DNA from: a virus
IMG/VR virus record: IMGVR_UViG_3300016474_000049
Coordinates: 1-64,000 of that record
Reading direction: 5' to 3' (one strand)
Length of the DNA: 64,000 nucleotides
This document shows positions 1 through 64,000 of this stretch, in pieces. The position numbers and the translations under genes were made by a program. The notes below the pieces were generated by a model. It searched no databases and was not told the DNA's origin. It was given only the letters and a program-made list of their open reading frames with translations. Numbering within the stretch: position 1 is the stretch's first letter; every line of letters starts with the position of its first letter.

Positions 1-2
1 AC

Positions 3-830
3 ATCAGCGCATGGACTGCATACAAACTAGACAAACAACAATCCGCTAAGGTTGTTGCAGATAACAACGCAACAGAGAGCGATGCAGCAAGGGTCAACAA
101 GAACCTCATGGCAGGTACGACCCTGCTTAAGAACATCAACGACTACATTGCGAAGGTACGCATCTGGCACATAGCGCAGACCCTGCCGTGGGCAGAGAAA
201 GGCCCAAGGCTACTGCCGATGGCTAACTTCTTCCGCTACAAGGAACAGCTTAATACGATGGAGGCAAACACAACAGCACTCGTCAAGACGTTCCTCGATG
301 CTTATCCTAACCTCGTATCAGTAGCAGCATTCAAGCTGGGTAACTTCTTCAATCGCTCAGAGTATCCAGACGTGAGCGAGGTTGCTCGCAAGTTCAGCTT
401 CAGATATGCCTTCACTCCTGTGCCACAGAGCGGACACTTCATACTCGACACACACAACGAGGTTATCCAAGAGCTAGCTACTAACTACGAGGCCGAGGCT
501 AACCGCAGGGTAGGCGATGCGATGAAGGATGCGTGGGGTAGGTTGCACGAGACACTCATTCATATCTCATCACGCATGACTGACTCACCACAAGACCAAG
601 AAGATAAGAAGAAGCGCTATCACGAGAGCATGCTGACCAACGCGCATGAGCTATGCGGACTACTTACTGCGTTCAACATAACAGGAGATGCCAAGCTAGA
701 GCAGGCACGGCAGGACTTAGAGCGTGCACTGTCAGGGGTACGCATCGATGACATCAAGGAGAGTGCATCAGTACGCAAGGAGATAAAGGACAAGGTAGAC
801 AACATCCTCGCCGTTAACGATTGGATATAG
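3..830 (+). CDS. conserved hypothetical protein, 5'-truncated by the window edge
   Basis: The frame of the 108..830 ORF stays open with no stop codon back to nt 3, so the true start is probably upstream of the window. Stop TAG is at 828-830. It lies directly upstream of the vWA gene. I can name no motif with certainty. Confidence 0.6.
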   Translation: MSAWTAYKLDKQQSAKVVADNNATESDAARVNKNLMAGTTLLKNINDYIAKVRIWHIAQTLPWAEKGPRLLPMANFFRYKEQLNTMEANTTALVKTFLDAYPNLVSVAAFKLGNFFNRSEYPDVSEVARKFSFRYAFTPVPQSGHFILDTHNEVIQELATNYEAEANRRVGDAMKDAWGRLHETLIHISSRMTDSPQDQEDKKKRYHESMLTNAHELCGLLTAFNITGDAKLEQARQDLERALSGVRIDDIKESASVRKEIKDKVDNILAVNDWI

Positions 831-838
831 GAGAGCAT

Positions 839-2092
839 ATGTTTGCACAAGCACTACAACCACAAACCGTTGAGCAACGGCTAGCTACACAGAACAGACG
901 CATGGCTAAGATCAACATCTCAATCATGCGAGAAGATAAGTTCGCACTGTGGTCTGGCTTCCTCTCACTGGGTACGATAACCATACTGGATAAGAAATTC
1001 ACAGCAAGAACCAACGGCATCGATGAAGAGTATTCGCTCAGCTTCATCGAGACACTTACTGATAAGGAGCTAGCCTTTGTTCGGTTACACGAGATGCTGC
1101 ACAAAGCGTTCAAGCATCTGAAGATTTACCGCAAGCTATACAAGGAAGATGCCGAGTGCGCCAACAAAGCTTGTGACTATCTTATTAACTACTTACTGTG
1201 GGAAGCAGACCAACAAGCCAAGGTCATCGCACTACCCAAGATCGCACTGTTCGATGCCAAGTACAAGGGACTCAACAGCAAGCAGATCTATGACCTGCTA
1301 CGCAAGCAGAAGCAACAACAGCAAAGCCAAGGACAGGGGCAAGGTCAAGCGCAAGGTGAACCCTCACTAGATGAGCATATGTGGGATGAAGCAGAGGGTA
1401 TGTCTGATGATGATAAGAAGAAGATCGAGGAACGAATAGACGCTGCCATCAGGCAGGGCATCATTGCACACAACAAGAAGAACAAAGGCAACGGAGCAGG
1501 CAGTATGTACCGCACCTTGCAAGAGATGCTCATGCCACAAGTAGACTGGCGCGAGCAGTTGCGAGAGTTCATCAAGCAAGCATGCCCAGACAAGACCAAG
1601 ACATCATGGCGCAAGATCAACCGGCGCATGTTGGAGTTCGACCTGTATATGCCTGTGCTGATCGGTGAGCAGATGAAGGACTTGGTTGTAGCTGTCGATA
1701 CGTCAGGGTCTATTGGCGATAAGGAGTTAGGTGCATTCCTCTCAGAGATCAAATCTATCTGTGAGGAGGTAAGACCAAGCAACCTGCACTTGCTCTACTG
1801 GGACACTCGCATCGCTAACCATGAGCAATACACAAAGTCTAACCTTGACTTGCTAACCACATCGACCCGACCCAAGGGAGGTGGTGGTACATCACCTAGC
1901 TGCATCGCTAAGTATATGAAGGAGAAGCACATTGATGCCGAGCTATGTATCGTATTTACCGACGGTTGCGTTGGTGCTGATTGGGGAGGTCCGGCAGACA
2001 GTTGGGTTTCTCCTGTCTTGTGGGCGATCTCAGATAATGAGACTGCGGTTCCGGCTTTTGGGTCGGCTGTATATATTAAATCTGATAAGTGA
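839..2092 (+). CDS. vWA-domain protein with N-terminal zincin-like (HExxH) domain, CobT/DUF2201-like
   Basis: ATG at 839 is preceded by GGAGAG; the track start at 821 is a TTG. HEMLH motif in the N-terminal half, Q/G-rich linker (QKQQQQSQGQGQGQAQG), MIDAS-type VAVDTSGSIG and a later FTDG typical of vWA folds. Confidence 0.8.
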   Translation: MFAQALQPQTVEQRLATQNRRMAKINISIMREDKFALWSGFLSLGTITILDKKFTARTNGIDEEYSLSFIETLTDKELAFVRLHEMLHKAFKHLKIYRKLYKEDAECANKACDYLINYLLWEADQQAKVIALPKIALFDAKYKGLNSKQIYDLLRKQKQQQQSQGQGQGQAQGEPSLDEHMWDEAEGMSDDDKKKIEERIDAAIRQGIIAHNKKNKGNGAGSMYRTLQEMLMPQVDWREQLREFIKQACPDKTKTSWRKINRRMLEFDLYMPVLIGEQMKDLVVAVDTSGSIGDKELGAFLSEIKSICEEVRPSNLHLLYWDTRIANHEQYTKSNLDLLTTSTRPKGGGGTSPSCIAKYMKEKHIDAELCIVFTDGCVGADWGGPADSWVSPVLWAISDNETAVPAFGSAVYIKSDK

Positions 2093-2102
2093 GGAGTGGG
2101 TT

Positions 2103-2354
2103 ATGGATAACACGAGAGCATTGATCGAGTTCAGGACTAGCTATGTGCTACCCATTGAGAAAGCAGTAGCAATCATGAAGCTTTTATCCGAGGCTGAAGT
2201 CTACGAGACCAAGTGGCACAGCGGCAAGGACGGTGGTTCTAGTTCTTATACGCATCACATCTACACCCCGAAGGCTAATAGCTTGTCGTTAAGTCTTATG
2301 CACAACGGCACATACGCAATGTACAAAGCAGCCGGTAGCCCTAGCGAGGATTGA
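2103..2354 (+). CDS. hypothetical protein (83 aa)
   Basis: Internal ATG of the 1932..2354 ORF, preceded by GAGGAG. It starts 8 nt after the vWA stop and packs tightly with its neighbours. Confidence 0.55.
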   Translation: MDNTRALIEFRTSYVLPIEKAVAIMKLLSEAEVYETKWHSGKDGGSSSYTHHIYTPKANSLSLSLMHNGTYAMYKAAGSPSED

Positions 2355-2356
2355 AT

Positions 2357-3331
2357 ATGCCTACATACAATAACGTAACCCTTATGCCCATCCCCTCACG
2401 AGAGGATGGTCGGATCGAGACCAAGGTTGATAACAGCTTTGCATTACCTGACGTGCACCCTGTACACAAGAACATAGTATTTAGAACGCCAAAGATAGAA
2501 GCTGATCTGGTCAGTACCAACAAGAAGCGAGATGCCTCTAAGCAAATAACCCTGAGCATCAGGCATGGCATGTTGCAGTTGCTTGAGGAGCTTGCCGCTA
2601 AGCGTCCGCTGTGGAGGTTCGAGGCGAACAACTATATATACAGTGGCTTTATTACTGAGTTCGTTGTAAGCGAAGGCTCAGAAGAACTTGGCAAGCTTGC
2701 TCATACTATTGACTACATAGGTGGTAGGTCACAAAGAGCAGACGTGTTCAAGATCTACAACCATCGCATCAACGACAAGCTAACCGTGAGGGACCACAAG
2801 ACTACGTCCAGTATGGATAAAGCTGTACGCACTGTGTTTAAGGAGTTCGGTGTAAGGAACCTGACAGAGGTAGTCAAACAAGCAAGAGAAGCAGTCACTA
2901 AGACTGTCAAAGACCTGCATGTCGAAGCACACCGCAAGATGAATGAGGCGCAGTGGAATATACGCAGCACACTTATGGATACGTTGCTAGCCAGACCTGA
3001 TCTGTTCATGCAGTTTAGTTGGTACGACAAGCTTGGCGCACCCTGTGTGGAGTATGGGCAGGCAGTGGCTATGATGGACAATACAAAAAACAAAGTAGAA
3101 AAACTTGAAGGAGGGAAACTTGTAATTCAACGTGGTGATACATATATAGTTGTTGACAATGTCAATAACGTGAGCTACACTCATCAAACACTACCATATG
3201 ATGTTCGATCTAAGCTTGGCATGTTAAAGCTTGTTGAGCCTAACGAGTTTGTAAGTGGTGTGGGTTTTAAATCAGATCAAGAATGCTTCTATATCTTTCA
3301 AGATGCAGAGCAACAACATACTGAGGAATAG
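2357..3331 (+). CDS. hypothetical protein (324 aa)
   Basis: ATG at 2357 with GAGGA 6 nt upstream (the track start at 2351 is TTG). Long ORF co-oriented with the operon. Confidence 0.7.
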   Translation: MPTYNNVTLMPIPSREDGRIETKVDNSFALPDVHPVHKNIVFRTPKIEADLVSTNKKRDASKQITLSIRHGMLQLLEELAAKRPLWRFEANNYIYSGFITEFVVSEGSEELGKLAHTIDYIGGRSQRADVFKIYNHRINDKLTVRDHKTTSSMDKAVRTVFKEFGVRNLTEVVKQAREAVTKTVKDLHVEAHRKMNEAQWNIRSTLMDTLLARPDLFMQFSWYDKLGAPCVEYGQAVAMMDNTKNKVEKLEGGKLVIQRGDTYIVVDNVNNVSYTHQTLPYDVRSKLGMLKLVEPNEFVSGVGFKSDQECFYIFQDAEQQHTEE

Positions 3332-3333
3332 CA

Positions 3334-3645
3334 ATGGTTACTACAAAGAAGCGCAGGGGGCGTCCCCCCAGAGCGAAGGTTGAGTACACAGTCACAGCAA
3401 TAAGCAGCAAACCTGCAAGCGCAGACACAAGGCAGGTTGGTGGTACGCACTATAAAGCAATGGGTGTGCAACCTTGGGAAGCAATGGAGACACTGCTTAC
3501 CCACGACGAGTTCCTTGGGTTCCTCAAGGGCAACATGATCAAGTACGCTATGCGTCAGGGACTCAAAGATCCTACTGATGCTGATAAGTTCCGGCACTAC
3601 AGACAGAAGTATCTTGAGGTGCTGCTCTCGCTTAATAAAGAATAG
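3334..3645 (+). CDS. DUF3310-like small phage protein
   Basis: GGTHYKAMGVQPWE...FLKGNMIKYAMR pattern resembles the DUF3310 family common in phage early regions. Starts 2 nt after the previous stop. Confidence 0.6.
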   Translation: MVTTKKRRGRPPRAKVEYTVTAISSKPASADTRQVGGTHYKAMGVQPWEAMETLLTHDEFLGFLKGNMIKYAMRQGLKDPTDADKFRHYRQKYLEVLLSLNKE

Positions 3646-3647
3646 CG

Positions 3648-3842
3648 ATGAAAGAGGGAGACCGCGTGCGGTTTCCCAACAAAGAAGAAGGCAAGGTATA
3701 CGCAATTAATGGCGATGACTTGGTCGTTCTCATTGCACAAACACCTTGGCCTTTTCCGCGTTGGGTTCACTGCAACAGGCGTGACGTTAAGTTGGTACGT
3801 GCAAGCAAAGACTTATCCGACATCGAGGAGGCACCTTACTAA
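3648..3842 (+). CDS. hypothetical protein (64 aa)
   Basis: ATG 2 nt after the upstream stop. Its stop overlaps the next start (TAATG). Confidence 0.5.
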   Translation: MKEGDRVRFPNKEEGKVYAINGDDLVVLIAQTPWPFPRWVHCNRRDVKLVRASKDLSDIEEAPY

Positions 3843-4072
3843 TGACAGAAGAACAACTACAGAACATGGAGCGATGTATCAGGCTGTGGAAGTCTGGCTC
3901 TGATGTTATCGCCGTGTGGAAGAAGCAACCAGTTCCCGAAGATAAGAACAGGGACATGCCGCACCCTGCTCCTACGTGGACACCCCCAAGCGAAGACCCG
4001 TATTACTTACGCAAGTGGGCGTTCTACAAATCCCTAGCGGCTAAGGCAAGTGAAAACGATCTCATTAACTAA
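3842..4072 (+). CDS. hypothetical protein (76 aa)
   Basis: TAATG coupling to the upstream gene. The ORF fills the gap to the next RBS. Confidence 0.5.
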   Translation: MTEEQLQNMERCIRLWKSGSDVIAVWKKQPVPEDKNRDMPHPAPTWTPPSEDPYYLRKWAFYKSLAAKASENDLIN

Positions 4073-4081
4073 GAGGAAATT

Positions 4082-4849
4082 ATGGCTACAAAGAAAGTAA
4101 CAGAAGATACGATCCAAATCGTTGAGATGGAAACCCAAACGGTTACGTTCCACGTACTAGGAACTACACCGATGATCTGCAACCGTATGCCTGAGAAGGC
4201 ATGGCAGCAACTGCTTCTCCCCTCCGGTCGCAAGACTGCTGCTGAGAAAGCAGGATCAATGAAGCACGATCCGTTGGTCGAGTATCGGTCCTCACCATAC
4301 CGCATGCCGCAGGGCGATCATGCAACGGAGTTATCTGTCCTTGCTACGCAGTTCAAAGGTGCACTACGCAATGCTGCACTCGATATGCCTGGAGCTAAGA
4401 AGTCACAGATTGGTCGCTTGACTACGGTTGAGAACGAGCGTCTTGAGTTATTCGGTGTACCTAAGATCTTCTCAAGTATCACTCGGTCGGCAGACATCAA
4501 CAAGACACCTGATGTACGTACCCGTGCCATCGTGCCGAAGTGGGCATGCAAGGTTGATATTACTTATGTGCGTCCTGTGTTGAACCACACCATTATCTCT
4601 AACCTCTTTGCTACAGCAGGTATCACAATGGGTGTTGGTGATTGGAGACCTGAGAAAGGTTCGGGCAACTACGGTCGTTGGAAGATTGTCGATGCTGATG
4701 ATCCTGAGTTCTTAGCAGTAATTAAGTCAGGTGGTAAGGCAGCGCAACTCGAAGCACTGGAAAACCCAGAAGCTTATGACGATGACACTGAAGAGTTGCT
4801 TTCATGGTTCAACACAGAGACCAAGCGTCGTGGTCTCAAAGTTGCTTAA
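4082..4849 (+). CDS. hypothetical protein (255 aa)
   Basis: GAGGAA RBS upstream of the ATG. Long ORF with a Gly-rich loop near the C-terminus (GITMGVGDWRPEKGSGNYG). No family assigned. Confidence 0.7.
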   Translation: MATKKVTEDTIQIVEMETQTVTFHVLGTTPMICNRMPEKAWQQLLLPSGRKTAAEKAGSMKHDPLVEYRSSPYRMPQGDHATELSVLATQFKGALRNAALDMPGAKKSQIGRLTTVENERLELFGVPKIFSSITRSADINKTPDVRTRAIVPKWACKVDITYVRPVLNHTIISNLFATAGITMGVGDWRPEKGSGNYGRWKIVDADDPEFLAVIKSGGKAAQLEALENPEAYDDDTEELLSWFNTETKRRGLKVA

Positions 4850-4859
4850 AGGATAAAAC

Positions 4860-5324
4860 ATGGATAGAGCCGCAATCGCTAAGAGGTTAGACGAGATTGC
4901 GGCCCTCCACGGAGGGTCGCTTACACCAGACATCGTAGTAGCAGATGCTAAGAACCCATCAAGTCCTCTGCATACTTACTTTGACTGGAGTCTTGAGAGT
5001 GCAGCATATAAACATTGGGTTGAGACTGCACGTAATTTGATTGCTTCAGTTCGCGTAGTTATAACAACAGACAAGGTCGTTATCAAAGCACCCGTCTATC
5101 TGCGAGACCCAAGCAAGAAAGGCAACGAGCAAGGCTACACCACACTCACCAAGGTACGTAGCGATAAAGATCTGTCGAGAGAAGTTATCAACAACGAGGT
5201 CGCACTCATTGTTGGTGCGTTACGAAGAGCAAAGAACGTAGCGCAGGCGCTTGATATGGTGGAGGAGATGGAAGCACTGCTTGAACAAGTCTTAGTCCTA
5301 CGCAACAAGTTGGAGAAGGTTTAG
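4860..5324 (+). CDS. hypothetical protein (154 aa)
   Basis: ATG 10 nt after the upstream stop, co-oriented. The last nt of its stop TAG is the first nt of the first GGCAGG box. Confidence 0.65.
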   Translation: MDRAAIAKRLDEIAALHGGSLTPDIVVADAKNPSSPLHTYFDWSLESAAYKHWVETARNLIASVRVVITTDKVVIKAPVYLRDPSKKGNEQGYTTLTKVRSDKDLSREVINNEVALIVGALRRAKNVAQALDMVEEMEALLEQVLVLRNKLEKV

Positions 5325-5999
5325 GCAGGCATGGTTCGGTTGATGGGGTAGGGCTTTATTTGGTAAGGATGGTGAGGCAGGCTAGGTGGGGTGGGATTCG
5401 ATAGTTTGCTATGAGGTTAGATTTGGCAGGCACGGCGTGGCGTGACAGGGTACGGTCGGATTGGGTCCGGTTTAGTTTGTTTCGGCAGGTGCGGTTTAAT
5501 CAGATCAGGTTCGGAAGGGTACGGTACGGTTCGTTATGGCAGGTCCGGCGGGGCGAGATAAGGTCCGGTGGGGTGTGGTGTGGTCTGGTGTGGTCTGGCA
5601 GGCGCGGCTAGGTTCGGCGCTTACGGTTTGTTATGGTTTGTGCGGCAGGCAAGGTTAGATGGTATTTGGTTCGGCGTTTTATGGTTCGGTCGGATACGGC
5701 AGGCTAGGTGAGGTCGGGGTAGGTGTTGTATGTAAGGTCTTATCAGGCAGGCACGGTTCGGTTCGGTAGGTTGCATTTGGGTATGGTTCGGTGCGGTTCG
5801 TTTTGGCAGGTGTGGCGAATGAGGTCGGTCACGGCATGGTCGGGTTAGTCAGGCAGGCATGGTGAGGTAGAAGATGGTGCGGTATGGTCTCGTCAGGCAT
5901 GGCAGGCTAGGTTTAATCGGGTTCGATAAATTGAGTTTTGATGAGGCAGGTCAGGTGTGGTGTGGTGTTACGAGGTATGGTGGTATGGGGTTAGGCAGG
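5324..5999 (+). repeat. non-coding G+T-rich array with 14 phased GGCAGG(Y)NNGG(Y) boxes
   Basis: GGCAGG starts at 5324, 5376, 5425, 5484, 5538, 5597, 5644, 5698, 5746, 5805, 5852, 5901, 5945 and 5994, with spacings of 44-59 bp. Hand counts on two 60-nt lines gave 72% and 77% G+T on the + strand. There is no credible ORF, and the array fills the whole intergenic gap. Confidence 0.9.
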
Positions 6000-6017
6000 T
6001 AATTTATAGGAGGTTAT

Positions 6018-6245
6018 ATGGATGAGTTTGAAGCAGAACGTGCGTGGGCAGAGAAGCAGTTCTTAACTGAGTTGCGAGATGATTTTGCTATGGCAGCAAT
6101 TACTGGGATTCTTGCAGGTAAGTGGGGGCAGATGCCGCAGTACAAACCCGAAGAAGCGTTCGCTGATTTTGCGTATCGTGTAGCAGATGAAATGATTAAA
6201 CGGAGAGGTAAGCATGTCGATAATGAATCAAAACAAGATAGCTGA
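6018..6245 (+). CDS. hypothetical small protein (75 aa)
   Basis: TAGGAGG RBS at 6007-6013, ATG at 6018. First gene after the GT-rich array. Confidence 0.65.
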   Translation: MDEFEAERAWAEKQFLTELRDDFAMAAITGILAGKWGQMPQYKPEEAFADFAYRVADEMIKRRGKHVDNESKQDS

Positions 6246-6453
6246 AACACAACCCCAACCTATCTTCTACCTACACGGTGTTCCTTATCTTCCTGATTAC
6301 AGCGAGAAGCATCGTTGGATTGGGCCTGGAACTAAACATACGAGGACGGTGTACAAAACAATAGAGTTGGCAGAGGCAGGGGCAAGGTTAAGTGTTATGT
6401 CGTTATGGGCAAGATCATGGACTGAAGAAGTAAGGGGGTGGAAAGCATTATGA
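6214..6453 (+). CDS. hypothetical small protein (79 aa)
   Basis: GGAGAGG RBS at 6202-6208, ATG at 6214. Overlaps the upstream gene by 32 nt. Confidence 0.5.
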   Translation: MSIMNQNKIAETQPQPIFYLHGVPYLPDYSEKHRWIGPGTKHTRTVYKTIELAEAGARLSVMSLWARSWTEEVRGWKAL

Positions 6454-6656
6454 AACCAAAAGGTATGACAAGCGCACAGTACATTGAACTACTTGAGAAG
6501 AAATTAGAAGCATATGAGCAACGTCCCAAGCGTCCTCAGTGGGAGAACCTAGCCAACACAACGATCTATGCAGAGAGCATGCGTTGGGTTAATTCTTCGA
6601 TGTTTACAGCAGGCGCAAACTGGGCGCAACGTAGATTAAAGGAGTTGAACGAATGA
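6450..6656 (+). CDS. hypothetical small protein (68 aa)
   Basis: ATGA overlap with the upstream stop (the track start at 6438 is GTG). Confidence 0.55.
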   Translation: MKPKGMTSAQYIELLEKKLEAYEQRPKRPQWENLANTTIYAESMRWVNSSMFTAGANWAQRRLKELNE

Positions 6657-6973
6657 GTTATCACGACGTACTGACACCCTTGCAGCTTAAGTGCGTCAAC
6701 TACATACGTAGTCGCAAGATTCCCCCAAACCGCAAAGAGGTTGCGCTTTACCTCAAAGTATCTCCTTCCGCTGCTAATAACTTACTCAGAAGACTTGCAT
6801 TCTTTGGGCATCTAAAAAGCTTCACGGAGCGCGGCAAGTCTGGGCAGCTTGAGCGGTACTACACGTTCGTGAGCATGACGCGTATAGAGCATGGGCGTAG
6901 AGAGAAACCCAAGAAAAATAAGTTAAGCACAATCTTTAACGATCCATTTAATTTAGCAGGAGCTAGAGCATGA
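6653..6973 (+). CDS. putative winged-helix DNA-binding protein
   Basis: ATGA coupling. LTPLQLKCVNYIRSRKIPPNRKEVALYLKVSPSAANNLLRRL resembles LexA/MarR-type wHTH N-terminal domains. Confidence 0.5.
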   Translation: MSYHDVLTPLQLKCVNYIRSRKIPPNRKEVALYLKVSPSAANNLLRRLAFFGHLKSFTERGKSGQLERYYTFVSMTRIEHGRREKPKKNKLSTIFNDPFNLAGARA

Positions 6974-7155
6974 GTCCCGCACATAGGTTTGCCATGTTAG
7001 CTGCATGGCTTGAAGGCTACGCCGAAGGCTTGCCTGACTATTGCACCAACGAGAAGTTCAAGATCAAAGAAGCGGCTGAGCTACTGATGGAAGTGTACGA
7101 GCAGCGCATGAAGGGAAAGGAGGAGTGGAAGCAACATACGAGCGATCAAGCATGA
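6970..7155 (+). CDS. hypothetical small protein (61 aa)
   Basis: ATGA coupling on both sides. Confidence 0.5.
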   Translation: MSPAHRFAMLAAWLEGYAEGLPDYCTNEKFKIKEAAELLMEVYEQRMKGKEEWKQHTSDQA

Positions 7156-7487
7156 TCAAGATGACTGAGCTTTTGTATGCGCGAATGATACGCATGCTGC
7201 TTGATGGATGTACGGCATACGATATTGTTAACGAGACAGGGCTACATATTGTAACGGCGCAATCTTATTTGCGAGCACTACACAGAGAGAAAGCAGTTCA
7301 CGTCATTGGGTGGCTAAAGAACTCAAGAGGTGCGGATACTACAAAGATCTTCAAGATAGGTGAGGGTGAAGATAAACCTCGCACCATCATGACCCGTGCA
7401 GAGATTGCTAAACGCTATAAGTTTAAACAGAAGCTTAGGAAACGCATGCAACGAGAGAAATCAATTATTGAAGGGGATAGAGCATGA
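7152..7487 (+). CDS. putative HTH DNA-binding protein (111 aa)
   Basis: ATGA overlap at 7152 (the track start at 7125 is GTG). AYDIVNETGLHIVTAQSYLRAL is HTH-like. Confidence 0.45.
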   Translation: MIKMTELLYARMIRMLLDGCTAYDIVNETGLHIVTAQSYLRALHREKAVHVIGWLKNSRGADTTKIFKIGEGEDKPRTIMTRAEIAKRYKFKQKLRKRMQREKSIIEGDRA

Positions 7488-7855
7488 GCAGAGAAGCTAT
7501 TGAAGAAGCGATAGAGGTGCTGGAGGATGCAAGTGCAGAGATGTTGACGGAAACAGGCGAAGAAAATTACTACAGCGAAGCCATCGCTATTCTGCGCCAA
7601 GCACTGGAGACAGAAACTGAAGCCTTGCGGCTGGCTGATGCGCTGGACGCTGAGTTTGTGCAAGGACGAATAAGCAATAGCACGGGCAGGGAATCAGCCG
7701 TTGAACTGCGCCGGTTGCATGAGGTCAATCAGGATCTGCTGAAGGCACTCAACACGATCCTTAACATAAGCTTGATAGATAACGGGCACTGGGCCAAGAC
7801 GATAGAACGCGAGGCTCATGAAGTCATCGCCAAGGCGACTGGGGGTGAGGTATGA
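7484..7855 (+). CDS. hypothetical protein, member 1 of the MSREA...LRQALETE paralog pair
   Basis: ATGA coupling. Its N-terminal module is shared with the next gene at both protein and nucleotide level. Confidence 0.6.
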   Translation: MSREAIEEAIEVLEDASAEMLTETGEENYYSEAIAILRQALETETEALRLADALDAEFVQGRISNSTGRESAVELRRLHEVNQDLLKALNTILNISLIDNGHWAKTIEREAHEVIAKATGGEV

Positions 7856-8277
7856 GCAGAGAAGCTATGAAGCAGGCGTTAGAGGCGTTGGAAAGTGACC
7901 CAATAACTCATGCTGGATTAGTTAACAGGAAACAAGCCATCGCCGCCCTACGCCAAGCACTGGAGACAGAGCAAGAGCCGGTGGCGTGGATGCACAACTT
8001 TATTACGAATAATGTGATCACGCACATACCAGCAGATATTGGCCGTCATCCTGAGCGATGGACTGCGCTTTACAAAGACCCTACGCCGTGCAAAACATGC
8101 GAGTCACTTGCTATGGCAGTAATGAACGATCAGACATACCACGAAAAAGTAATTCCAAAGCGTGAATGGGTTGGGCTGACGGCTTATGAAATACAAGAGA
8201 TCCATTTAGGAAATCAGCACTGGGGTAATTTTGCCCGTGCCATTGAAGCCAAGCTAAAGGAACGGAATCATGGATAA
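7852..8277 (+). CDS. hypothetical protein, member 2 of the MSREA...LRQALETE paralog pair
   Basis: ATGA coupling. MSREAMKQALEALE...IAALRQALETEQEP parallels the 7484 gene. Confidence 0.6.
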   Translation: MSREAMKQALEALESDPITHAGLVNRKQAIAALRQALETEQEPVAWMHNFITNNVITHIPADIGRHPERWTALYKDPTPCKTCESLAMAVMNDQTYHEKVIPKREWVGLTAYEIQEIHLGNQHWGNFARAIEAKLKERNHG

Positions 8278-8491
8278 AGAAGACATCATCCGCATAGCGC
8301 GGGAGGCGGGATTGGCTTACGGATCTGACGAAAAGCCATTAGGTTCTGTAACACGCTTCGCTGCCCTTGTTGCCGCGCATGAGCGTGAGGTGTGTGCGAA
8401 GGTGTGTGATGTTCTTGCTGTACATCCTGAATATGCGTCAGACATTACAAAGGTGGCCGCGCAAGCAATCCGAGCAAGGGGAAACAAATGA
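8270..8491 (+). CDS. hypothetical protein with HERE(V/A)CAKVC...AIRARG motif (paralog 1 of 3)
   Basis: The shared C-terminal motif set recurs in the next two genes. Nucleotides 8354-8411 match 8590-8647 with about 5 mismatches in 58. Confidence 0.6.
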   Translation: MDKEDIIRIAREAGLAYGSDEKPLGSVTRFAALVAAHEREVCAKVCDVLAVHPEYASDITKVAAQAIRARGNK

Positions 8492-8736
8492 ACCGCGAAC
8501 AAATAATCGGAATGGCGCGGGAGGCTGGGTTTGAAGTTTACGGAACCGATGTATGGATAACCGATGGCTGGTGGCTAGAGGAACTTGAACGCTTCGCTGC
8601 CCTTGTCGCCAAGCATGAGCGTGAGGCGTGTGCGAAGGTGTGTGACGCTGTGCAGAAAAAGAACGAAGACGACGGAGCATGGATGTGGGAAGCGAGAAAC
8701 TGCGCCGCTGCCATACGAGCAAGGGGGGAGAAATGA
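8488..8736 (+). CDS. hypothetical protein with HEREACAKVC...AIRARG motif (paralog 2 of 3)
   Basis: ATGA coupling. Motifs RFAALVAKHEREACAKVCD and AAAIRARGEK. Confidence 0.6.
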   Translation: MNREQIIGMAREAGFEVYGTDVWITDGWWLEELERFAALVAKHEREACAKVCDAVQKKNEDDGAWMWEARNCAAAIRARGEK

Positions 8737-8972
8737 GCGGTGATCACAACATGTTTCAGAAGCCAAGATCCTATGACGATGACACTCAATACGATGAGGC
8801 ACAAGTGCAAGCCATGATCAGGAAGGCTGTGCGCGACGAACGCGAGGCGTGTGCGAAGGTGTGTGAGGGGCTTGGGGTGCATCCGGCATTGAATGTATTT
8901 AATGGTGGCCCTGAGTGGTACAAGCATGGAAAAGACTGCGCCGCCGCTATACGAGCAAGGAGTGGGAAATGA
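8733..8972 (+). CDS. hypothetical protein with DEREACAKVC...AIRARS motif (paralog 3 of 3), MSGDHN N-terminus
   Basis: ATGA overlap at 8733 with AAGGGGGGAG upstream (the track start at 8679 is less likely). Its N-terminal MSGDHNMFQK is shared with the next gene. Confidence 0.55.
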   Translation: MSGDHNMFQKPRSYDDDTQYDEAQVQAMIRKAVRDEREACAKVCEGLGVHPALNVFNGGPEWYKHGKDCAAAIRARSGK

Positions 8973-9223
8973 GTGGTGATCACAACAAGTTTCAAAAAGC
9001 CAAAGGTCAAAGGAAAGGACTGTTCGATGACGTACCCCTTGTTAATCCTGACAGAGACAAAGCTTGGGAAGCATTCATCAAACGCAAAGATGTTAAAGCC
9101 ATGATGAAAGGCAAAGAAGATTTTAAGTTCCCACTTGATGGGTCATATGACCTGTGGTGTATCGTTTGGGAGAAAGCTTGGCATAAAGGGTTTGAAGCAG
9201 CATGGAAGGAAAAGGATAAATGA
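8969..9223 (+). CDS. hypothetical protein with MSGDHN N-terminus (84 aa)
   Basis: ATGA overlap at 8969. The junction sequence 8949-9001 repeats 8713-8765. Confidence 0.55.
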   Translation: MSGDHNKFQKAKGQRKGLFDDVPLVNPDRDKAWEAFIKRKDVKAMMKGKEDFKFPLDGSYDLWCIVWEKAWHKGFEAAWKEKDK

Positions 9224-9438
9224 AACGAAAACGAGGACCAAACAAAAACCCAACGCTTATTCATACGAACATACGCTATCCAAAAGAAGTTATTGAATAC
9301 TTCATGCACAACGGCGAAGGATCATCGTGCTATATACGTATGCGTAATGCTTTGATTGAATACGTTAAGGAGAGAACCCATGACAACGCCGGAATACAAA
9401 GTCAAGAAGAAAGTAGTGGATCTGCTGAAGCAATATGA
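9220..9438 (+). CDS. hypothetical small basic protein (72 aa)
   Basis: ATGA coupling at 9220. Its 3' end overlaps the VRR-NUC start by 59 nt, so its extent is uncertain. Confidence 0.4.
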   Translation: MKRKRGPNKNPTLIHTNIRYPKEVIEYFMHNGEGSSCYIRMRNALIEYVKERTHDNAGIQSQEESSGSAEAI

Positions 9439-9676
9439 AATCTATCACTTCTTTCCTGCTACTCATGGTTATGGTCGTTCAGGTATTCCTGACATCGTAT
9501 GTTGTATCCGAGGCTACTTCCTTGCTATTGAATGTAAAGCAGGAACAAACCAACCCACTGCTTTACAACGCCGAGAAATAGGTCTGATACAAAAGGCTAG
9601 AGGTATAGCTTTCGTTATCAACGAAGATAACATTGAAGACCTTCATACGGCTATCAAAGAGATCATGCGTACATGA
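9380..9676 (+). CDS. VRR-NUC family nuclease
   Basis: AAGGAGAG RBS then ATG at 9380. PD-(D/E)XK-type motifs GIPDIV and LAIECKAG, and a size typical of VRR-NUC. Confidence 0.7.
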   Translation: MTTPEYKVKKKVVDLLKQYEIYHFFPATHGYGRSGIPDIVCCIRGYFLAIECKAGTNQPTALQRREIGLIQKARGIAFVINEDNIEDLHTAIKEIMRT

Positions 9677-11499
9677 ACATACTAACAATCGATTTTGAAA
9701 CTTATTACAGTCGTGATTTCTCACTGACCAAGATGACGACTGAAGAATACGTACGTAGCCCACACTTTGAAGTGATTGGGGTAGCCGTTAAAGTTGGTGA
9801 TGAAGATACTAAATGGTTTAGTGGCACGTATGCAGAAACAAAACAATTCCTACAACAATTCAACTGGCGTGAGTCTTTGGCGCTTGCTCATAATGCTATG
9901 TTTGATGCCGCTATTCTTACTTGGCATTTTGGTATTAAGCCTCGTGGATGGATTGATACGCTCAGTATGGCGAGGGCGATACACGGCACAGAAGTGGGGG
10001 GTAGCTTGGCGGCGTTGGCGAAGCACTACCAACTCGGCATCAAAGGCACGGAAGTAAACGATGCGCTAGGTAAACGCAGATTAGATTTCACAACGCAGGA
10101 GTTAGCAAGGTACGGTGAGTATTGTGTCAATGACGTTGACCTGACCTATGACTTGTTGCAGTGCTTGTTAAAAGATTTTCCGCAGATGGAACTGCGGCTG
10201 ATCGACCTGACGATCAAGATGTACTCGGAGCCTGTGCTTGTGCTTGATAAGGTTGTACTAGCTGAACACCTAGCAGCAGTGCAGAAAAAGAAAGAGGATC
10301 TACTAGCCAAGGTCACGGTGGATAAAGCCACCTTGATGAGCAACCCTCAGTTTGCAGATGTACTAACAAGCCTTGGGGTAACACCCCCTACAAAAATTAG
10401 TCCCACCACGGGGCGTGAGACCTTGGCACTAGCTAAGAATGACGAAGAGTTCAAGGCGTTGGCAGAACACCCCAACCCTGATGTGCAGGCACTTGTTGCT
10501 GCGAGGCTAGGTACTAAGTCAACCCTTGAGGAGACAAGGACCGAGCGGTTCATAAGTATTGCAGAGCGTGGAGCAATGCCTGTGCCGTTGAAGTATTACG
10601 CTGCACATACAGGCAGGTGGGGCGGTACGGATAACCTTAACCTACAGAACTTACCAAGATCATCCCCACTTAAGCACGCTATCCGTGCACCCCAAGGTTA
10701 TGTGATGATCGACTCAGACTCCTCGCAGATTGAAGCGCGAACGCTTGCGTGGCTAGCAGGGCAGTGGGACTTGGTGCAAGCCTTTGAGCGTGGGGAAGAT
10801 GTGTACCGCATCATGGCTAGTGCTATCTATAACAAGCCAGTGGAAGATATAACCAAGGACGAACGCTTCGTAGGCAAGACCACAATCCTTGGCAGCGGCT
10901 ATGGTATGGGGGCTAAGAAGTTCCAAGCGCAGCTTAAGAACTTTGGTGTAACTATTGCAGAGGAAGAAGCGCAGCGCATCATCTCGGTGTACAGGGAGAC
11001 ATACCCCCGCATCCCCTTGCTATGGAAGGACTGTCAGAAAGCACTTGTGGCTATCTTGATAGGGCAGAGGGCAGGACTGCCGGAGGATAAACCTCAGATC
11101 TATGCAGAGGGTGAGCACGGTATCAGGCTACCTAACGGGTTATATCTCAAGTATCCCAACCTGCGGATTCACGTCACACCAGAAGGTAAAGAAGAATTCG
11201 TATACGACACCAAGAAGGGTAAAGCAGTTATCCCTAACCGCATATACGGAGGGAAAGTCACAGAGAATATCTGTCAGGCTTTAGCTAGAATCATCATTGG
11301 CGAACAGATGTTAATCATCGCTAGGCGGTATCGTGTGGTTATGACCGTGCATGATGCCATTGCTTGTATAGCACCAAAGGAAGAAGCAGAAGTTGCTAAA
11401 GGTTTCATCGAGCAGTGCATGAGAATGCGCCCCGATTGGTGTGAAGAGCTACCGTTAAATTGCGAAGCAGGTTATGGGGAAACTTATGGAAGTTGTTGA
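9673..11499 (+). CDS. family A DNA polymerase with 3'-5' exonuclease domain
   Basis: Exo I TIDFETYY, Exo II HNAMFDAAIL, Exo III YCVNDVDLTYDL. Pol motif A IDSDSSQIEARTLAW, motif B RFVGKTTILGSGYGMG, motif C VMTVHDAI. Confidence 0.95.
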   Translation: MNILTIDFETYYSRDFSLTKMTTEEYVRSPHFEVIGVAVKVGDEDTKWFSGTYAETKQFLQQFNWRESLALAHNAMFDAAILTWHFGIKPRGWIDTLSMARAIHGTEVGGSLAALAKHYQLGIKGTEVNDALGKRRLDFTTQELARYGEYCVNDVDLTYDLLQCLLKDFPQMELRLIDLTIKMYSEPVLVLDKVVLAEHLAAVQKKKEDLLAKVTVDKATLMSNPQFADVLTSLGVTPPTKISPTTGRETLALAKNDEEFKALAEHPNPDVQALVAARLGTKSTLEETRTERFISIAERGAMPVPLKYYAAHTGRWGGTDNLNLQNLPRSSPLKHAIRAPQGYVMIDSDSSQIEARTLAWLAGQWDLVQAFERGEDVYRIMASAIYNKPVEDITKDERFVGKTTILGSGYGMGAKKFQAQLKNFGVTIAEEEAQRIISVYRETYPRIPLLWKDCQKALVAILIGQRAGLPEDKPQIYAEGEHGIRLPNGLYLKYPNLRIHVTPEGKEEFVYDTKKGKAVIPNRIYGGKVTENICQALARIIIGEQMLIIARRYRVVMTVHDAIACIAPKEEAEVAKGFIEQCMRMRPDWCEELPLNCEAGYGETYGSC

Positions 11500-11722
11500 T
11501 TACATTGACTATTCTGAGAACATGCTCAAGGTTGAAAAGCTACTTGCACAATTGCAAAATCTATTGCTTAATAGGAGGTTTCAGGAAGCCGTAGAGCTTT
11601 GTCCCCTGCTATCTACAGAGGTACGGCTGCTCAACAACAGCATCAAAATAACCCACGAGAATAATGAGCAATATCAGTTGGTCATACAGCAGCCTAAAGA
11701 CATTCCAACAATGCCCACGTAA
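11474..11722 (+). CDS. hypothetical small protein (82 aa)
   Basis: The ORF overlaps the polymerase 3' end by 26 nt and the next gene by 59 nt. Alternative ATG at 11486. Confidence 0.35.
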   Translation: MGKLMEVVDYIDYSENMLKVEKLLAQLQNLLLNRRFQEAVELCPLLSTEVRLLNNSIKITHENNEQYQLVIQQPKDIPTMPT

Positions 11723-12359
11723 GTATTACCATCTTAAGATTAAGAAGGATGTACAGGACTCAGGCAGTGAAGCAACCTTGTACGGCAAGGAGTTACACAA
11801 AGCAGCAGAGGACTACATCAAAGATGGTGTGCCCATACCAGAGCGGTTCGGGTTTATTCAGGGGATGCTTGACTCTCTGGTAAAGATCGAAGGCATAAAG
11901 CATTGCGAGTATGAGATGGGGCTGATGAAGGAGGGAGACTCGCTCTCCCCCTGTAGGTTCAATACAAAAGGTTTTTGGTGGAGGGGAATAGCGGACTTAC
12001 TGATCATCAACGAGGACAAAGGTATAGCGCACCTTGTTGACTATAAGACTGGAAAGAACGCTAAGTTTGCAGATACACAGCAGTTAGATGTACTAGCGGC
12101 AGCTACCTTCATACACTTCCCCAAGATCCATACCGTTAAATCGGCACTGTTGTTTGTAGTCAGTAAAGAGTTTATACAGAGAAAGCATACGGCTGACATG
12201 AAGCTTGAATATCTGGAGCCTCAGATACAGCAATTAGCTAAGTTGGAAGCCGCAATGCAGAACGATACGTGGAACCCAGTAACAAGTGGTTTATGCAAGT
12301 TCTGTCCCGTGACTAGCTGCGAACACAATACGAAAGGAGATCACTATGCCTTACGTTAA
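11664..12359 (+). CDS. PD-(D/E)XK nuclease, Cas4/RecB-like with 4-Cys cluster
   Basis: N-terminal SYSSLKTFQQCPRKYY, IADLLI, LVDYKTGK, and C-terminal CKFCPVTSC. This gives the C...CxxC...C pattern of Cas4/AddB-type iron-sulfur nucleases. Confidence 0.8.
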   Translation: MSNISWSYSSLKTFQQCPRKYYHLKIKKDVQDSGSEATLYGKELHKAAEDYIKDGVPIPERFGFIQGMLDSLVKIEGIKHCEYEMGLMKEGDSLSPCRFNTKGFWWRGIADLLIINEDKGIAHLVDYKTGKNAKFADTQQLDVLAAATFIHFPKIHTVKSALLFVVSKEFIQRKHTADMKLEYLEPQIQQLAKLEAAMQNDTWNPVTSGLCKFCPVTSCEHNTKGDHYALR

Positions 12360-12639
12360 TAAACCAAGACCGTACAAAAAAGAATACCAACAACAATTAG
12401 CACGAGGAGAAAAAGACGAGCGCAGGGTGCGCGAGAGGGCACGAGATCTGATTGATCGCAACGGTAAAGATGCTAACGGCAACGGTAAAGCTGATGTGCG
12501 CGAGGGTAAAGATATAGATCACAAACGTCCCATCACAAAGGGCGGTGGCAACAGCAAGAAGAACCTACGCATTACCTCAGCAAGTGCTAACCGATCATTC
12601 AGTCGCAACAGCAACCATACAATAAAGCGTAACGACTAG
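12346..12639 (+). CDS. small basic HNH-like protein
   Basis: GGAG RBS. DIDHKRPITKGGGNSKKNLRITSASANRS resembles a minimal HNH (DH...N...N) core. Confidence 0.5.
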   Translation: MPYVNKPRPYKKEYQQQLARGEKDERRVRERARDLIDRNGKDANGNGKADVREGKDIDHKRPITKGGGNSKKNLRITSASANRSFSRNSNHTIKRND

Positions 12640-12640
12640 C

Positions 12641-14197
12641 ATGGAAGTGATCGATAACAAGGCGCTGATAGTCAGGACTAAATATCCTGAACGCATAACA
12701 GCAGCTATAGAAAAGAGCAAGGTGGTAGGGCAAGCAGATGGAGTGTATGAAGTTGCAGTCAGGTGGGGGTTGAACGAAGCTCAACTGCTTAATCAGTTCA
12801 TCAAAGGTGTCCCATCTCCCATATCAAAGAAATACGATTGGCCGGGACAGTTCACACCATTCAACCATCAAAAGACTACAGCAGAGTTCTTAACACTAAA
12901 CCGTAAAGCGTTCTGCTTTAACGAACAAGGCACGGGTAAGACGGCATCGGTTATCTGGTCTGCGGATTACTTGATGAAGTTAGGGCTTGTGCGTCGCGTG
13001 TTGGTGGTCTGCCCTCTGTCCATTATGAAGTCAGCATGGCAGGAAGATCTCTTTAAGTTTGCTGTGCACCGCACATGCAACGTAGCCTACGGATCAGCAG
13101 CGCAACGGGTCAAGATAGTAGGTAGCCGTGCTGAGTTTGTCATAACAAACTTTGAAGGCGTGGAGATTATTGAGGATGCAGTAACACGCGACGGTACGTT
13201 TGACTTGATTGTTGTCGATGAAGCCAACGCTTATAAAAATGTATCGACCAGACGTTGGAAAGTTATGAAGCGTGTGTCGGATCGTGCCAAGTGGTTATGG
13301 ATGTTGACAGGCACACCAGCCGCGCAGTCACCTGTTGATGCTTACGGATTAGCAAAGTTAGTCAACCCAGACAACACACCAAAGTTCCTTGGTTCGTTTC
13401 GTGACAAGGTCATGCAAAAGGTCAGTCAGTTCAGATGGGTTCCCAGACCTAATGCAGAGAACGTCGTGCATCAAGTGCTGCAACCTGCGATTCGGTTTGA
13501 GAAGAAAGATTGTATCGATCTGCCTGACCTTATGTACGTAGAGCGAGATGCACCACTGACGCCACAGCAACGCAAGTATTACAAGATCCTCAAAGACCAG
13601 ATGATGATCTCAGCCGGTGGCGAAGAAGTTACCTCTATGAATGCAGCCACAAGCTTGAACAAGTTGCTACAGATTTCTGGTGGCGCAGTCTATACGGACA
13701 GTAGAGAAGTTATAGAGTTTGACGTGTCTAATCGTTTGCAGGTCATCGAGGAAGTTATCGAGGAGGCTAGCCACAAGGTTTTAGTATTTGTACCGTTCAC
13801 TCATACCATCGAGTTGCTCAACAATCACCTAACCAAAGCAGGCATAACGTCTGACATTATCAACGGATCAGTAACCGTTAATCGCAGGGCTGCAATCATT
13901 AAGAACTTCCAAGAGCAGCCCGACCCTAAAGTGCTTATCATTCAACCACAAGCTGCATCGCATGGACTAACGCTGACTGCTGCTAACGTGGTGATATGGT
14001 ACGCACCTGTGACTTCTGTAGAAACTTATCTGCAAGCAAACGCTCGCATCAATAGGCCCGGACAGAAGAACACAATGACGGTGGTGCACATATCGGGCAG
14101 TCCTGTAGAGCGCAAGCTTTACGAGATGCTTAAAAACAATATCGATGTGCATTCCCGTATCGTTGACTTGTATGGTCAAGAGCTTAAAGAAACTTGA
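12641..14197 (+). CDS. SNF2-family helicase/translocase
   Basis: Motif I NEQGTGKT, motif II VVDEANAYKN, motif VI QANARINRPGQ. C-terminal helicase domain layout. Confidence 0.9.
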   Translation: MEVIDNKALIVRTKYPERITAAIEKSKVVGQADGVYEVAVRWGLNEAQLLNQFIKGVPSPISKKYDWPGQFTPFNHQKTTAEFLTLNRKAFCFNEQGTGKTASVIWSADYLMKLGLVRRVLVVCPLSIMKSAWQEDLFKFAVHRTCNVAYGSAAQRVKIVGSRAEFVITNFEGVEIIEDAVTRDGTFDLIVVDEANAYKNVSTRRWKVMKRVSDRAKWLWMLTGTPAAQSPVDAYGLAKLVNPDNTPKFLGSFRDKVMQKVSQFRWVPRPNAENVVHQVLQPAIRFEKKDCIDLPDLMYVERDAPLTPQQRKYYKILKDQMMISAGGEEVTSMNAATSLNKLLQISGGAVYTDSREVIEFDVSNRLQVIEEVIEEASHKVLVFVPFTHTIELLNNHLTKAGITSDIINGSVTVNRRAAIIKNFQEQPDPKVLIIQPQAASHGLTLTAANVVIWYAPVTSVETYLQANARINRPGQKNTMTVVHISGSPVERKLYEMLKNNIDVHSRIVDLYGQELKET

Positions 14198-14222
14198 CAA
14201 AGTCAACTTTATGATTTATAGT
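14194..14222 (+). promoter_or_regulatory. sigma70-type promoter TTGACA-N17-TATAGT
   Basis: TTGACA at 14194-14199 (overlapping the SNF2 stop), a 17-nt spacer, TATAGT at 14217-14222, followed by AAAGGAG RBS and ATG at 14254. Confidence 0.6.
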
Positions 14223-14253
14223 TAACCCACAAAACAACTTAAAGGAGCGTAGC

Positions 14254-14688
14254 ATGGATGAGGGCATCCAAGACCTTGTGTCCCCTGAAGAAAAGCAATC
14301 TGTCCCTGTGGACAAATTAGCAGGCATCTATATCAAGATTCGAGATGCGCGAGCGAGACTGAAATCTGAGTACGAAGCTAAAGACACTGAGCTTCAAGAG
14401 CAGATGGATATGATCGAGGAGCAACTTCTTGAAGCTTGCAAAGCAATAGGTGCAGATAGTATTCGCACGGTAGCGGGTACTGTAATTCGTAGTGTGAAGA
14501 ACCGTTACTGGACGAACGATTGGGATTCCATGTACAGCTTTGTACGTGAGCACGATGCGTTTGGTTTATTAGAACGGCGCATTCATCAAACCAACATGAA
14601 GCAATTCATTGAGGAAAACCCCAACTTGTTACCGATGGGTCTGAACACCGATAGTCGGTACAGCATTGTTGTCCGTCGCAGTAAGTAA
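14254..14688 (+). CDS. hypothetical protein (144 aa), coiled-coil N-terminus
   Basis: AAAGGAG RBS. First gene after the promoter. No firm family. Confidence 0.65.
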   Translation: MDEGIQDLVSPEEKQSVPVDKLAGIYIKIRDARARLKSEYEAKDTELQEQMDMIEEQLLEACKAIGADSIRTVAGTVIRSVKNRYWTNDWDSMYSFVREHDAFGLLERRIHQTNMKQFIEENPNLLPMGLNTDSRYSIVVRRSK

Positions 14689-14701
14689 CCAAGAGGAACC
14701 T

Positions 14702-15571
14702 ATGTCTAACGTAACTGTATTCCAACAAGACCTTCCCGACTTCCTTAAGAATACTGAAGTCGATGAGCTAACCAAAGCACTTGCAGGTGGCACACAAAAC
14801 CGTCGCATCTCCATCAGGGGTGGGCGTTTCCGTCTTGTGATTAATGGTGAAGAAGTATCTAAGACCGACAAGCCTGAGCTTGATGTGGTGGTTGCAGCAG
14901 GGCGCAAAGAGAACTCACGCATCTTCTATGCTAAAGCTTATAACCCCAAGGAGATCACTGCTCCTGATTGTTGGTCTGATGATGGTGTGACTCCACACTC
15001 CAAGGCTGAGAACCGTCAAGCTGATACATGCGCTAACTGTCCTCAGAATATTGCAGGGTCTGGGACTAACGGTACTCGTGCCTGCCGCTACCAAAAGCGT
15101 CTTGCCGTGGTGCTTGCAAACGATCCAACTAACGGGTTGTTCCAATTGACGCTGCCTTCGCAGTCTATCTTCGCCAAGGGTGATATGGATTCGATGGGCT
15201 TTGATCAGTACGCTAAATACATTGCAGGTAACGGCAAGAACATCAACATGGTCGTGACTCGCATGTCTTTTGATGGCGATAGCGATGTGCCTGTGCTTAA
15301 GTTCCGTGCAGTTGGCTACGTAAACCGTGAGCAATACGATGCAGCTATTGAAGGTGGTAATTCACCAGAAGCACAACGCATGCTCTCTTCTACCGTGGCG
15401 CAAACGGATAGCGTTAAAGCACTACCTAAAGCTGAAGCGAAGCCTGCTGCTAAGCCAGTAGTTGAAGACATCGAAGAGCCGGTGAAGCGTCCCAACAAGA
15501 AAGCTGAAGTTGAACCTGAGAAGAAGCGGGATCTGACAGCGGTCCTCGATGCTTGGGGCGACGACAACTAA
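14702..15571 (+). CDS. hypothetical replication-module protein with Cys cluster (possible ssDNA-binding or recombination role)
   Basis: GAGGAA RBS then ATG at 14702 (the track start at 14666 is less likely). PDCWS...CANCPQN...ACRYQKR Cys cluster, acidic/Lys-rich tail ending DAWGDDN. The function is inferred from context only. Confidence 0.6.
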   Translation: MSNVTVFQQDLPDFLKNTEVDELTKALAGGTQNRRISIRGGRFRLVINGEEVSKTDKPELDVVVAAGRKENSRIFYAKAYNPKEITAPDCWSDDGVTPHSKAENRQADTCANCPQNIAGSGTNGTRACRYQKRLAVVLANDPTNGLFQLTLPSQSIFAKGDMDSMGFDQYAKYIAGNGKNINMVVTRMSFDGDSDVPVLKFRAVGYVNREQYDAAIEGGNSPEAQRMLSSTVAQTDSVKALPKAEAKPAAKPVVEDIEEPVKRPNKKAEVEPEKKRDLTAVLDAWGDDN

Positions 15572-15572
15572 A

Positions 15573-15800
15573 ATGGCTATCGGCTACAGTCAACAGCTTA
15601 TCAGCGACAACAAAGCTGCGGACAGGCGGAAGCTCGGAGTCTTATTAGGTAGAGTGTGCATCAAGCACAACATCTCTGTAGCCGATGTAGCGGCGTACTT
15701 CAGTGTCAGTAGGCAGACTGTCTACAACTGGTTTAGGGGCACTGAGGTACGTCCAATCTACAGGGATCTGATGAGTCGTTTTATCAGCAGCTATCGGTAA
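15573..15800 (+). CDS. small HTH DNA-binding protein (Cro/XRE-like)
   Basis: ATG 1 nt after the upstream stop. VADVAAYFSVSRQTVYNWFRG is a classic HTH. Confidence 0.6.
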   Translation: MAIGYSQQLISDNKAADRRKLGVLLGRVCIKHNISVADVAAYFSVSRQTVYNWFRGTEVRPIYRDLMSRFISSYR

Positions 15801-15822
15801 TGCTTGCCGGAGGATTCGCAAA

Positions 15823-18627
15823 ATGTCGGCGCTTGAGTTGTTATCTGCGGTGCATGCACCGGAGGGGTGGCGCTGTGTAGTAGGTATAAAGAACAAACGG
15901 GTCATCAAGAGATTTGTTGAATCTGCTGAAGAAGTTATAGAGGCGGGGCAGCAGTTGGTGGACGATGGGTTTGATGCTTACTATGCCTGCGCTACGTTCA
16001 AGGAACCAACAACAAGGTCAGGAGATAACACTAAAGAATTTCGTGCGCTATGGTTAGATATAGATTGTGGAGCAGATAAACCTTACGAGGATCAGCAGCA
16101 AGGTATTGTTGCGCTCAAGAATTTTTGTAAGGACAACGCTTTACCTAGACCGACGCTTGTCAACAGTGGGCGCGGTATACACGCATACTGGACATTCAAA
16201 ACCCCAGTGGCACCTGCTGTATGGCAACCCGCTGCGGATAGGTTAAAGGCGTTATGTGAGGAAGGGTTTCTTAGTGCTGACCCTGCGTGCACGGCAGACA
16301 AAGCGCGGATATTGCGCCTGCCGGATACAAAGAACTTTAAAGACCCAGATGCTCCGCTTGATGTAACGCTGCTGTATAGAAGCGAGCCAGTTAATTTTGA
16401 GGAGTTAAGGCAAACACTTGGCGTTTTAGTTTTTAAGGAAGAAGTACCAGACTTCCTACCACGTCAAGTCAACGAGCTAACAAAGTCGCTTGCCAATAAC
16501 CGTGAGTTTCATTTCAAGACAATCTTGATTAAGACGAATCGGGATACTGGCTGTAACCAGATTAAATATATAACAACACATCAGCAGGAGATGGCTGAGC
16601 CGATATGGAGGGCGGGACTTTCAGTTGCACAGTTTTGCGTAGACAGAGATGTGGCGATACACGCCATATCAAAAAACTACGAGCATTACGATCCAAACGA
16701 GACCGAGAAGAAGGCTAACCGAATCAAAGGTCCATATAGTTGCGCAACGTTTGAGAAGTTTAACCCCGGCGGGTGTGAAGGGTGCATACACAAAGGCAAG
16801 GTCAAGAGTCCTATCTTACTTGGGCTTGAGATCGCTGAAGCTACAACCAATCAAATTATTGAAGAAGTTAAGAACGATGAGCCTGCGATTGTTCACTCCG
16901 TACCCGAATTTCCGTTTCCGTATTTTAGAGGTAAAGCAGGGGGTGTTTATAAGCGTCCGATCTCGGATGAGGAGGACGCGCAGGTTGTATACGAACACGA
17001 TCTTTATGTCATCCGAAGGATGGTGCATCCAAATGAAGGCGAGATGGTGGTGTTCAAACTTCATCTACCGCAGGATGGAGTAAAGGAATTTTCTGTACCG
17101 CTTACGTCAGTCATCGTCAAAGAAAAGCTACGTGAAGCGTTAGCAGAAAAGGGAGTAGCAGCAACAGCCAAGCAACAAGAACTACTGCTTGGGTACATCA
17201 TGGCATTCGTTAAAGAGTTACAAGTAAGCAGAAAGGCAGATAAAATGAGGACACAATTTGGATGGTGCGACGGTGACAGCAAGTTCATCGTTGGCGATAG
17301 AGAGATCACAGCAACGGGCATTCACTACAGCCCCCCATCAGCATCCACCGATCAGTTCGCGCCAAACATGGTGGCAATAGGCGAGTTCGATAAATGGAAG
17401 GAATGCTTTAACGTTTACGGTAAGGAAGGGTTGGAACCCTATGCTTATGCTGCGTTAACAGCATTCGGTAGCCCCCTACTAAAGTTTACTGGGATTCGTG
17501 GTGCTGCTATCAACTTAATCAGTGGCGACTCAGGCCCAGGTAAATCAACAATCCTTCGTGTAATTAACAGCGTTGTTGGCAAACCCACAGAGCTTATGTC
17601 GATGTGGAAAGACACGCAGAATGCGGTCGCTCGCAAGCTCGCTATTTTTAATAACTTATGCCACACCTACGATGAAGTTACCAAGGTTCCGGCAGAAGAC
17701 ATTGGGTCGCACCTGTATCAAGTAACCCAAGGTCGTGACAAAGAACGAGCACAGGCAAGCGTCAACCAACTTAGATCCAACACCGAGCGGTGGGAACTCA
17801 TAGAGATTATGACTTCTAACGCCAGTCTTTACGACAAGCTGCAAATCGCTAGAGACTCGGTGGATGGTGAGATGATGCGGGTCTTTGAGTATGTCATTTA
17901 CAGCAGTGGGATTGATGAGCGATACGCCAAGCAGATGTTTGATGTGCAGCTAGAAAACAATTACGGGCATGCAGCGGACATTTACTTTTCCTACCTTGTC
18001 AGCAACAAGGACTACGTCATCAACATGGTGCGTTCAGTCCAAGCCAAGATTGATAAGGAAGTTCGTCTGACATCTCGTGAACGTTTCTGGTCTGCACTTA
18101 TTGCCTGCAATATCGCAGGGGGGCTTATCGCCAAAGAGCTTGGGTTGCATGACTTCAACATGCGGAACATTTATGTATGGGTCACTGAGCAGATCCATGT
18201 TCTGCGTCAGCATGTGCGCCCCCCGCTTGATAACGTTGCGAGTGTGATCGGTGATTACATCGGCAGGCATATGCAGAACATCCTCGTCGTCAATGCAGAG
18301 GTTGACTCGCGCACACAGATGTCTTCTGCACCTATATTAGAACCAAAGGGTCCGCTGTATATACGCTATGAACCAGACAGCAAGCGGATGTATATCAATG
18401 CTAAACACTTCAGGACAGACTGCGCCAAGGCACAAATAACTTATAGGGAGCTTATTCGTAAGTTGGAAAGCGATAAGGTGCTGATTACCTCTGAGGTTAA
18501 ACGCATCACCAAAGGCATGAAAGTCACAGCGCCACCTGTCTATTGCCTAGTGTTTGATTGCACGAACGGCAACTTCCTCGATGTTGAAGAAATGATTGTC
18601 CCCGCCGATGCTAGTGCATCAAATTAA
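15823..18627 (+). CDS. primase-polymerase (AEP) fused to SF3/D5-like helicase
   Basis: AEP motifs LWLDIDCG and NSGRGIHAYW, a central Cys motif CATFEKFNPGGCEGCIHKG, Walker A GDSGPGKST and Walker B-like LCHTYDEV. Confidence 0.9.
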   Translation: MSALELLSAVHAPEGWRCVVGIKNKRVIKRFVESAEEVIEAGQQLVDDGFDAYYACATFKEPTTRSGDNTKEFRALWLDIDCGADKPYEDQQQGIVALKNFCKDNALPRPTLVNSGRGIHAYWTFKTPVAPAVWQPAADRLKALCEEGFLSADPACTADKARILRLPDTKNFKDPDAPLDVTLLYRSEPVNFEELRQTLGVLVFKEEVPDFLPRQVNELTKSLANNREFHFKTILIKTNRDTGCNQIKYITTHQQEMAEPIWRAGLSVAQFCVDRDVAIHAISKNYEHYDPNETEKKANRIKGPYSCATFEKFNPGGCEGCIHKGKVKSPILLGLEIAEATTNQIIEEVKNDEPAIVHSVPEFPFPYFRGKAGGVYKRPISDEEDAQVVYEHDLYVIRRMVHPNEGEMVVFKLHLPQDGVKEFSVPLTSVIVKEKLREALAEKGVAATAKQQELLLGYIMAFVKELQVSRKADKMRTQFGWCDGDSKFIVGDREITATGIHYSPPSASTDQFAPNMVAIGEFDKWKECFNVYGKEGLEPYAYAALTAFGSPLLKFTGIRGAAINLISGDSGPGKSTILRVINSVVGKPTELMSMWKDTQNAVARKLAIFNNLCHTYDEVTKVPAEDIGSHLYQVTQGRDKERAQASVNQLRSNTERWELIEIMTSNASLYDKLQIARDSVDGEMMRVFEYVIYSSGIDERYAKQMFDVQLENNYGHAADIYFSYLVSNKDYVINMVRSVQAKIDKEVRLTSRERFWSALIACNIAGGLIAKELGLHDFNMRNIYVWVTEQIHVLRQHVRPPLDNVASVIGDYIGRHMQNILVVNAEVDSRTQMSSAPILEPKGPLYIRYEPDSKRMYINAKHFRTDCAKAQITYRELIRKLESDKVLITSEVKRITKGMKVTAPPVYCLVFDCTNGNFLDVEEMIVPADASASN

Positions 18628-18802
18628 CTTCAACGTCAACTGGCGCAACTTCGTAAAGGGTAGTTCGTTTTTTATACCCTGCTTGGATTGCGCCAAGGCA
18701 AAAGCTACGATCCGTGAGGAGATGCGGCGGATGCGCTTTAAAGTTGTTATGAAGACAGTTATAGAGGAAGGTATACAGGGGGTTCGCGTTTGGAGAGTTT
18801 AA
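18608..18802 (+). CDS. hypothetical small protein (64 aa)
   Basis: ATG at 18608 (the track start at 18596 is TTG). Overlaps the primase 3' end by 20 nt and is the last + strand ORF before the terminator. Confidence 0.4.
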   Translation: MLVHQINFNVNWRNFVKGSSFFIPCLDCAKAKATIREEMRRMRFKVVMKTVIEEGIQGVRVWRV

Positions 18803-18862
18803 CTGTATACTCCATCGCTGTAGTCCATGCTGTCTCCTCAGACTCACGACGAGTCTTTCCAT

Positions 18863-18890
18863 CCCCGCCCTCCCTCGCGGGGATTTTTTT
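18863..18890 (+). terminator. rho-independent terminator at the convergence of the early and late blocks
   Basis: CCCCGC (18863-68), 8-nt loop, GCGGGG (18877-82), then A and a T7 run (18884-90). The T run abuts the stop codon of the - strand 2045-aa gene. Confidence 0.8.
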
Positions 18891-21800
18891 ACTCTTTAGC
18901 TCTCAGCTCTAAGAGTTCGCGTCGGTTCATCGGGTTGGCTATATACAACCCTTGGTCTACGGTACGTTCCTGCCTACGCCTAGCTTGTTCCGACTGCATA
19001 ATCGTTGCACCTGTGATGCGACGATTGGGGAATTTTTTATTGAACTTCTCAATATCTTCCTCAACATCCTCGGGTTCCTCGTCAGAGATACCCCGCCGCG
19101 CATAGACCGAACGCTTCAGCAGTTCTGTGCGCTCTTCCTCCCGTTCCTGCTCTAGCTTCTTAAGCTTAAAGTTCTCAGTCTGTTTTGCAGAAACTTTGAC
19201 TGGCGAGTATCCAATACTCTGCATGGCGATGTCCATCCAGTTCAAATCTTCTTTAGCTACAACTTCATACCCTTTTGGAGTCTTTACTCCTTCTTCGCTG
19301 AAACGATACGCTTTCAGCGGTTGCCTGATGAACGCAGGCATCATGGTCTCGATAGCCCTCTCGGTTTGCCCTTCTTTAAATCTGTCATAGGCACGTTGGG
19401 CATTTTCAAACATACCGAAGCTTGGGCCGAGCAACCCTTTAAATTCCCAATCTTGGAAGAACAGATCGTTAAGCTTGACCCGCGAGTTGAAGTCTGCACC
19501 TGTTAGCCCAGTGACCGGACCCATAGCGACGTAGGTTGCTACGTTAGCGCCAAAGTTTTCAGATAGCCACTTCTTAAACCAGAGATCAAATCCATACTTA
19601 CGTATCTGGAAGGCTGCACTGTCTTCATCATCGTCGTCATCGTCAAATGCGCTTAACACTTTTTCGGCAACGGTGGACATCACGGTGTACAACGGCATAC
19701 CTGTCAAACCTGCAAACATACCCGTCATACCCAGTGTGCCGAAGAAGCGCGTTGCGGCTTGCTTCCTAATCGTAGGATCTGCACCTTTAAACATCTGCAA
19801 GAAATTAGTCGTGAGATAAAACGCCGTGTTCTGCGAAAACTTCTTGAATTGAAATATGGTTCTGCCGATTGGCCCACGGAAGTATCTGGGCGTATCAAAC
19901 ATGGAGTAGTCATACATCGCATCGTGCGTTAGGTCTAAAGCTTTTTTGGTAGCTTCATCATGCGACAAACCTTGACTACGCCCCAGACGATACGCAGCCA
20001 TAGCCATCATTTCACGGGGGAGTTGTTCCGTCATGGAGAACAACGTAGAGACAGCATCGGTTGCAGCCTGCACGGGTACTTTTAAGATGTTAGGGTTAGT
20101 AGCTTCCTGAGAAGGAGACTTGACGATATTGAGCAAGTCCATCGAGCGATTGAATGAGAAAAGATTGTCAGCCGCAAACTCATCGTAGGCTTTAATCTCA
20201 TCAGCATTGGTCAACGCATTGCGTATGGAAGGCATTACATATTCGGTCTTACCATCAACCTTGCGGCGGAACCCAACTTCCTTGTAAACATTCATGAACC
20301 GCACAAGCTCTTTGTGCACATCCTTTGCGCCGCCGGGGGTCTTGCCATACTCAGCAAGCAGTGTGGGGTAACCAAACACAGGCAACGAAGTCATGTTCGT
20401 CAAAGCAGACGAGATGGAACTCATGTAGTAAAAGAAGTTGAGCGTCGATAGTCCGTTGGCTGCAAAGTTCAGGATAGAGTTTTCGTTCTTAGAATTAACA
20501 GCAGCGTCAAAGTCGGCTGCTACTTCTTCAATATAAGGACGGTACTTAGCTGCGTCGGGGTCATCTTTGATGGACTCTCTTGCTTCGTCGAGTGTATTGA
20601 CGATCTGGGGTTGGTACTCCATCTTGGCAAGTTGATTGGACATACGGAAACCCGCAGTGCCAAAGTTCCGTAGCGCGTCTGCACTGAAACCTGCTGTGTT
20701 TTTACGGTGGATAAACTGTTTGCGGAAGCTCTTTTCTGGCAGCGTGAGCAGATACATCTGATAGATCTCATCCTTGATCGATGCCTTATCGGTATCGATG
20801 CCTAACTTATCTACGGCAGCAAGAACTTCTTTGAGCTTTGTTGTATCAGCAAAGCTTTCTTCCATCATGTTCCTAAGTTGGTCACCCCGCTTAAGCGTAC
20901 CGTCGGCGTATAAATCCTTCAGCGGCTTGCCCATCTCCTTAGCTCTGCGGATGGCGAATCGGTTGCGCTCCGAGGCAGACTCAAACATATAAAACTCCAT
21001 GTCCTTGCCTTCGCCAACACGCAACCAGTTCTCTCCATATCTCATAAGAGGGAAGTAAGGCTGAGCTACGTTGCCTGCTTCAAATTGTTTTTTGAGTAGA
21101 TCCATGAACTTGGTTTTCTCCTCATCGGAGATCCCCATTGCTTCAACACGTTTCTTTAAAAGATCCCTGTATGTTTCGTACTGTTTAGCGTAGTAGTCAC
21201 GCACATCAATATAAATTTTGCGCCCCGGTTCACCAAGCTTTTCCCACATATCATCCAATGTATCTGACTGCGGCGTAGATGCAAGACGGTCTTTACCAGG
21301 GATGCTTGGGTCTATGCCGTTAACCGTAGCGAGGTGCATGATGGTGGCAAGCAACTGACTTTGTTCACGGTCGCTGCGCTGAAGCTTAAGCCACGGCTTC
21401 ATGATGTCTTTCATTTCATCAACATACTTCTGGCGCTTAGCGTTGAACTTCCTACCAAGATCGACTACACGAGTAAGTGCGGGGACTTTTTCTGCAACAA
21501 GTTTTGCAAGTTGGCTAGGAGTGAACGCACCAAGAATATGTTTCCTTGCGCCAGACATTGCACCTTCTGCAATAGCACCAGCAAGCTCAGCCTGACTAGA
21601 CACATCCATGCCGTTAGCAATCGCCTGATCAAGCAGCGATACGGATGGGCCTTGGCTACGGGGCGTTCTGATTACGTCGTTAGCATATTTAACTTGTACA
21701 TCGGCAGCGGTTCGCACATCACTTTTCTGCTTTAGAGCTTGTAATGTAGCTACAGCCTCTTTAACAGGAGCAGATTTTGGCGCTTGGAGTTCTATGGCTT

Positions 21801-24800
21801 CTTCGGTAAGAGCGATTAAATTAATCAGCGCGGACTCATCAGACTTACTAAGCCCAACCATCCTACGAATCCAATCTACAAACGCAGTAAACGCATTTGT
21901 TTTTCCGTAAGGGATAGAGCTTAAAAAGTCTTGAAACTTTATATCAGTCATGCCATAGGCAAGGAACTCATTAATGTCTGTTAGCGCCCCACCATCAAAC
22001 ACTTTATATAAAGGCGTAATTAGACGCGCTTCTCGTGAATAAAAATCTTGCGTCGCCTCAATCTCATCCACCTTTTGGCGCACAGCATCCATTAAGTTTT
22101 CAAGCTTGGAAACCAAGACAGCACGAGGGTCAGTAGATTTTGGATCTTGGTTGCGAAGGGCGATCCCTTCTTTGAGTTTCCGTGCCGTACCAGCATGCAG
22201 CAATTCATGCAGCACAGTATGATTGTTTATACCTTGGGTGTCGCCGTAGTTAGCGCCAGCTACATAGATAGTAGGTTTTTTGTTTGTGCCTAAGAGGTCT
22301 CCATTCATAGAATAGATTCCTCTAGCGAACACTTCGTTATCGGGGTCTTCAAAAAAATCAATAAGTGCTCTGGGGGACTTTTCGTTGATAACAACGAAGT
22401 CAACACCTTTCATAGAACCTATAAGCTTTTTGGCTATATAGCCCTCATACCCACTACCATTCTTTATAAGATACTGAGCAGCATCGGTAGCGTTATTTAT
22501 TTTTTCGTACGACGGGTTAGGCGAGCTTTTTATAACAGTCTTTACTTGCTTTAATACCTCTGGCTTTACGAACGTACGTTTTTTCTTAACGGTTACTGTT
22601 GGTGCAGGACCAGCAGGTTTAGTTTCTTGTACAGGCGGTGCTTCTTCCAGCTCGGTAATTTTTTGTTCAAAGTCAGGCGTTATGCCAGCCCTAGCACCTT
22701 TAACTCTAGTCTCTATTAATTTCCTAATATCTATAGGCGCACGGTTGAACTGCTCTTCAGCCAGACTCTTGACGCGAGTGTTTGCAAACTTAGGCGTTGT
22801 GCTTATAGCATGAAGGATTTCAAGTGCGGGATAGATATTTTCATAGAAACTTTTACGCAAGACAGCTTGCGCTTCGGGGTTAGCTGTCTGTGATTTAATA
22901 ATGTTATCGAGCGTTTGTTTTTCAAACACAGTTTCGTATGTTTTCCTTGGGCCTTTTGGAGTTTCGGGCCTTGGGCCAAAGAACCTATCGAGTTGAACAG
23001 CAAGTCCTTCCTCACCGGTATCAACCTGCTTCTTAGTCGAAGTAATAAGACGTTCAAAGAAATTAAGGACGCTAGTTTCATCTTTTTTCTGTATTGCTCT
23101 AGCAGTCTTTTCTTCTTCAGTAAGCTTGGGTTTAGGGCCACGCTTAGCTTGAGGTTCTGCTGGAATTCCTGTGACATTTGCAACAGCTTCTTTTAACGTC
23201 TTACCCACAGGTGTTACCACACCATCGTCTTCACGCACCCATTGATCATCTCTGCGGATAATCTGAACCTTTTCACCGTTAGATAGTTCTAGGTTCTTTA
23301 TACTTTCTCCGGCTGCATTCTTACCACTAGGCTGTTTAACGACTTTGACAGGTTTGGCTGCTGCGGCAGGCTTTGCCACTTCTGTTCCTTCAACAGGCGC
23401 TGCTGCTCCTTCTTCTTTTGCTTGCTTGGTTTCAGTGGGCGTAGTGACACTGGGGGTTTCCTCTTTAATTTCAACAGGCGGTTCTTTTACTGCACCGGAT
23501 GGTACTTCTTCTCCTCGTACAGTTGCTTCAGCAGGTAATGCAGTGCGTTCCACTCTAGCGGCGACAGGTGGTTCAACTCCTGCGGCGGGTACTCCTCGTT
23601 CGGGTTCGCTAGGAATTGAAACGCTCTCTCCACCTCCTTGTTCGATAGTTGCAGCAGCATCTTGCGCCTCCTTAGCAGCTTCGGTTTGAACTTCTGCAAG
23701 TTCTTCTTTGGCCTGTTCAAGCTCTTGGTCATTTCGTTCCTCTTCCGCAGCCTGAGCAGCGGCTTTTATTTTTGCTTGATCGGGAGGCTCCCCCGCAGCA
23801 ATATAGTCATCCGTTAATTCATCAATACGCGCAGTGATTGCATCCGCTTTAACAGCAGCTTCAGCAACTTTTTGTTCGGGCGTAACAACTTCTTTCTGGG
23901 GTACTGCGGCAACTTTTGCCGCTTGCTCTGTCTCAATCTTGGTTTGCAGCGCAGCAAGATCCTGCTCGTTACCTCCTCTGCCACGGGCGATCTGCATAGC
24001 TTCTCTAGCAGATAAAGTCCCACCTAACACTCCACCAGCAAGAGCTTCTAACGTAGCAGCACCCAACACACCACGCATAGTCGGAGTTTCAGCTAATGCT
24101 TTGACACCCTCAGCCTCACCAACACGTTGCAGTGCAATATTTTCTGCGAGCTTTTCCTGCCCTGCTTGAGCAAACTCAGGAGCGGCTTCTTTGCCAGTCT
24201 CCGCAAGAACTTTTTTAGTCGCAGCCCCTGCACCTGTTTTAGCAGCCGCAGCTCCTGCTGCTTCCTTAGCAGCTACATTCGTAGTAATTTTCTTTGTTAG
24301 CGCACCTACAAGCTGCTTCTCAACCCCAGTGCGTCCAGCGACCGCGCCAAGACCGGCACCTGCAAGAATCATATCTAGATTTTTGCCACCATATTCTTGC
24401 GCTTTTAATGCAGTCTCTTCCGCTTTCTTTTCATCAACACCAGCTTCTTTTAGTGCTTTCTTGGTTTCTTCATAAATCGTACCTTTGACAGTACCTGCAC
24501 CCATAATAGCGCCAAGACCAAGCGCAGTGCCTCCAGTAATAACAGCGGCGGGTACACTAGCAGGGGCACTTAATGTAGCTAGCACAGTAGCCGCAACCGC
24601 AGGAGCGGCGGTGCCTAAAGCAGAAGAAAGCAAATCTACAGGGGCAACGGTAAATGCTTTAAACGCAGCCTTTACATTCTCAAGAGCACCCTTGTCTTCG
24701 GCTTCCTTCATGATCCTAGCAACTTCTTTAGAATCATTCTTAGATTGCGCCGACATCAGACCAGCTATGTAGTCTTCGGCACCTTTAATTGTTTTTGAAG

Positions 24801-25026
24801 TTTCGCTACCTGCACCAAAAGCATCCGCAATCATACGGACACCTTGCGTAGCCCCCTTAGCAATACTTAAAGGTACGTCAGCAACTTGACGGAATACAGA
24901 CTCATCTTCTTCAACAGGTGGACGGCCAACCCTAGATTTTTGCGAAGCAAGCCATTCTTCCGGCGACATTGGACGCGGCTGCGCCGCAGAACTTTTTTGC
25001 GAAGCAAGCCACTCTTGAGGGGACAT
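18889..25026 (-). CDS. giant virion-associated (internal/ejection-type) protein with zincin-like HExxH motif, 2045 aa
   Basis: Uninterrupted 6.1-kb ORF at the end of the late operon. N-terminal tandem MSP(Q/E)EWLASQKS, Ala/Gly-rich hydrophobic segments, HELLH encoded at 22195-22209 with a downstream INEFLAYG. The role is inferred from size and position. Confidence 0.85.
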   Translation of the reverse strand: MSPQEWLASQKSSAAQPRPMSPEEWLASQKSRVGRPPVEEDESVFRQVADVPLSIAKGATQGVRMIADAFGAGSETSKTIKGAEDYIAGLMSAQSKNDSKEVARIMKEAEDKGALENVKAAFKAFTVAPVDLLSSALGTAAPAVAATVLATLSAPASVPAAVITGGTALGLGAIMGAGTVKGTIYEETKKALKEAGVDEKKAEETALKAQEYGGKNLDMILAGAGLGAVAGRTGVEKQLVGALTKKITTNVAAKEAAGAAAAKTGAGAATKKVLAETGKEAAPEFAQAGQEKLAENIALQRVGEAEGVKALAETPTMRGVLGAATLEALAGGVLGGTLSAREAMQIARGRGGNEQDLAALQTKIETEQAAKVAAVPQKEVVTPEQKVAEAAVKADAITARIDELTDDYIAAGEPPDQAKIKAAAQAAEEERNDQELEQAKEELAEVQTEAAKEAQDAAATIEQGGGESVSIPSEPERGVPAAGVEPPVAARVERTALPAEATVRGEEVPSGAVKEPPVEIKEETPSVTTPTETKQAKEEGAAAPVEGTEVAKPAAAAKPVKVVKQPSGKNAAGESIKNLELSNGEKVQIIRRDDQWVREDDGVVTPVGKTLKEAVANVTGIPAEPQAKRGPKPKLTEEEKTARAIQKKDETSVLNFFERLITSTKKQVDTGEEGLAVQLDRFFGPRPETPKGPRKTYETVFEKQTLDNIIKSQTANPEAQAVLRKSFYENIYPALEILHAISTTPKFANTRVKSLAEEQFNRAPIDIRKLIETRVKGARAGITPDFEQKITELEEAPPVQETKPAGPAPTVTVKKKRTFVKPEVLKQVKTVIKSSPNPSYEKINNATDAAQYLIKNGSGYEGYIAKKLIGSMKGVDFVVINEKSPRALIDFFEDPDNEVFARGIYSMNGDLLGTNKKPTIYVAGANYGDTQGINNHTVLHELLHAGTARKLKEGIALRNQDPKSTDPRAVLVSKLENLMDAVRQKVDEIEATQDFYSREARLITPLYKVFDGGALTDINEFLAYGMTDIKFQDFLSSIPYGKTNAFTAFVDWIRRMVGLSKSDESALINLIALTEEAIELQAPKSAPVKEAVATLQALKQKSDVRTAADVQVKYANDVIRTPRSQGPSVSLLDQAIANGMDVSSQAELAGAIAEGAMSGARKHILGAFTPSQLAKLVAEKVPALTRVVDLGRKFNAKRQKYVDEMKDIMKPWLKLQRSDREQSQLLATIMHLATVNGIDPSIPGKDRLASTPQSDTLDDMWEKLGEPGRKIYIDVRDYYAKQYETYRDLLKKRVEAMGISDEEKTKFMDLLKKQFEAGNVAQPYFPLMRYGENWLRVGEGKDMEFYMFESASERNRFAIRRAKEMGKPLKDLYADGTLKRGDQLRNMMEESFADTTKLKEVLAAVDKLGIDTDKASIKDEIYQMYLLTLPEKSFRKQFIHRKNTAGFSADALRNFGTAGFRMSNQLAKMEYQPQIVNTLDEARESIKDDPDAAKYRPYIEEVAADFDAAVNSKNENSILNFAANGLSTLNFFYYMSSISSALTNMTSLPVFGYPTLLAEYGKTPGGAKDVHKELVRFMNVYKEVGFRRKVDGKTEYVMPSIRNALTNADEIKAYDEFAADNLFSFNRSMDLLNIVKSPSQEATNPNILKVPVQAATDAVSTLFSMTEQLPREMMAMAAYRLGRSQGLSHDEATKKALDLTHDAMYDYSMFDTPRYFRGPIGRTIFQFKKFSQNTAFYLTTNFLQMFKGADPTIRKQAATRFFGTLGMTGMFAGLTGMPLYTVMSTVAEKVLSAFDDDDDDEDSAAFQIRKYGFDLWFKKWLSENFGANVATYVAMGPVTGLTGADFNSRVKLNDLFFQDWEFKGLLGPSFGMFENAQRAYDRFKEGQTERAIETMMPAFIRQPLKAYRFSEEGVKTPKGYEVVAKEDLNWMDIAMQSIGYSPVKVSAKQTENFKLKKLEQEREEERTELLKRSVYARRGISDEEPEDVEEDIEKFNKKFPNRRITGATIMQSEQARRRQERTVDQGLYIANPMNRRELLELRAKE

Positions 25027-25027
25027 A

Positions 25028-26629
25028 TTATTTAGCGCCTGAGTCTTTTATGTACTGAGACCACTGTTCGTCAGAAAACCCCGCCGGTCGTTTATATGAT
25101 TTACCGCCTACCGATACTTCTGTGGGCAAAGGTTTAGCAGGTTGTGATGGTTTAGCTCCGGGAGTGGGGAACCGATCTAACCCGTATTCCTTCATCTTAT
25201 TATCTACTAACTGTTGACGCTGATTCAACAAAGTATCAAGTCGTTTATCCTCTTCAGGAGTCAGCTTCTCTTTTCGCATCAACTTATCAATGTTACTAGA
25301 CACACGATAGTAAGTAGGATCATTCTCTAACGATTTGTTGACTCTATCTTGCGCCGCAGCATACGCACCGCTCAACTGTGTTTGTGCTTGCAGTGTTTGG
25401 TTCTGTAATCCCAAAACCCTTAACTCTTGTGCGATGGCAGCGTTTTGAGCCTGTGCTTGCATCTGACTTATACGCCCTTGCGCTAGCGCCTCGTTAATTT
25501 TGAGTTGCTGCTCTTTAAGTTCGTTAGCCCTAGCTCGCGCCTGCTGTGCTGCTTCAAGTTTATCTCTGTTTCCTAAGTAAGTAGCAGCAGCTTTTTCACC
25601 TTCCAACGTTGTAGAGGCGACATCCTTCTCTCTGCCGTAAGCCAAATTGAGCAACGCTTGTTCTTCGTCTGCTGCTTTCTTAGCAAGGTCTGAACGCCCG
25701 CGTTCTTCCGCAAATTCTGCTTCGGCTCTTTTGCGCTTAGCTTCTGCAAGATACATAGCAGCTTTAGTATCGCGCTCTTCTGCACGACCACGCTCACCAG
25801 CAACACCCTTGGCAAGCCCAGCCATTAACCCAGCCAACCGTACCCCACGAGTCTCTGTAGGTAACCCAGCAGCAATACCTCGCCATAGATCAGCAGGTTT
25901 ACCACGGATAGCGGCAGCGGCTTCTTCATCAAGACCTGCAATACCTTGCTTATATTTATCGTACTGTTCAGCAAGTTCTTTAATACGTCGTTGTTTTATA
26001 CGTTCCCGTGCTTCTTCGCTAAGAATAGAGGTTGATGCAATACCACTTAAAGTAGTACCGGGAGCACGTAAACGCTCCACAATATCCTCATCTTCTAAAT
26101 CTTCTTTTGATTTTTTACGAGATTCCTCGTCGTATTTATAAGATGGACGATCTTCATTAAAGGCACCAAGATCCTGAACTAACCCACGTCGTGCATAACC
26201 TTCAACACCGCCGCCACCGCTAAACACAATACCGCCATCCATAGCGGTGAACATATTAGGATTAACAGGTAGTGCGGCGATTCCTTGTTCTCGCGCAGCA
26301 AGATCTTGCTGCTTTTTGGCAAGCATGGCTCCGGCTAAACCAAGCTGTTGTTCTTTTTGTTGCAGTGCCTGCATAGCTTGCTGCAACTGCATATCTTTTT
26401 GTTGAAACACAGTCGGGCTATTTTCAGGATTGTTCTGCATAGCTTGCTGACGTTGGAAGGCTTGACGCTCTTGGTTGCGAGTTGCCATTTCCTGCTGCGC
26501 CATCATGGGACTAACTTGCCCAGTAGGTTGTTGACCTTTGGCGTATTGCTGTAGCTTTTGGTCAGGAAAGCGCGTGGGGTTTTGCAGCGCAGCTTGAACT
26601 TGCGGAGGGGAAAAAGGAATTTGAGACAT
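25028..26629 (-). CDS. Q-rich coiled-coil virion protein (533 aa), putative internal/ejection protein
   Basis: One-nt gap to the downstream gene. Q-rich N-terminus and long heptad-like A/E/K/R stretches. Confidence 0.75.
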   Translation of the reverse strand: MSQIPFSPPQVQAALQNPTRFPDQKLQQYAKGQQPTGQVSPMMAQQEMATRNQERQAFQRQQAMQNNPENSPTVFQQKDMQLQQAMQALQQKEQQLGLAGAMLAKKQQDLAAREQGIAALPVNPNMFTAMDGGIVFSGGGGVEGYARRGLVQDLGAFNEDRPSYKYDEESRKKSKEDLEDEDIVERLRAPGTTLSGIASTSILSEEARERIKQRRIKELAEQYDKYKQGIAGLDEEAAAAIRGKPADLWRGIAAGLPTETRGVRLAGLMAGLAKGVAGERGRAEERDTKAAMYLAEAKRKRAEAEFAEERGRSDLAKKAADEEQALLNLAYGREKDVASTTLEGEKAAATYLGNRDKLEAAQQARARANELKEQQLKINEALAQGRISQMQAQAQNAAIAQELRVLGLQNQTLQAQTQLSGAYAAAQDRVNKSLENDPTYYRVSSNIDKLMRKEKLTPEEDKRLDTLLNQRQQLVDNKMKEYGLDRFPTPGAKPSQPAKPLPTEVSVGGKSYKRPAGFSDEQWSQYIKDSGAK

Positions 26630-26643
26630 AGTGATACCCCAAA

Positions 26644-28380
26644 TTAGGGTTTATTGATTATTCCAAGCGCAGCAAGTGCAGCCGTAATTGCTTCTGTATT
26701 AGGACTAATCCCCGTAGGTGCAGCTTGTATGGGCAAATTTTGCAGCATGTTCCTCATGAACGTGAGGTTTTCATATGGATACTTTTCACCACGCAGGAAC
26801 TCGTTATAGTCAAATGACCGCTCTGCCGCACCCGTATCGTACTGTTGTTTAAGTCTTGCAAGATCAGCAGCGTTTTGTGCGTAACCAAGATTACCCAAAG
26901 CCGTACCTGCTTGGATAGAAGTCTGTAACCCCCTAAGCCCAAGATCAGCACCAAACTGACGAGACTTCTCACCCAACTCTTGAGCTTTTAGCGCACGTTC
27001 TTGCTCGGTGTTGAACTGCCCCATACCAGAACTATATGCAGCTTGTAGTCCTTTGATGTCGAGGTCCGAGAGTTGTTGTCCTAAGTTGCGTTGACGTTCT
27101 GCTTCAACCAACCCATAGCGTGAACCACCAAAAGCCCCTTGAGATACAGCTTGTGCAGCTTCTCGTTGACCTGCAATATCCGAGGCACGTTGCGCTTCGC
27201 GCTTGGCAATGTTAGTGACGTTTTGCATGTACGGGTCCATGTAGGAAGCCTGCACATTAGTCACATTCTGCCCACCGTATTGCATGGGTTGTAGGTTGCT
27301 CATACCGTAGTTTATGTTGGTATAAGGCGATTGTTGGGAAGAATTAGACCCTACGTTTACGTCACCCCCAGCTTGATATTCAACAGTGCCACCCTCTGCT
27401 TTACCGGGAGGTGGTTGGGTTTGTTGAGTTTGTGCTTGCTGCCCCACAAACGGATTAGCAAATGTTCCCGTAGCGTATTGCGTTGGTTGGTAGTTGCCAT
27501 ACATAAGCGCACCCAAACCAGCGGCTTGAGCGAGGTTAGACCCCGCTGCAAATTGACCAGGGGTTACAAGATTTTTTAAACCAGACGTTGCCTGCGTAAT
27601 AAGCTCAGGGGTTTTTGTATACGCCTGAAAAGGCACATCAGCTTCTGCCGAAGCACGTTGCAGCATAGTCTGAACATAATCAACATAAGGATCGCGCAAA
27701 CCTGAGTTTTCACCAGTAACAGCAACACCCTTACCCACGCGATCTCCACGCATGGTTGTGTCACCTGTATCTACGGTTTTCTTAGCAGCAAGATCTTGAG
27801 CTTCTTTGGACTTACCAAACTCTTCGCGGATTTTTTCTAGCCCTGCACCTGTTTCATCCCAATACTTAAGCCCAGCCTCATCAGCTTCACGACCCAATAC
27901 GTCCTTATACAACTGCTTAATTTGATCAGCAGAAGCATCTTTGCCGATAGCCTCGTTGTAGTAACGTTTTTCTTCAGGGCTCAAGTACCCACTTTGATCT
28001 TTGTCAAAGCTAGAAAGAAACTCTCTGTCTTTTGCAGAAGCAAAGTCTTTAGTGCCGGGGATAAACTCTTGCCCTGTAGCTTCAGCAAACTTACGTCGTT
28101 CGCTAGGGCTGAGATACTTATCTTTATTAACATCAAACGACTCATAAAAGGCACGGTCTTCGGGTTTACCAAACTGCAAACCTTCAAGCTTTTGTACCCC
28201 AACATCGGCAGCTTCTGCGCTACCAGCCATACCAGCAATAATGTCGCTAATATTTGCGCCTTGGTCTAGCAACCCTGCAAAATATGCAAGACCACCCTCA
28301 TCAGGTTCACGGCCAAAGAATTCGGCATAGAGCGCACGGATTGCTTCTTCGGATTCTGGGGAGTAGGTTTTATCAGCCAT
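26644..28380 (-). CDS. virion protein with two DUF4214-like repeats and an EF-hand-like pair (578 aa)
   Basis: LYAEFFGREPDEGGLAYFAGLL and LYKDVLGREADEAGLKYWDE (DUF4214 pattern). DVNKDKYLSPSE and DKDQSGYLSPEE fit the 12-residue EF-hand loop. Confidence 0.8.
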   Translation of the reverse strand: MADKTYSPESEEAIRALYAEFFGREPDEGGLAYFAGLLDQGANISDIIAGMAGSAEAADVGVQKLEGLQFGKPEDRAFYESFDVNKDKYLSPSERRKFAEATGQEFIPGTKDFASAKDREFLSSFDKDQSGYLSPEEKRYYNEAIGKDASADQIKQLYKDVLGREADEAGLKYWDETGAGLEKIREEFGKSKEAQDLAAKKTVDTGDTTMRGDRVGKGVAVTGENSGLRDPYVDYVQTMLQRASAEADVPFQAYTKTPELITQATSGLKNLVTPGQFAAGSNLAQAAGLGALMYGNYQPTQYATGTFANPFVGQQAQTQQTQPPPGKAEGGTVEYQAGGDVNVGSNSSQQSPYTNINYGMSNLQPMQYGGQNVTNVQASYMDPYMQNVTNIAKREAQRASDIAGQREAAQAVSQGAFGGSRYGLVEAERQRNLGQQLSDLDIKGLQAAYSSGMGQFNTEQERALKAQELGEKSRQFGADLGLRGLQTSIQAGTALGNLGYAQNAADLARLKQQYDTGAAERSFDYNEFLRGEKYPYENLTFMRNMLQNLPIQAAPTGISPNTEAITAALAALGIINKP

Positions 28381-28382
28381 AA

Positions 28383-29864
28383 TTACCTCGGAAGAAATCT
28401 GTCAGGGTTGATCTGTTTACCCTGTTTGGGGTTACCGGTACGCGCAGAGCGAATACGATCCATCATTTCATAAAGACGCTTAGCACCAGCGTTAGAGTTG
28501 CCGTTTCCTAAATGACTGACAACATCTGCTGGGATCACGAATTCACCATCTGAAAGCGCAGCGGGACGTTTGCGGTCAATATGTGCCGGAACATTGTCTG
28601 CCATGCCATCAGTATGTCCGTCAAGGTATCGCGGAGGTAAGCTGGTTTTACCACCTTCAGCCAAAGAAGCCAAGCCCCCGGCAGCTCTCATTTGCGTAAC
28701 ATCTTCCCCCATCTTGGGGGCTTGCAACGAAATCAACCCAGTATAATTCGACCCAAGTTCTTCCTCATCGGAGGGTTTAACTACAGAACGAATATCCCCT
28801 GCAAGATTACTAAGGTTACCTACAAGATCTGGGTTAGTACGAATCTCGGCAATACTTTGCGCGACATCCATCAAATCATCGTATGGCAATCCAAGATTTC
28901 CTAAGTCTTTAATTACGGATTTTAAATTCCCAAGACTTTCTGTATTTATGCGCCCTGGAACGTCAGAAAGTGAATTAACTGTCGTATCAAATGTTGATGG
29001 ATCATACGCACGAACGTTACGTAATGTTTGGATAGGATCAATGTCGCCTGTTATCTGATCAATAGATACGTTCTGAGCAAGAAATTTATTTTTAATAGCG
29101 TCTTCTTGCTGGCTTAATTGGTTTGACAACATAGCCAATTCAGGAGTTTTTTGAGCTACTGCCCTTAAATCAAGTTTATCCAACATCTCTTGCATGCGTG
29201 GATCCGCAAACCCTGACCCCAGCCCCGTACCACTTACATCACTAAAACTAGGGGTGTAGTCCAACGGATTAGTAACCCCACCTTCAGCCAATCCCATCAA
29301 ACCGCCTTGCGCTGCGTATTTAGTACCTTTATACGCGGTACGTGTAGCGGTTACGGGTGCACTGGCTTTAAACGATGCACCCCTAGCTTCTTTCCTTGCT
29401 TTTTCAGCATCATCGCGGGCAAGTTTTGCAATACCTAATGCCGTAGCGTATTTCGCCATATCACCAAGCGTGTCTTCTTTAACGCCCAGTGCATCAGCAA
29501 TTTGTTTTTTTAGTGCGGCAAGTCCGGTGGGATCTGCGCTTTGTGTAAGTACGCCTGTGTCACCTTGTGGCCCTATATTAGCAACTGCGTTTTGCCCCGA
29601 CTGCGTTAGCGATTGCTGCCTAAGCAGCTTTTTCATTTCTGGATCTTCTAAAAGAGCAGCGGCTTCTGGATCAAACGCTTTAAATTGTTCAAATAATTGG
29701 GGATCAGCTAATAATGTTTCCGCCCCAAGCATTGACAAATTACCAGAGGCATCAAACATCCCAGACCCTACTGGGTCATTAAATAAATCAAAATCACTAA
29801 AACTAAAATCAACCGACCCGACAGGGGGATTGTCTAAATTAAACTGAATATCTTCCGCACTCAT
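28383..29864 (-). CDS. putative internal virion protein (493 aa)
   Basis: ATG at 29864 is preceded by GGGAGG and lies 1 nt after the upstream stop (the track start at 29897 is less likely). Confidence 0.75.
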   Translation of the reverse strand: MSAEDIQFNLDNPPVGSVDFSFSDFDLFNDPVGSGMFDASGNLSMLGAETLLADPQLFEQFKAFDPEAAALLEDPEMKKLLRQQSLTQSGQNAVANIGPQGDTGVLTQSADPTGLAALKKQIADALGVKEDTLGDMAKYATALGIAKLARDDAEKARKEARGASFKASAPVTATRTAYKGTKYAAQGGLMGLAEGGVTNPLDYTPSFSDVSGTGLGSGFADPRMQEMLDKLDLRAVAQKTPELAMLSNQLSQQEDAIKNKFLAQNVSIDQITGDIDPIQTLRNVRAYDPSTFDTTVNSLSDVPGRINTESLGNLKSVIKDLGNLGLPYDDLMDVAQSIAEIRTNPDLVGNLSNLAGDIRSVVKPSDEEELGSNYTGLISLQAPKMGEDVTQMRAAGGLASLAEGGKTSLPPRYLDGHTDGMADNVPAHIDRKRPAALSDGEFVIPADVVSHLGNGNSNAGAKRLYEMMDRIRSARTGNPKQGKQINPDRFLPR

Positions 29865-29865
29865 C

Positions 29866-30927
29866 TCAACCTCCCGGCGGTTTGCGCCGCGCCGCAATCA
29901 TCGGCATTGCAAAATTAGTAAACTTCGTGAAAGCAGCTTGCTGCTTAGGATCAAGCCCCGACAATTCCCCAGCTTTATTTAGACCGTAATTCATCGCTGC
30001 GTTTTGCAGTGCAGCAGTGGGATCAAACTTCTGGCCTGTCAATAAAGATGTAATGCCAGATGTAGCAATTGATTTAGCGGGAGTAGCTAGGTCGCCAAGA
30101 CCTTTAAATAAGTCGGGCGCAAATGCATTCATCCCCGCACTAGCACCGCCGGATATTGCACCGCGTTTAAAACCTTGCCCAAAATTACCACCCATAGCTT
30201 TGGACAGACCACCCTGCACCACGCCAGAAACAAGTGCATTAGCACCGACATTAGCAAGTGATTGAGGCACAAGTGATGCAAGCCCAGAAGCTATGCCAGA
30301 AGTAGCGCCACCCAACAACCCGCCGATACCACCAAAAGGCAGTGTGAGAATTGACCCAATTTTTAAGGCATTAGCTACATTTGACGCATCAGGATGCTCG
30401 CCTTTATAGTATGTCGGGTCACCTACTGGAACAAGTTTGTCACCCTTGGGGATGTAGGCTTGCGCCATGCGCTCACGTTCTTTACCACCTGTCTTGCCCC
30501 CCATATACAGCACGACATTGCCTGAATTAATTTCTTCAGGTGTGAGGGAGTTAACATCAACTTCGACAGGGTTGCCTTTATCGTCCTTCTTATAGGCTTT
30601 GGTAAATGTAGATTTATGGCCGAGCTGTTCACTAAATTTTTCGCTCAATATGTCGCCAGCGGTTTTTGCTGCTTCTTGTTCTTGTGGAGCTTCTTCCCCA
30701 CCACCTTGAGAAACTTGAACAGTTTTTTTACCAAAATCCTTCAACCCAGCAAACGGATTCGTCAGCGCCTCACCAGCAGTCCAGCCTGTTTCCGAGGCAG
30801 CACCCTTTGGGGTTGCGCCATATTGTTTAGCGCGTTGGGCAAGGTAATTATCAAGCCCCTGCTGTTGCTGAAAGCTTTGCAGTTTGGCAAGTGCGGCTTG
30901 CTGGGCGGGTGTGAGGGTGGTAGCCAC
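29866..30927 (-). CDS. putative internal virion/ejection protein with Gly-rich hydrophobic C-terminal half (353 aa)
   Basis: Long GxxxG-like stretches (LTLPFGGIGGLLGGATSGIASGLASL...). Position in the ejection-protein block. Confidence 0.7.
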   Translation of the reverse strand: MATTLTPAQQAALAKLQSFQQQQGLDNYLAQRAKQYGATPKGAASETGWTAGEALTNPFAGLKDFGKKTVQVSQGGGEEAPQEQEAAKTAGDILSEKFSEQLGHKSTFTKAYKKDDKGNPVEVDVNSLTPEEINSGNVVLYMGGKTGGKERERMAQAYIPKGDKLVPVGDPTYYKGEHPDASNVANALKIGSILTLPFGGIGGLLGGATSGIASGLASLVPQSLANVGANALVSGVVQGGLSKAMGGNFGQGFKRGAISGGASAGMNAFAPDLFKGLGDLATPAKSIATSGITSLLTGQKFDPTAALQNAAMNYGLNKAGELSGLDPKQQAAFTKFTNFAMPMIAARRKPPGG

Positions 30928-30930
30928 TAT

Positions 30931-31572
30931 TTACGTCGCCATTGAAGATACGAATGTAGCAGTTAGGATAACTGAAGGTATAGCGGGACGGGTAGGGGTA
31001 GTTGGAGCTGCGTAATATTCAATATAAGCACCGACATCTGAGGTACGCCAATATAACTGCACGTAATCACCCCCGTTAAATGCTTCTACAAGATTAACCG
31101 TGCCAATAAGATGAAACGGATCACCCACTGATTTTCGCGCTGCTAACCCAAACCTACTGTTGGAATTGGCTATATCTGCACCGTTTTTACGAAACCAAAT
31201 GTCTATATCTTGCGGTGCGTTTGTACTGTTACTAAGCTGAATACTGAATTGGATATTGTAATACCCTGAGTACGCCATTGTCACTTGTGAACTACTAACT
31301 ACAGACACCCCATTACTTGCAGTTGTCGTATTGAGCGTAATTGCGTACGCAGTCGTGGTATTTGCAGCAATCTGATCTTGCGTACTTATAAAAGCGCCAA
31401 ACGGGTTATTAATGTACTGCCCACCATCAGGACCGAGCACACTTTGAAAGGTTCCGCTGATACGGTTGAAATATAGACGAAAGACGTTATTAAGCCCTTC
31501 CTGATACCGACTATCAAATTGCAGTGGTGAAAGCGGAAGATTCGGGGGTGATGGAAAATTAATTAAACTCAT
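30931..31572 (-). CDS. tail/receptor-binding-like protein with possible C1q/TNF-like jelly-roll C-terminus (213 aa)
   Basis: C-terminal pattern YSGYYNIQFSIQL...WFRKNGADIANS...GDYVQLYW resembles BclA/C1q-type domains. The fold assignment is tentative. Confidence 0.6.
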   Translation of the reverse strand: MSLINFPSPPNLPLSPLQFDSRYQEGLNNVFRLYFNRISGTFQSVLGPDGGQYINNPFGAFISTQDQIAANTTTAYAITLNTTTASNGVSVVSSSQVTMAYSGYYNIQFSIQLSNSTNAPQDIDIWFRKNGADIANSNSRFGLAARKSVGDPFHLIGTVNLVEAFNGGDYVQLYWRTSDVGAYIEYYAAPTTPTRPAIPSVILTATFVSSMAT

Positions 31573-33170
31573 GCCGAAGACCCCCGGCCTGTAGCTCGCC
31601 CATCCTGTTTCATATCAAGTCGTGGTGCACCAAGCTGCCATGTGGTCCCAATCTTATTGGAACGAACTTTTATGTACGCCTGACGCGCACGGAATCGTGT
31701 GTAGATCTGTGAAGTAAATTCATCCACTGGATAATCAGCAGCGGACACGGTATCAGCAGCGGGGGTACCCGCAGGAGAACCAGAACTTTTCTTGGGGTAA
31801 ATACTAAACGTAACTTCAGGGTCCGAACCGTCTGTTGAACCAGAAAATGTTAAATCTGGCACTGTACGGTAGACGTACATAAAGTGATCGCCATCATCGA
31901 TGTCAAATTCAGCCGATTCAATATAAGCATCAATAGCAGTAACAGTATCACCCGCGTTATCGTCCACTCCATACTCTTGATTCAGAATACGGTTGTTGTA
32001 GTCCGCTGACTGTGGGTAATCACGAAGCCCTGAATCTAACCAAGCTGTTCGTGCCATCGTGCCGTAGTACCAGACTTTTTCAAGGTAGTTGAACACAACA
32101 TAACGATCTACCGTCGTGCTATCCGCAGAGCAATAAAACCACCAGACTTCATTAAAGCCTTCGTTGGTACCTGCAAAAACCTGCAAACTTTGTACAAGGC
32201 TTATGTCACTAAATACATACCGCCTCAAATCGCAAGGTAGTGTTTGCACCCGACCGTCGTAGGCATAAAACTTGTCAACACCCATCCAATACACCACACC
32301 CGAAGCCACAATAATTGAATTTGGACTCATGATGGAGATGTTGTCGCCCAGTAGCTGAGCGCCCCACACAAGGGGTGGGCCTAAATATTGGATAGAGTAC
32401 GCAGCGGAATCGGTAAGTGTGAATATCTCCTGTCGTGACTGCACCGCAGTAACAATTTCGGAGCCGTGTGATAAGCGTAAGCTACCTGCTTGGTTAGTAA
32501 TAGCAGGGGTCCAATCCGTCAAACTTTCTTGATCCGCCCAACGGATAAGCATGGGGTCTAAATAACTAATTCCACCAGCAACATCATCACAACCAAACAC
32601 AAGTAAAAAGCGTGAGATGTCCGATACGTAAACGTAGTTACCCTGCGTTGGTGCGTTTGAAGATCCTGATAAAGATGTGATGTTAACGGCAGGTGAACCA
32701 AACCCTACGCTGTAGTCCCAATAATAAACAGCGCCACCACGGGGGTTAATAATAAGATCCTCCCCCCAATTCATTGAACTCCAAACACGTAAATTAATGT
32801 AGGAGCCGTTACTGAACCCCCATGTGCCTGTGTTCCAAGGACCGGTACCCCAACCGTTTGCAGCAGTGGTAACCGCTGCGCCTGCCGCTAAACCAGCAGG
32901 TGTGATGTCATATAAGGCACCATTATTCTCAACATAATATTTAGTGTTTGTACCTATACCTAATAAGTTAGCCCCGCCGTTGGTTACCCAATTCCACAGG
33001 TTACGACAAACACCATTAAATTGATTGGCAGAATACCGCGCCCAGCCACCAATCTTCTCTGGCGTACCCTGACGGAAACGTACCTTATCGGACACATACC
33101 AACCGCCTTCGTTGGTGTATCTTGTGTTTTCCCTATTGACACCACTTTTAAAAAGAAGTTTGCGTAACAT
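31569..33170 (-). CDS. tail structural protein (533 aa), possible nozzle/tubular-type
   Basis: ATGA overlap with the downstream gene. Beta-rich, W/Y-rich sequence. The assignment is positional. Confidence 0.7.
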   Translation of the reverse strand: MLRKLLFKSGVNRENTRYTNEGGWYVSDKVRFRQGTPEKIGGWARYSANQFNGVCRNLWNWVTNGGANLLGIGTNTKYYVENNGALYDITPAGLAAGAAVTTAANGWGTGPWNTGTWGFSNGSYINLRVWSSMNWGEDLIINPRGGAVYYWDYSVGFGSPAVNITSLSGSSNAPTQGNYVYVSDISRFLLVFGCDDVAGGISYLDPMLIRWADQESLTDWTPAITNQAGSLRLSHGSEIVTAVQSRQEIFTLTDSAAYSIQYLGPPLVWGAQLLGDNISIMSPNSIIVASGVVYWMGVDKFYAYDGRVQTLPCDLRRYVFSDISLVQSLQVFAGTNEGFNEVWWFYCSADSTTVDRYVVFNYLEKVWYYGTMARTAWLDSGLRDYPQSADYNNRILNQEYGVDDNAGDTVTAIDAYIESAEFDIDDGDHFMYVYRTVPDLTFSGSTDGSDPEVTFSIYPKKSSGSPAGTPAADTVSAADYPVDEFTSQIYTRFRARQAYIKVRSNKIGTTWQLGAPRLDMKQDGRATGRGSSA

Positions 33171-33206
33171 TATGCTATACTCCTGACTTCACACCGGGAG
33201 AATACA

Positions 33207-33932
33207 ATGTTTGTTTATATTTGGAAAGACGCAGCAGGTATTCCTTTTTACGTTGGTATGGGAAGTACGATTAGCCGAGCTAATCCAAAATCTAAACATC
33301 ATAGAAATAAAGCATGTCTTGCAAAATTGTCTGAAATCGGTGCGGATGCTGTTATTGTTGAGATCAGGCAGGCTTTCGATGAAGAAACGGCAAAAGCCTT
33401 GGAGCAACAGTTGATTTCTCAATATGGTCGCATACAGGACGGCGGCACGTTGACTAATATTTCTCGTGGTGGAGAGTTTCATAAAACCGCCGAAAAAACA
33501 AAACGACTTATAAAAGACCTTCGGACTACCGAAGCATACAGAGAAGCATCCATAAAGCCAAGAATAGGAAAAAAACGCAATCTCCCTGAATCTACAAAAA
33601 AACTTTTACGAAAAAATTTTGAAGTTAATAAAGCGATGAAATCTTGGGGGGAACGCAATGGCAAAGATCCTGAGTTTGATGCAAAACGTATTGCAGGTAT
33701 CCGCGCCGCCCAAGATAAACGTCGTGAAAAAATGTCTAATCCAATTGCTTTGGCCCAACGTAAGGAACGCTTAAAAGCTACGATGGCTTCTCCTGAGTAT
33801 GCTGCTAAACGTGCTGCTTTTGATACGCCTGAATACCGAGCTAAATTATCTGCGGCTAAGAAAGCGTACTGGGATAAGCGTAAAGGCATATTTACCTCAT
33901 CAACGCCGCTTCAGCCGCACGTCGGCGGGTGA
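33207..33932 (+). CDS. GIY-YIG homing-endonuclease-like protein
   Basis: GGGAG RBS, ATG at 33207. FVYIWKDAAGIPFYVGMG (GIY-YIG), then conserved-type R, ALEQQLI (Glu) and LTN (Asn). Basic C-terminus with three PE(Y/F)xAK repeats. Opposite strand to the whole late operon. Confidence 0.75.
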   Translation: MFVYIWKDAAGIPFYVGMGSTISRANPKSKHHRNKACLAKLSEIGADAVIVEIRQAFDEETAKALEQQLISQYGRIQDGGTLTNISRGGEFHKTAEKTKRLIKDLRTTEAYREASIKPRIGKKRNLPESTKKLLRKNFEVNKAMKSWGERNGKDPEFDAKRIAGIRAAQDKRREKMSNPIALAQRKERLKATMASPEYAAKRAAFDTPEYRAKLSAAKKAYWDKRKGIFTSSTPLQPHVGG

Positions 33933-34359
33933 GTCCGGGGAGAACACGACCGGCAGCTTTATTCCACAACATACATTGATCGGCTGCACCATCCCAGTCC
34001 CCCGCATCAATACGCTTTTTGAAAGTGGAAACACGGTAGTTCCCTAGGCCACAATTGTAGACCCAGCTTGTCACAGCGGCAATGCGTCTGGGCAAAGCCT
34101 TCTGAATACTTGGCGACATCTTTACCAGACCACGAACAAAATACTCCACATGGTGATCCAGCGCATCCTCGCACTGCTCCATCGTCCAAATCGTATCGGG
34201 GTTGATGTCTGGTCCGGTGGCTCCCCAACCAATCGTCCAAGGATGTCCTCTGGTACCGGGATCGGGATAGGCTTTAACTCGTCCATCAGGCAAACGCTTT
34301 GCTAGCCCCTCAAAAGGCTTAATGAGTACATCTTTGCAAAGCTTTTTAGCCTCATTCAT
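33892..34359 (-). CDS. endolysin, GH24 (T4/P22-type) lysozyme
   Basis: FEGLAKRLPDGRVKAYPDPG...WTIGWG fits the Glu-Asp-Thr catalytic arrangement. Size 155 aa. Confidence 0.85.
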   Translation of the reverse strand: MNEAKKLCKDVLIKPFEGLAKRLPDGRVKAYPDPGTRGHPWTIGWGATGPDINPDTIWTMEQCEDALDHHVEYFVRGLVKMSPSIQKALPRRIAAVTSWVYNCGLGNYRVSTFKKRIDAGDWDGAADQCMLWNKAAGRVLPGLTRRRAAEAALMR

Positions 34360-34922
34360 GTCTCAAACCGATTACGTTTTGAACAATTTTCGGATGCCGG
34401 TATTACTTGCAGATTGATTGGCACATGAAGCCCGCAGACGTTTTTACCTTTTAACGGAATGATGTGATCAACGTGCCACACAAACCCAAACACCCGTGTT
34501 CGCAATTTTGCTAAGTCGTATGCTTCTTCAAAAAGCCAGTGATCATCTTCGGTTAGCCAAGATGGAGTGGCATTAAATTTTTGGGCATGACGTTTCATGC
34601 AGTTGGCGTTAACCTTAGCCGCGTTTTGTTTTTTCCACTCGGCTACACGTTGTTTTACTTCCGTCTTGTTTTTTTGGTAGTTTGCGGCCATGTCAGCCGC
34701 GTGTTTTTCCTTGTTTGCCAAATAATAAAGACGTTTCTTTTCCAGTTTTATACGGCGTTGCTCGGCTTTCCTTTGCTCAATAACCTCTGGAGGCTCCACA
34801 GGTTTACGCCGTGATTCATTTATGCACGGCTGGCACCACCCTTGATAGCCATCTTTATTGGCCTTACAGAGTGAAAAGCTATCAAACGGTTTTGTTTCTT
34901 TGCAGCGGCTACACTTTTTCAT
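34356..34922 (-). CDS. HNH endonuclease (paralog A)
   Basis: WHVDHIIPLKGKNVCGLHVPINLQVIPASENCSKRN, and N-terminal Cys pairs CSRCKE...CQPCINE. Confidence 0.85.
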   Translation of the reverse strand: MKKCSRCKETKPFDSFSLCKANKDGYQGWCQPCINESRRKPVEPPEVIEQRKAEQRRIKLEKKRLYYLANKEKHAADMAANYQKNKTEVKQRVAEWKKQNAAKVNANCMKRHAQKFNATPSWLTEDDHWLFEEAYDLAKLRTRVFGFVWHVDHIIPLKGKNVCGLHVPINLQVIPASENCSKRNRFET

Positions 34923-35404
34923 GATTTCTGGTACTTCTCTACGCTACGGCCAACAAAAAAGAATGAAAGCACCATTGATAGCATTCCAAAATCATCTTCA
35001 TCCCAGCTCTTAACTAAGACATCAGCCCAGTTTGCATCAGCTTGAAAGGCCAGCGTTATTGAAGCAGCCTTGACTCCTGCATACATGAAGAACAAAAACC
35101 AAGTTATACCGGGACGAACTGAAGCGGATATAAACGCCATGAACCAACCCGCCGCCTTAGCCGTCTCAGCCTGCTCCTTAAAAGCCTCCTTAATCGTGTC
35201 CATTTGCGAGATCGAGTAGTCCACATACTTTTCCTCCATCTTGAACTCGCCCCTCATTTTTTCGAGGTCGGTTTGGAGTTGGAACATATTTAATTCATGG
35301 GCGCGTTCGTTCTTTTTGTCCAAGAACTTCAGCACTTCAGGAGCAAGCCGGAATAAGCCACCGAAAATGGAGCCAAGCAAACCACCACCAAGTAGCTCAA
35401 ACAT
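34919..35404 (-). CDS. putative holin
   Basis: Hydrophobic segments at the N-terminus (LLGGGLLGSIFGGLF) and in the C-terminal half (WFMAFISASVRPGITWFLFFMYAGVKAASITLAF). Adjacent to the endolysin region. Confidence 0.5.
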   Translation of the reverse strand: MFELLGGGLLGSIFGGLFRLAPEVLKFLDKKNERAHELNMFQLQTDLEKMRGEFKMEEKYVDYSISQMDTIKEAFKEQAETAKAAGWFMAFISASVRPGITWFLFFMYAGVKAASITLAFQADANWADVLVKSWDEDDFGMLSMVLSFFFVGRSVEKYQKS

Positions 35405-35673
35405 TACTTCTTCCCCATCTTTTCGCGTTCTTCCAACAAACGCACTTTGACCTGCAACTCATTAATGTGAAACATCAGTTGTTCTTTAAGAACAGCACGA
35501 CGTTCGGCAGAGATTGGGCTATCAGTCGGCACCCCTTCACGGGTAATTAAGGCAGGCATCTGCCCTTCAATCTTGGTAAGTCGTTCACTAAAGCTAGCCA
35601 CCTGACCAAGGAGCCAAGCCAGTGCTGCCACAACGATAGGGATGATTGCCTTAAGGACATCTGACCAAGCCAT
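35404..35673 (-). CDS. membrane-anchored lysis-associated protein (possible spanin component or antiholin)
   Basis: N-terminal TM (IIPIVVAALAWLLGQVASF) followed by a coiled-coil-like segment. Position next to the holin. Confidence 0.4.
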   Translation of the reverse strand: MAWSDVLKAIIPIVVAALAWLLGQVASFSERLTKIEGQMPALITREGVPTDSPISAERRAVLKEQLMFHINELQVKVRLLEEREKMGKK

Positions 35674-35686
35674 GACTTTTCCTTAG

Positions 35687-36436
35687 TTACCAAGAAGCAT
35701 TACTGGGGAACGACTTACCTGCACGCCAAATAATTCTTACAGCGCCACCAGCACCAGCACCGCCGGAAATCCCCCCTCCTACACTACCACCGCCACCGCC
35801 TCCACCATAACCGCCACCGCCTCCACCAGATAAAGTAGCTCCATTTCCACCACCACCGCCACTACTACCACCACCGGCACCAGTTAATCCATATGGATAC
35901 CAATAGCCGCCAGTACCGTTAGCCCCTTCTCCATATAAACCCACGCCACCGCCCCCGCCACCTTGTTCTGAACCGCCCCAACCGCCACCGCCACCGCCAC
36001 CGCCACCGCCACTGCCATTACCACCAGCTAGCTCATACCCACCACCAGCGCCGCCATTGCCTGAGTACCCACCAGCACCTCCACCGCCACCGGTACCACC
36101 TCCCCCCGCTCCTCCTGCACCACCCCCATCACCAACGTATCCACCGCCATTTCCATATCCGGCGCAAGTGCTTGTGTTTATAAAGTAACTATTACCGCCT
36201 GAACCGCCCACAACAACCGTATACGAGTTGCCCGGAATAACAGTAATATTGTTTTTCCAACCTAGACCTCCCCCGCCACCCCCTGCGCTTCCACCACCGC
36301 CTACGCATACAACGCAAACAGATGTGACTCCAGATTCCGGCACAAAAGTATAGGTTCCGGGGGACGTATAAACCACATCTTCAGGGGCTACAGTGCTGAC
36401 AGCAGAAGCTGCGACAACTTGGGCAATACCTGTCAT
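35687..36436 (-). CDS. glycine-rich domain tail-fibre-associated protein (249 aa)
   Basis: ATGA overlap at 36436. VCVVCVGGGGSAGGGGGG...GAVRIIW, with long GGG runs typical of phage glycine-rich domains. Confidence 0.75.
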   Translation of the reverse strand: MTGIAQVVAASAVSTVAPEDVVYTSPGTYTFVPESGVTSVCVVCVGGGGSAGGGGGGLGWKNNITVIPGNSYTVVVGGSGGNSYFINTSTCAGYGNGGGYVGDGGGAGGAGGGGTGGGGGAGGYSGNGGAGGGYELAGGNGSGGGGGGGGGGWGGSEQGGGGGGVGLYGEGANGTGGYWYPYGLTGAGGGSSGGGGGNGATLSGGGGGGYGGGGGGGSVGGGISGGAGAGGAVRIIWRAGKSFPSNASW

Positions 36437-37332
36437 GAAACGGCTCCGGTAATAACACAAGCTGTAGCAGAGTAAAAAATAATAGACGCTATACCTCTGG
36501 ATGCTAGAGTTACTGTTCCACCGCCGCCTTTATTAACAGTAGACCCAGAAATATTTGCTGTCGTTGTATTAAATGTCATCGTAATGCCCGTTGTATTAGT
36601 ATTAATGACAGACACAACATCACCGGAATTAATAGCAACAGTATCTGAGAATGTACTGTTAGGAACAACGATTGAACCCCCTGAACCTATTTGTACATAC
36701 TTACCTATATCGGTTGATGCTAGGGTGTAACTACTTGTTTTGGTGCCAGCACTTGGGATGTTCCTAAACCCAACCGTCATGGTTTCGGCAGGGAATGTGA
36801 TGGTGTAATTAGTTGCACCTGTGTTGGCGCTCGCAAAGGTGCTGTAGCCTGTACTTGACCCCGAAAGTTGAATAGCACCTGCTCTAAGGGAAGATAAATA
36901 AGTTATTACGTCAACGACATTAGTGCCGTTGCTATACACCATCATGGTTGCGCCATTTGGGATGGTGACACCCGTACCCGAAGCTGTCTTAACTAGGATG
37001 GATTGTCCATTCGTCGTAGCGTTCTTAACGATGTAAAGTTTTTGAATTGGCGCAGTGCCAGCCTGATTGTTAGGAAGAATGAGATTTCGCGTAGCCGTGA
37101 GCGAACCGGAAGAGGTAAGGTTTAGGTACAGGTTGCGAGCTGTCTGGCTGGAGTTACCATCAGTGAGAGTTAGCGTTGTGTCGGCATCTGATGAAAAGTT
37201 AACCGTCGCATAGCCAACAATTGCTTGCTCAAAAACGTTACTGAATGCGTTATTGGTTACATTCCCCCAATTACCGCCTTCTTCACCGGTGCCGATCAGT
37301 TGAACTTTTAGGTTGGTTGAGTAAGTGCTCAT
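36433..37332 (-). CDS. tail fibre protein (299 aa)
   Basis: N-terminus MSTYSTNLKVQLIGTGEEGGNWGNVTNNAF is typical of fibre N-terminal anchor domains. S/T/N/G-rich beta sequence. Confidence 0.7.
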   Translation of the reverse strand: MSTYSTNLKVQLIGTGEEGGNWGNVTNNAFSNVFEQAIVGYATVNFSSDADTTLTLTDGNSSQTARNLYLNLTSSGSLTATRNLILPNNQAGTAPIQKLYIVKNATTNGQSILVKTASGTGVTIPNGATMMVYSNGTNVVDVITYLSSLRAGAIQLSGSSTGYSTFASANTGATNYTITFPAETMTVGFRNIPSAGTKTSSYTLASTDIGKYVQIGSGGSIVVPNSTFSDTVAINSGDVVSVINTNTTGITMTFNTTTANISGSTVNKGGGGTVTLASRGIASIIFYSATACVITGAVS

Positions 37333-37347
37333 GGCATTAACCTTTGT

Positions 37348-38628
37348 TTATGCTGCAATCTGCGTCCACGCTGCGCTTTGCGTATTATTAATCAATACCC
37401 AGTTTGCTGTCTGTGTCGTATTAATATCGACCCAGCCGGGGTTTGATATTACAGGGGCTTTTCCTACCAACGTCAACTGCCCAGAAGGTGGCGTAATAAC
37501 TCGGTCCGCTAATATTTCAGGCGCAGCACCTACAAGCGTTAATGTACCCGTAACAGGCTGGATGACAGCCCCGCGAACAAGGCTTGGGGCTACACCTTGA
37601 GCCGTTAAAGCACCGGTCGCTGGGGTAATACTGGTACTTCTACTTAATTCAGGCGCAGAACCCGCAGCAACAATTGCTCCGGTATTTGGTGTTATTGACT
37701 GAGGTACAAGAATACTAGGCGCATAACCCTGCGTCACCGCCGCACCAGTATTTGGTGTTACGGATTTTGAAGACTCAATAACGTTAGGCGCAGCCCCAGC
37801 AAAAACCGCACTACCTGTTGCTGGCGTGATGACTGTATCTTTTGCTACGGTTGGTGCAGCCCCAGTAAGCGTTAAGCTTGCGCCCCCCGGAATAACAGTA
37901 AATTCTCTTCGTACTTCAGGCGCAGCCCCCGCAAAGTTTGCAGTGCCCGTATTAGGCGTTATTAGTGCGTTCTGAATAACAACCGGCGCAAAACCACCGA
38001 ATGTTGCAGCCCCTGCCGAAGGTGTAACTTCTCTTGGCAATATGACGACAGGTGCAGCACCCGCCAAACTTAACGCACCTGTCCCTGGAGCTGTTCCTGC
38101 GCCTGTAAATACTGTTGGTGTGATGCCGTTGAATGTGGCACTACCGGTGTTAGGCGTGATGAACGTGCCGGATGCTAAATCAGGTGCAAAGCCTTGGGTT
38201 GTAATCGCACCGGTGTTAGGTGTGATAAGTGCTTCACGCGCTATGGTTGGCGCAGCACCAGCAAAAACTGCCGCCCCGGTATTTGGTGTGATAAACGCAC
38301 TACGCTCAATGACTGGCGCAGCTCCAGCAAAAACTGCCGCCCCAACAGATGGGGTAATGATGGTGTCACGGATGACTGTTGGCGCTGCACCCTGCGCTGT
38401 GATTGCGCCTGTTGAAGGTGTGATGAAACGTTCTTGTACGACGGTTGGCGCTGCACCTGCGGCAACAATGGCACCGGTATTTGGGGTGATGAAACGATCT
38501 AGCTGTACAGTGGGTGCTGCACCCGCAGCCGTAATAGCCCCTACCCCAGGGGTGATAGATATAGCCCCCGTTGAGACTGTCGCAGCATCACTAAATGGTA
38601 GCGATGCAAATGGGGCTACACCAAACAT
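37348..38628 (-). CDS. tail-fibre-like protein built of 17 tandem 22-aa repeats (426 aa)
   Basis: Repeat consensus (I/V)TPxTGAxxxxGAAPxVxxxxx read 17 times in the translation. Confidence 0.8.
   Translation of the reverse strand: MFGVAPFASLPFSDAATVSTGAISITPGVGAITAAGAAPTVQLDRFITPNTGAIVAAGAAPTVVQERFITPSTGAITAQGAAPTVIRDTIITPSVGAAVFAGAAPVIERSAFITPNTGAAVFAGAAPTIAREALITPNTGAITTQGFAPDLASGTFITPNTGSATFNGITPTVFTGAGTAPGTGALSLAGAAPVVILPREVTPSAGAATFGGFAPVVIQNALITPNTGTANFAGAAPEVRREFTVIPGGASLTLTGAAPTVAKDTVITPATGSAVFAGAAPNVIESSKSVTPNTGAAVTQGYAPSILVPQSITPNTGAIVAAGSAPELSRSTSITPATGALTAQGVAPSLVRGAVIQPVTGTLTLVGAAPEILADRVITPPSGQLTLVGKAPVISNPGWVDINTTQTANWVLINNTQSAAWTQIAA
37443..38571 (-). repeat. coding tandem repeat, about 66 bp x 17
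   Basis: Corresponds to aa 20-395 of the 37348..38628 product. The same periodicity creates the spurious antisense ORF 38042..38752. Confidence 0.8.
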
Positions 38629-38645
38629 ATCAGGTCATCATACGT

Positions 38646-39002
38646 TTAAACAGAATCGGCAGCAACAGAATCGGCACCAATGGAGTCAGGCACTATCCAC
38701 TGACAAGTTGTTTCATCAAGTACAGCGTCTGGTGTTGGTTTTGGTGGGATAAACGCGTCACGAACGGGATCGTAGGTGTAGCCAATGCCTGCAAAGTTTT
38801 TACGGAAAGCCTTAGACTGATCCGCTGATGGCAAGCCCGTATCAGGGTCGTAGTGAACCCCGCCACGGGTGTTGTAAGACGTTTGCCTGTAGGTTTCACC
38901 CGTTCTAGCGCAGAGTTCCAACTCCTTACCCTCATCCTCTTGGCGACCCACAGTGACAAACACAACGGTTTGTAAATTATCAATTTTTGCAAAGTGTGGC
39001 AT
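38646..39002 (-). CDS. small conserved phage protein with C-terminal ADSV repeats (118 aa)
   Basis: Ends ...VPDSIGADSVAADSV. Lies between two fibre genes. Its PPKP and W-containing C-terminal part resembles the 40267..40551 product. Confidence 0.65.
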   Translation of the reverse strand: MPHFAKIDNLQTVVFVTVGRQEDEGKELELCARTGETYRQTSYNTRGGVHYDPDTGLPSADQSKAFRKNFAGIGYTYDPVRDAFIPPKPTPDAVLDETTCQWIVPDSIGADSVAADSV

Positions 39003-39010
39003 TTGGTTCC

Positions 39011-40270
39011 TCAGCTAAATGTGACCGTCTCTGAGGTCGTTGAGGTTGCGGTTATCGTGTAGATTTTGTACCCAGGAACCGCTGTGGATAAACTTGAAGT
39101 GACACCGCCAGAGAATGTTGCGGTGTTAGAGCTAGGTATTTTTAGAATTACAACACCAGACCCACCTGCACCTCCTGTAAACGGGCCTCCTGAAGCAGCA
39201 GTACCAGCACCACCGCCTCCGCCACCAGTATTGGAGCTGCCAGGAGAACCTGTTGCCCCGTTTGCTCCACCATTACCCCCAACGCCAGAACCACCAGTTC
39301 CAGCAGTCCCTGTGAGGTAAATTCCACCACCGCCTCCGCCAGCATAAGTTACGGTAGAGCCGGATATAGAAGATGATGCACCTGCTCCACCATTACCACC
39401 TGCTGTTCCACTTCCATTACCACCCGTCCCAGTGCTTGTATTTGCACCACCACCGCCGCCAGCACCATAATATAACGCAGAGGAGCTTCCATTTCCACCA
39501 TCTTTTCCTTGGGCTGCGTTTGAATCCGGCGGAGATGACGAATTGGGTGTATTCCCCATACCACCATTTCCTGGTGTTCCATCTCCAGCACCGCCACCAC
39601 CAGAACCACCGTTATTTCCGTTGTCTGTTGTTCCTGCGCTTCCACCTCCACCACCTCCACCACCGGCAGACGTTATGGTAGAGAATACAGAAGCAAAACC
39701 GTTTGAACCTCTAGCATTAGTTCCACCAGGGCCACCAGCACCTACGGTAACGGTATATGAAGTTCCAGCAGTAACACTAAGCCCAGTTCCAGTTCTAAAC
39801 CCACCGGCACCACCACCAGCACCTACCGTATTACCGCCAGTTCCAGCACCACCACCAGCACCTCCAGCGACAACAAGATACTCAACTAGAATATTTTTCG
39901 GAAGCGTTGTCACAGCAAACCCAGAATACGCAGCCCATCCCTGCGTATTGTCTACATAAACAAGCTGAACTGAACCTCTATTAGTAGATAAAACTATATT
40001 TCCCGTATCACCATTAATGTTCAACCCATTAGGGTTTACCATCAGGTTATTAGTACCCCAAGTCCCCGCATAATCTGTCAGCGTAATGACATTCCCTGCC
40101 GCTGGACTAGCAGGTAGCGTGACAGTAAATGCTGCGGAAGTCGTATTACACGGATAAGCCCTGCCAGCCACAGCCGTAAACCCCGTGGTCTGCACAGCTT
40201 GCCACGCCACACTGGATATACCAGATGTGCCTGACTGCGTGATGTTTGCGGATGTGATCTTGGTAGTCAT
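39011..40270 (-). CDS. tail fibre protein with glycine-rich domain (419 aa)
   Basis: N-terminal fibre-like segment, then VVAGGAGGGAGTGGN...YTVTVGAGG...GGAGGSGVVILKIP. Confidence 0.8.
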   Translation of the reverse strand: MTTKITSANITQSGTSGISSVAWQAVQTTGFTAVAGRAYPCNTTSAAFTVTLPASPAAGNVITLTDYAGTWGTNNLMVNPNGLNINGDTGNIVLSTNRGSVQLVYVDNTQGWAAYSGFAVTTLPKNILVEYLVVAGGAGGGAGTGGNTVGAGGGAGGFRTGTGLSVTAGTSYTVTVGAGGPGGTNARGSNGFASVFSTITSAGGGGGGGGSAGTTDNGNNGGSGGGGAGDGTPGNGGMGNTPNSSSPPDSNAAQGKDGGNGSSSALYYGAGGGGGANTSTGTGGNGSGTAGGNGGAGASSSISGSTVTYAGGGGGGIYLTGTAGTGGSGVGGNGGANGATGSPGSSNTGGGGGGAGTAASGGPFTGGAGGSGVVILKIPSSNTATFSGGVTSSLSTAVPGYKIYTITATSTTSETVTFS

Positions 40271-40551
40271 ACCGAATCAGCTCCTACGGAATCAGCGGCA
40301 ATGATTTCAACAGTTACAACCTCATCCACCGTTGTTGCATACTTACCCTCAACCCATGTCTTGTCAGAGTGGGTCCAGTTCCATTGATAACCTGCCCTGT
40401 CTGCTGGCTTTGGTGGACGTACCACCCATTCATGAGACCACCAGATAACTTCCATACCTTCAGGGCAGTCCGGTGCATCAGGCACTTGTACCCAACCCTC
40501 TGTGCCGTCAGTCTCAGGCTTTGGAATACTTCCGTTTTTACTGTAGAGCAT
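40267..40551 (-). CDS. small protein with C-terminal ADSV repeats (94 aa)
   Basis: Ends ...IIAADSVGADSV. Its stop overlaps the start of the next fibre gene (ATGA). Confidence 0.6.
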   Translation of the reverse strand: MLYSKNGSIPKPETDGTEGWVQVPDAPDCPEGMEVIWWSHEWVVRPPKPADRAGYQWNWTHSDKTWVEGKYATTVDEVVTVEIIAADSVGADSV

Positions 40552-40559
40552 GTGTTACC

Positions 40560-42563
40560 TCACTGAACTGGGAAGGGTGCAGTTGGTGCGGTGAAGTTGG
40601 ATGTGTAACGAGCAGACTTGGTGATGCGGAAGTCGTCGATGTATCCATTATAGTTTTGTGATCCGTCATTTACACAGCCAATATAAGGTCTGTTTGCCGG
40701 AGGAGCTACAGCGTCAGAATTAGCCCAAGTGCCGCCTGTGGATGCTCCATTAACATATAAAGTATAAGTACCGCTTGCCCTTACTAAAGCAACATGAGTC
40801 CATGTATTCGCAGTGATAGCAGAAGAAGTAATCCTATTAGAAATCATGTACACAACAAGAGTTCTTGAATTCGTGTAGTTTAAAGCCACGCCTTGCCCGC
40901 TAACGTCTGCATTCCTAAAATCAAACAGTACCTGCTGTGAACCAGGAGTTCCCGCATACATCCAAAATTCGACCGTGTAGTCACCGGTTCCCATATTGAA
41001 TAATGGGGGTGCTGCGCTGCTAGAAACCTGAACACGACAATTAGCAGTTCCATCAAAGGACATACTCCCACCACCCCACTTGCTCTGTGTTGTGCTGATC
41101 TGAGCATTCCCAACAGTCTCCAGCACATTCTTGGCAGTGGCATCGACAACGCCAGCGTTGGTGAAGTTGAGGAGGAGGGATGTGTTGGTGATTGCGGTGA
41201 GCGGTGCGGTTGGGACTGTGATAGTGCTATAACCAGTGCCTTTCAAGATACGGACATCAGTCATATATCCATTACAGTAATTTGTTCCTGCATCAGTTCC
41301 AATATTTACCGCGCTTTGTACCCAGTTTGATGAATTTGCTACCGAGGCTCCTTGAACACCGTTGATAAACAACTTCAAAGTTCCTGATTGCCTAGTCGCA
41401 ACACAATGATTCCACGCATTAAGATCAAGAGTGTTGGTTGTTGTCGCAATACCCCCTATCCCATAGTTTTGCAACTCCAATTGCCTAGAAGTATTCATGA
41501 AAACAATGGGAGCGTTTACGGTGGCAAAAGTTACGTTTCTTTGTGCTGTTGATGTTGGGTAAAGCCAAAACTCAATCGTAAAGTCACCAGTACCAAGCGC
41601 AAAAGCAGCATTGCTTGCAGCACTCAAATAATCCCCAGTCCCATCAAAATACCCGCTACCACCCACTGCTGATGCTGAGTAAGACTGTGTAGGGGCGAAG
41701 GGGGAGAAGGGGGTTACGGTGACATCGCCATTTCTGGTAATTGTTAATGGACTTGATGCTGGTGTGTTAACGCCATTACTATCTAAAAGCCTATTGGACT
41801 GAAGTGTTAAAAACTGAACGTTAGTTGCGCCTTGGCTTGTTCGTGTTAATGGTGACGTAATAGGCGTAAACCCAGAAGTGCTATAAACAGCAGCTTTTGA
41901 AAATCTTACGTTACTTAAATAACCAGGGAAACTTTGAGCGGCTATATCCCCTGAGTTGGTTCCAATCACCATGTTGGCTGTAGAACCTAAAGCAGCAGAC
42001 TTAGCGGCAGAACTTAAAAGAGTTCCATTTTGAAACGTGTAAACAGTCCCAGAACTTCTCATAACGCAAATATGAACCCAAGTGTTTGCGTAATTTGACA
42101 TAGTACCTATATAAGCTCCTGTTCCACCCCACTCTACATACACCTGCCTAGCATTTGCCGACCCGCTTCCGTAACCAATAGTCAAATTAGCGTTGGATGC
42201 TGCGGTCATTATCCCAACTTGAGACTTGTCTGACGTAACGTACATCCACCACTCAGCAGTAAAATCTCCGGTGGAAACAGAAAAATCTGAATTTGTGTAT
42301 TGAATGTAATCGCTAGCACCATCAAAGTAAGCGCCCCACCCAGTCTGGCTGAACGGGCTGAACGTACCCTGCGTTGTGTTGCCGTTGCGGGTGATGGTGA
42401 AGGTATTACTGGAACTGTCTAAGAACGTATTGTTCTGTGCGCCGTTAGTGCCGTTGCCAGGAAGGAGCAAGGACACAAGGTTGAAATACTGATCAGTAAT
42501 AAGACCTGAAGTAAACCCCCAAGCCTTTGCACATGCTGCGCCTAATGTGGTGAAAATGGGCAT
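40560..42563 (-). CDS. tail fibre/receptor-binding protein with three LamG (concanavalin-like lectin) domains (667 aa)
   Basis: Three spaced copies of the Laminin_G_3 signature: GDFTAEWWMY, GDFTIEFWLY and GDYTVEFWMY. Each is followed by WxHxA/C and G(T/Y)xDxxRI. Confidence 0.8.
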   Translation of the reverse strand: MPIFTTLGAACAKAWGFTSGLITDQYFNLVSLLLPGNGTNGAQNNTFLDSSSNTFTITRNGNTTQGTFSPFSQTGWGAYFDGASDYIQYTNSDFSVSTGDFTAEWWMYVTSDKSQVGIMTAASNANLTIGYGSGSANARQVYVEWGGTGAYIGTMSNYANTWVHICVMRSSGTVYTFQNGTLLSSAAKSAALGSTANMVIGTNSGDIAAQSFPGYLSNVRFSKAAVYSTSGFTPITSPLTRTSQGATNVQFLTLQSNRLLDSNGVNTPASSPLTITRNGDVTVTPFSPFAPTQSYSASAVGGSGYFDGTGDYLSAASNAAFALGTGDFTIEFWLYPTSTAQRNVTFATVNAPIVFMNTSRQLELQNYGIGGIATTTNTLDLNAWNHCVATRQSGTLKLFINGVQGASVANSSNWVQSAVNIGTDAGTNYCNGYMTDVRILKGTGYSTITVPTAPLTAITNTSLLLNFTNAGVVDATAKNVLETVGNAQISTTQSKWGGGSMSFDGTANCRVQVSSSAAPPLFNMGTGDYTVEFWMYAGTPGSQQVLFDFRNADVSGQGVALNYTNSRTLVVYMISNRITSSAITANTWTHVALVRASGTYTLYVNGASTGGTWANSDAVAPPANRPYIGCVNDGSQNYNGYIDDFRITKSARYTSNFTAPTAPFPVQ

Positions 42564-42572
42564 GATTCACCT

Positions 42573-43157
42573 TTACGCAAATTTGGTCTGACTGGCAAAA
42601 ATCGTAAATGTCGCGCTGGCTGTTTTAACAATACTGTAGACATACACATCAATCCCTGACGCGTTGCCAGCAGTTGGAGCCGTACCGTTCTGCCACTTAG
42701 GTGTAACGGATGCACCGTCCACTTGAACAGCCGAGTTGTAATAAGCCGTTGATCCTTGCGTGACCAAATGAGCAACCGTAATAGCCTGCCCGGTTGCCAA
42801 AGCCGTGTTCAGACTCGTGCCAGAACTTGCTCTAAAGTTGATCGTCCAGTTAGCTGACGCGTTGCTTGTGTAGTACAGAACCGACTGCGTGGTGATGTCA
42901 TAGTTAATCGTGCCTGTCGCAGCCGTTGCCGATATGGTCGCAGTCTCAGCAATGTCGTTTAAGACCATCGCAATCGCACTGCTTGTCCCGGCGAAGGTTT
43001 GAGTACCTGTGAAGGTTTGAGCCAAACCAAGCGCAGCAAGCGTATCCGTAGATGTTGGATCAGGCAGCGTGATGGTGGCTGAGTTAGAAGTGTTGGGGCT
43101 TTGTAGCGTGGTTGTGCCAGCGCCAGAAGCATTACCCTGAACTTTAAGATTGCTCAT
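42573..43157 (-). CDS. tail fibre-like protein (194 aa)
   Basis: MSNLKVQGNASGAGTTTLQSPNTSNSATITLPD, S/T/A/N-rich beta sequence in the fibre locus. Confidence 0.65.
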   Translation of the reverse strand: MSNLKVQGNASGAGTTTLQSPNTSNSATITLPDPTSTDTLAALGLAQTFTGTQTFAGTSSAIAMVLNDIAETATISATAATGTINYDITTQSVLYYTSNASANWTINFRASSGTSLNTALATGQAITVAHLVTQGSTAYYNSAVQVDGASVTPKWQNGTAPTAGNASGIDVYVYSIVKTASATFTIFASQTKFA

Positions 43158-43166
43158 GTCAAATCC

Positions 43167-43994
43167 TTAACCAAAAATTAACCAACGCTGACCCGTGCCG
43201 ACAGTCACCGCAACACCTGTATTAATCGTGACAGGCCCAACACTTGAGCCGTTATAAGCCGACGTTACCGAGTAGTTGCTTGAAATGGTTTGCTGGTTTT
43301 CGGAAATAACACCAGAGCCGCCTCCACCACCGCCAGCAAGAACTCGTATCTGGATAGCCACACCATTTGCTGGAGCAGTCGTAAAGACAACACTTGTACC
43401 TGAGATGGTGTAGTCGGTGGTCGGGACTTGCGTGATGCCGTTTTCTAAGACCAGTACGTTGTTAACGGTTAATCCGCTTGTGCTGGTATTAAACGATGTG
43501 GTGGTGCCATCACCTGTAAAGGTAAAGGTTGCGTAGCTTGGACCGCCTCCGCCACTACTAATTGTTATCGTACCCGCGCCATTAGTGACTGTAATCCCAC
43601 CACCGCCGGTTAAGGTTGAGAGGGTAAAATCAGTACCATTACCAATAAGCAGTTGACCATTGCTTGGCACCGTAGCAGCATATGCAGATCTACCCGCCGG
43701 ATAAGTAACGAAAACATCCTGCGTCCCGCTACTAAAGTTAATCCGGCTTGTTGTTCCAGCGGAGTTGGATAAGACCGTCGTCCTCGTAAGCGTTGTGCCA
43801 GAAAGGGTAAACGTCCCAATACCAACTTCCCAGTTATTCCCAGACTGGTCCGCTATGGTGTAAAAGGTTGAATTACCATCACCAATAACGTTAAAGTTTT
43901 GAAAGCCGGTTACCGCTGCACCAAGTGTTATAGGCGTAGCCGTCCCCGGCGCAGATACAGTAACCTTGACTCGGTCTGCAACAACAAAGGCCAT
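43167..43994 (-). CDS. tail fibre-like protein (275 aa)
   Basis: T/G/S/V-rich, with internally similar segments ending in GGGG runs. Position in the fibre locus. Confidence 0.65.
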   Translation of the reverse strand: MAFVVADRVKVTVSAPGTATPITLGAAVTGFQNFNVIGDGNSTFYTIADQSGNNWEVGIGTFTLSGTTLTRTTVLSNSAGTTSRINFSSGTQDVFVTYPAGRSAYAATVPSNGQLLIGNGTDFTLSTLTGGGGITVTNGAGTITISSGGGGPSYATFTFTGDGTTTSFNTSTSGLTVNNVLVLENGITQVPTTDYTISGTSVVFTTAPANGVAIQIRVLAGGGGGGSGVISENQQTISSNYSVTSAYNGSSVGPVTINTGVAVTVGTGQRWLIFG

Positions 43995-44004
43995 AAGATT
44001 CGCC

Positions 44005-44463
44005 TTAAGTTAAGGTGAACACGCCGGTTGCTGCTGGAAGAATCGTCAGGGTATTTGGCGAAGTCACTGTGAATTGGCTCGATGAGAGCTGGCACCAGCA
44101 CAACATTTGCCCTGCTGTCGCACCCGTGGAGTTACGGATCACAGCATATTTCACGTTAGTCAACGAAGCGCCCGAAGCCGTAAAGGTCAGACCCACTGTT
44201 GAATAGGTGAACTTATACTGTTTTGCCGAAGCTCCAACCGTCCAGTAACCTGTGGCCGGAACAATGTTCTTTCCACCCGTGGTGTATCCACCCGTAGCAG
44301 CGATTTCATTGGTTAAGGACGCATAGGTACTAAGCGTGAAGGTTGAAGCATTACTTGCAGATGTTGCCAAAACCATTTTGAAAACACCGGCACCGAGCGT
44401 GATTGTCCCGTTACCGATCTTCTTTTTGGCTTTGTTATAAAGCTGCCATGCGGAAGCTGCCAT
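44005..44463 (-). CDS. beta-rich virion protein, paralog B of the 45899..46333 product (152 aa)
   Basis: Shares VFK(I/M)xL, YxS...E(I/V)...YTxGG and A(L/V)I(Y/R)NST with the 144-aa protein on the other side of the methyltransferase gene. Confidence 0.65.
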   Translation of the reverse strand: MAASAWQLYNKAKKKIGNGTITLGAGVFKMVLATSASNASTFTLSTYASLTNEIAATGGYTTGGKNIVPATGYWTVGASAKQYKFTYSTVGLTFTASGASLTNVKYAVIRNSTGATAGQMLCWCQLSSSQFTVTSPNTLTILPAATGVFTLT

Positions 44464-44473
44464 GTTAAAACTC

Positions 44474-45889
44474 CTATAAATCGGCTAACGAAGCGCCGGT
44501 TTCCAAAATATGATGGAGTAATCCATCATAAACCTCAAGCTCAATTTCATCACCCATCATGCGGATCAGGTCAATGAACTCTTGCGCTTGCGAAATCATC
44601 CAAGGATTGCAGTGAAAAATCTTTCCACCGACATTAACGGGTACCACCATCTGCCCGTCATTTTCCTTTTGCTCATAAGCATGATGCGCCCCGTCTTCAA
44701 CACAGGAATCACATCCAATAATATGAAAACGTTTGAACCCTAGCATTCTAAAGAGAGGGATGGCTCTTAACAAGACCGTTGACCCACCCGGAACAGGCCA
44801 CCACGTTTTGTACTGCTCATCAAGCAGATCTTTAATCAGCGACGTACCTGTGTGCCAGATGTAAGTCTGCTCTTGTGGAACCTTTTCAAAAAGCGATGGA
44901 TGACATTGAGAAGCTAAAAAGTATTTGCACTCAGGAATGATCGGATCTAAAAATCTCGCGTTGAAATCCCTTGCATCCACAATAATCAGCGCAGAAGGCT
45001 TTATGTCATGATCCAAACAAAACTTATACGCGTTGTTCATGGCAATGAGCTTCACGCCTTTATTACGTAGCTCACGAACCTTTTCAATATTTTTTGCCAG
45101 CGACGGACCACCACCTACCAACATAACCTCTACATCACTTGTATTGTGAGGCACTACCTGCTGGAAACCAAGCTTGATGTTATGGCTGACGTTATCGCGG
45201 ATAAGCCCTTCTTCAACATTGAGTTTTCCTGAATCTACAACCTCAGAACCGCTCACCCAAGCCGATACATAAAAATACGCATATCCCGGTGCTTCTTTAG
45301 ACCAGTGAATAATGCAGTCACGCTCTTTGAATTTGTTGAGCCACCATTCATACGGATGCACACTTAAATGCAACTTATGGCCCACCAACGTGCCCATCAC
45401 ATCGTCTTCAGTAGCAATCTGAAAAAACACATGCTGGCAGGCAGCAAGACAATTATTTAATACACGATCTACATGATGAGGGCGAATATGCTCCATCACA
45501 TCCGTACAAAACCCATAAGCCGCTTGAACCGGCAGAGGCTGGGATAGATCCGCTTCCACAAAACGCATCACATGCTTTTGTGTTTCCAGCATAGGCACAA
45601 TGTCTTCATCAAGACAATTAGACGCAAAGTCAACCATCGTGACATCAAGACTTCCAAACACAGCAAGATTCAATCCACCTCGGCCTGTTCCACAACCAAG
45701 ATCAATGACCGAAGCGCCAACAGGTGGTTTTGCCTGACGCAAAAATTCAAACGCAGCTTGCTCCCCCGGAGCTACTTTTCTGTATGCCGGGATGTTCCAC
45801 ATCATTTTGTAAAGATCTTTTTCTAACGGGCGGTCGTTAGTAACCTTCACAACAGGCGGTTCAGAAAACACTGCGGAGAAAAATGTCAT
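44474..45889 (-). CDS. class I SAM-dependent methyltransferase fused to a DUF115 (MptE/Maf-like) domain (471 aa)
   Basis: Methyltransferase motif I VIDLGCGTGRGG, then MVDF, FVEADL and CTDVMEHI. C-terminal half has MLVGGGPSLAKN...KLIAMNNAYKF...PSALIIVD, the GxGPSL pattern of DUF115. Confidence 0.8.
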   Translation of the reverse strand: MTFFSAVFSEPPVVKVTNDRPLEKDLYKMMWNIPAYRKVAPGEQAAFEFLRQAKPPVGASVIDLGCGTGRGGLNLAVFGSLDVTMVDFASNCLDEDIVPMLETQKHVMRFVEADLSQPLPVQAAYGFCTDVMEHIRPHHVDRVLNNCLAACQHVFFQIATEDDVMGTLVGHKLHLSVHPYEWWLNKFKERDCIIHWSKEAPGYAYFYVSAWVSGSEVVDSGKLNVEEGLIRDNVSHNIKLGFQQVVPHNTSDVEVMLVGGGPSLAKNIEKVRELRNKGVKLIAMNNAYKFCLDHDIKPSALIIVDARDFNARFLDPIIPECKYFLASQCHPSLFEKVPQEQTYIWHTGTSLIKDLLDEQYKTWWPVPGGSTVLLRAIPLFRMLGFKRFHIIGCDSCVEDGAHHAYEQKENDGQMVVPVNVGGKIFHCNPWMISQAQEFIDLIRMMGDEIELEVYDGLLHHILETGASLADL

Positions 45890-45898
45890 TGGAAGCCC

Positions 45899-46333
45899 TT
45901 ATTCAATACGAAGAATGGCGTCAGTTGCTGACGCTGCTGGGAAAGTTATTACCAAATCTTGTGCTGTCTTGGTAATCGTACTACCAAAATTCAGAACACA
46001 CACTGCACGGTTTCCGTTGGTGGAATTGTAAATGAGTGCTCCGGCGCAGGAAAGGGTTACGTTGCTGAAAGTAGCTGTTTGAAAAGACCAATAAGCGGTG
46101 GTTCCGCTTGTCGTTGGTGTGATGTTTGTGAGCGCAATCCCGCCAAGGGTGTAATTGGTTCCACTCGTCGGTACTTCCCCAGCGGATGAGTAAACGGTGG
46201 TGTCTGCATTGAGGGTGGCAGAGGAAAGGTACAAAGCGATTTTGAAAACATTGCCCGTCCCTGTCGTGAAGTTATGTAACCCCTGAGCAAGTTCTGCTTT
46301 ATAGCTTGTGCACGCTGTTTGGATGATCGCCAT
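45899..46333 (-). CDS. beta-rich virion protein, paralog A (144 aa)
   Basis: See 44005..44463. Tight packing in the late operon. Confidence 0.65.
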   Translation of the reverse strand: MAIIQTACTSYKAELAQGLHNFTTGTGNVFKIALYLSSATLNADTTVYSSAGEVPTSGTNYTLGGIALTNITPTTSGTTAYWSFQTATFSNVTLSCAGALIYNSTNGNRAVCVLNFGSTITKTAQDLVITFPAASATDAILRIE

Positions 46334-46334
46334 A

Positions 46335-46994
46335 TCACTTCACCGGATACCGAACCTGACCAGAACGATAAGCATCCTGTCGGTCCTTGGCATCTCCAAG
46401 CTGTTTAAGTAGCGCCATTGCTTCGCCATACATCTTGTCAATAGCCCCAATCATATCCGGCTCACCCTTCAGGAAGATATAAGCTTCACGGATCGATCCA
46501 TAGAGCAACGCAGAATCAAAGTTTTCACTTAGCCACGTATAACCAGATGCAGCGTCAACAATCGATTCGGGGTAGAAGTAATAATGCAATTCAACGGGGT
46601 AGCTTAAATTAGGTGTGGGGCCAAGAATAAATGTCAGTTCTCTAGGTGCACCGTAATCAGGGCCAAAAATAGCATAGTGCTTAGGTTTACCTGTATCAGT
46701 GGGCGTGGGGTAAGCCTCACGCATAAAATTTACATCTTTATTTAACAAATAAAGATACTCGCCTGATGTGGGGTCAATAACCGCCATGCTATATGGCGCT
46801 AAAAAATCATCAGGACATTGCAAATATTTGTTGTTGGCTGTTGCTGTACCTGTTACGTTGCGGCGAAGATTGGGCAACTGCACCGAGTTATAGATGCGCT
46901 GCTCTGCCTGACGAATGATGGTATCAATGTCAGTCGTGGAGAAAACATTTTCCACATAATCCTGTACCGCTGTAACAAGCTGTGAATAATTCAC
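46335..46994 (-). CDS. virion morphogenesis protein, possible head-tail adaptor/completion protein (219 aa)
   Basis: The N-terminus MNYSQLVTAVQDYVEN...IRQAEQRIYNSVQLPNLRRNVTG resembles neck/adaptor proteins of podoviruses. The assignment is tentative. Confidence 0.6.
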   Translation of the reverse strand: MNYSQLVTAVQDYVENVFSTTDIDTIIRQAEQRIYNSVQLPNLRRNVTGTATANNKYLQCPDDFLAPYSMAVIDPTSGEYLYLLNKDVNFMREAYPTPTDTGKPKHYAIFGPDYGAPRELTFILGPTPNLSYPVELHYYFYPESIVDAASGYTWLSENFDSALLYGSIREAYIFLKGEPDMIGAIDKMYGEAMALLKQLGDAKDRQDAYRSGQVRYPVK

Positions 46995-47254
46995 GCCATC
47001 GGTCCCCTGCTCATGACACCTTTAGTAGCAGCACCAGCACCACGCATTTTGATTCCAGAGGTTTTTACTTCGTTGTTGACGCGTTTGGTTTTATTGCCAA
47101 TCGTCATATTCACCGTATCCACAGCACTATGGTCAGGACCACTTCCGGGATTGGCTTCTATCGGGGTTCTTTTTCCCTTCATGGTGTGTGGCTCCGCGTA
47201 GGTTGAGGCAGGACCAACTTCTTTCCCGCCTTTTTTCATACTGTACTTAGCCAT
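46991..47254 (-). CDS. small basic G/K-rich protein (87 aa)
   Basis: ATGA coupling. KMRGAGAATKGVMSRGPMA tail. Confidence 0.55.
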   Translation of the reverse strand: MAKYSMKKGGKEVGPASTYAEPHTMKGKRTPIEANPGSGPDHSAVDTVNMTIGNKTKRVNNEVKTSGIKMRGAGAATKGVMSRGPMA

Positions 47255-47436
47255 TATCGGCCTCGTTGGTTAGCAGCACGAGCCAAATTACGACCCATTT
47301 TCCGCATATCCATACCTGTAGGACCGCCCTTCTTGAGCTTGGTCAGAGGTTGGCCTTTGTGTTTGGCTTTCTCATGCTTGTGCACTGCACCAGCAATCAT
47401 CTTTTTGTCTTGCGCTAGATCTTTCTTATCCATCAT
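47254..47436 (-). CDS. small basic K-rich protein (60 aa)
   Basis: One-nt overlap coupling. KHEKAKHKGQPLTKLKKGG...RAANQRGR. Confidence 0.5.
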   Translation of the reverse strand: MMDKKDLAQDKKMIAGAVHKHEKAKHKGQPLTKLKKGGPTGMDMRKMGRNLARAANQRGR

Positions 47437-47442
47437 GGACTC

Positions 47443-47817
47443 CTAAGAAACTGTGACACTACCAACTTCTGCGAAACTCACCAAGTGATTCGGCGTCAAC
47501 GCAGCATCAAACCATCTTGCCATTCCCACAGGATTAAAACCCCACTCAATAACACGAGACCCACCATCACCTCCGGGAGCCGGAACATAATAAGATGGAG
47601 CATCAGGTCTTGGATTACGAATAGCTTGCGGGTCATAGACCGGATACATCCCAAGCTGCAACTGCGGTTGATCGGGTTCCCAACATTCTGGGCACACCAA
47701 GATATTAACGTTTTTGGTCTTAATGACCAAGGTTTTTAGCTGTTTTAATTTATAGCGAAAGTTACACCTATCACATTGCGCTATCGCCCATTTACCAGAG
47801 GCAAACTGATTAGGCAT
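47443..47817 (-). CDS. zinc-ribbon structural-module protein (124 aa)
   Basis: CDRCNF...CPECW double CxxC motif. Overlap-coupled to the upstream gene. Confidence 0.6.
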   Translation of the reverse strand: MPNQFASGKWAIAQCDRCNFRYKLKQLKTLVIKTKNVNILVCPECWEPDQPQLQLGMYPVYDPQAIRNPRPDAPSYYVPAPGGDGGSRVIEWGFNPVGMARWFDAALTPNHLVSFAEVGSVTVS

Positions 47818-48581
47818 CAGAAGCTCCCAGTGTTCCCCAAATACATCCGTCGAGGAACAAAACGAACCGCAGCTTTCTCACGATCTTCACCCGTAGCGTA
47901 GGTCATCTGCTGCTCGTATTCAGAGCGTAAAAACTGCAACCGTTCCTGACCTTCAGGAATTTTCTGAGCGATGTAATACGCTAGTCCCGCCATTAAGCAA
48001 GGATAAAAACGAAACGTCATATCAGGCGTCTGAATACCAGCTCCGGCATCCTGAATACGGCGCATACGCCAATACACTACTTGATAGTACGGCGAGGCTT
48101 CAGTGCCTTGGTCAGGGACAGGCCAAACAGTGAAACTGGGGTTTGCTGTCGCACCGGGGCTGTATGCGCTTGTTGCTGGGTAGGTTTGTCCAGAGTTGCG
48201 CTGGATGTAAATCTGTATCGGTCTTGCTTGAGCCAACTTGTTGGGGATTGTGGCGTAGGTGGAGACACTAATCCTTGTAAGTGTAAGGTCAGCTTGCGTT
48301 GAGGCATTACCTGCACCCGTCCTTATAACGTGTTCAAGCAAGTCAATGGTGTCGTTCGGAAGAGTGTACGTCGCAGTGCCTTGTACAAGGTTCTTCGTGC
48401 CCTGCTCAATCGTCCACATATTGATGCCACGATTTGCCCACTCTATCGTTAGCAAGTTCATCGACCTACGTGCGGTACGCAAGTCATAACCAGAGCGCAT
48501 CTCACGCCCAGCACGTTCGTACGCCTCTTCAGCGATCTCCGTGAATTCTGGGGTAAAACCTGTTGAACCGCTAGTGGTCAT
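47817..48581 (-). CDS. virion structural protein, possible neck/adaptor (254 aa)
   Basis: Late-operon position between the basic-protein cluster and the neck genes. EIAEEAYERAGREMRSGYDLRTARRSMNLLTIEWANRGINMW. The family is not named with certainty. Confidence 0.65.
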   Translation of the reverse strand: MTTSGSTGFTPEFTEIAEEAYERAGREMRSGYDLRTARRSMNLLTIEWANRGINMWTIEQGTKNLVQGTATYTLPNDTIDLLEHVIRTGAGNASTQADLTLTRISVSTYATIPNKLAQARPIQIYIQRNSGQTYPATSAYSPGATANPSFTVWPVPDQGTEASPYYQVVYWRMRRIQDAGAGIQTPDMTFRFYPCLMAGLAYYIAQKIPEGQERLQFLRSEYEQQMTYATGEDREKAAVRFVPRRMYLGNTGSF

Positions 48582-48811
48582 CTAAATCTCGCAGTCTTTG
48601 CGGCAATTTTTGCCGGTTGTTTAACGAACTGCTTACCCGCACTCTTTCCAGCTCGCTTTGCTCGTGTTGTTGCAGCATATTCTGAAGGTGAAAGCGACTT
48701 AATTGCCGCTTCCGGGAGGTATCGTTCGCCAGTTTTACTAGACGGTTTACCACTTTTTGTCCGCCATTTCTGGTCTCCCCAATTCTTCAGGCTTTGCTGC
48801 GGGGCTTTCAA
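48578..48811 (-). CDS. small basic protein (77 aa)
   Basis: ATGA coupling. K/R/A-rich (AKRAGKSAGKQFVKQPAKIAAKTARFR). Confidence 0.55.
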   Translation of the reverse strand: MKAPQQSLKNWGDQKWRTKSGKPSSKTGERYLPEAAIKSLSPSEYAATTRAKRAGKSAGKQFVKQPAKIAAKTARFR

Positions 48812-49083
48812 TCTCGGTAGCCCCCACCTGCTGCTTTGTACTTCTTAGCTACAAGTTGTGCTTTCCTCGCGGACCAAAGTCCTGCCCCTGTGCCATGAGT
48901 AGCAGCAGCTTTAACCTGAGCAACAATTCGTTTTCGTAGCCCAGGTTTGGTGTAATTACCCGCTGCATTTACCTTGCCACCTTCGGCATACTGATTGAAA
49001 TCAGTATCATCCCGCCTTGCTTTACGCTTAGCAGTGGGCATTTTAGAGGGGGCTATTGCCCCCATGCCGCGAGACGCCATCAT
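48808..49083 (-). CDS. small basic protein (91 aa)
   Basis: ATGA coupling. PGLRKRIVAQVKAAATHGTGAGLWSARKAQLVAKKYKAAGGGY. Confidence 0.55.
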   Translation of the reverse strand: MMASRGMGAIAPSKMPTAKRKARRDDTDFNQYAEGGKVNAAGNYTKPGLRKRIVAQVKAAATHGTGAGLWSARKAQLVAKKYKAAGGGYRD

Positions 49084-49370
49084 TTCTTTTTAGCCATTCC
49101 ACCGTAGCAATAGCCGCCAGCTTTCATACCTTTGCCACCAGCCATCTTGATCTGGGTGCCTTTGGTTTTACCCTTCATAGCAACACCATCACGGCTAGGA
49201 GCAGCAGTTTTAACAGCGCCCATTTTGCTTGCGGCTACGCCGCCAGAAGACATCTTTTTCATCGTAAATTCCTTACCAACGGATTGAGGGACACCGACCT
49301 TCTTTGCAAACTTAGGATTGTGAGCCACTGCTTGCATAAACTTCTCTTGCTTATCACTAACCGTAGGCAT
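49080..49370 (-). CDS. DUF3008-like small basic protein (96 aa)
   Basis: The N-terminus SDKQEKFMQAVAHNPKFAKKVGVPQSVGKEF resembles DUF3008. C-terminus has DGVAMKGKTKG and G/K-rich sequence. Confidence 0.55.
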   Translation of the reverse strand: MPTVSDKQEKFMQAVAHNPKFAKKVGVPQSVGKEFTMKKMSSGGVAASKMGAVKTAAPSRDGVAMKGKTKGTQIKMAGGKGMKAGGYCYGGMAKKK

Positions 49371-50131
49371 TACCGCATCATCCCACGAGTCTTGCCGCGC
49401 ATCGCAATACCATCTGCACGTTTGGAAGCTGAACCTACTTTGCCACCTTTAGCAAACCCACTCATGCTACCAAGACCCTTAGCCGACATAGCACCTGCAC
49501 CAAAAGTACGAGAAGGGGTTGATGTTTCTTTAGCTGCTTCTTCCGCAGCTCTACGGCGTCGGTTTACGATATAGGCATCAGGCTCATTACCTAACCGATC
49601 ACGAGCAAGAATAGAAGAACCAAGACGACTTTCACGAGCTTTTTCAGCATCCGACTCTCGCTGTGATCGTTCCCCAGCAGCTTTAACACCTTCATGTCGT
49701 GCTTTGCTTGAAGCTAGATCGGTAGGACGACGTTTAGTAAGGTTTTCTTCTGCGGTTTCACGCCCACCGACTTTAGGTGCAGTAGGTTTAGCCCCTGCCA
49801 TTTCCGTCGTATAAGACTTACCGTTAAACGTAAATTTATCTTTACCTGCTTTACGAGCTTCAGCAAAGGCTTCACGAAAACTAGATGGGCGAGTGCCACC
49901 CATAATTTTTTCACGATCTTCGCTTGCGCTACGTTCCCCTTCAGCTTTAGCAGCGACCCCTTCTGAAAGTTCTTTAGCTCGTCGCCGCATATTGTCATAA
50001 GCTTCATCAGTTTGCTCTTTAGTAACTCCTGGACCAATAGGCAGCCGTCTAGCCACAGGAGCATCGGAAACCAAACTTTCATCTTCCCCGTTGTAACGTT
50101 TACGGGCACCAAATTTAAGCATCTTTTTCAT
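49370..50131 (-). CDS. basic K/R/E-rich protein (253 aa)
   Basis: Start chosen at ATG 50131 (MKKMLKFGARKRY), just upstream of the stop of the preceding gene. The C-terminus DGIAMRGKTRGMMR repeats the motif of the 49080 product. Confidence 0.6.
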   Translation of the reverse strand: MKKMLKFGARKRYNGEDESLVSDAPVARRLPIGPGVTKEQTDEAYDNMRRRAKELSEGVAAKAEGERSASEDREKIMGGTRPSSFREAFAEARKAGKDKFTFNGKSYTTEMAGAKPTAPKVGGRETAEENLTKRRPTDLASSKARHEGVKAAGERSQRESDAEKARESRLGSSILARDRLGNEPDAYIVNRRRRAAEEAAKETSTPSRTFGAGAMSAKGLGSMSGFAKGGKVGSASKRADGIAMRGKTRGMMR

Positions 50132-50327
50132 CAGTAGCATCCTTTTTGCGGCGGATAAGCTCGTGAAATTCTTTGCCTGTAACCATCTCAGCAATACGCA
50201 TCAACGTCCAGACAGCACCGATAAGTCCAAATAACGGCGTAATCACTTGAAGAAACGATCCAATAGTAGCGAACACAGATACGATGTCTGCTACATTTTT
50301 TACCAATTCATGTTTATCTTGTGTCAT
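50115..50327 (-). CDS. small membrane protein (70 aa)
   Basis: Hydrophobic core IVSVFATIGSFLQVITPLFGLIGAVWTLM, charged tail. Confidence 0.5.
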   Translation of the reverse strand: MTQDKHELVKNVADIVSVFATIGSFLQVITPLFGLIGAVWTLMRIAEMVTGKEFHELIRRKKDATDEKDA

Positions 50328-50328
50328 C

Positions 50329-50583
50329 TCAACATTTCCATGCTCTTAAGGATTTATTGATTCGACTGTTGGGGTCGTTGGCTGTCTTGGCGCTTGTCAG
50401 CTTCTTTTTCATCCCTTTCATCCGGGCGCAAAAAGAATCCCGACGTGAGCCACCTTCGGGTTGTGGAGGTTTCAACCCAGGCTTGCCAGGATTTGCAGCA
50501 TTGTAAGAGGCACGACCCTTGGCGTTCAGTCCACCTTTAGGGTTCTTGCCTTCCTTACGCTGCCAAGCAGGAGACTTAGCCAT
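50329..50583 (-). CDS. small basic protein (84 aa)
   Basis: K/G/P-rich (EGKNPKGGLNAKGRASYNAANPGKPGLKPP). One-nt gap to the next gene. Confidence 0.55.
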   Translation of the reverse strand: MAKSPAWQRKEGKNPKGGLNAKGRASYNAANPGKPGLKPPQPEGGSRRDSFCARMKGMKKKLTSAKTANDPNSRINKSLRAWKC

Positions 50584-50851
50584 AGAATACTGTCACTTTG
50601 GCGTTAGATAGCGTTGCATATGCACTAGTAAAACAGCGCACACCTTCTGCTGGGATGATGACGTTGAAAGTTTCTCCGCCAGCGATTGTGTTGATTGTGA
50701 ATAGTGTTGTACCGCTCGTGCCACCATCCTTAATAATCACACTGCCAGCAGATCCACCCGGCTCAACAACCAACCCGCGAACACGGGTTGGATACGCACT
50801 AACATCCCCAGAAGCGGCTAACGATATAGCCTTTACGTCCGTTTGCATCAT
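50576..50851 (-). CDS. beta-rich head/virion protein (91 aa)
   Basis: Overlap-coupled. G/S/T/V-rich. Confidence 0.55.
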   Translation of the reverse strand: MMQTDVKAISLAASGDVSAYPTRVRGLVVEPGGSAGSVIIKDGGTSGTTLFTINTIAGGETFNVIIPAEGVRCFTSAYATLSNAKVTVFYG

Positions 50852-50866
50852 GGTGATGCTCCTTCA

Positions 50867-51367
50867 TTAGACGTTTTGCTGACCGAGGTAAGGATCAGTG
50901 ACGTAATAAAAAATTTCACCGGTGATGCTGCCACCTGTAGGAGCGTCACCTGTCGTACCGCCGCCAGTAATCTTAACCATCTGGGTAGCAGACATAATGG
51001 TGTTGAGGTCATCCCCTGCCGTAGCAGAAGCAAAATCAATGACCAGCTTGCCCGTAGTAGCAACAGCAGCGGCAACAAGACCGTTGTCATCAGAAGCCGA
51101 CGTATCGGAATATCCGATCCAGCCCATGTCAAATGTGGGAGTTGTTCCGCCTGTGGCAGCGCACAATGCGTTAATCTGAGTAACAACAGCACCCGCTGGG
51201 AGAATGACTGGGGCAGTGTTAGTAGAAGAAACTTGGACGGCTACGCTATTTGCAGACGCGCCAGAAATATAAAACTCGGCAACCATAAGTCCGGTGCCAC
51301 AATAAGCGGTGCGTGTTTGATCGCCGCCGCCAGAACGCCAAATGGCTTGGGTCGTTGAAACTGCCAT
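50867..51367 (-). CDS. beta-rich head/virion protein (166 aa)
   Basis: AAGGAA RBS. First structural ORF after the HNH insert. Confidence 0.6.
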   Translation of the reverse strand: MAVSTTQAIWRSGGGDQTRTAYCGTGLMVAEFYISGASANSVAVQVSSTNTAPVILPAGAVVTQINALCAATGGTTPTFDMGWIGYSDTSASDDNGLVAAAVATTGKLVIDFASATAGDDLNTIMSATQMVKITGGGTTGDAPTGGSITGEIFYYVTDPYLGQQNV

Positions 51368-51457
51368 GATAATTCCTTATGCACAAGTCGCTTGCTAATC
51401 GGTGCATCGTCTGCTGGGTCAGTTTAGCAAGCTGATTTCCCAGATAACTAGTTTGTA

Positions 51458-52060
51458 TCAGTTTGTTGGAGTGGTGTCAATAAGTCGATTGTATTTAGCT
51501 AAGTTATCTTTTTGAGTAAGAACTTGAAGGTTCCAAGGTACATGCAAGCCACACACGCTTTCGCCGTGTAAAGGAATAATGTGGTCCACTGCATAGCGTT
51601 CCCCAGTAGTACGACTTAATTCAATAGCAAGACGATACTTAAGACGAATCTCCATTTTATGAGTGTCCGTTAGCCATTTAGGTGTGGCGTCCCTGAATCT
51701 ACGCCGCCGCAGGCTAGTCATTTCTTTATACATATCAGGGTTGTTTACTTTATGAGTCTTTTTATATCGGCGTTTATCGTCATCTGGTCTTGCCTGTGCC
51801 CGCGCAATGACATTTTCTTTGTTAGCTTCGTAATACTTGCGCTTAGCTTGCTGCCCCGCCTCTGATTTGTTGTACTCACGGAAGTAATCAGCCCTCGTCA
51901 CATTGGCTTTCTCCCATTCAACTTTTAAACACTCAACACAAGCACCTTTGGTTTTGCGTGGGGCTACATGTCCGTGCTTGCAGGGTTCCCCCGTGAAGTA
52001 ATACTTAGCGCCTGTTGCTTTAGCTTCTTGGCGGGTTTTGGGTAGGTTTGTGGTATCCAT
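51458..52060 (-). CDS. HNH endonuclease (paralog B)
   Basis: YAVDHIIPLHGESVCGLHVPWNLQVLTQKDNLAKYN, N-terminal CKHGH...CVECLK. AAGGAGAG RBS. Sits immediately after the capsid-gene terminator. Confidence 0.85.
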   Translation of the reverse strand: MDTTNLPKTRQEAKATGAKYYFTGEPCKHGHVAPRKTKGACVECLKVEWEKANVTRADYFREYNKSEAGQQAKRKYYEANKENVIARAQARPDDDKRRYKKTHKVNNPDMYKEMTSLRRRRFRDATPKWLTDTHKMEIRLKYRLAIELSRTTGERYAVDHIIPLHGESVCGLHVPWNLQVLTQKDNLAKYNRLIDTTPTN

Positions 52061-52106
52061 TTTATCTCTCCTTAGTTACGATACAGAGAATAATATCATG
52101 GATAAA

Positions 52107-52134
52107 CCAAAAAGAAAAGCCGCCTTGCGGCGGC
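52107..52134 (-). terminator. rho-independent terminator downstream of the major capsid gene
   Basis: On the - strand: GCCGCC GCAA GGCGGC followed by TTTTCTTTTT. Confidence 0.75.
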
Positions 52135-52165
52135 TCTTCCAAATCAAGGTAACTACTTGATTTTA

Positions 52166-53074
52166 TTAGGCTCCTTGGGAGCCATAGATCCCAAGGGGAT
52201 CAGAAACACCGAATGAATAACGCTCTCTTGCTTTGTAGCGAACGTTTCCGGTGTCGAAATCGCCATCCATTGAATTTTGTAACGGTGTCCGTACAAAATG
52301 CTTCAAGCCGTTAGGAACATCAGTGGTCAGGAACCATGCGTTCGTGTCGGTCAAGAAGTGGTTAACGGTGTAACCTTCAGGGATCGAGCCGTTGTTCTTC
52401 AACGCATTGATGTCATTGTCGTTGGTACCAACACGCAACTCGGTTTCGAGCAGACGGGTTGCAACGAACATCAAAGCAGGAGGAACAATCAACTTACGGG
52501 GCTTAGCAGCGATGAGCAAACTACGTTCATCGGTCCATGCTGCGATTTGAATCACAGCGTTTTCCAACGACGTTTCGTTCAAGTCCACGCCCGTTGCGGT
52601 CGTGTTGCTGTTAGTACCGCCAGATACCAGAGGATGAGCTGTAGAGAACAGGGTCTGACCGTCACCATAGGTGTAGGTCGAATTCCAACCGTTGTTCAAC
52701 ACAGCAGCAGCTTTAACCTGCTTGGTGTAAGCCATAGCGCGAGCAAGTGCCTTGGTGTAACGAGCAGACAAGCTGTCGTACAGGTTATCTTCAATCGCTT
52801 CTTCAGTGATCGAAAACCCAAGTGCAATGGTCTCGTGCGTATAGCGTGCGGTCCAAGCTTCCTGCGCGTTGTCATAAGCAATCGCAGCGCCTTCGTTCTT
52901 CACCGGAGCGGCGGAGAAGCCAGACAGCTTGGTTTCCTCTTCAAACGAACGCTCAGAGGTCTCGGTTTCGTAGATCTCTTTGTGCTCTTCGCCATACTTC
53001 GCATACTCCAAACCGAACAGTGCGTTCAGGCCAGGGAGAAGCTCTTTCAATAGTTGTGCGCGTGAAATAGCCAT
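52166..53074 (-). CDS. major capsid protein (302 aa)
   Basis: Lies after the scaffold and decoration-like genes and is followed by a strong terminator. The size and sequence style (…FSTAHPLVSGGTNSN…) are compatible with HK97-fold coat proteins. Confidence 0.75.
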   Translation of the reverse strand: MAISRAQLLKELLPGLNALFGLEYAKYGEEHKEIYETETSERSFEEETKLSGFSAAPVKNEGAAIAYDNAQEAWTARYTHETIALGFSITEEAIEDNLYDSLSARYTKALARAMAYTKQVKAAAVLNNGWNSTYTYGDGQTLFSTAHPLVSGGTNSNTTATGVDLNETSLENAVIQIAAWTDERSLLIAAKPRKLIVPPALMFVATRLLETELRVGTNDNDINALKNNGSIPEGYTVNHFLTDTNAWFLTTDVPNGLKHFVRTPLQNSMDGDFDTGNVRYKARERYSFGVSDPLGIYGSQGA

Positions 53075-53087
53075 TTCTTACTCCCTA

Positions 53088-53747
53088 TTACAGTCCGGTT
53101 GGGTTGTAGTAAGCATGACCACCAAGGAAGGTAGAACCGCTAATGTTCGGCATATTGAACTTAACGATAGCTTCCGGGTAGTAAACAGTGCCACTAGAGG
53201 TAAACGCCGTATCCGGCACCAAGTCAACAATACGCAAGGGCAACGAAGCCGTTACGTCAGCGGAACTCAACAGGATAGCCTGCTGCGAATCGCCGGTTGT
53301 GGTGTTGAGGGTGTTAGCCACCAAAGCCACGTTGTTGTTTACGTTGGTGTAGGTAAGGCCCGTGGATGTCGAAACAACCGTGGTGCCAGTCACTACGGCA
53401 ACTTGGAACAACTGATCAGGATCTTCGCAAACATAAGCGTAGATAAAGGTGTTTGCCTTTACCGAAGTGCCGCTTGTCCACGATTGCGACCATGTGGGTT
53501 GTCCGGTTACGGATGAAACAAACTGACAGCCTAGAAAGACGCCAGCAAAGCCTGTTGCGGGGGCAGCGGTCGTGGAGGTCGAAACTGCAATAGTGCCATC
53601 GTTAACAAAGATAACGGGATCACCGAAACCAATGCTAGCAGCACCAGATGCAATACGACGCTGACGAGTTGCTCCGGCAAAGACCTGACCGCCAATCAGA
53701 TTGATTGGTTTCAAGCCATAAGGCTTGTCGATAGTCGGGTAAGCCAT
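53088..53747 (-). CDS. head protein, possible decoration/cement protein (219 aa)
   Basis: Beta-rich T/S/V/G sequence immediately upstream of the capsid gene. Positional inference. Confidence 0.6.
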   Translation of the reverse strand: MAYPTIDKPYGLKPINLIGGQVFAGATRQRRIASGAASIGFGDPVIFVNDGTIAVSTSTTAAPATGFAGVFLGCQFVSSVTGQPTWSQSWTSGTSVKANTFIYAYVCEDPDQLFQVAVVTGTTVVSTSTGLTYTNVNNNVALVANTLNTTTGDSQQAILLSSADVTASLPLRIVDLVPDTAFTSSGTVYYPEAIVKFNMPNISGSTFLGGHAYYNPTGL

Positions 53748-53759
53748 TTGGATTTACTC

Positions 53760-54236
53760 CTACGATTGTTGATTACCGCGTCCAAAGGTCACCGAGGATT
53801 TACGCTCAGAAAACAGCGGCATCCTTGGATCGTTCTCGCGCATGAATGAGTTATCGACAGAACGCATTTGGGCTTCAGACTGCGCTTGATAGTACGCATT
53901 CCGTTGATCAACGAGTTCTACCGGGGTTTTGCAAAGCATCAAACCACCCACAACAATGTTGTCTTTATAACGAGCGTTGTCATTATCAAGATAACCAGAG
54001 ATTTCAGGATGATCGTCAGCCTTTACAGGCTCCCAGCCTTCACGAAGTTTGGTAGATACATTACGTGGGTCAGATTGGCCCATCATAGAAACACGAATCC
54101 AACGATACTTGTATCCCGGCTCTGGAGTGGGGTCAGGCAGCAACGTGGGGGGTGCCCAAGTGCGAGGACGTTCCTGTTTAGCACGGGTATCGAGTTCGCG
54201 GTTGATTCGATTTTCAGCAGTTCTTGCATCAGCCAT
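53760..54236 (-). CDS. head-module protein (158 aa)
   Basis: Overlap-coupled to the scaffold gene. RTWAPPTLLPDPTPEPGYKYRWIRV...EGWEPV. Confidence 0.6.
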   Translation of the reverse strand: MADARTAENRINRELDTRAKQERPRTWAPPTLLPDPTPEPGYKYRWIRVSMMGQSDPRNVSTKLREGWEPVKADDHPEISGYLDNDNARYKDNIVVGGLMLCKTPVELVDQRNAYYQAQSEAQMRSVDNSFMRENDPRMPLFSERKSSVTFGRGNQQS

Positions 54237-55167
54237 TTTGAGTCATTCCTTCCGCCACTTTACGGGCATACAATTCAAGAGGGATCTTCAACTTCTTAGC
54301 AAGTGCCACCTGCGTTTGAGTCAGCGTGATTTTCTTTGGGGCAACGCTGCGGGACGCTGGTGCTACAACATTACTGCTCGTCCGTTTGGGTTTTTCCTCT
54401 TTCTGTGCATCCTCAAAGTTCTCGGGGAACTTCTCACGAATCCGAGAATTAACTCGGTCGTAATATTCATCAGATGTTGGATCAACACCATTTTTGACCA
54501 ATTTTTCATGCAGCCCCAGAGCAAAGCTGGTCATTTCCTCATCAACCCCAAACCACTGATTATCTTTACGCCATGCAAGCGCTTTGGGGTCTGGTTGAGG
54601 CTCCGGAGCGGACTGTGGTTGCATATTTACAGGAGTTTCTCTTTCCTGTAAAGGGGCTGGTTTAAAATTGCTGATCCGATCTAGCTTTAATTTAGCAGCA
54701 GTTAATAATTCTTGTGCTGCTAATAACTGATCAGAATCCCCAGCATCATATGCTTCTTTATACTTTTTACGCGCCTGATCTAATTCAAGTTCAGCAGTAT
54801 TTTTTGCTGTTTGAATCAAAACATCGGTATTCTGCCCTAAATCTTTTTTAAGGCGTTTGTTTTCTTCAATAACCTGCTGAGCAAACTTCAGTGCCTCTTC
54901 ACGTTCCCGCAAAGCTGCCTCTTTAGCCCGACGCTCATCGTGGTAGCCATGTGTGATCTTTTTAATACGCTTCTGAACACTCTCATCGTATTTAGATAAC
55001 TCGTCTTCGGCTACTTCATTAACAGGTTCTTCTAAAGGCTTGCGACCTTTATCAGGCTCAGGCGTGTCGTCAACGACTTCAATTTCAATGTCGTTGTCTT
55101 TAGCTTTTGCTTCCTGTTTTGCTTCAGCTTGTTCTTCGTCAGGGAACTTAAATTCTGTTTTCTCCAT
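54229..55167 (-). CDS. scaffolding protein (312 aa)
   Basis: Acidic N-terminus, long coiled-coil-like E/K/A/L stretches. Lies between the portal and capsid genes. Confidence 0.65.
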   Translation of the reverse strand: MEKTEFKFPDEEQAEAKQEAKAKDNDIEIEVVDDTPEPDKGRKPLEEPVNEVAEDELSKYDESVQKRIKKITHGYHDERRAKEAALREREEALKFAQQVIEENKRLKKDLGQNTDVLIQTAKNTAELELDQARKKYKEAYDAGDSDQLLAAQELLTAAKLKLDRISNFKPAPLQERETPVNMQPQSAPEPQPDPKALAWRKDNQWFGVDEEMTSFALGLHEKLVKNGVDPTSDEYYDRVNSRIREKFPENFEDAQKEEKPKRTSSNVVAPASRSVAPKKITLTQTQVALAKKLKIPLELYARKVAEGMTQNG

Positions 55168-55175
55168 AACTCACC

Positions 55176-55556
55176 TCACCCTGCACGCCGAATGCCGCGT
55201 GGGTCTTCAACCACCGCTTCGACGGAATCATCGTTAATCAAGCGAAACTCCCGATCATGGATCATGATGCGGGTACCTGTGTTGGCCCTAACTAAGATGA
55301 AATCGCCTTCCTTACACCACGGTCCTGTGGGAAACCGAGAAGGGTCAGCATAAGCAAGCTCACCTAACTTCACCACAAACAGCACATTGGTCAACAACTC
55401 CTCGTGCTTAATCGTCACGTCTGCCTTAACAATCCCACTATCAAACTTCTCTTCATAGTTAGGAATCGTGCACAGAATCTTGTAACCTCTTGGCATCGGC
55501 AGTTGCTTAGCCTTTTGCTGAACATCCTCGATAACAGCTTGTGCTGTATCAATCAT
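55176..55556 (-). CDS. GroES/Cpn10-like co-chaperonin domain protein (126 aa)
   Basis: Start at ATG 55556 (MIDTAQ...). PRGYKILCTIPNYEEKFDSGIVKAD...GDFILV...IMIHDREFRLINDDSVEAVVE parallels the GroES pattern (...EEKTxGGIVLPD...GDxVLF...eyxilxexDILAVVE). Confidence 0.65.
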   Translation of the reverse strand: MIDTAQAVIEDVQQKAKQLPMPRGYKILCTIPNYEEKFDSGIVKADVTIKHEELLTNVLFVVKLGELAYADPSRFPTGPWCKEGDFILVRANTGTRIMIHDREFRLINDDSVEAVVEDPRGIRRAG

Positions 55557-55752
55557 TTTCAAATTCCTCATAACGTTGCACAAGGTCTTGGATTTCCATC
55601 TTTGCTTGGCGCAGACCTTGGATGACGCCACACAAATGCTTGTATTCAGCAAAATCTTTAGCAACACCATCACTCATCGCTAGACTTACTTCTTTCTCGC
55701 GTTCTTTCAATCTATTAAATAAGTGATCTAACATCTGCCGCTCTTGAGCCAT
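55549..55752 (-). CDS. hypothetical small protein (67 aa)
   Basis: One-nt overlap with the portal stop, helical and charged. Confidence 0.5.
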   Translation of the reverse strand: MAQERQMLDHLFNRLKEREKEVSLAMSDGVAKDFAEYKHLCGVIQGLRQAKMEIQDLVQRYEEFEND

Positions 55753-58130
55753 TAACCACCTCGTTTCATAACCGATTTAAGGATGTCCGCCTGAATCTTC
55801 TTATCCTCTCGACGATCTTGGCTTTGCAGACGGATGTTTTCCTTCTGAGCCTCAAGCTGGATTCGCTGCTGTTCATTTGCCAGACGACTTTGAGCCAGAG
55901 CAACATCAGCTTGGTCCTTACTTGCCTTGCGTTGTTGTTCCATCGCTTTGATCTGCAACTCTTGCTGCTGCATCTGGACGAGTGGATCTGCCGCCATCTG
56001 TTGTGACTGCTGTTGGGCAGCTTGTGCTTGGTGGATCTGCAACACTTGCTGAGCTGCTTCTGCTACGTACTTAGCCATAGCCAACTCTTCGGCTTCAGAG
56101 ATCTTCTGCTCAGGTCCAGGTAGCGGTGCGCCCACACGCTGTTCAACTTCCTGACGATAGGCATAACCCAAGTGCTCAGCGACGTGCGCCATCATAGAAG
56201 ACTGAATCTGTTGCGCCAGCGGGTTTTGCCCAATCGTCCCCATGATCTTGGGATCTTGTAAGAACGTCATATGGGTTGTGATGTGCGCTTGATGATCCTG
56301 ATAAATAAAGGCTTTAAGTGGCGTACCCTTTAAGACATTCATGTTCTCAGTCACAGGATCTTTGGGTGTCTGATCGTCTGGAAGCGGAACAAGTTTGTCT
56401 GCGTTGGGAATACCAAGCACATCAAGCATCTGTCTGTGCAAGCGAGGTAAGTCATATAACTGTGGTGCACCCTGCGCTAACTGCAACGCTGCCTGATACT
56501 GCACAACCCGCTGAGCCATTGTCGAGGCGTTGGGATCAGACACCGGAATTACTTCAACGATGTCATAGTCCTCGGCCTTAACCTGCGGGGTGCCATCTTG
56601 CGGGACGTAACTGTAATCAGGCGATGTGTAATCACGAATGATCTCTTTGAGGAGCTTGAACTCCTCTTTCATCGCCGCGTGGATGCGAGCCTGTACAGCC
56701 CCCATCGTTTTTAACTGCCGCTCAAGCAGTGCCAGCGTCGTACCCACCGGAGCCTGACTCGACATATCGCTGATCTTCATATCAGCCATACCACTTAAAC
56801 GTCGCGCCTCTTCGGTGATCTGATTAAGTAGGGCGAGGAGGACTTGGCTGGGTTCTTTATAAGGCAGCGGCAGGATGTTATCCCTGATCGCACCCCCCGG
56901 CACATCCACATCACGCCATTCGCCCGGAGCAATCGGAGTGTCGTCACCCTTGATACGCAACCCTCTGGACTTCAACCCACCGGGAAGGTTTGATAGCGAG
57001 CCTGCATCCACAAGCTGACGGATCAGCATCGTGCCTGCTGTGGCATAGCCACCAATAATATGAATTAACCCAAAGCCGTAAGCACCAAAGCCAGGGATGT
57101 ATATATAGTGTACGAAGTGCTGACGAGCACGTTTCTGGGGGTCATCTTCGCGGTAGTTGCGTCGAATAGCAAGAACTTTGTTAGTGCCTTTATCAATTGT
57201 AATGACGTACGGTACCGGTAACTCTTCCTCATACCCCGGCAAGTCATACTCGATGTGCACTTCGCAGATCTGATACCGCTCATCTTTTGTCGGCTGCTGA
57301 CCTTCTTTCTGCGCCTTGGCTTTCTCAATATCTGTCTGCGATGGATCAGGCTCACCTAACTCCACGTCACGATAAAACCCGCTAGCCTGTAACCGCTTGA
57401 TGTCATTCTTGGTCTTACGCATCATGTGCGTCAAACGATCCGTGCGCCTAATATTAGTTACCCCATAAGGCAGGATCACATCTTCAGCAGGTACATAGAA
57501 TGAGACTTGCCGTTCTAACGAGGGGTCGTAGTAAACCTTTTTAAATGACGAACCCGCCAGCGCCACACCCCACAACGCCCGTTCATGCTCTGAGCGATAC
57601 TCAGGCATCTTGTCTGTAAGCTGGTAGTTCATGTCTGCCTGTACACGCTTGGCAGCTTCTTCTACCTTGGGGTTCCACGCACCGATAATATTAGTCTTGA
57701 CAGGCCCAGCCGCAGGGAAAGTCTCCATAATGGACTCGCTCTGGAAGCGAATCGCTGACTCAGTAAGTAATGTGGAGAACACACCACAGGCACCATCCCA
57801 AGGCTCGGTCACCTCGTCGTAGCGCAGCCCCAGTACATCCAAACCTTTGACGTAGGTATCAACCCAATCCTTACGTGAATTAATGTCAGCCTCGATCAAC
57901 TCCATAATGTCCGAAGCAATCTTCTGCAACTCAGCTTCTTGCATAAACTCTGCAAGGTTGGCATCAAAGGTTTCTTCTGTGGGTTCTTCAGGCGTTAGTT
58001 CAATCTCTACCCCGCCGATACCCACGCTAACGCTTTCAGGATCTTCGATTTCAATCTCAATGGGTGCTTCTTCCACCGCCAAAGCTTCAAGCCCTTCAGG
58101 GGCGCTATACAATGATTTGTCAATAGCCAT
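55752..58130 (-). CDS. portal protein (792 aa)
   Basis: Large ORF directly downstream of the large terminase. Q/A-rich C-terminal tail. Size and position are typical of podovirus portals. Confidence 0.8.
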   Translation of the reverse strand: MAIDKSLYSAPEGLEALAVEEAPIEIEIEDPESVSVGIGGVEIELTPEEPTEETFDANLAEFMQEAELQKIASDIMELIEADINSRKDWVDTYVKGLDVLGLRYDEVTEPWDGACGVFSTLLTESAIRFQSESIMETFPAAGPVKTNIIGAWNPKVEEAAKRVQADMNYQLTDKMPEYRSEHERALWGVALAGSSFKKVYYDPSLERQVSFYVPAEDVILPYGVTNIRRTDRLTHMMRKTKNDIKRLQASGFYRDVELGEPDPSQTDIEKAKAQKEGQQPTKDERYQICEVHIEYDLPGYEEELPVPYVITIDKGTNKVLAIRRNYREDDPQKRARQHFVHYIYIPGFGAYGFGLIHIIGGYATAGTMLIRQLVDAGSLSNLPGGLKSRGLRIKGDDTPIAPGEWRDVDVPGGAIRDNILPLPYKEPSQVLLALLNQITEEARRLSGMADMKISDMSSQAPVGTTLALLERQLKTMGAVQARIHAAMKEEFKLLKEIIRDYTSPDYSYVPQDGTPQVKAEDYDIVEVIPVSDPNASTMAQRVVQYQAALQLAQGAPQLYDLPRLHRQMLDVLGIPNADKLVPLPDDQTPKDPVTENMNVLKGTPLKAFIYQDHQAHITTHMTFLQDPKIMGTIGQNPLAQQIQSSMMAHVAEHLGYAYRQEVEQRVGAPLPGPEQKISEAEELAMAKYVAEAAQQVLQIHQAQAAQQQSQQMAADPLVQMQQQELQIKAMEQQRKASKDQADVALAQSRLANEQQRIQLEAQKENIRLQSQDRREDKKIQADILKSVMKRGG

Positions 58131-58138
58131 GATCTGTC

Positions 58139-59680
58139 CTAACTTAAGTAGTAACCGCGCTTAGCGCCGCGAAACCCACGGAAATATTGCGTTTCTTCAG
58201 CTTCATCAGTTGGAAGGCGTAAGAACCCGCCATTGCGAAACCTTGCTAATGCTAACGTAGTTGCATCCACATAGTCATCATGTTCGCCTGCTGGAAACGC
58301 TGCGATCTCATCGATAAGTTCCTCAGCCCACCGAGTGTTAGGCACCCAGACCCGCCCCGACTGAATAATGTCTGAGACTGAATTGAGTCTCGTTATCTTG
58401 TCGTTTCCTTTGCTAGGGGTAAACTCTGCCACCGGCACACCCATCCGACGCAACTCTTGGTAGAGGGAGATACCTGATACCTTCTTTTCCACAATAAGTG
58501 CATCAGGCTCATACTCTTTGTGCAGCTCTAGTACCTTTTTCTTCAACTCGTAGAACTCAAGCCGCGCTTTATAAGCATCTAAGAGGATGATGTTGGTCTC
58601 ACCTTCTTCTGTGTTCCACACACCCCACGTCGTACACGCAGAAAAGTCAGAGCGATTAGTCGTTTCGTACGCCGTATCCCACGACTGAATGATGAAATTA
58701 CAGTTAGGCGGATCATCTTTCTCCCACACCTTCCACCATTCGCGTTTAACGATGGCACCTTCTTCAGAAGTCGGCTGTTGCTGGTACTGAGCCTGCCATT
58801 TTGAGTTAGGAAGCTCCTCTTTTAGCGCAGAAAGCTCATCTAATGACCAAAATTCAGGCCAAAGTGGGTTCCCAGACGGCAAAATCGCAGGAAATTCGAT
58901 CACTTCCCACTCATCTCCCCCTCGTTGGGCCGCATTTTTAATCACTTGACCCGTTAAATCACGTAAACCCCATCGAGTCATCACAATAACGATAGCTCCC
59001 CCCGGCTGTAGACGCTGCCGAGGCCCGGATGTGTACCACTCATAGACCTTATCGTAGATCTCTGGGTTGGTTGCAGCTAATGCAGCCTCTTGTTCTGAGT
59101 GTGGATCGTCAATAATTAGCAGATCCGCACCCTTTCCAGTAACCGCACCACCTACACCAATAGCAAAATACTCGCCACCCTTGTTTGTATTCCATCGACC
59201 CGCAGCTTTTGAGTCGGCTTGCAGCCCTACACCGGGGAAAATATCTTTATAAACATCTTGATCAACAAGATTTCGCACCTTCCTGCCAAACCCTACAGAT
59301 AATTCTGCTGTATGCGCCGTTTGAATTACTTTTTTATTAGGAAACTTTCCCAGGAACCAAGCAGGTAAAAGGTAAGAAGCAAATTCAGACTTAGTATGAC
59401 GAGGAGGCATATTAATAATAAGACGTTTAACCTCCCCCCTAGCAACTCTTTCAAAAGCCGCAGCCATTCGTACATGATGCCGCCCGTCTACAAATGTAGG
59501 CCAAACTCGTTTTACAAACTTAATAAACCGTTCTTTACATACTTCTTGGTCTTTTAATTTTTCAAGTTTCTGTAATCGCAGATTTAAATCACGTAATTCG
59601 CTCTCAGGTAAACCCGAAATATTTTTTAATAATGCAGACAAACTTGCATTATCTTGTGGTGCCTGCTGATTAATCATCAA
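58139..59680 (-). CDS. terL: terminase large subunit
   Basis: ATPase motifs INMPPRHTKSEF (Walker A-like variant) and ADLLIIDDPHSE (Walker B). C-terminal nuclease acidic motifs IIQSWDTA and HDDYVDATT. Confidence 0.9.
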   Translation of the reverse strand: MMINQQAPQDNASLSALLKNISGLPESELRDLNLRLQKLEKLKDQEVCKERFIKFVKRVWPTFVDGRHHVRMAAAFERVARGEVKRLIINMPPRHTKSEFASYLLPAWFLGKFPNKKVIQTAHTAELSVGFGRKVRNLVDQDVYKDIFPGVGLQADSKAAGRWNTNKGGEYFAIGVGGAVTGKGADLLIIDDPHSEQEAALAATNPEIYDKVYEWYTSGPRQRLQPGGAIVIVMTRWGLRDLTGQVIKNAAQRGGDEWEVIEFPAILPSGNPLWPEFWSLDELSALKEELPNSKWQAQYQQQPTSEEGAIVKREWWKVWEKDDPPNCNFIIQSWDTAYETTNRSDFSACTTWGVWNTEEGETNIILLDAYKARLEFYELKKKVLELHKEYEPDALIVEKKVSGISLYQELRRMGVPVAEFTPSKGNDKITRLNSVSDIIQSGRVWVPNTRWAEELIDEIAAFPAGEHDDYVDATTLALARFRNGGFLRLPTDEAEETQYFRGFRGAKRGYYLS

Positions 59681-60290
59681 TAGGTTCAGTTATTAATTCA
59701 GGATCTAGCTCTTTTAATAAATTAGGTGTGGCTACACCTAATTCATCGTCTAAACTTTTAATAGGCACTATATCTACATCAGTAGCACCACCTACTAATA
59801 ACCGCTTAATACGTTCTTTAATCTCTGCTTCTAAGTCAGCAGAATTTTTATGAGTAATGGTTATCTCGCTGCGCTCGGTAAATACACCAATATCACTATG
59901 TTTACCTAATAACTCTAAAGCTTTTATTTCTATTTTAGTATCACCACATGTTGCAAGCTCAACGAGCTTAGCAGTAATAAACTGCCGCGCCTGCACAATA
60001 TCTCCAAATACTGGTGAATCGTATTTAGCAATAATCGTTCGCAGGGTTGCAGCAACGCCACCATTCATAAGTTCTTTTTTAGTTTTACGGGCAGGTAGCC
60101 CTTTGCCTGCTTGCTTAAATAACTCTTCGGCTTTGACAGCATCGTCAGGGTCCATCTCTAACGGCATCCCTAACTGATTAAGCAGCAGTGCAGTGTCGCC
60201 TGCGACGATCATTTTCTCTTTTATGTGCTCAGGTTCCTCTGTGGAGAGGTCAAAAGGCACAGGCTTATCTTTTGTTGGTTCTACGTTCAT
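59670..60290 (-). CDS. putative terminase small subunit (206 aa)
   Basis: First gene of the late block. It overlaps the terL start by 11 nt. The assignment is positional only. Confidence 0.5.
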   Translation of the reverse strand: MNVEPTKDKPVPFDLSTEEPEHIKEKMIVAGDTALLLNQLGMPLEMDPDDAVKAEELFKQAGKGLPARKTKKELMNGGVAATLRTIIAKYDSPVFGDIVQARQFITAKLVELATCGDTKIEIKALELLGKHSDIGVFTERSEITITHKNSADLEAEIKERIKRLLVGGATDVDIVPIKSLDDELGVATPNLLKELDPELITEPIDD

Positions 60291-60327
60291 CGCGGGAATA
60301 GTGGCACCGAGACTGAGATAACTACTG

Positions 60328-60356
60328 ACTCTATATGTAAATAATAATTTTGTAAA
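60328..60356 (-). promoter_or_regulatory. candidate sigma70-type promoter for the late block (TTTACA-N17-TAGAGT)
   Basis: On the - strand, TTTACA at 60356-60351 and TAGAGT at 60333-60328, about 40 nt upstream of the ATG at 60290. An alternative -10, TATAGA, would have a 15-nt spacer. Confidence 0.3.
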
Positions 60357-60811
60357 GCAAAAGGAGGTTGGGACTCCTGACGGGGGGTATTTCTATATAG
60401 AGGGTGGGGGTCAAATTGTGGAGAGTTTTGTAGGGGGTGGGGGGGGGTTTTTAAATGAAGTTTTAAACGGAGTGATGGGACGTGCGGAACAGTATGTATG
60501 GGCGCGGCGGGGCCACCGAACCTAGTTTGGGGTGGTACGGGTAGGGTGGGGTTACTGATAACAGAATTACAGTATACGGATTTTACTCAAATTGTGGTAC
60601 GGTTTGTGGTAAGCTTGCACCACCACAGACAGAAAAAGGACAAAGCAAACAACAAACAACAAGTAGCAAACGGGTAGCGGTGAAAACCCGCGCAGTCGAG
60701 AGCCTTGCGAAATAACAGAATGCTCGACCAGAATGGGGGCCTTGCTAATGGTGAATGCTGATCGCTCTAGATTACTAGGGTTAAGGTTGAAGCTGTTAGG
60801 GGTGCACACGC

Positions 60812-60990
60812 GACAGGAACGACCGAAATCCCCTACTGTCCTTCACGAAGGAAGCCTCTTGTGACTGAGAGGATTGGAAATCATACGCGCAAGCGTTCCT
60901 GATTATCCAACAAGCTAACCGCGAGAATCCAATCCGCGCAGGCAAAGCTACTAGGTCAAACCTTGGTAGCCCATAGCTTGCGCGGGTTTT
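60812..60990 (+). ncRNA. candidate structured RNA / 5' leader upstream of the 61031 gene
   Basis: Several perfect complementary pairs: GACAG 60812-16 with CTGTC 60836-40; CCTCT 60855-59 with AGAGG 60868-72; GGATTGGA 60871-78 with TCCAATCC 60928-35; CGCGCAAGC 60886-94 with GCTTGCGCG 60976-84. It ends GCGCGGGTTTT. Confidence 0.35.
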
Positions 60991-61030
60991 ACATTAGCAG
61001 TCTATCAATACTAACTTAAGGAAATAGATT

Positions 61031-61549
61031 ATGGCACTCAAAGCACAAGCAGTATTGACCAAGGAAATCGCAACTATCGGTCGCGCAGGGATCAAGCTTA
61101 CTAAGATGATTCAGGACGCGGCAGTGCAAGCGATCGGCTACTCGTTAGTTCACGGCGACATCACAATCGGACAGCGCTTGTTTGAAGCATGCCCGAAGGG
61201 TGTTCGCCGTAACTCGTTAGTAGCTTTCCTTGAAAAGTTCGGAGCATTCCAATGGGACGCTAAGAACAAACGACTCGCACATCGTAAGAACTCGACCGAG
61301 TTTACCGAGGCTTACGAGCAAGATCTTATGGCTACCCCTTGGGATGATGCCAAGCCTGAGCCTGAGATTGTAAGTGTTTTCGATGTAACAAAAGAGTTCG
61401 ATAAATTTATCAAGCGCATGGAGAAGTTGCGCCAAGATGCAAATATTACATTGCACCACAAAGCATTACTCGATAGCTTACAAGAAACAAGTTCACACTA
61501 CCAAGCACGCCTAGTGTTAGGCGAAGCGGCGGATAATGCCGTGTTGTAA
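61031..61549 (+). CDS. hypothetical protein (172 aa)
   Basis: AAGGAAA RBS, isolated ORF followed by a perfect terminator. Confidence 0.7.
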   Translation: MALKAQAVLTKEIATIGRAGIKLTKMIQDAAVQAIGYSLVHGDITIGQRLFEACPKGVRRNSLVAFLEKFGAFQWDAKNKRLAHRKNSTEFTEAYEQDLMATPWDDAKPEPEIVSVFDVTKEFDKFIKRMEKLRQDANITLHHKALLDSLQETSSHYQARLVLGEAADNAVL

Positions 61550-61568
61550 GAAAAATTGGGTATTGTAA

Positions 61569-61606
61569 GACGTAAGAAAAATCTTCTTACGTCATTTTTC
61601 TTTTTA
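61569..61606 (+). terminator. rho-independent terminator
   Basis: GACGTAAGAA (61569-78), 5-nt loop, TTCTTACGTC (61584-93), then ATTTTTCTTTTT. Confidence 0.85.
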
Positions 61607-61917
61607 GAATCAAGCACTTAGACTGCTAATGTAAGATGTAAGGCTTTTTTCGGGAAAATGCAGGGGTCTGAGGTTGCAAGCCTCTCAGCAAGCGTTATTT
61701 TCAACTGACTTAGCAGCAAGAAAAATCGTGCAACTCCTATATATATATGATATTTCTTTTACTTACATACATTAGAACATTTAACCTCTTGATTTCGTTG
61801 CAAAAAATCGCGTAAACCCACTTAGTTTTTTTATAACGATTCTCTTACAATGCGGGTTTTTTCTTACGCCCCTTTTACATTACCTTCTTACATTACAGTT
61901 TTGAGGTGCCTATACCT

Positions 61918-62056
61918 CTTACATTGTACTACACCTACCAACTCTCTTACTTTGTAGTACACCCACTAGAATCCTTACTTTGTAGTACACCCACTAGAAT
62001 CCTTACATTGTGATATACCCATTAAACCCTTACATTGTGGTATAATGTAACAACAA
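61918..62056 (+). repeat. five tandem ~28-bp direct repeats (CTTAC(A/T)TTGT...)
   Basis: Units start at 61918, 61946, 61974, 62002 and 62029. Units 2 and 3 are identical (CTTACTTTGTAGTACACCCACTAGAATC). The last unit carries the -10 box. Confidence 0.85.
62030..62050 (+). promoter_or_regulatory. extended -10 promoter TGgTATAAT embedded in an inverted repeat TTACATT-N7-AATGTAA
   Basis: TG at 62038-39 and TATAAT at 62041-46. Inverted-repeat arms at 62030-36 and 62044-50. Followed by AAGGAG and ATG at 62070. The -35 is poor (CCCATT). Confidence 0.55.
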
Positions 62057-62069
62057 GGAGCCCCCCAAC

Positions 62070-62153
62070 ATGCAAACCCTTATCGACTGGTTAATAGCTG
62101 CCACTTTCGGCATTGCCCTTGGCTGTGCCCTTTTCTTTGGTTTTTTCTTATGA
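62070..62153 (+). CDS. 27-aa hydrophobic peptide (MQTLIDWLIAATFGIALGCALFFGFFL)
   Basis: AAGGAG 9 nt upstream of the ATG. A single predicted TM segment. It is below the ORF-track size cut-off and I translated it by hand. Confidence 0.45.
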   Translation: MQTLIDWLIAATFGIALGCALFFGFFL

Positions 62154-62175
62154 AGTTTTCTTACGAGGTGCGAAT

Positions 62176-62388
62176 ATGATTAGATACATGCACTGCCGCG
62201 ACTGCGGCCAAGAGTTAGAAGATCCCCTGCATACACTTGCAGGGTTTTGTTGGGATTGCCGTGAAGATGCCGCACGCGAAGCGCGAAAGGGATGGTGCAT
62301 AGCACCCCTACACAAGAGCAACTACATGTTAATCACACAACGCTCAGACCTCGCAGGTCTAAACAACAAAGGAGGATTGGTGCGATGA
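62176..62388 (+). CDS. small zinc-ribbon protein (70 aa)
   Basis: GAGGTG RBS, ATG at 62176. CRDCG...CWDC. Confidence 0.55.
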   Translation: MIRYMHCRDCGQELEDPLHTLAGFCWDCREDAAREARKGWCIAPLHKSNYMLITQRSDLAGLNNKGGLVR

Positions 62389-62558
62389 AGATGAAAGAAC
62401 TGAGGGAATTGCTAGAAGATTACAGCGGCGACGCAGATGTGTGCGTCGTTATGTATGACAGCGAAAGATGTGTGAAAAGTTTCTACAAGATAGTCGAGTT
62501 GCAAGTGGTCGATTGGGGCACAGAGTTTGAATTAGTAGTGAAGGAGGGGTTGGTATGA
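62385..62558 (+). CDS. hypothetical small acidic protein (57 aa)
   Basis: ATGA overlap at 62385, GGAGGA RBS upstream. Confidence 0.5.
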   Translation: MKMKELRELLEDYSGDADVCVVMYDSERCVKSFYKIVELQVVDWGTEFELVVKEGLV

Positions 62559-62722
62559 AAGTCTGGATAGTTTGCGAAGAGGATGAAGAACAAACCCAAG
62601 CACCAACCCCGACAGGGGAGGTGTTCACCGATGAAGCCAAAGCGAAAGCTTTCGTTGAGGCAGTAAATGCTGATCCGAAAGTGTTGCTGTTCTTAACGTT
62701 AGTGGAAGGGGAATTGAAATGA
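62555..62722 (+). CDS. hypothetical small acidic protein (55 aa)
   Basis: ATGA overlaps at both ends, AAGGAGGGG upstream. Hand-translated as MKVWIVCEEDEEQTQ...LVEGELK. Confidence 0.5.
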   Translation: MKVWIVCEEDEEQTQAPTPTGEVFTDEAKAKAFVEAVNADPKVLLFLTLVEGELK

Positions 62723-62928
62723 GTGAGAACGACGAGGAGACAGGCAAGTGGGTAATCCTTAACTTCTTCCCGCATAGCCCAACAGATGTCTACGGCTTCT
62801 TTGATACCGATAAGGAAGCGTTGGACTACGCGATCAAACACAAGATGGACATGTATGGGAACAGTTTCGATATTCAAATGGTGCTCAATGCACATTACGT
62901 GGAACCAAGGAGAGAACCGTGGGAGTGA
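62719..62928 (+). CDS. hypothetical small acidic protein (69 aa)
   Basis: ATGA overlap at 62719, GGAAGGGG upstream. Confidence 0.5.
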   Translation: MSENDEETGKWVILNFFPHSPTDVYGFFDTDKEALDYAIKHKMDMYGNSFDIQMVLNAHYVEPRREPWE

Positions 62929-63104
62929 AGAAGTTTGAAGTGGAGTTTAAGAAAACAAGTTGGATGATTGTGACGGTTGAAGCCGAGAGCGAGGAGGATG
63001 CAGAGACCAAAGGCTTTGAACAGTTGGAAGCCGAGGGCATCTTAAAGGATGCCTGTTGGGACGTTGATGGAGTGTGGGAAGTACAAGAGAAGGAGCAAGC
63101 ATGA
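62919..63104 (+). CDS. hypothetical small acidic protein (about 60 aa)
   Basis: GTG start at 62919, or the GTGA-overlap start at 62925. AAGGAGAG upstream. Confidence 0.45.
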   Translation: MGVKKFEVEFKKTSWMIVTVEAESEEDAETKGFEQLEAEGILKDACWDVDGVWEVQEKEQA

Positions 63105-63325
63105 AAGAAGAATTTGATTTAGTCGTAGAGGTAACGATCACCTACTTAAAAACCATCCATGCAGATGACCAAGAAGAAGCGCAGGAGATTGCAGAAAACG
63201 AAGCAGTTGACATGGCCGAAGCAATCCAAGAGGAGTACGAGTTAGATGACTATGACCATGCGATAACAATTAAGAAACATCGAAACCCCCTATTACCAAG
63301 CACCAGATTAGCCAAGAGGAGGTAA
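63101..63325 (+). CDS. hypothetical small acidic protein (74 aa)
   Basis: ATGA overlap at 63101, GAAGGAG upstream (the track start at 63074 is GTG). Confidence 0.5.
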   Translation: MKEEFDLVVEVTITYLKTIHADDQEEAQEIAENEAVDMAEAIQEEYELDDYDHAITIKKHRNPLLPSTRLAKRR

Positions 63326-63330
63326 CAACT

Positions 63331-64000
63331 ATGCAAGAACAGCAAGTCAAACAGCAGCGCGAGATCTCACTGCAAGAAGCAGCAGATCTCATTGCCAACA
63401 TCCCAGACAATCGGTTCCTGCTACGTGGCGAGCCTGGGATCGGCAAGTCGTCTGTGCTTAACCTCTTAGAGTCTCACCCTCTGCTACCCGCAGATGAATA
63501 TGATTTTGTTTACGTAGACTGTGCATCCCTAGACCTTGGCGACACAGCAGCACCCATCCCCAACCGCGAGGAGCGAGTCCTCGAATACTTCCCCAACGGT
63601 ACCTTCAAACTACATACTGATAAGAAGGTAGTCATATGCCTTGATGAGTTCAGTAAGGGTGCACAACCTGTGCAGAACATGTTGCATCCCCTGCTCGAAG
63701 AAAACAAACCTCGCATGGCAGATAAGTTCCTCAAGAAGGGCAGTATCGTATTCCTCACAGGCAACCTATCCACAGACGGCGTAGGCGACAACATCAAAGC
63801 GCATACTGTGCAGAGGGTAACTGCCTGTGACGTGCGCAAACCCTCTGCCGATACGTGGCTACCTTGGGCTACTGCTAACAACATTGCACCAGAGATACGC
63901 TCGTGGGTATATGCCCATCCTGACTGTCTAGCTTCATACCGAGACCCTGGGCAGGAGAACAATCCATACCCATACAACCCACGCAAGCCCAACCTCTCGT
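63331..64000 (+). CDS. AAA+ ATPase (MoxR/CobS-like, AAA_5 type), 3'-truncated by the window edge
   Basis: GAGGAGG RBS, ATG at 63331. Walker A LLRGEPGIGKSS, Walker B VVICLDEF. The frame stays open to nt 64000. Not in the ORF track because there is no stop in the window. Confidence 0.8.
   Translation, partial: MQEQQVKQQREISLQEAADLIANIPDNRFLLRGEPGIGKSSVLNLLESHPLLPADEYDFVYVDCASLDLGDTAAPIPNREERVLEYFPNGTFKLHTDKKVVICLDEFSKGAQPVQNMLHPLLEENKPRMADKFLKKGSIVFLTGNLSTDGVGDNIKAHTVQRVTACDVRKPSADTWLPWATANNIAPEIRSWVYAHPDCLASYRDPGQENNPYPYNPRKPNLS

What the first reader, a model, noticed from the sequence alone, without database searches (positions are those of the whole stretch)
5324..5999. 676-bp non-coding, strand-asymmetric G+T-rich array with 14 phased GGCAGG boxes
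Seen directly in the sequence:
- The whole gap between the stop of gene 4860..5324 and the RBS of gene 6018 is filled by a sequence that is about three-quarters G+T on the + strand. Two 60-nt lines counted by hand gave 72% and 77%.
- It carries 14 copies of GGCAGG, extended consensus GGCAGG(C/T)NNGG(T/C), at 5324, 5376, 5425, 5484, 5538, 5597, 5644, 5698, 5746, 5805, 5852, 5901, 5945 and 5994.
- Spacings are 52, 49, 59, 54, 59, 47, 54, 48, 59, 47, 49, 44 and 49 bp, a mean of about 51.5 bp or roughly five helical turns.
- Between boxes the sequence is not conserved, but it keeps the same composition. It shows stretches of 5-nt phasing of GG(T/C)NN, for example GGTTCGGTTCGGTAGG at 5755-5770 and GGTGGGGTGTGGTGTGGTCTGGTGTGGTCTGG at 5567-5598.
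- The first box starts on the last base of the upstream stop codon. The last box ends 8 nt before the downstream RBS.
- I see no terminator or sigma70 promoter inside. It is therefore probably co-transcribed with the flanking genes as a G/U-rich, C-poor RNA, while the opposite strand would be C-rich and G-poor.

I know of no standard phage feature with this combination of traits. Hypotheses:
1. A phased protein-loading array on one DNA face, of iteron, centromere or nucleoprotein-scaffold type.
2. A long G/U-rich RNA acting as a decoy for, or wrapped around, an oligomeric RNA-binding protein. The 5-nt triplet phasing is reminiscent of the way TRAP-type rings read spaced triplets.
3. A G-quadruplex or R-loop-prone start site for the AEP primase.
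4. An orientation-specific Rho insulator.
Basis: partly seen in the sequence, partly recalled or inferred. Interest (0 to 1): 0.85.

Follow-up and report, generated by a model that had tools for sequence, protein, structure and literature searches.

The report
Phage VIPR guide-RNA array
The G+T-rich "non-coding" stretch is an array of about 13 back-to-back guide RNAs made of GGYNN five-base repeats, sitting behind the gene for a small Cas7-like protein: it belongs to the VIPR RNA-guided DNA-silencing systems of phages, first described in two 2026 preprints, so it is real and interesting but already explained.

Summary
Window 5324-5999 has 14 GGCAGG boxes (1.3 expected), 71% G+T, and local 5-nt GG phasing (z=8.6). 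The 51-bp "helical" spacing is a red herring: spacings are quantised as 5n+4, meaning GGCA followed by n GGYNN pentamers.

Across 171 box contexts from 13 related phage arrays, GGY is conserved and the NN columns are nearly random. The gene two upstream (4082-4849, 255 aa) models as a Cas7-type RAMP: all of the top 50 PDB fold hits are Csm3, Cas7-11 or Cmr4. It shares the GVGDWRP G-loop and thumb arginine that bind GG in the cryo-EM structure of the phage SUSP1 Vipr protein.

Gene, partner gene (4860-5324) and array travel together in about 40 metagenomic phages, and also in mycobacteriophage Quico and cyanophage Cy-LDV1.

This matches the VIPR system (bioRxiv 10.64898/2026.04.26.720920 and .720927), in its tail-less "staggered" array form. 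There, Vipr forms a filament on the RNA, hides GGY and uses the NN bases to read DNA with a one-base skip.

No convincing target was found. Expression and processing are untested.

Verdict: new member of a known, very recent kind.

The parts
4082..4849 (+). vipr: 255-aa Cas7-like minimal RAMP protein (candidate Vipr), phrog_4652
   Evidence: The AF2 model has pLDDT 81 and pTM 0.77. All top 50 Foldseek PDB hits are Cas7-family RAMPs (Csm3, Cas7-11, type VII Cas7, Cmr4), with prob 0.98-1.00 and E from 4e-5. hhalign to SUSP1 Vipr gives prob 90% and E 1.5e-6, with a shared GVGDWRP G-loop. R148, D187 and R189 are invariant and W188 nearly invariant (>=90%) in 30 homologues. They align to SUSP1 R138, D177, W178 and R179, which bind GG in the cryo-EM structure.
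4860..5324 (+). vap: 154-aa accessory gene (candidate Vipr-accessory protein), phrog_15946, function unknown
   Evidence: It always follows the vipr homologue in L001-L015 and L031. Homologues also sit next to Vipr homologues in mycobacteriophage Quico (gp58) and cyanophage Cy-LDV1 (g33). It is not homologous to SUSP1 vap1. The AF2 model is poor and gives no meaningful fold match.
5324..5999 (+). vrRNA array: 13 back-to-back units plus a terminal box; each unit is GGCA followed by 8-11 GGYNN pentamers
5324..5375 (+). unit 1 (52 nt, internal phase slips); identical unit in L001 and L005
5376..5424 (+). unit 2 (49 nt, 9 pentamers); NN = TA GG GG TC AG GC GA TA TT. Variants in L001 and L005 differ only at GGY positions
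5425..5483 (+). unit 3 (59 nt, 11 pentamers); no counterpart at >=85% identity in the 12 relatives
5484..5537 (+). unit 4 (54 nt, 10 pentamers); no counterpart in relatives
5538..5596 (+). unit 5 (59 nt, 11 pentamers; contains the longest clean tract, 8 x YNNGG at 5559-5598). The L005 variant keeps 10 of 11 NN
5597..5643 (+). unit 6 (47 nt, phase slips); no counterpart in relatives
5644..5697 (+). unit 7 (54 nt, 10 pentamers); shared with L006 and L008
5698..5745 (+). unit 8 (48 nt, one slip); the most widely shared unit, present in 9 of 12 relatives
5746..5804 (+). unit 9 (59 nt, 11 pentamers); identical in L001 and L012. The L007 variant keeps all 10 shared NN
5805..5851 (+). unit 10 (47 nt, slips); shared with L001, L003, L005 and L012
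5852..5900 (+). unit 11 (49 nt, 9 pentamers); no counterpart in relatives
5901..5944 (+). unit 12 (44 nt, 8 pentamers); no counterpart in relatives
5945..5993 (+). unit 13 (49 nt, 9 pentamers). All 9 NN are conserved in the L005 and L012 variants while GGY positions mutate
5994..5999 (+). terminal GGCAGG box closing the array, about 10 nt before the AGGAGG RBS of gene 6018-6245
   Evidence: the same terminal context occurs in L001 and L005

Best explanation
Window 4082-5999 is a VIPR (Viral Interference Programmable Repeat) locus, made of vipr (4082-4849), vap (4860-5324) and a 'staggered' array of 13 vrRNAs (5324-5999).

Proposed mechanism; the steps are inferred from the SUSP1 and P. fulva work and none was shown for this locus:
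1. The array is transcribed with the early + strand operon.
2. It yields guide RNAs of about 45-60 nt, each consisting of 9-12 YNNGG pentamers.
3. One Vipr protomer binds per pentamer and the protomers form a helical filament.
4. The G-loop (D187-W188-R189) and the thumb arginine (R148) sequester each GGY, leaving the two variable NN bases exposed.
5. The NN dinucleotides read a double-stranded DNA target as NNxNNxNN..., skipping one base per repeat, and the bound filament silences transcription.
6. The likely targets are competing phages, prophages or satellites in the same host.

The invariant GGCAGG is the junction where two pentamer registers overlap by one G: the upstream unit ends ...TNNGG, and the downstream unit starts GCAGG on that same G. 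This produces the 5n+4 spacing. The junction presumably marks the unit boundary or processing site, taking the place of the structured 3' tail seen in type II VIPR.
For: Shown here:
- The pentamer architecture is GGCA + (GGYNN)n, with 5n+4 quantisation.
- In the logo, GG carries 0.3-1.5 bits and Y 0.35-1.35 bits, while NN carries 0.02-0.22 bits. The phase holds on both sides of the box, with a -1 slip at the box.
- (YNNGG)>=4, the preprint's own detection criterion, occurs only here in the 64 kb and only on the + strand.
- The 255-aa protein folds as a Cas7-type RAMP.
- It aligns to the experimentally characterised SUSP1 Vipr over the G-loop and thumb, with the GG-binding residues conserved.
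- The locus is a two-gene operon with no cas genes and no CRISPR repeat.
- The trio of Vipr homologue, Vap homologue and + strand YNNGG array with GGCAGG boxes recurs in 15 close loci, in most of 23 distant IMG/VR loci (46-72% aa identity), in a high-GC relative where the filler is GGCNN instead of GGTNN, and in Quico and Cy-LDV1.
- In orthologous units the NN positions change less (6.6%) than the GGY positions (9-13%), and 17 of 18 variable Y columns show only C and T. In units 2, 9 and 13 all compared NN are conserved while GGY positions mutate.
- Unit content turns over faster than the flanking genes. At 94% nt identity of vipr+vap only 5-6 of 13 units are shared, and none is shared at <=86%.
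- No self-target exists in the window, as the preprint also reports for its systems.

From the literature:
- System definition, the 1-nt skip rule, and staggered arrays whose vrRNAs overlap by 1 nt.
- Filament structure and GGY recognition.
Against: - There is no expression, processing or binding data for this locus.
- No convincing natural target was found. Exact 1-nt-skip scans with five units (5376, 5484, 5538, 5746, 5945) gave nothing in IMG/VR except one chance-level hit. Hits in genomes and metagenomes were scattered and chance-like, including a plant copia gag gene. A positive control with SUSP1 vrRNA1 also found nothing in IMG/VR, so these negatives say little.
- There is no structured 3' tail (fold z = -0.76), unlike the only biochemically characterised type.
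- According to the preprint text, staggered arrays were not among the architectures confirmed by sRNA-seq.
- About a third of pentamers are degenerate (GA, AG and similar), and 5 of 13 units carry internal phase slips.
- Vap is unrelated to SUSP1 vap1.
- Both source papers are preprints.
Confidence: 0.88

Rival explanations
1. It is a genuine VIPR array, but the guides act on the bacterial host chromosome (for example defence or stress genes) or on RNA, rather than on competing mobile elements. The 1-nt skip rule may also not hold for this clade.
For: No target in viral collections was found for five units. The skip rule was established only for type II systems. This Vipr is 60 aa longer than SUSP1's and carries a C-terminal helical extension. 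Its Vap is unrelated to vap1.
Against: The host is unknown, so host targeting could not be tested. The single scan of 185,579 species genomes gave only scattered hits in unrelated MAGs. The GG-binding residues that set the geometry are conserved. The exact-match scans have low sensitivity, since the SUSP1 control also failed.
Confidence: 0.07
2. It is a double-stranded DNA protein-loading array (iteron, centromere or packaging type) in which GGCAGG boxes about 50 bp apart are bound by the 154-aa protein.
For: The boxes are regularly spaced and invariant. The adjacent 154-aa protein was labelled as a TrmB-like regulator by one source.
Against: - Only 6 nt are conserved per unit, and the spacing varies from 44 to 64 in 5-nt steps, which would rotate sites by half a helical turn.
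- The informative signal is a strand-specific GGY/NN pentamer code, not a palindrome or a long repeat.
- The array co-varies with a RAMP RNA-binding protein.
- Array length ranges from 0.4 to 2.4 kb, and unit content turns over rapidly.
- In Quico the array lies upstream of the gene pair, and in L031 the module sits in a different genomic context.
Confidence: 0.02
3. It is a G-rich non-template strand element that forms R-loops or two-tetrad G-quadruplexes when transcribed. This would prime replication or block antisense transcription through Rho acting on the C-rich antisense RNA.
For: The strand has 42% G against 13% C, and GGNNN repeats could form two-quartet G4s. The element lies upstream of the polymerase, helicase and primase genes. 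By composition, an antisense RNA would be C-rich and G-poor.
Against: This explains neither the conserved pyrimidine at position 3, nor the random-looking NN that are conserved within orthologous units, nor the invariant GGCA junction, nor the obligatory RAMP partner. In L031 the array is not near replication genes. In high-GC relatives the skew is weaker but the GGY/NN code persists.
Confidence: 0.02
4. It is an RNA sponge or decoy that titrates a host RNA-binding protein such as CsrA, Hfq or a TRAP-like ring.
For: It is a long, repetitive, unstructured G/U-rich RNA with 5-nt triplet phasing.
Against: GGA motifs are rare. No Rfam family matches, CsrB/RsmZ-type sponge RNAs included. A cognate phage-encoded RNA-binding protein with conserved GG-binding residues is encoded in cis. 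Hypervariable NN that are conserved within orthologous units imply information content, which a sponge does not need.
Confidence: 0.01

Closest known systems
VIPR systems, 'staggered' vrRNA array architecture (bioRxiv 10.64898/2026.04.26.720920, Fig. S18 legend)
   Same: - A phage-encoded two-gene vipr-vap operon.
- A Cas7-like minimal RAMP with the GVGDWRP G-loop.
- vrRNAs built of about 9-12 YNNGG pentamers, with conserved GGY and hypervariable NN.
- Adjacent vrRNAs abut and overlap by 1 nt, which reproduces the 5n+4 spacing seen here.
- No self-targeting.
   Different: - The figure, type assignment and sequences of the published staggered arrays are not available to me, so identity of clade and of the GGCAGG junction could not be checked.
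- By the preprint's wording, the staggered architecture was not among those confirmed by sRNA-seq.
- This locus has 13 units, and relatives have 8-24 or more.
Type II VIPR of Escherichia phage SUSP1 (experimentally characterised; L057 27.5-29.5 kb)
   Same: - The same gene order: vipr, then vap, then a downstream array.
- The same pentamer code (for example GGTAA GGTGT GGTTC GGTAA GGTGC in SUSP1 vrRNA1).
- Conserved GG-binding residues.
   Different: - SUSP1 vrRNAs are about 100 nt and are separated by a conserved leader and a pseudoknotted 3' tail. Here there is no tail and no spacer, only the GGCA junction.
- SUSP1 has 1 upstream and 3 downstream vrRNAs, against 13 here.
- Its Vipr is 195 aa against 255 aa here.
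- The Vap proteins are unrelated.
Class 1 CRISPR-Cas crRNA/Cas7 backbone filaments (Csm3, Cmr4, Cas7-11)
   Same: The protein fold is the same: RRM core, G-rich loop and thumb. Both form a periodic protein filament on a guide RNA with bases flipped at fixed intervals. Both have an array of many different guides that turns over between related genomes.
   Different: - The periodicity is 5 nt with three sequestered bases, not 6 nt with one flipped base.
- The guide information is interleaved with the repeat rather than placed in a contiguous spacer.
- There are no cas1/cas2 genes, no Cas6, no long direct repeats and no Rfam CRISPR-DR match above threshold.
- The system is encoded by a phage.
TRAP-binding RNA of Bacillus trp leader (11 (G/U)AG triplets spaced by 2-3 nt)
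   Same: Triplets at a spacing of about 5 nt are each read by one subunit of a protein oligomer; here this comparison is from memory only.
   Different: The protein here is a RAMP filament rather than an 11-mer ring. The triplet is GGY rather than (G/U)AG. The spacer dinucleotides carry the function (target pairing) instead of being inert. The arrays are far longer.

Membership tests
VIPR system | Vipr protein with a minimal RAMP fold (RRM core, glycine-rich loop, thumb) | tested here: met
   The AF2 model has pLDDT 81. All top 50 Foldseek PDB hits are Cas7-family RAMPs, with prob 0.98-1.00. An invariant GVGDWRPEKGSG loop is present.
VIPR system | Homology to an experimentally validated Vipr, including the GGY-recognition residues (SUSP1 R138, D177, W178, R179) | tested here: met
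   hhalign of the 30-sequence profile against SUSP1 Vipr gives prob 90% and E 1.5e-6 over 51 columns. R148, D187, W188 and R189 align to R138, D177, W178 and R179 and are invariant or nearly invariant in the family. The N-terminal H17 equivalent was not aligned.
VIPR system | Minimal locus of vipr plus one vap gene, with no cas genes and no CRISPR array, usually phage-encoded | tested here: met
   The ORF map and family scans show this layout. There is no CRISPR-DR hit above threshold. The window is a phage genome with terminase, portal, DNA polymerase and primase genes.
VIPR system | Flanking intergenic RNA with >=4 tandem YNNGG repeats, and 9-16 repeats per vrRNA | tested here: met
   The units contain 8-11 pentamers after GGCA, or 9-12 if the GCAGG junction pentamer is counted. 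Strict (YNNGG)>=4 tracts occur at 5559-5598 and 5777-5796 only, on the + strand only. There are 14 tracts of (GGYNN)>=3.
VIPR system | GGY conserved and NN hypervariable | tested here: met
   In the logo of 171 contexts, NN columns carry 0.02-0.22 bits and GGY columns 0.3-1.5 bits. Within the window, pentamer positions 1-3 are G 85%, G 69% and Y 98%, while positions 4-5 are near uniform. NN are conserved within orthologous units.
VIPR system | Invariant structured 3' tail after the repeat tract (type II architecture) | tested here: not met
   There is no conserved segment other than GGCA(GG). The array RNA folds no better than shuffles (z = -0.76). The locus is therefore not type II-like in architecture.
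VIPR system | Alternative 'staggered' architecture: adjacent vrRNAs overlap by 1 nt and no spacer separates them | tested here: met
   Unit lengths follow 5n+4. The upstream register ends TNNGG on the same G that starts the downstream GCAGG. The wording of the Fig. S18 legend matches this. The published example itself was not available for comparison.
VIPR system | vrRNAs are expressed, processed and co-purify with Vipr | not testable with these tools
   This requires sRNA-seq and a pull-down.
VIPR system | NN dinucleotides match natural DNA targets under the 1-nt skip rule, typically in competing phages, prophages or satellites, with no self-target | tested here: inconclusive
   There is no self-target (best 17/22, at control level) and none in 515 kb of related loci. 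Exact scans found 0 hits in IMG/VR for four units and 1 chance-level hit for a fifth. Hits in genomes and metagenomes are scattered. The SUSP1 positive control also gave 0.
CRISPR array | Direct repeats of about 23-50 nt alternating with unique spacers of similar length, with cas genes nearby | tested here: not met
   The conserved element is 6 nt. The only Rfam CRISPR-DR hit (16 bits against a 35-bit threshold) lies in the vap gene, not in the array. No cas genes other than the lone RAMP are present.
Iteron / plasmid-type centromere array | Tandem repeats conserved over >=10-20 bp at fixed helical phasing, bound by a Rep or ParB/ParR-type protein encoded nearby | tested here: not met
   Only 6 nt are conserved and the spacing is 44-64 in 5-nt steps. 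No Rep or Par family hit was found in the flanking genes.

The most novel reading that the evidence does not exclude
In this clade the tail-less, GGCAGG-punctuated array works differently from the characterised type II systems. The one-base register slip at GGCA(GG) would itself be the punctuation that ends one Vipr filament and starts the next. It might also be a site where Vipr or Vap, rather than a host RNase, cuts the transcript. The very fast gain, loss and reshuffling of units between phages that are 94% identical would then reflect a dedicated, recombination-based way of exchanging or generating guides. That would be a phage-borne, CRISPR-like 'repertoire' mechanism not yet described.
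Probability: 0.15. Interest if true: 0.8.

Novelty: new member of a known kind. Interest (0 to 1): 0.45.

Why it matters
VIPR is a newly reported mode of RNA-guided DNA recognition, proposed to be ancestral to the CRISPR RAMPs.

This locus adds a large 13-guide array in an apparently lytic ~64-kb phage. It comes with a ready comparative series: at least 13 related arrays holding 131 distinct units. That series gives evolutionary support, independent of experiments, for the 'NN carries the information' model: NN are random between units but conserved within orthologous units while GGY drifts.

The series also documents the tail-less staggered architecture, with a precise junction model (GG|CAGG, one shared G). 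That architecture has apparently not been validated experimentally. The same GGCAGG-punctuated arrays sit unannotated in cluster-F-type mycobacteriophages such as Quico and in a cyanophage. These are culturable or sequenced systems in which the mechanism could be tested.

Tried and rejected
- Rfam scan of 4800-6500 at E<=10: only two sub-threshold chance hits outside the array.
- megablast and blastn of the locus and the array against 50,697 phage records: no match.
- phmmer of both flanking proteins against PDB sequences: nothing. Pfam gave nothing for either protein, and PHROGs gave only families of unknown function.
- Ideas considered from memory and dropped once the GGY/NN code and the RAMP partner were seen:
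  - Chi-like RecBCD sites;
  - RfaH ops;
  - an SD-like ribosome sponge;
  - an Ig-switch-region-like R-loop element, since 49-bp units built of pentamers look strikingly similar;
  - T7-type primase sites;
  - a TerS pac site.
- Global Fourier power at period 5 looked negative until the -1 slip per box was recognised. The autocorrelation is decisive.
[quoted passage not shown] - all fetched loci, with skip 0-3 compared and no rule standing out;
  - five IMG/VR scans with window units;
  - one scan of genomes and one of metagenomes.
  The hits were a plant Ty1/copia gag gene, a GH25 lysin, scattered MAG genes, and one phage tail gene in which the skipped base is codon position 1. All are at the level expected by chance for 18-20 specified bases.
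- The SUSP1 vrRNA1 positive control in IMG/VR also failed, so exact scans cannot exclude targets.
- Vap structure: the AF2 model has pLDDT 66 and the Foldseek hits are meaningless. There is no similarity to SUSP1 vap1.
Full report
**1.
- Base composition is G 42%, T 29%, A 15.5%, C 13%, in a window that is otherwise about 25% each.
- Dinucleotide-preserving shuffles give 1.28 +/- 1.08 boxes, with a maximum of 6 in 2000.
- The GG dinucleotide autocorrelates at lags 5, 10 and 15 with z = 8.6, 6.0 and 4.8.
- No promoter-like site lies inside, and only one weak hairpin that depends on G-T pairs.
- The array runs from the last base of the stop codon of 4860-5324 to just before the RBS of 6018.

**2. 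Anatomy.**
- Cutting each unit after GGCA and then into fives shows the real architecture: GGCA followed by 8-11 pentamers of the form GGYNN.
- The mean spacing of about 51 bp is therefore incidental.
- In 13 related arrays, unit lengths cluster at 44/49/54/59/64, that is 5n+4, in 99 of 166 units. The rest are explained by internal 1-2-nt slips.
- A logo over 171 distinct box contexts shows the G-G-Y-N-N period on both sides of the box. The NN columns carry 0.02-0.22 bits and the GGY columns 0.3-1.5 bits.
- The upstream register ends TNNGG on the very G that begins the downstream GCAGG, so the two registers overlap by one base.
- The RNA has no secondary structure beyond what its composition gives (z = -0.76).
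- No Rfam family matches.

**3. Relatives.**
- Cultured-phage databases hold no DNA match.
- The two upstream proteins retrieve 15 close and about 23 distant IMG/VR loci.
- Every close relative has a G+T-rich array at the same place, with 9-24 boxes.
- Distant relatives (46-72% aa identity) keep + strand YNNGG tracts and GGCAGG boxes.
- One is a high-GC phage in which the filler is GGCNN. There the array is followed by convergent structural genes, so it belongs with the upstream gene pair and not with the replication genes.
- The same gene pair and GGCAGG-punctuated pentamer arrays occur in mycobacteriophage Quico, upstream of gp57/gp58. In cyanophage Cy-LDV1 they lie on both sides of g33.

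**4. The protein partner.**
- The 255-aa product of 4082-4849 has no Pfam or PDB sequence match.
- It belongs to a family of about 2000 proteins with an invariant GVGDWRPEKGSG loop.
- Its AlphaFold model (pLDDT 81) matches only Cas7-family RAMPs among the top 50 PDB hits: Csm3, Cas7-11/gRAMP, type VII Cas7 and Cmr4, all at probability 0.98-1.00.

**5. Identification.**
- A literature search for pentanucleotide repeats in phages found a June 2026 preprint describing VIPR systems. These consist of a phage-encoded minimal RAMP (Vipr), an accessory gene (vap), and vrRNAs made of 9-16 YNNGG repeats.
- In these vrRNAs GGY is conserved and NN hypervariable. The NN dinucleotides read double-stranded DNA with one skipped base per repeat and silence transcription of competing phages, prophages and satellites.
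- A companion cryo-EM preprint shows one protomer bound per repeat. G1 and G2 are held by H17, D177, R138 and W178, and Y3 by R179.
- I fetched the SUSP1 locus. It has the same gene order and the same pentamer code.
- A profile of the window protein's family aligns to SUSP1 Vipr (prob 90%, E 1.5e-6). R148, D187, W188 and R189 fall on R138, D177, W178 and R179.
- The preprint also lists 'staggered arrays' in which neighbouring vrRNAs overlap by 1 nt. That is exactly what the 5n+4 spacing and the shared G imply.
- The window locus therefore passes every sequence-level membership test for VIPR. It fails only the type II feature of a structured 3' tail, which it replaces with the staggered junction.

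**6. Evolutionary support for the guide model.**
- Between different units the NN positions look random.
- Within 19 families of orthologous units from related phages, however, NN columns vary less (24 of 362) than GGY columns (58 of 543). In 17 of 18 variable Y columns only C and T occur.
- In units 2, 9 and 13, every compared NN is conserved across three or four phages while G-to-A or C/T changes accumulate in the scaffold.
- Unit content turns over quickly. At 94% nucleotide identity of vipr+vap only 5-6 of the 13 units have a counterpart, and at <=86% none does. Five units are unique to this window.

**7. What remains open.**
- No natural target was found.
- There is no self-target and none in 515 kb of related loci.
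- Exact NNx scans of public collections gave nothing, or hits indistinguishable from chance. These were a plant copia gag gene, a lysin, scattered MAG genes, and one phage tail gene hit in the wrong codon phase.
- A positive control with SUSP1 vrRNA1 also found nothing in IMG/VR. These negatives therefore reflect the limits of exact matching and database coverage.
- Expression, processing at the GGCAGG junction, binding and silencing are inferred, not shown.
- The Vap protein is unrelated to SUSP1 vap1 and its fold is unresolved.
- The VIPR type could not be assigned, because the preprint's supplementary data are not held.

**8. Verdict.**
- The DNA-array, origin and Rho-insulator ideas are not supported.
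- The feature is a VIPR vrRNA array with its vipr and vap genes: a new, uncharacterised member of a kind described only months ago, in the less studied staggered architecture.

Noticed in passing
L055 (Mycobacterium phage Quico NC_028751) 1925-2190, upstream of QUICO_57/58: A (GGCNN)n array with GGCAGG boxes fills the ~400-bp gap before gp57 (Vipr homologue, 28% id) and gp58 (Vap homologue, 30% id); both are annotated as hypothetical. The same gene pair is present in about 25 Cheoctovirus-type mycobacteriophage records and several Gordonia phages. These are culturable systems in which this VIPR clade could be tested.
   Followed up: partly
L056 (Cyanophage Cy-LDV1 BK059895) 2700-2905 and 3505-3665: GGCAGG-punctuated GGCNN arrays lie on both sides of g33 (Vap homologue), downstream of g34. 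They sit next to an excisionase and a bet/exo recombination module.
   Followed up: partly
L051 6386-8802 (IMGVR_UViG_3300036826_000261): A distant relative (46% aa identity of Vipr) carries a ~2.4-kb array with about 30 GGCAGG boxes and 38 YNNGG tracts. This is far longer than the arrays in the other loci.
   Followed up: no
window 5324-5375, 5597-5643, 5698-5745, 5805-5851: Several units contain internal 4-nt 'slip' elements (for example ATGA, GTAA, GTCA) that resemble the GGCA junction and give 5n+3 or 5n+2 lengths. These slips are conserved in relatives (unit 8 is in 9 of 12 arrays), so they may be functional sub-boundaries rather than decay.
   Followed up: no
window 7484-8277 and 8270-8972: There are runs of tandem paralogous small genes. 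Two products start MSREA...LRQALETE (7484-7855, 7852-8277). Three share ...FAALVA.HERE.CAKVCD...AAAIRARG (8270-8491, 8488-8736, 8679-8972).
   Followed up: no
L066, L068, L070, L073-L076 (metagenomes Ga0123341/Ga0123342): The NNx pattern of unit 5 matches 10 of 11 NN in a plant Ty1/copia-type gag gene (..HPGENPGVVLVTPQLDGSNYHSW..), which is clearly a chance hit. By a binomial estimate, a match of >=80% of NN for an 11-repeat guide is expected thousands of times by chance in a database of 10^11 bases. The 80% threshold used for IMG/VR targets in the preprint therefore needs shuffled controls.
   Followed up: partly
L031 6257-7100: In a high-GC relative the vipr-vap-array module abuts convergent head genes (prohead protease, portal) instead of early or replication genes. 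The three-part module therefore moves as a cassette between genome contexts.
   Followed up: partly

Follow-up and report, generated by a model that had tools for sequence, protein, structure and literature searches.

The locus raises the question of why a phage should carry, among the genes for its own particle, a gene for a protein that joins a SAM-methyltransferase to a DUF115/MptE-like domain, and on what such a protein would act. In this study, we report the analysis of this gene in a window of 64,000 nucleotides (the whole stretch of DNA analysed, from an uncultured aquatic phage) and in related phages. The uncharacterised two-domain enzyme, together with the small protein p152 encoded next to it, points to an undescribed route by which phages would chemically modify their own particles. 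To our knowledge, experimental proof that phage-encoded enzymes modify phage particles is confined to a few systems, mainly the mycobacteriophages, in which modification of the particle alters its recognition by antibodies.

Layout of the locus

Three ORFs encoding proteins of 144, 471 and 152 aa (p144, the enzyme and p152), all on the minus strand, were confirmed, and their coordinates are listed with those of the neighbouring features in Table 1. The enzyme gene is flanked by the adaptor gene and p144 on one side and on the other by fibre-like genes, p275, with a weak match to the T7 tail-fibre N-terminus, and then p667, which has three Laminin_G_3 domains; p419, in the same block, is Gly-rich. 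The gaps between the genes of the trio are 9-10 nt and the ribosome-binding sites overlap the preceding stop codons, the AGGAG site of p152 overlapping that of the enzyme gene. No promoter or terminator proper to the enzyme was found in the 9-10 nt gaps around its gene, and the GC content of the gene (0.458, against approximately 0.47 for the genome) is ordinary. The enzyme gene is a member of one late operon with the virion genes, and the pattern of domains, motifs and neighbours at the locus is far beyond chance expectation.

The original prediction had placed the gene inside the late structural operon and upstream of the fibre genes. Annotation of the neighbours confirmed its place in the operon, and fibre genes do lie downstream in the window; however, the block directly downstream is a window-specific insertion, being absent at two related loci (L001 and L003), where a p426-like gene follows p152.

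Table 1. Coordinates, strand and supporting evidence for the features of the locus
Feature	Position	Strand	Evidence or remark
SU10-type portal adaptor gene	46335..46994	-	PF24175 E=4e-23; upstream boundary of the module; neighbour conserved in relatives
p144, p144-type phrog_644 protein	45899..46333	-	phrog_644 E=1e-11
Bifunctional enzyme gene, 471 aa (putative function)	44474..45889	-	ORF list, Pfam, AF2, fold search
Methyltransferase domain, ~aa 23-209	45263..45823	-	Pfam and invariant columns
PF01973 Maf_flag10/MptE-like domain, aa 233-399	44693..45193	-	Pfam E=3.8e-24
p152, p152-type phrog_644 protein	44005..44463	-	phrog_644 E=7.6e-13
Window-specific extra fibre block: p275, p194, p667, p94, p419, p118	38646..43994	-	Between p152 and p426
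p426, fibre-like gene	37348..38628	-	tblastn/BLASTP to relatives' loci

Domain architecture of the 471-aa enzyme

From N- to C-terminus the protein comprises a class I SAM-methyltransferase and, beyond a disordered linker (aa 213-223), a PF01973 Maf/MptE-like domain that gives way to a short C-terminal region; the mean pLDDT of the AF2 model was 81. Every motif originally quoted for it is present: VIDLGCGTGRGG (aa 61-72), TMVDF (aa 84-88), FVEADL (aa 110-115) and CTDVMEHI (aa 128-135) in the N-terminal half, and MLVGGGPSLAKN (aa 256-267), IAMNNAYKF (aa 282-290) and ALIIVD (aa 300-305) in the C-terminal half. Profile and fold searches on both halves, which had been proposed as a check, assigned the N-terminal half to the class I methyltransferases and the C-terminal half to PF01973, with Pfam matches above the cut-offs in both, as the predicted pairing of a methyltransferase with a DUF115/MptE-like domain required.

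Residues 50-172 matched Pfam Methyltransf_25/23 at 29.4 and 27.2 bits (cut-off 27). The half shows the Rossmann fold and motif I (VIDLGCGTG) of class I SAM-methyltransferases, and its invariant residues are D63-x-G65-C-G-T-G69, D87, D114 and D130/E133/H134 (alignments A1 and A6). Family-specific motifs precede the Rossmann fold (E..Y..W....YR...PGE) and follow it (LHLxV.P..WW). The fold search matched this half to many SAM-bound methyltransferases, and a methyltransferase-only profile run against the PDB gave generic class I matches through the SAM-binding core, with no substrate class among them.

The PF01973 (MptE-like/Maf_flag10/DUF115) match scored 85.8 bits against a gathering threshold of 34.6 and covered model positions 6-170 of 171. 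Its invariant residues are G259-G260-x-P262-S263, N285, D305, H346, G368-G369-S370-T371 and D394, followed by H403. The top PDB fold match of the enzyme was Maf 5MU5 (E=1.2e-10, 464 aligned columns, 12% identity); a profile of the C-terminal domain matched Maf 5MU5 over 181 positions (E=4.3e-7) but the MptE kinase 8SD5 over 78 (E=2.7e-4); and the best NCBIfam model was the Maf-family PseD, but at 23.6 bits against a 670-bit cut-off. Fold, profile and NCBIfam comparisons all place this half on the Maf side of the family, in keeping with the likeness to Maf first drawn: the archaeal MptE kinase is more distant from it than are the Maf enzymes, which transfer nonulosonic acids to flagellin.

Residues D305 and D394 align to E324 and D415 of Maf, which are essential there, and the G368-G369-S370-T371 loop aligns to a conserved Ser of Maf; all are invariant in the phage family (the mapping onto MmMaf E324/D415 and CbMaf D272/S334/D357 was counted by hand on the HMM alignment). 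Throughout PF01973 the role of the acidic residues of the domain is probably to bind nucleotide and metal, and by themselves they may be compatible with a kinase/pyrophosphokinase activity like that of MptE. The C-terminal helical acceptor-binding (FliS/flagellin-like) domain of Maf is absent, the enzyme ending 72 residues past PF01973 in a small beta/alpha region. A scan of the window ORFs revealed no genes for flagellin, CMP-nonulosonic-acid biosynthesis or the Kdo pathway, and no folate or pterin genes are present in the window; the neighbours of the enzyme are virion genes.

The conserved unit is the enzyme with p152

Homologues of the enzyme formed 2223 clusters, and the best 120 of these all had both domains, at 61-100% identity. 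Hundreds of metagenomic (IMG/VR) phage contigs keep the arrangement at 70-90% identity, as do divergent phages with identities as low as 38%. At 143 informative loci with the methyltransferase domain first (MT>MptE), a p152-type gene lay directly after the enzyme gene in every case (76/76, 9/9 and 58/58), again down to 38% identity. The true unit is a two-gene module, the enzyme followed by a p152-type protein. The position between two paralogs that had been emphasised is real in the window, but it is this pair, and not a symmetric trio, that stays constant. The order in relatives of the window is adaptor-p144-enzyme-p152-fibre, with a p426-type fibre-like gene usually just downstream of the module; p426 itself matched no Pfam or PHROG family, and its homologues lie immediately after p152 or one or two genes further on (L001, L003 and L173-L176; tblastn/BLASTP). 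The enzyme (74%) and p152 (84%) are better conserved than the adaptor (55%) and the fibre-like genes (39-45%). Near-identical DNA was not found among GenBank phages, and no cultured phage with the enzyme gene was detected, tblastn of the enzyme giving one methyltransferase-only match. Since the cultured relatives Pag-Yong1 and HTVC023P lack both the enzyme and p152, the pair was gained somewhere in the ancestry of the clade.

The two small flanking proteins had been described as paralogs, and this was borne out: both match phrog_644 end to end (approximately 140 of 174 profile positions), and their motifs VFKxxL, YTxGG and IxNST align. Their direct similarity is weak (BLASTP E=0.008), and the p144 and p152 subfamilies, which were compared in a subfamily tree, score 20 bits against each other. 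The nearer relatives of p152 are mycobacteriophage proteins, and those of p144 include its orthologue gp57 of the pelagiphage HTVC023P (45% identity), which sits directly after the adaptor without an enzyme. The p144 proteins are the more variable, with a mean identity of 45% across the clade, while the best 120 database clusters of p152 are all at least 87% identical. On these comparisons p144 and p152 are ancient subfamilies and not the products of a local duplication, and p144 is an older resident of its position.

Ser and Thr make up 27% of p152, acidic residues are nearly absent, and the C-terminus is conserved as SPNTLTIxPAAxGVFTL; a conserved Ser/Thr/Lys pattern marking a modification site was not found in the protein. 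AF2 modelling of p152 from a 24-sequence alignment of both subfamilies gave a mean pLDDT of 38, and the phrog_644 family profile had no match among PDB sequences.

The two domains also occur in reversed order (MptE>MT) in a second phage lineage, unrelated to the first; there too the gene lies within a virion module, in the order major head protein-phrog_29386-enzyme-tail protein. Both domain orders keep the same invariant residues, and some relatives add an intact DSP phosphatase domain (Cys-X5-Arg). Fused in both orders with the same invariant residues, and also with the extra phosphatase, the methyltransferase and PF01973 domains are functionally coupled. A zinc site formed by C393/C396/H402/H403/C427 was rejected as a feature of all members, since GYDSS replaces GCDSC in the swapped family. 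A reading of the DSP-MT-PF01973 triple fusions as RNA-capping-like was likewise set aside, because the genes lie in virion modules and have no nucleotidyltransferase fold.

The small neighbour of the swapped-order enzyme belongs to a different family from phrog_644, and the presumed acceptor is therefore not universal. Neither hhalign nor hmmsearch detected any relationship of the small neighbours in this lineage (phrog_29386-like, 119-aa and 219-aa clusters) to phrog_644, or to p166, p91 and p219b of the window.

The sole firm host case is a swapped-lineage prophage in an Isosphaeraceae chromosome. MAG-binned contigs with the gene were assigned to many unrelated phyla, and are therefore probably mis-binned phage contigs.

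Proposed function and relation to known systems

We tentatively favour, as an explanation with a real though not a prevailing chance of being right, a late bifunctional enzyme that adds sugar and methyl groups post-translationally to a virion protein, with p152 as the likeliest target. In this model the 471-aa protein would be a cytoplasmic enzyme made late from the virion operon. Its C-terminal domain, a relative of Maf and of the sialyltransferase Cst-II, would transfer an acidic sugar to Ser/Thr residues of the acceptor, the donor being a CMP-linked nonulosonic acid or Kdo activated by the host, and its N-terminal domain would methylate either the transferred sugar or residues in the acceptor that receives it. 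The co-inherited p152 would be the most likely acceptor or obligate partner, and the second candidate would be the p426-type fibre-like protein encoded after p152 in relatives. Because the window holds no nonulosonic acid or Kdo pathway, the donor can only be surmised. We infer glycosyltransferase rather than kinase chemistry, and likewise any effect of the modification on the virion.

The gene had also been read as a moron-like insertion between duplicated genes, and a recent insertion of this kind would fit the absence of the enzyme and p152 from Pag-Yong1 and HTVC023P. The gene has no autonomous transcription signals, its intergenic gaps are 9-10 nt and its GC content is normal; none of the informative loci of the clade lacks it, hundreds of contigs as well as the divergent phages share the same fixed arrangement, and the supposed duplicates are deeply split, so that this origin is scarcely credible. 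Loss of catalysis, leaving a virion or assembly component that serves as scaffold or chaperone for p152 and the fibres, would account for the position among structural genes and for the very strong conservation along with p152, and the lack of an AF2 fold for p152 alone fits a partner- or oligomer-dependent protein. Yet over more than 60% divergence, and in both domain orders, the SAM motif stays unchanged and so do the acidic and Ser/Thr positions equivalent to those of Maf, as is typical of active enzymes, and a purely structural role seems quite improbable.

Two further possibilities keep the protein catalytic and change its substrate. The PF01973 domain could be an ATP-dependent kinase or pyrophosphokinase like archaeal MptE, which, with the methyltransferase and in some relatives also a phosphatase, would make or modify a small molecule or a phosphorylated group. 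The Pfam family bears the name of MptE, the GxGPS nucleotide-binding start matches 8SD5, the intact phosphatase domain of some relatives hints at phosphate chemistry, and fold neighbours of the methyltransferase include phosphoethanolamine N-methyltransferases and the phosphonate O-methyltransferase DhpI. We nevertheless regard this as unlikely: the match to Maf is stronger and extends over the full domain, with the GxD motif and the following His; no pterin or folate genes lie nearby; and a gene of small-molecule metabolism would not be expected to be locked to p152 within virion modules of two lineages. Alternatively, the enzyme could modify a host structure such as flagellin, pilin, S-layer or envelope glycans, either to block superinfection or to remodel the surface before lysis. 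Characterised Maf proteins do act on cell-surface filament proteins, and receptor-masking glycosylation is a known theme (PMC13445384). Against such a target stand the location of the gene, which in two unrelated lineages is embedded in the late virion operon, the missing flagellin-binding domain, the invariable coupling to the phage protein p152, and the apparently lytic type of the genomes, for which late exclusion functions would be of little benefit; we consider it improbable.

Modification of a virion protein remains the best explanation, and is strengthened by the comparative data, the virion-module position of the enzyme recurring in two unrelated lineages. It is possible, if rather doubtful, that abundant uncultured aquatic phages share a widespread and hitherto unrecognised system that uses host CMP-sugars to place methylated sugars on p152 or the adjacent fibre, and the same doubt attaches to its suggested components, a Maf-type transferase with an active methyltransferase domain and its own small acceptor/adaptor protein. 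If true, this would extend virion modification to a Maf/sialyltransferase-like domain fused to an active methyltransferase, and to a large and abundant set of uncultured aquatic phages (thousands of protein clusters, hundreds of IMG/VR contigs). It would also define a two-gene module with a directly testable partner protein, and a new class of post-translational modification of the virion affecting adsorption, particle stability or recognition.

Searches of the literature on MptE-like/DUF115 proteins in phages or on nonulosonic-acid modification of virions found nothing relevant. The fold is shared by 'MptE-like' proteins of uncultured Caudovirales (UniProt/BFVD A0A6J5PVH5, A0A6J7X5Q0, A0A6J7XC21 and others; E=1e-17 to 3e-20), several of which have the same two-domain architecture; they bear automatic names only, and no functional or contextual analysis of them was found in the literature.

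Among characterised proteins, Maf (5MU5 of Magnetospirillum magneticum, CbMaf of Clostridium botulinum and GkMaf of Geobacillus) shares with the phage enzyme the central PF01973 domain of Cst-II-like fold, the acidic residues at the E324/D415 positions with the Ser/Thr loop, and an N-terminal Rossmann domain preceding PF01973. The likeness is remote: identity is 12%, and the score falls well short of the NCBIfam PseD cut-off. The N-terminal domain of Maf is degenerate and methyltransferase-like, whereas that of the phage enzyme is an intact SAM-methyltransferase; Maf has the C-terminal helical flagellin/FliS-like domain that the phage enzyme lacks; and Maf acts on flagellin, while the phage enzyme is encoded in a virion operon without flagellin and is paired with p152. 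Flagellins glycosylated by Maf are also Lys-methylated. As the methyltransferase is intact in the phage enzyme where that of Maf is degenerate, and as Maf-glycosylated flagellins are methylated, this suggests that the ancestral enzyme performed both modifications, glycosylation and methylation. Archaeal MptE (6-hydroxymethyl-7,8-dihydropterin pyrophosphokinase, 8SD5) belongs to the same Pfam family and its GxGPS part matches, but only the first 80 or so positions align to the phage domain; it has no fused methyltransferase, and the phage locus has no pterin-pathway context.

The glycosyltransferases of the Che8 type are conventional GT-A/GT-B enzymes using common nucleotide sugars. Like the proposed system, they are phage-encoded, adjoin structural genes and act on the phage's own virion proteins; unlike it, they lack a PF01973 domain, a fused methyltransferase and a small partner protein of their own, and the modification that they make is shown by experiment, whereas here it is predicted. 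In Che8 and related mycobacteriophages, enzymes described simply as glycosyltransferases modify both capsid and tail proteins by O-glycosylation (Freeman et al. 2023, cited in PMC13445384 and PMC11256854). A mycobacteriophage tail protein is also methylated, by the host enzyme MepM, and this matters for adsorption and infectivity (PMC13445384). Methylation of a virion protein is thus common to MepM and to the function proposed here, but MepM is encoded by the host and has no glycosyltransferase-like domain fused to it.

Genome context and coding features

The window genome is of a podophage-like type, with genes for terminase, portal, capsid protein, a pair of SU10-type adaptors and fibre-like proteins. 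It also codes for a 2045-aa polyvalent protein with an LPD39 domain, a DNA polymerase of family A, an SNF2 helicase and a primase/helicase with DUF927. No close relative was found among GenBank phages. The nearest isolates by portal and capsid similarity were Planktothrix phage Pag-Yong1 and Synechococcus phage MinM2; Pelagibacter phages HTVC023P and HTVC027P; and DSL-LC04, Roseobacter phages CRP-901 and CRP-902 and Caulobacter phage RW, and the enzyme gene was absent from all of them.

The three ORFs of the original prediction, for the enzyme and for the small proteins p144 and p152 on either side, were all found as tabulated. Pfam searches bore out the proposed methyltransferase and DUF115/MptE-like assignment for both halves, PF01973 (MptE-like, earlier named DUF115/Maf_flag10) matching residues 233-399 (E = 3.8e-24; 85.8 bits, cut-off 34.6) and class I methyltransferase families matching residues 50-172 with scores narrowly exceeding their cut-offs.

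Features in the window and in relatives (positions are those of the window unless a locus, L, is named; identity is the clade mean versus the window)
Feature	Position	Strand	Description	Identity
Adaptor				55%
p144	45899-46333	-	144 aa	45%
Enzyme gene	44474-45889	-	471 aa; MT then MptE-like	74%
p152	44005-44463	-	152 aa	84%
Fibre block	38646-43994	-	p275 (T7-fibre-like N-terminus), p194, p667 (three Laminin_G_3), p94, Gly-rich p419, p118	
p426	37348-38628	-	fibre-like protein	39%
p299				45%
LPD39 protein	18889-25026	-	2045 aa; end of late operon	
Late protein	26644-28380	-	578 aa; DUF4214 repeats, weak EF-hand-like match	
HNH-like ORF	51458-52060	-	200 aa; DHIIPLHG...N..VL	
Basic ORFs	46991-50583	-	about seven, 60-274 aa; Lys/Gly/Ala-rich	
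Courthouse gp39	L007 6001-6432		p152 relative	
Bruin gp29	L008 6001-6429		p152 relative	
Phosphatase-bearing enzyme	L190 5416-7389		DSP + MT + MptE	
Swapped-order enzymes	L081 5971-7317; L178 5935-7266		MptE then MT	

A probable role for the LPD39 protein is that of an internal or ejected component of the virion. For the HNH-like ORF, which separates the major capsid gene from the head gene that comes next, no Pfam match was found at E<=0.01, nor any counterpart in the related loci L001 and L003. The very basic ORFs occupy the stretch from the capsid genes to the adaptors, and a motif like DG[IV]AM[KR]GKT[KR]G is common to three of them. They could encode internal head or DNA-associated proteins; similar arrays occur in L001 and L003, with one L003 gene matching DUF6321. 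The fibre block separates p152 from p426 and has the look of an inserted host-range cassette; it is absent from close relatives, where a p426-like gene directly follows p152.

The enzyme and p152 as a two-gene module

One reading proposed for the enzyme gene was a moron-like insertion between duplicated genes. Both p144 and p152 match the same family of unknown function, phrog_644, over their full length, and the shared motifs described for them were seen in the family alignment. The layout of the genes argues against such an insertion: the gaps among the three are 9-10 nt, preceding stop codons overlap the Shine-Dalgarno-like motifs of the next genes (the AGGAG of p152 contains the TAG stop of the enzyme gene), no promoter-like site was found in the gaps around the enzyme gene nor any terminator 3' of it, and its GC content is ordinary. 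Promoter-like sites were rarer than in shuffled sequence.

A recent local duplication is likewise contradicted, as a bit-score matrix and tree divide phrog_644 into two deep subfamilies and p144 and p152 have a mutual score of only 20 bits; their direct BLASTP similarity is weak (E = 0.008). The p152-type subfamily always accompanies MT>MptE enzymes and has as its sister the mycobacteriophage proteins Bruin gp29 and Courthouse gp39, while the p144-type subfamily takes in portal-following genes of another lineage and HTVC023P gp57, a p144 orthologue (45% identity) directly after the adaptor. Both the enzyme and p152 are absent from HTVC023P, and all three genes from Pag-Yong1. From the depth of this split we infer that the enzyme and p152 long ago joined a position already held by a p144-type gene.

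The actual unit is a module of two genes, the enzyme followed by a p152-type gene. Among 80 IMG/VR loci of the clade, p152 lies directly downstream of the enzyme in all 76 informative cases and p144 directly upstream in 78 of the 80. In nine loci on MAG-binned contigs (38-75% identity) the p152-type gene begins 1-48 nt after the enzyme, and in a further diverse IMG/VR set 52 of the 58 informative loci showed strict adjacency. Of the six that did not, five were mapped, and in each a p152-type gene lay downstream at a distance of about 270 nt at most or of one small gene; in the sixth, L243, enzyme length and match statistics are the same as in L242. Upstream genes vary in these further sets, and p152 is usually followed by a large p426-like protein. 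The conservation of p152 runs parallel to that of the capsid protein (91% vs 88% in L001; 62% vs 64% in L003), a pattern that suits a core component better than a receptor-binding tip.

Among cultured phages, p152 has its closest relatives in unannotated mycobacteriophage genes (clusters E and J, plus prophages of M. abscessus). All of them come last, following the genes for minor tail proteins. This position supports a putative virion-associated role of phrog_644, and the genes provide a tractable model of the family.

Domain architectures and the swapped-order lineage

The enzyme has 2223 homologous clusters, of which the best 120 are all two-domain (61-100% identity), and an exhaustive profile search yielded 4828 cluster representatives. 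Pfam confirmed their architectures: MT>MptE (the order of the window), the swapped MptE>MT, a dual-specificity phosphatase (DSP) domain with both, a single case of a methyltransferase combined with two MptE-like domains, and each domain alone. Both domains of the swapped family retain the same invariant residues; the methyltransferase and MptE-like domains belong together. The N-terminal phosphatase domain occurs in P0242, P0246, P0247 and locus L190, giving three catalytic-looking domains per protein, and the signature HCxxGxxRS (Cys-X5-Arg) is intact in P0242 and P0247, the two sequences read. The p152-type gene is still one gene downstream.

Swapped-order enzymes were found on 548 IMG/VR contigs (examples, L009-L088) of an unrelated lineage and a different phage type, one member being a prophage in a 649-kb contig from Isosphaeraceae (Planctomycetota). 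In this lineage the genes run portal, a 62-aa product, p144-type phrog_644 and, further on, major head protein (phrog_9953), 'virion structural protein' (phrog_29386), enzyme, phrog_20268, tail protein and amidase, the phrog_29386 gene directly preceding the enzyme in 69 of 72 loci. In both lineages a small neighbour gene adjoins the PF01973 end of the enzyme gene, with no homology detectable between the two kinds of neighbour.

Proposed function and comparison with Maf and MptE

In the AF2 model of the enzyme (mean pLDDT 81) both domains are confidently predicted and are joined by a disordered linker, residues 213-223. Its best PDB match was the M. magneticum Maf glycosyltransferase 5MU5 (E = 1.2e-10; 464 aligned columns), the remaining top matches all being SAM-methyltransferases. 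A profile built from C-terminal domains alone matched 5MU5 at 4.3e-7 over 181 positions, and the archaeal MptE kinase at 2.7e-4 over the first 78 positions only. The best NCBIfam model was the Maf-family PseD, with a score far below cut-off. Published mutagenesis found E324, D415 and a conserved Ser essential in MmMaf; by our own count on the profile alignment with 5MU5, their equivalents are D305, D394 and the G368-G369-S370-T371 loop, all invariant. The acidic residues may be a feature of PF01973 proteins in general, and kinase chemistry of the MptE type is thus compatible with them. Homology of the methyltransferase half gives no acceptor class.

Taken with the conservation and gene context, the evidence best supports a reading of the protein as a bifunctional enzyme, expressed late, that would modify a virion protein, by Maf-like transfer of a host-supplied, CMP-activated acidic sugar and, in addition, by methylation. 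No sugar-nucleotide pathway genes were found within the window. The prime candidate acceptor or adaptor would be p152, with a p426-type protein as the alternative. Precedents exist in phage-encoded capsid glycosylation, host-dependent methylation of a phage tail protein, and Maf substrates that are both glycosylated and methylated.

In BFVD the combined architecture is confined to uncultured phages, where the proteins bear automatic 'MptE-like' names, and no description of a phage PF01973 or Maf-type enzyme, or of the enzyme and p152 module, was found in the literature. The enzyme may represent a virion-modifying phage enzyme of a new class, with a dedicated partner gene, and the module is widespread, strongly conserved and directly testable. 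In Maf, a degenerate methyltransferase-like Rossmann domain at the N-terminus is followed by PF01973 in the centre and a flagellin/FliS-like domain at the C-terminus. The phage enzyme shares the PF01973 domain, but its methyltransferase is intact where that of Maf is degenerate, and it is without the flagellin/FliS-like domain.
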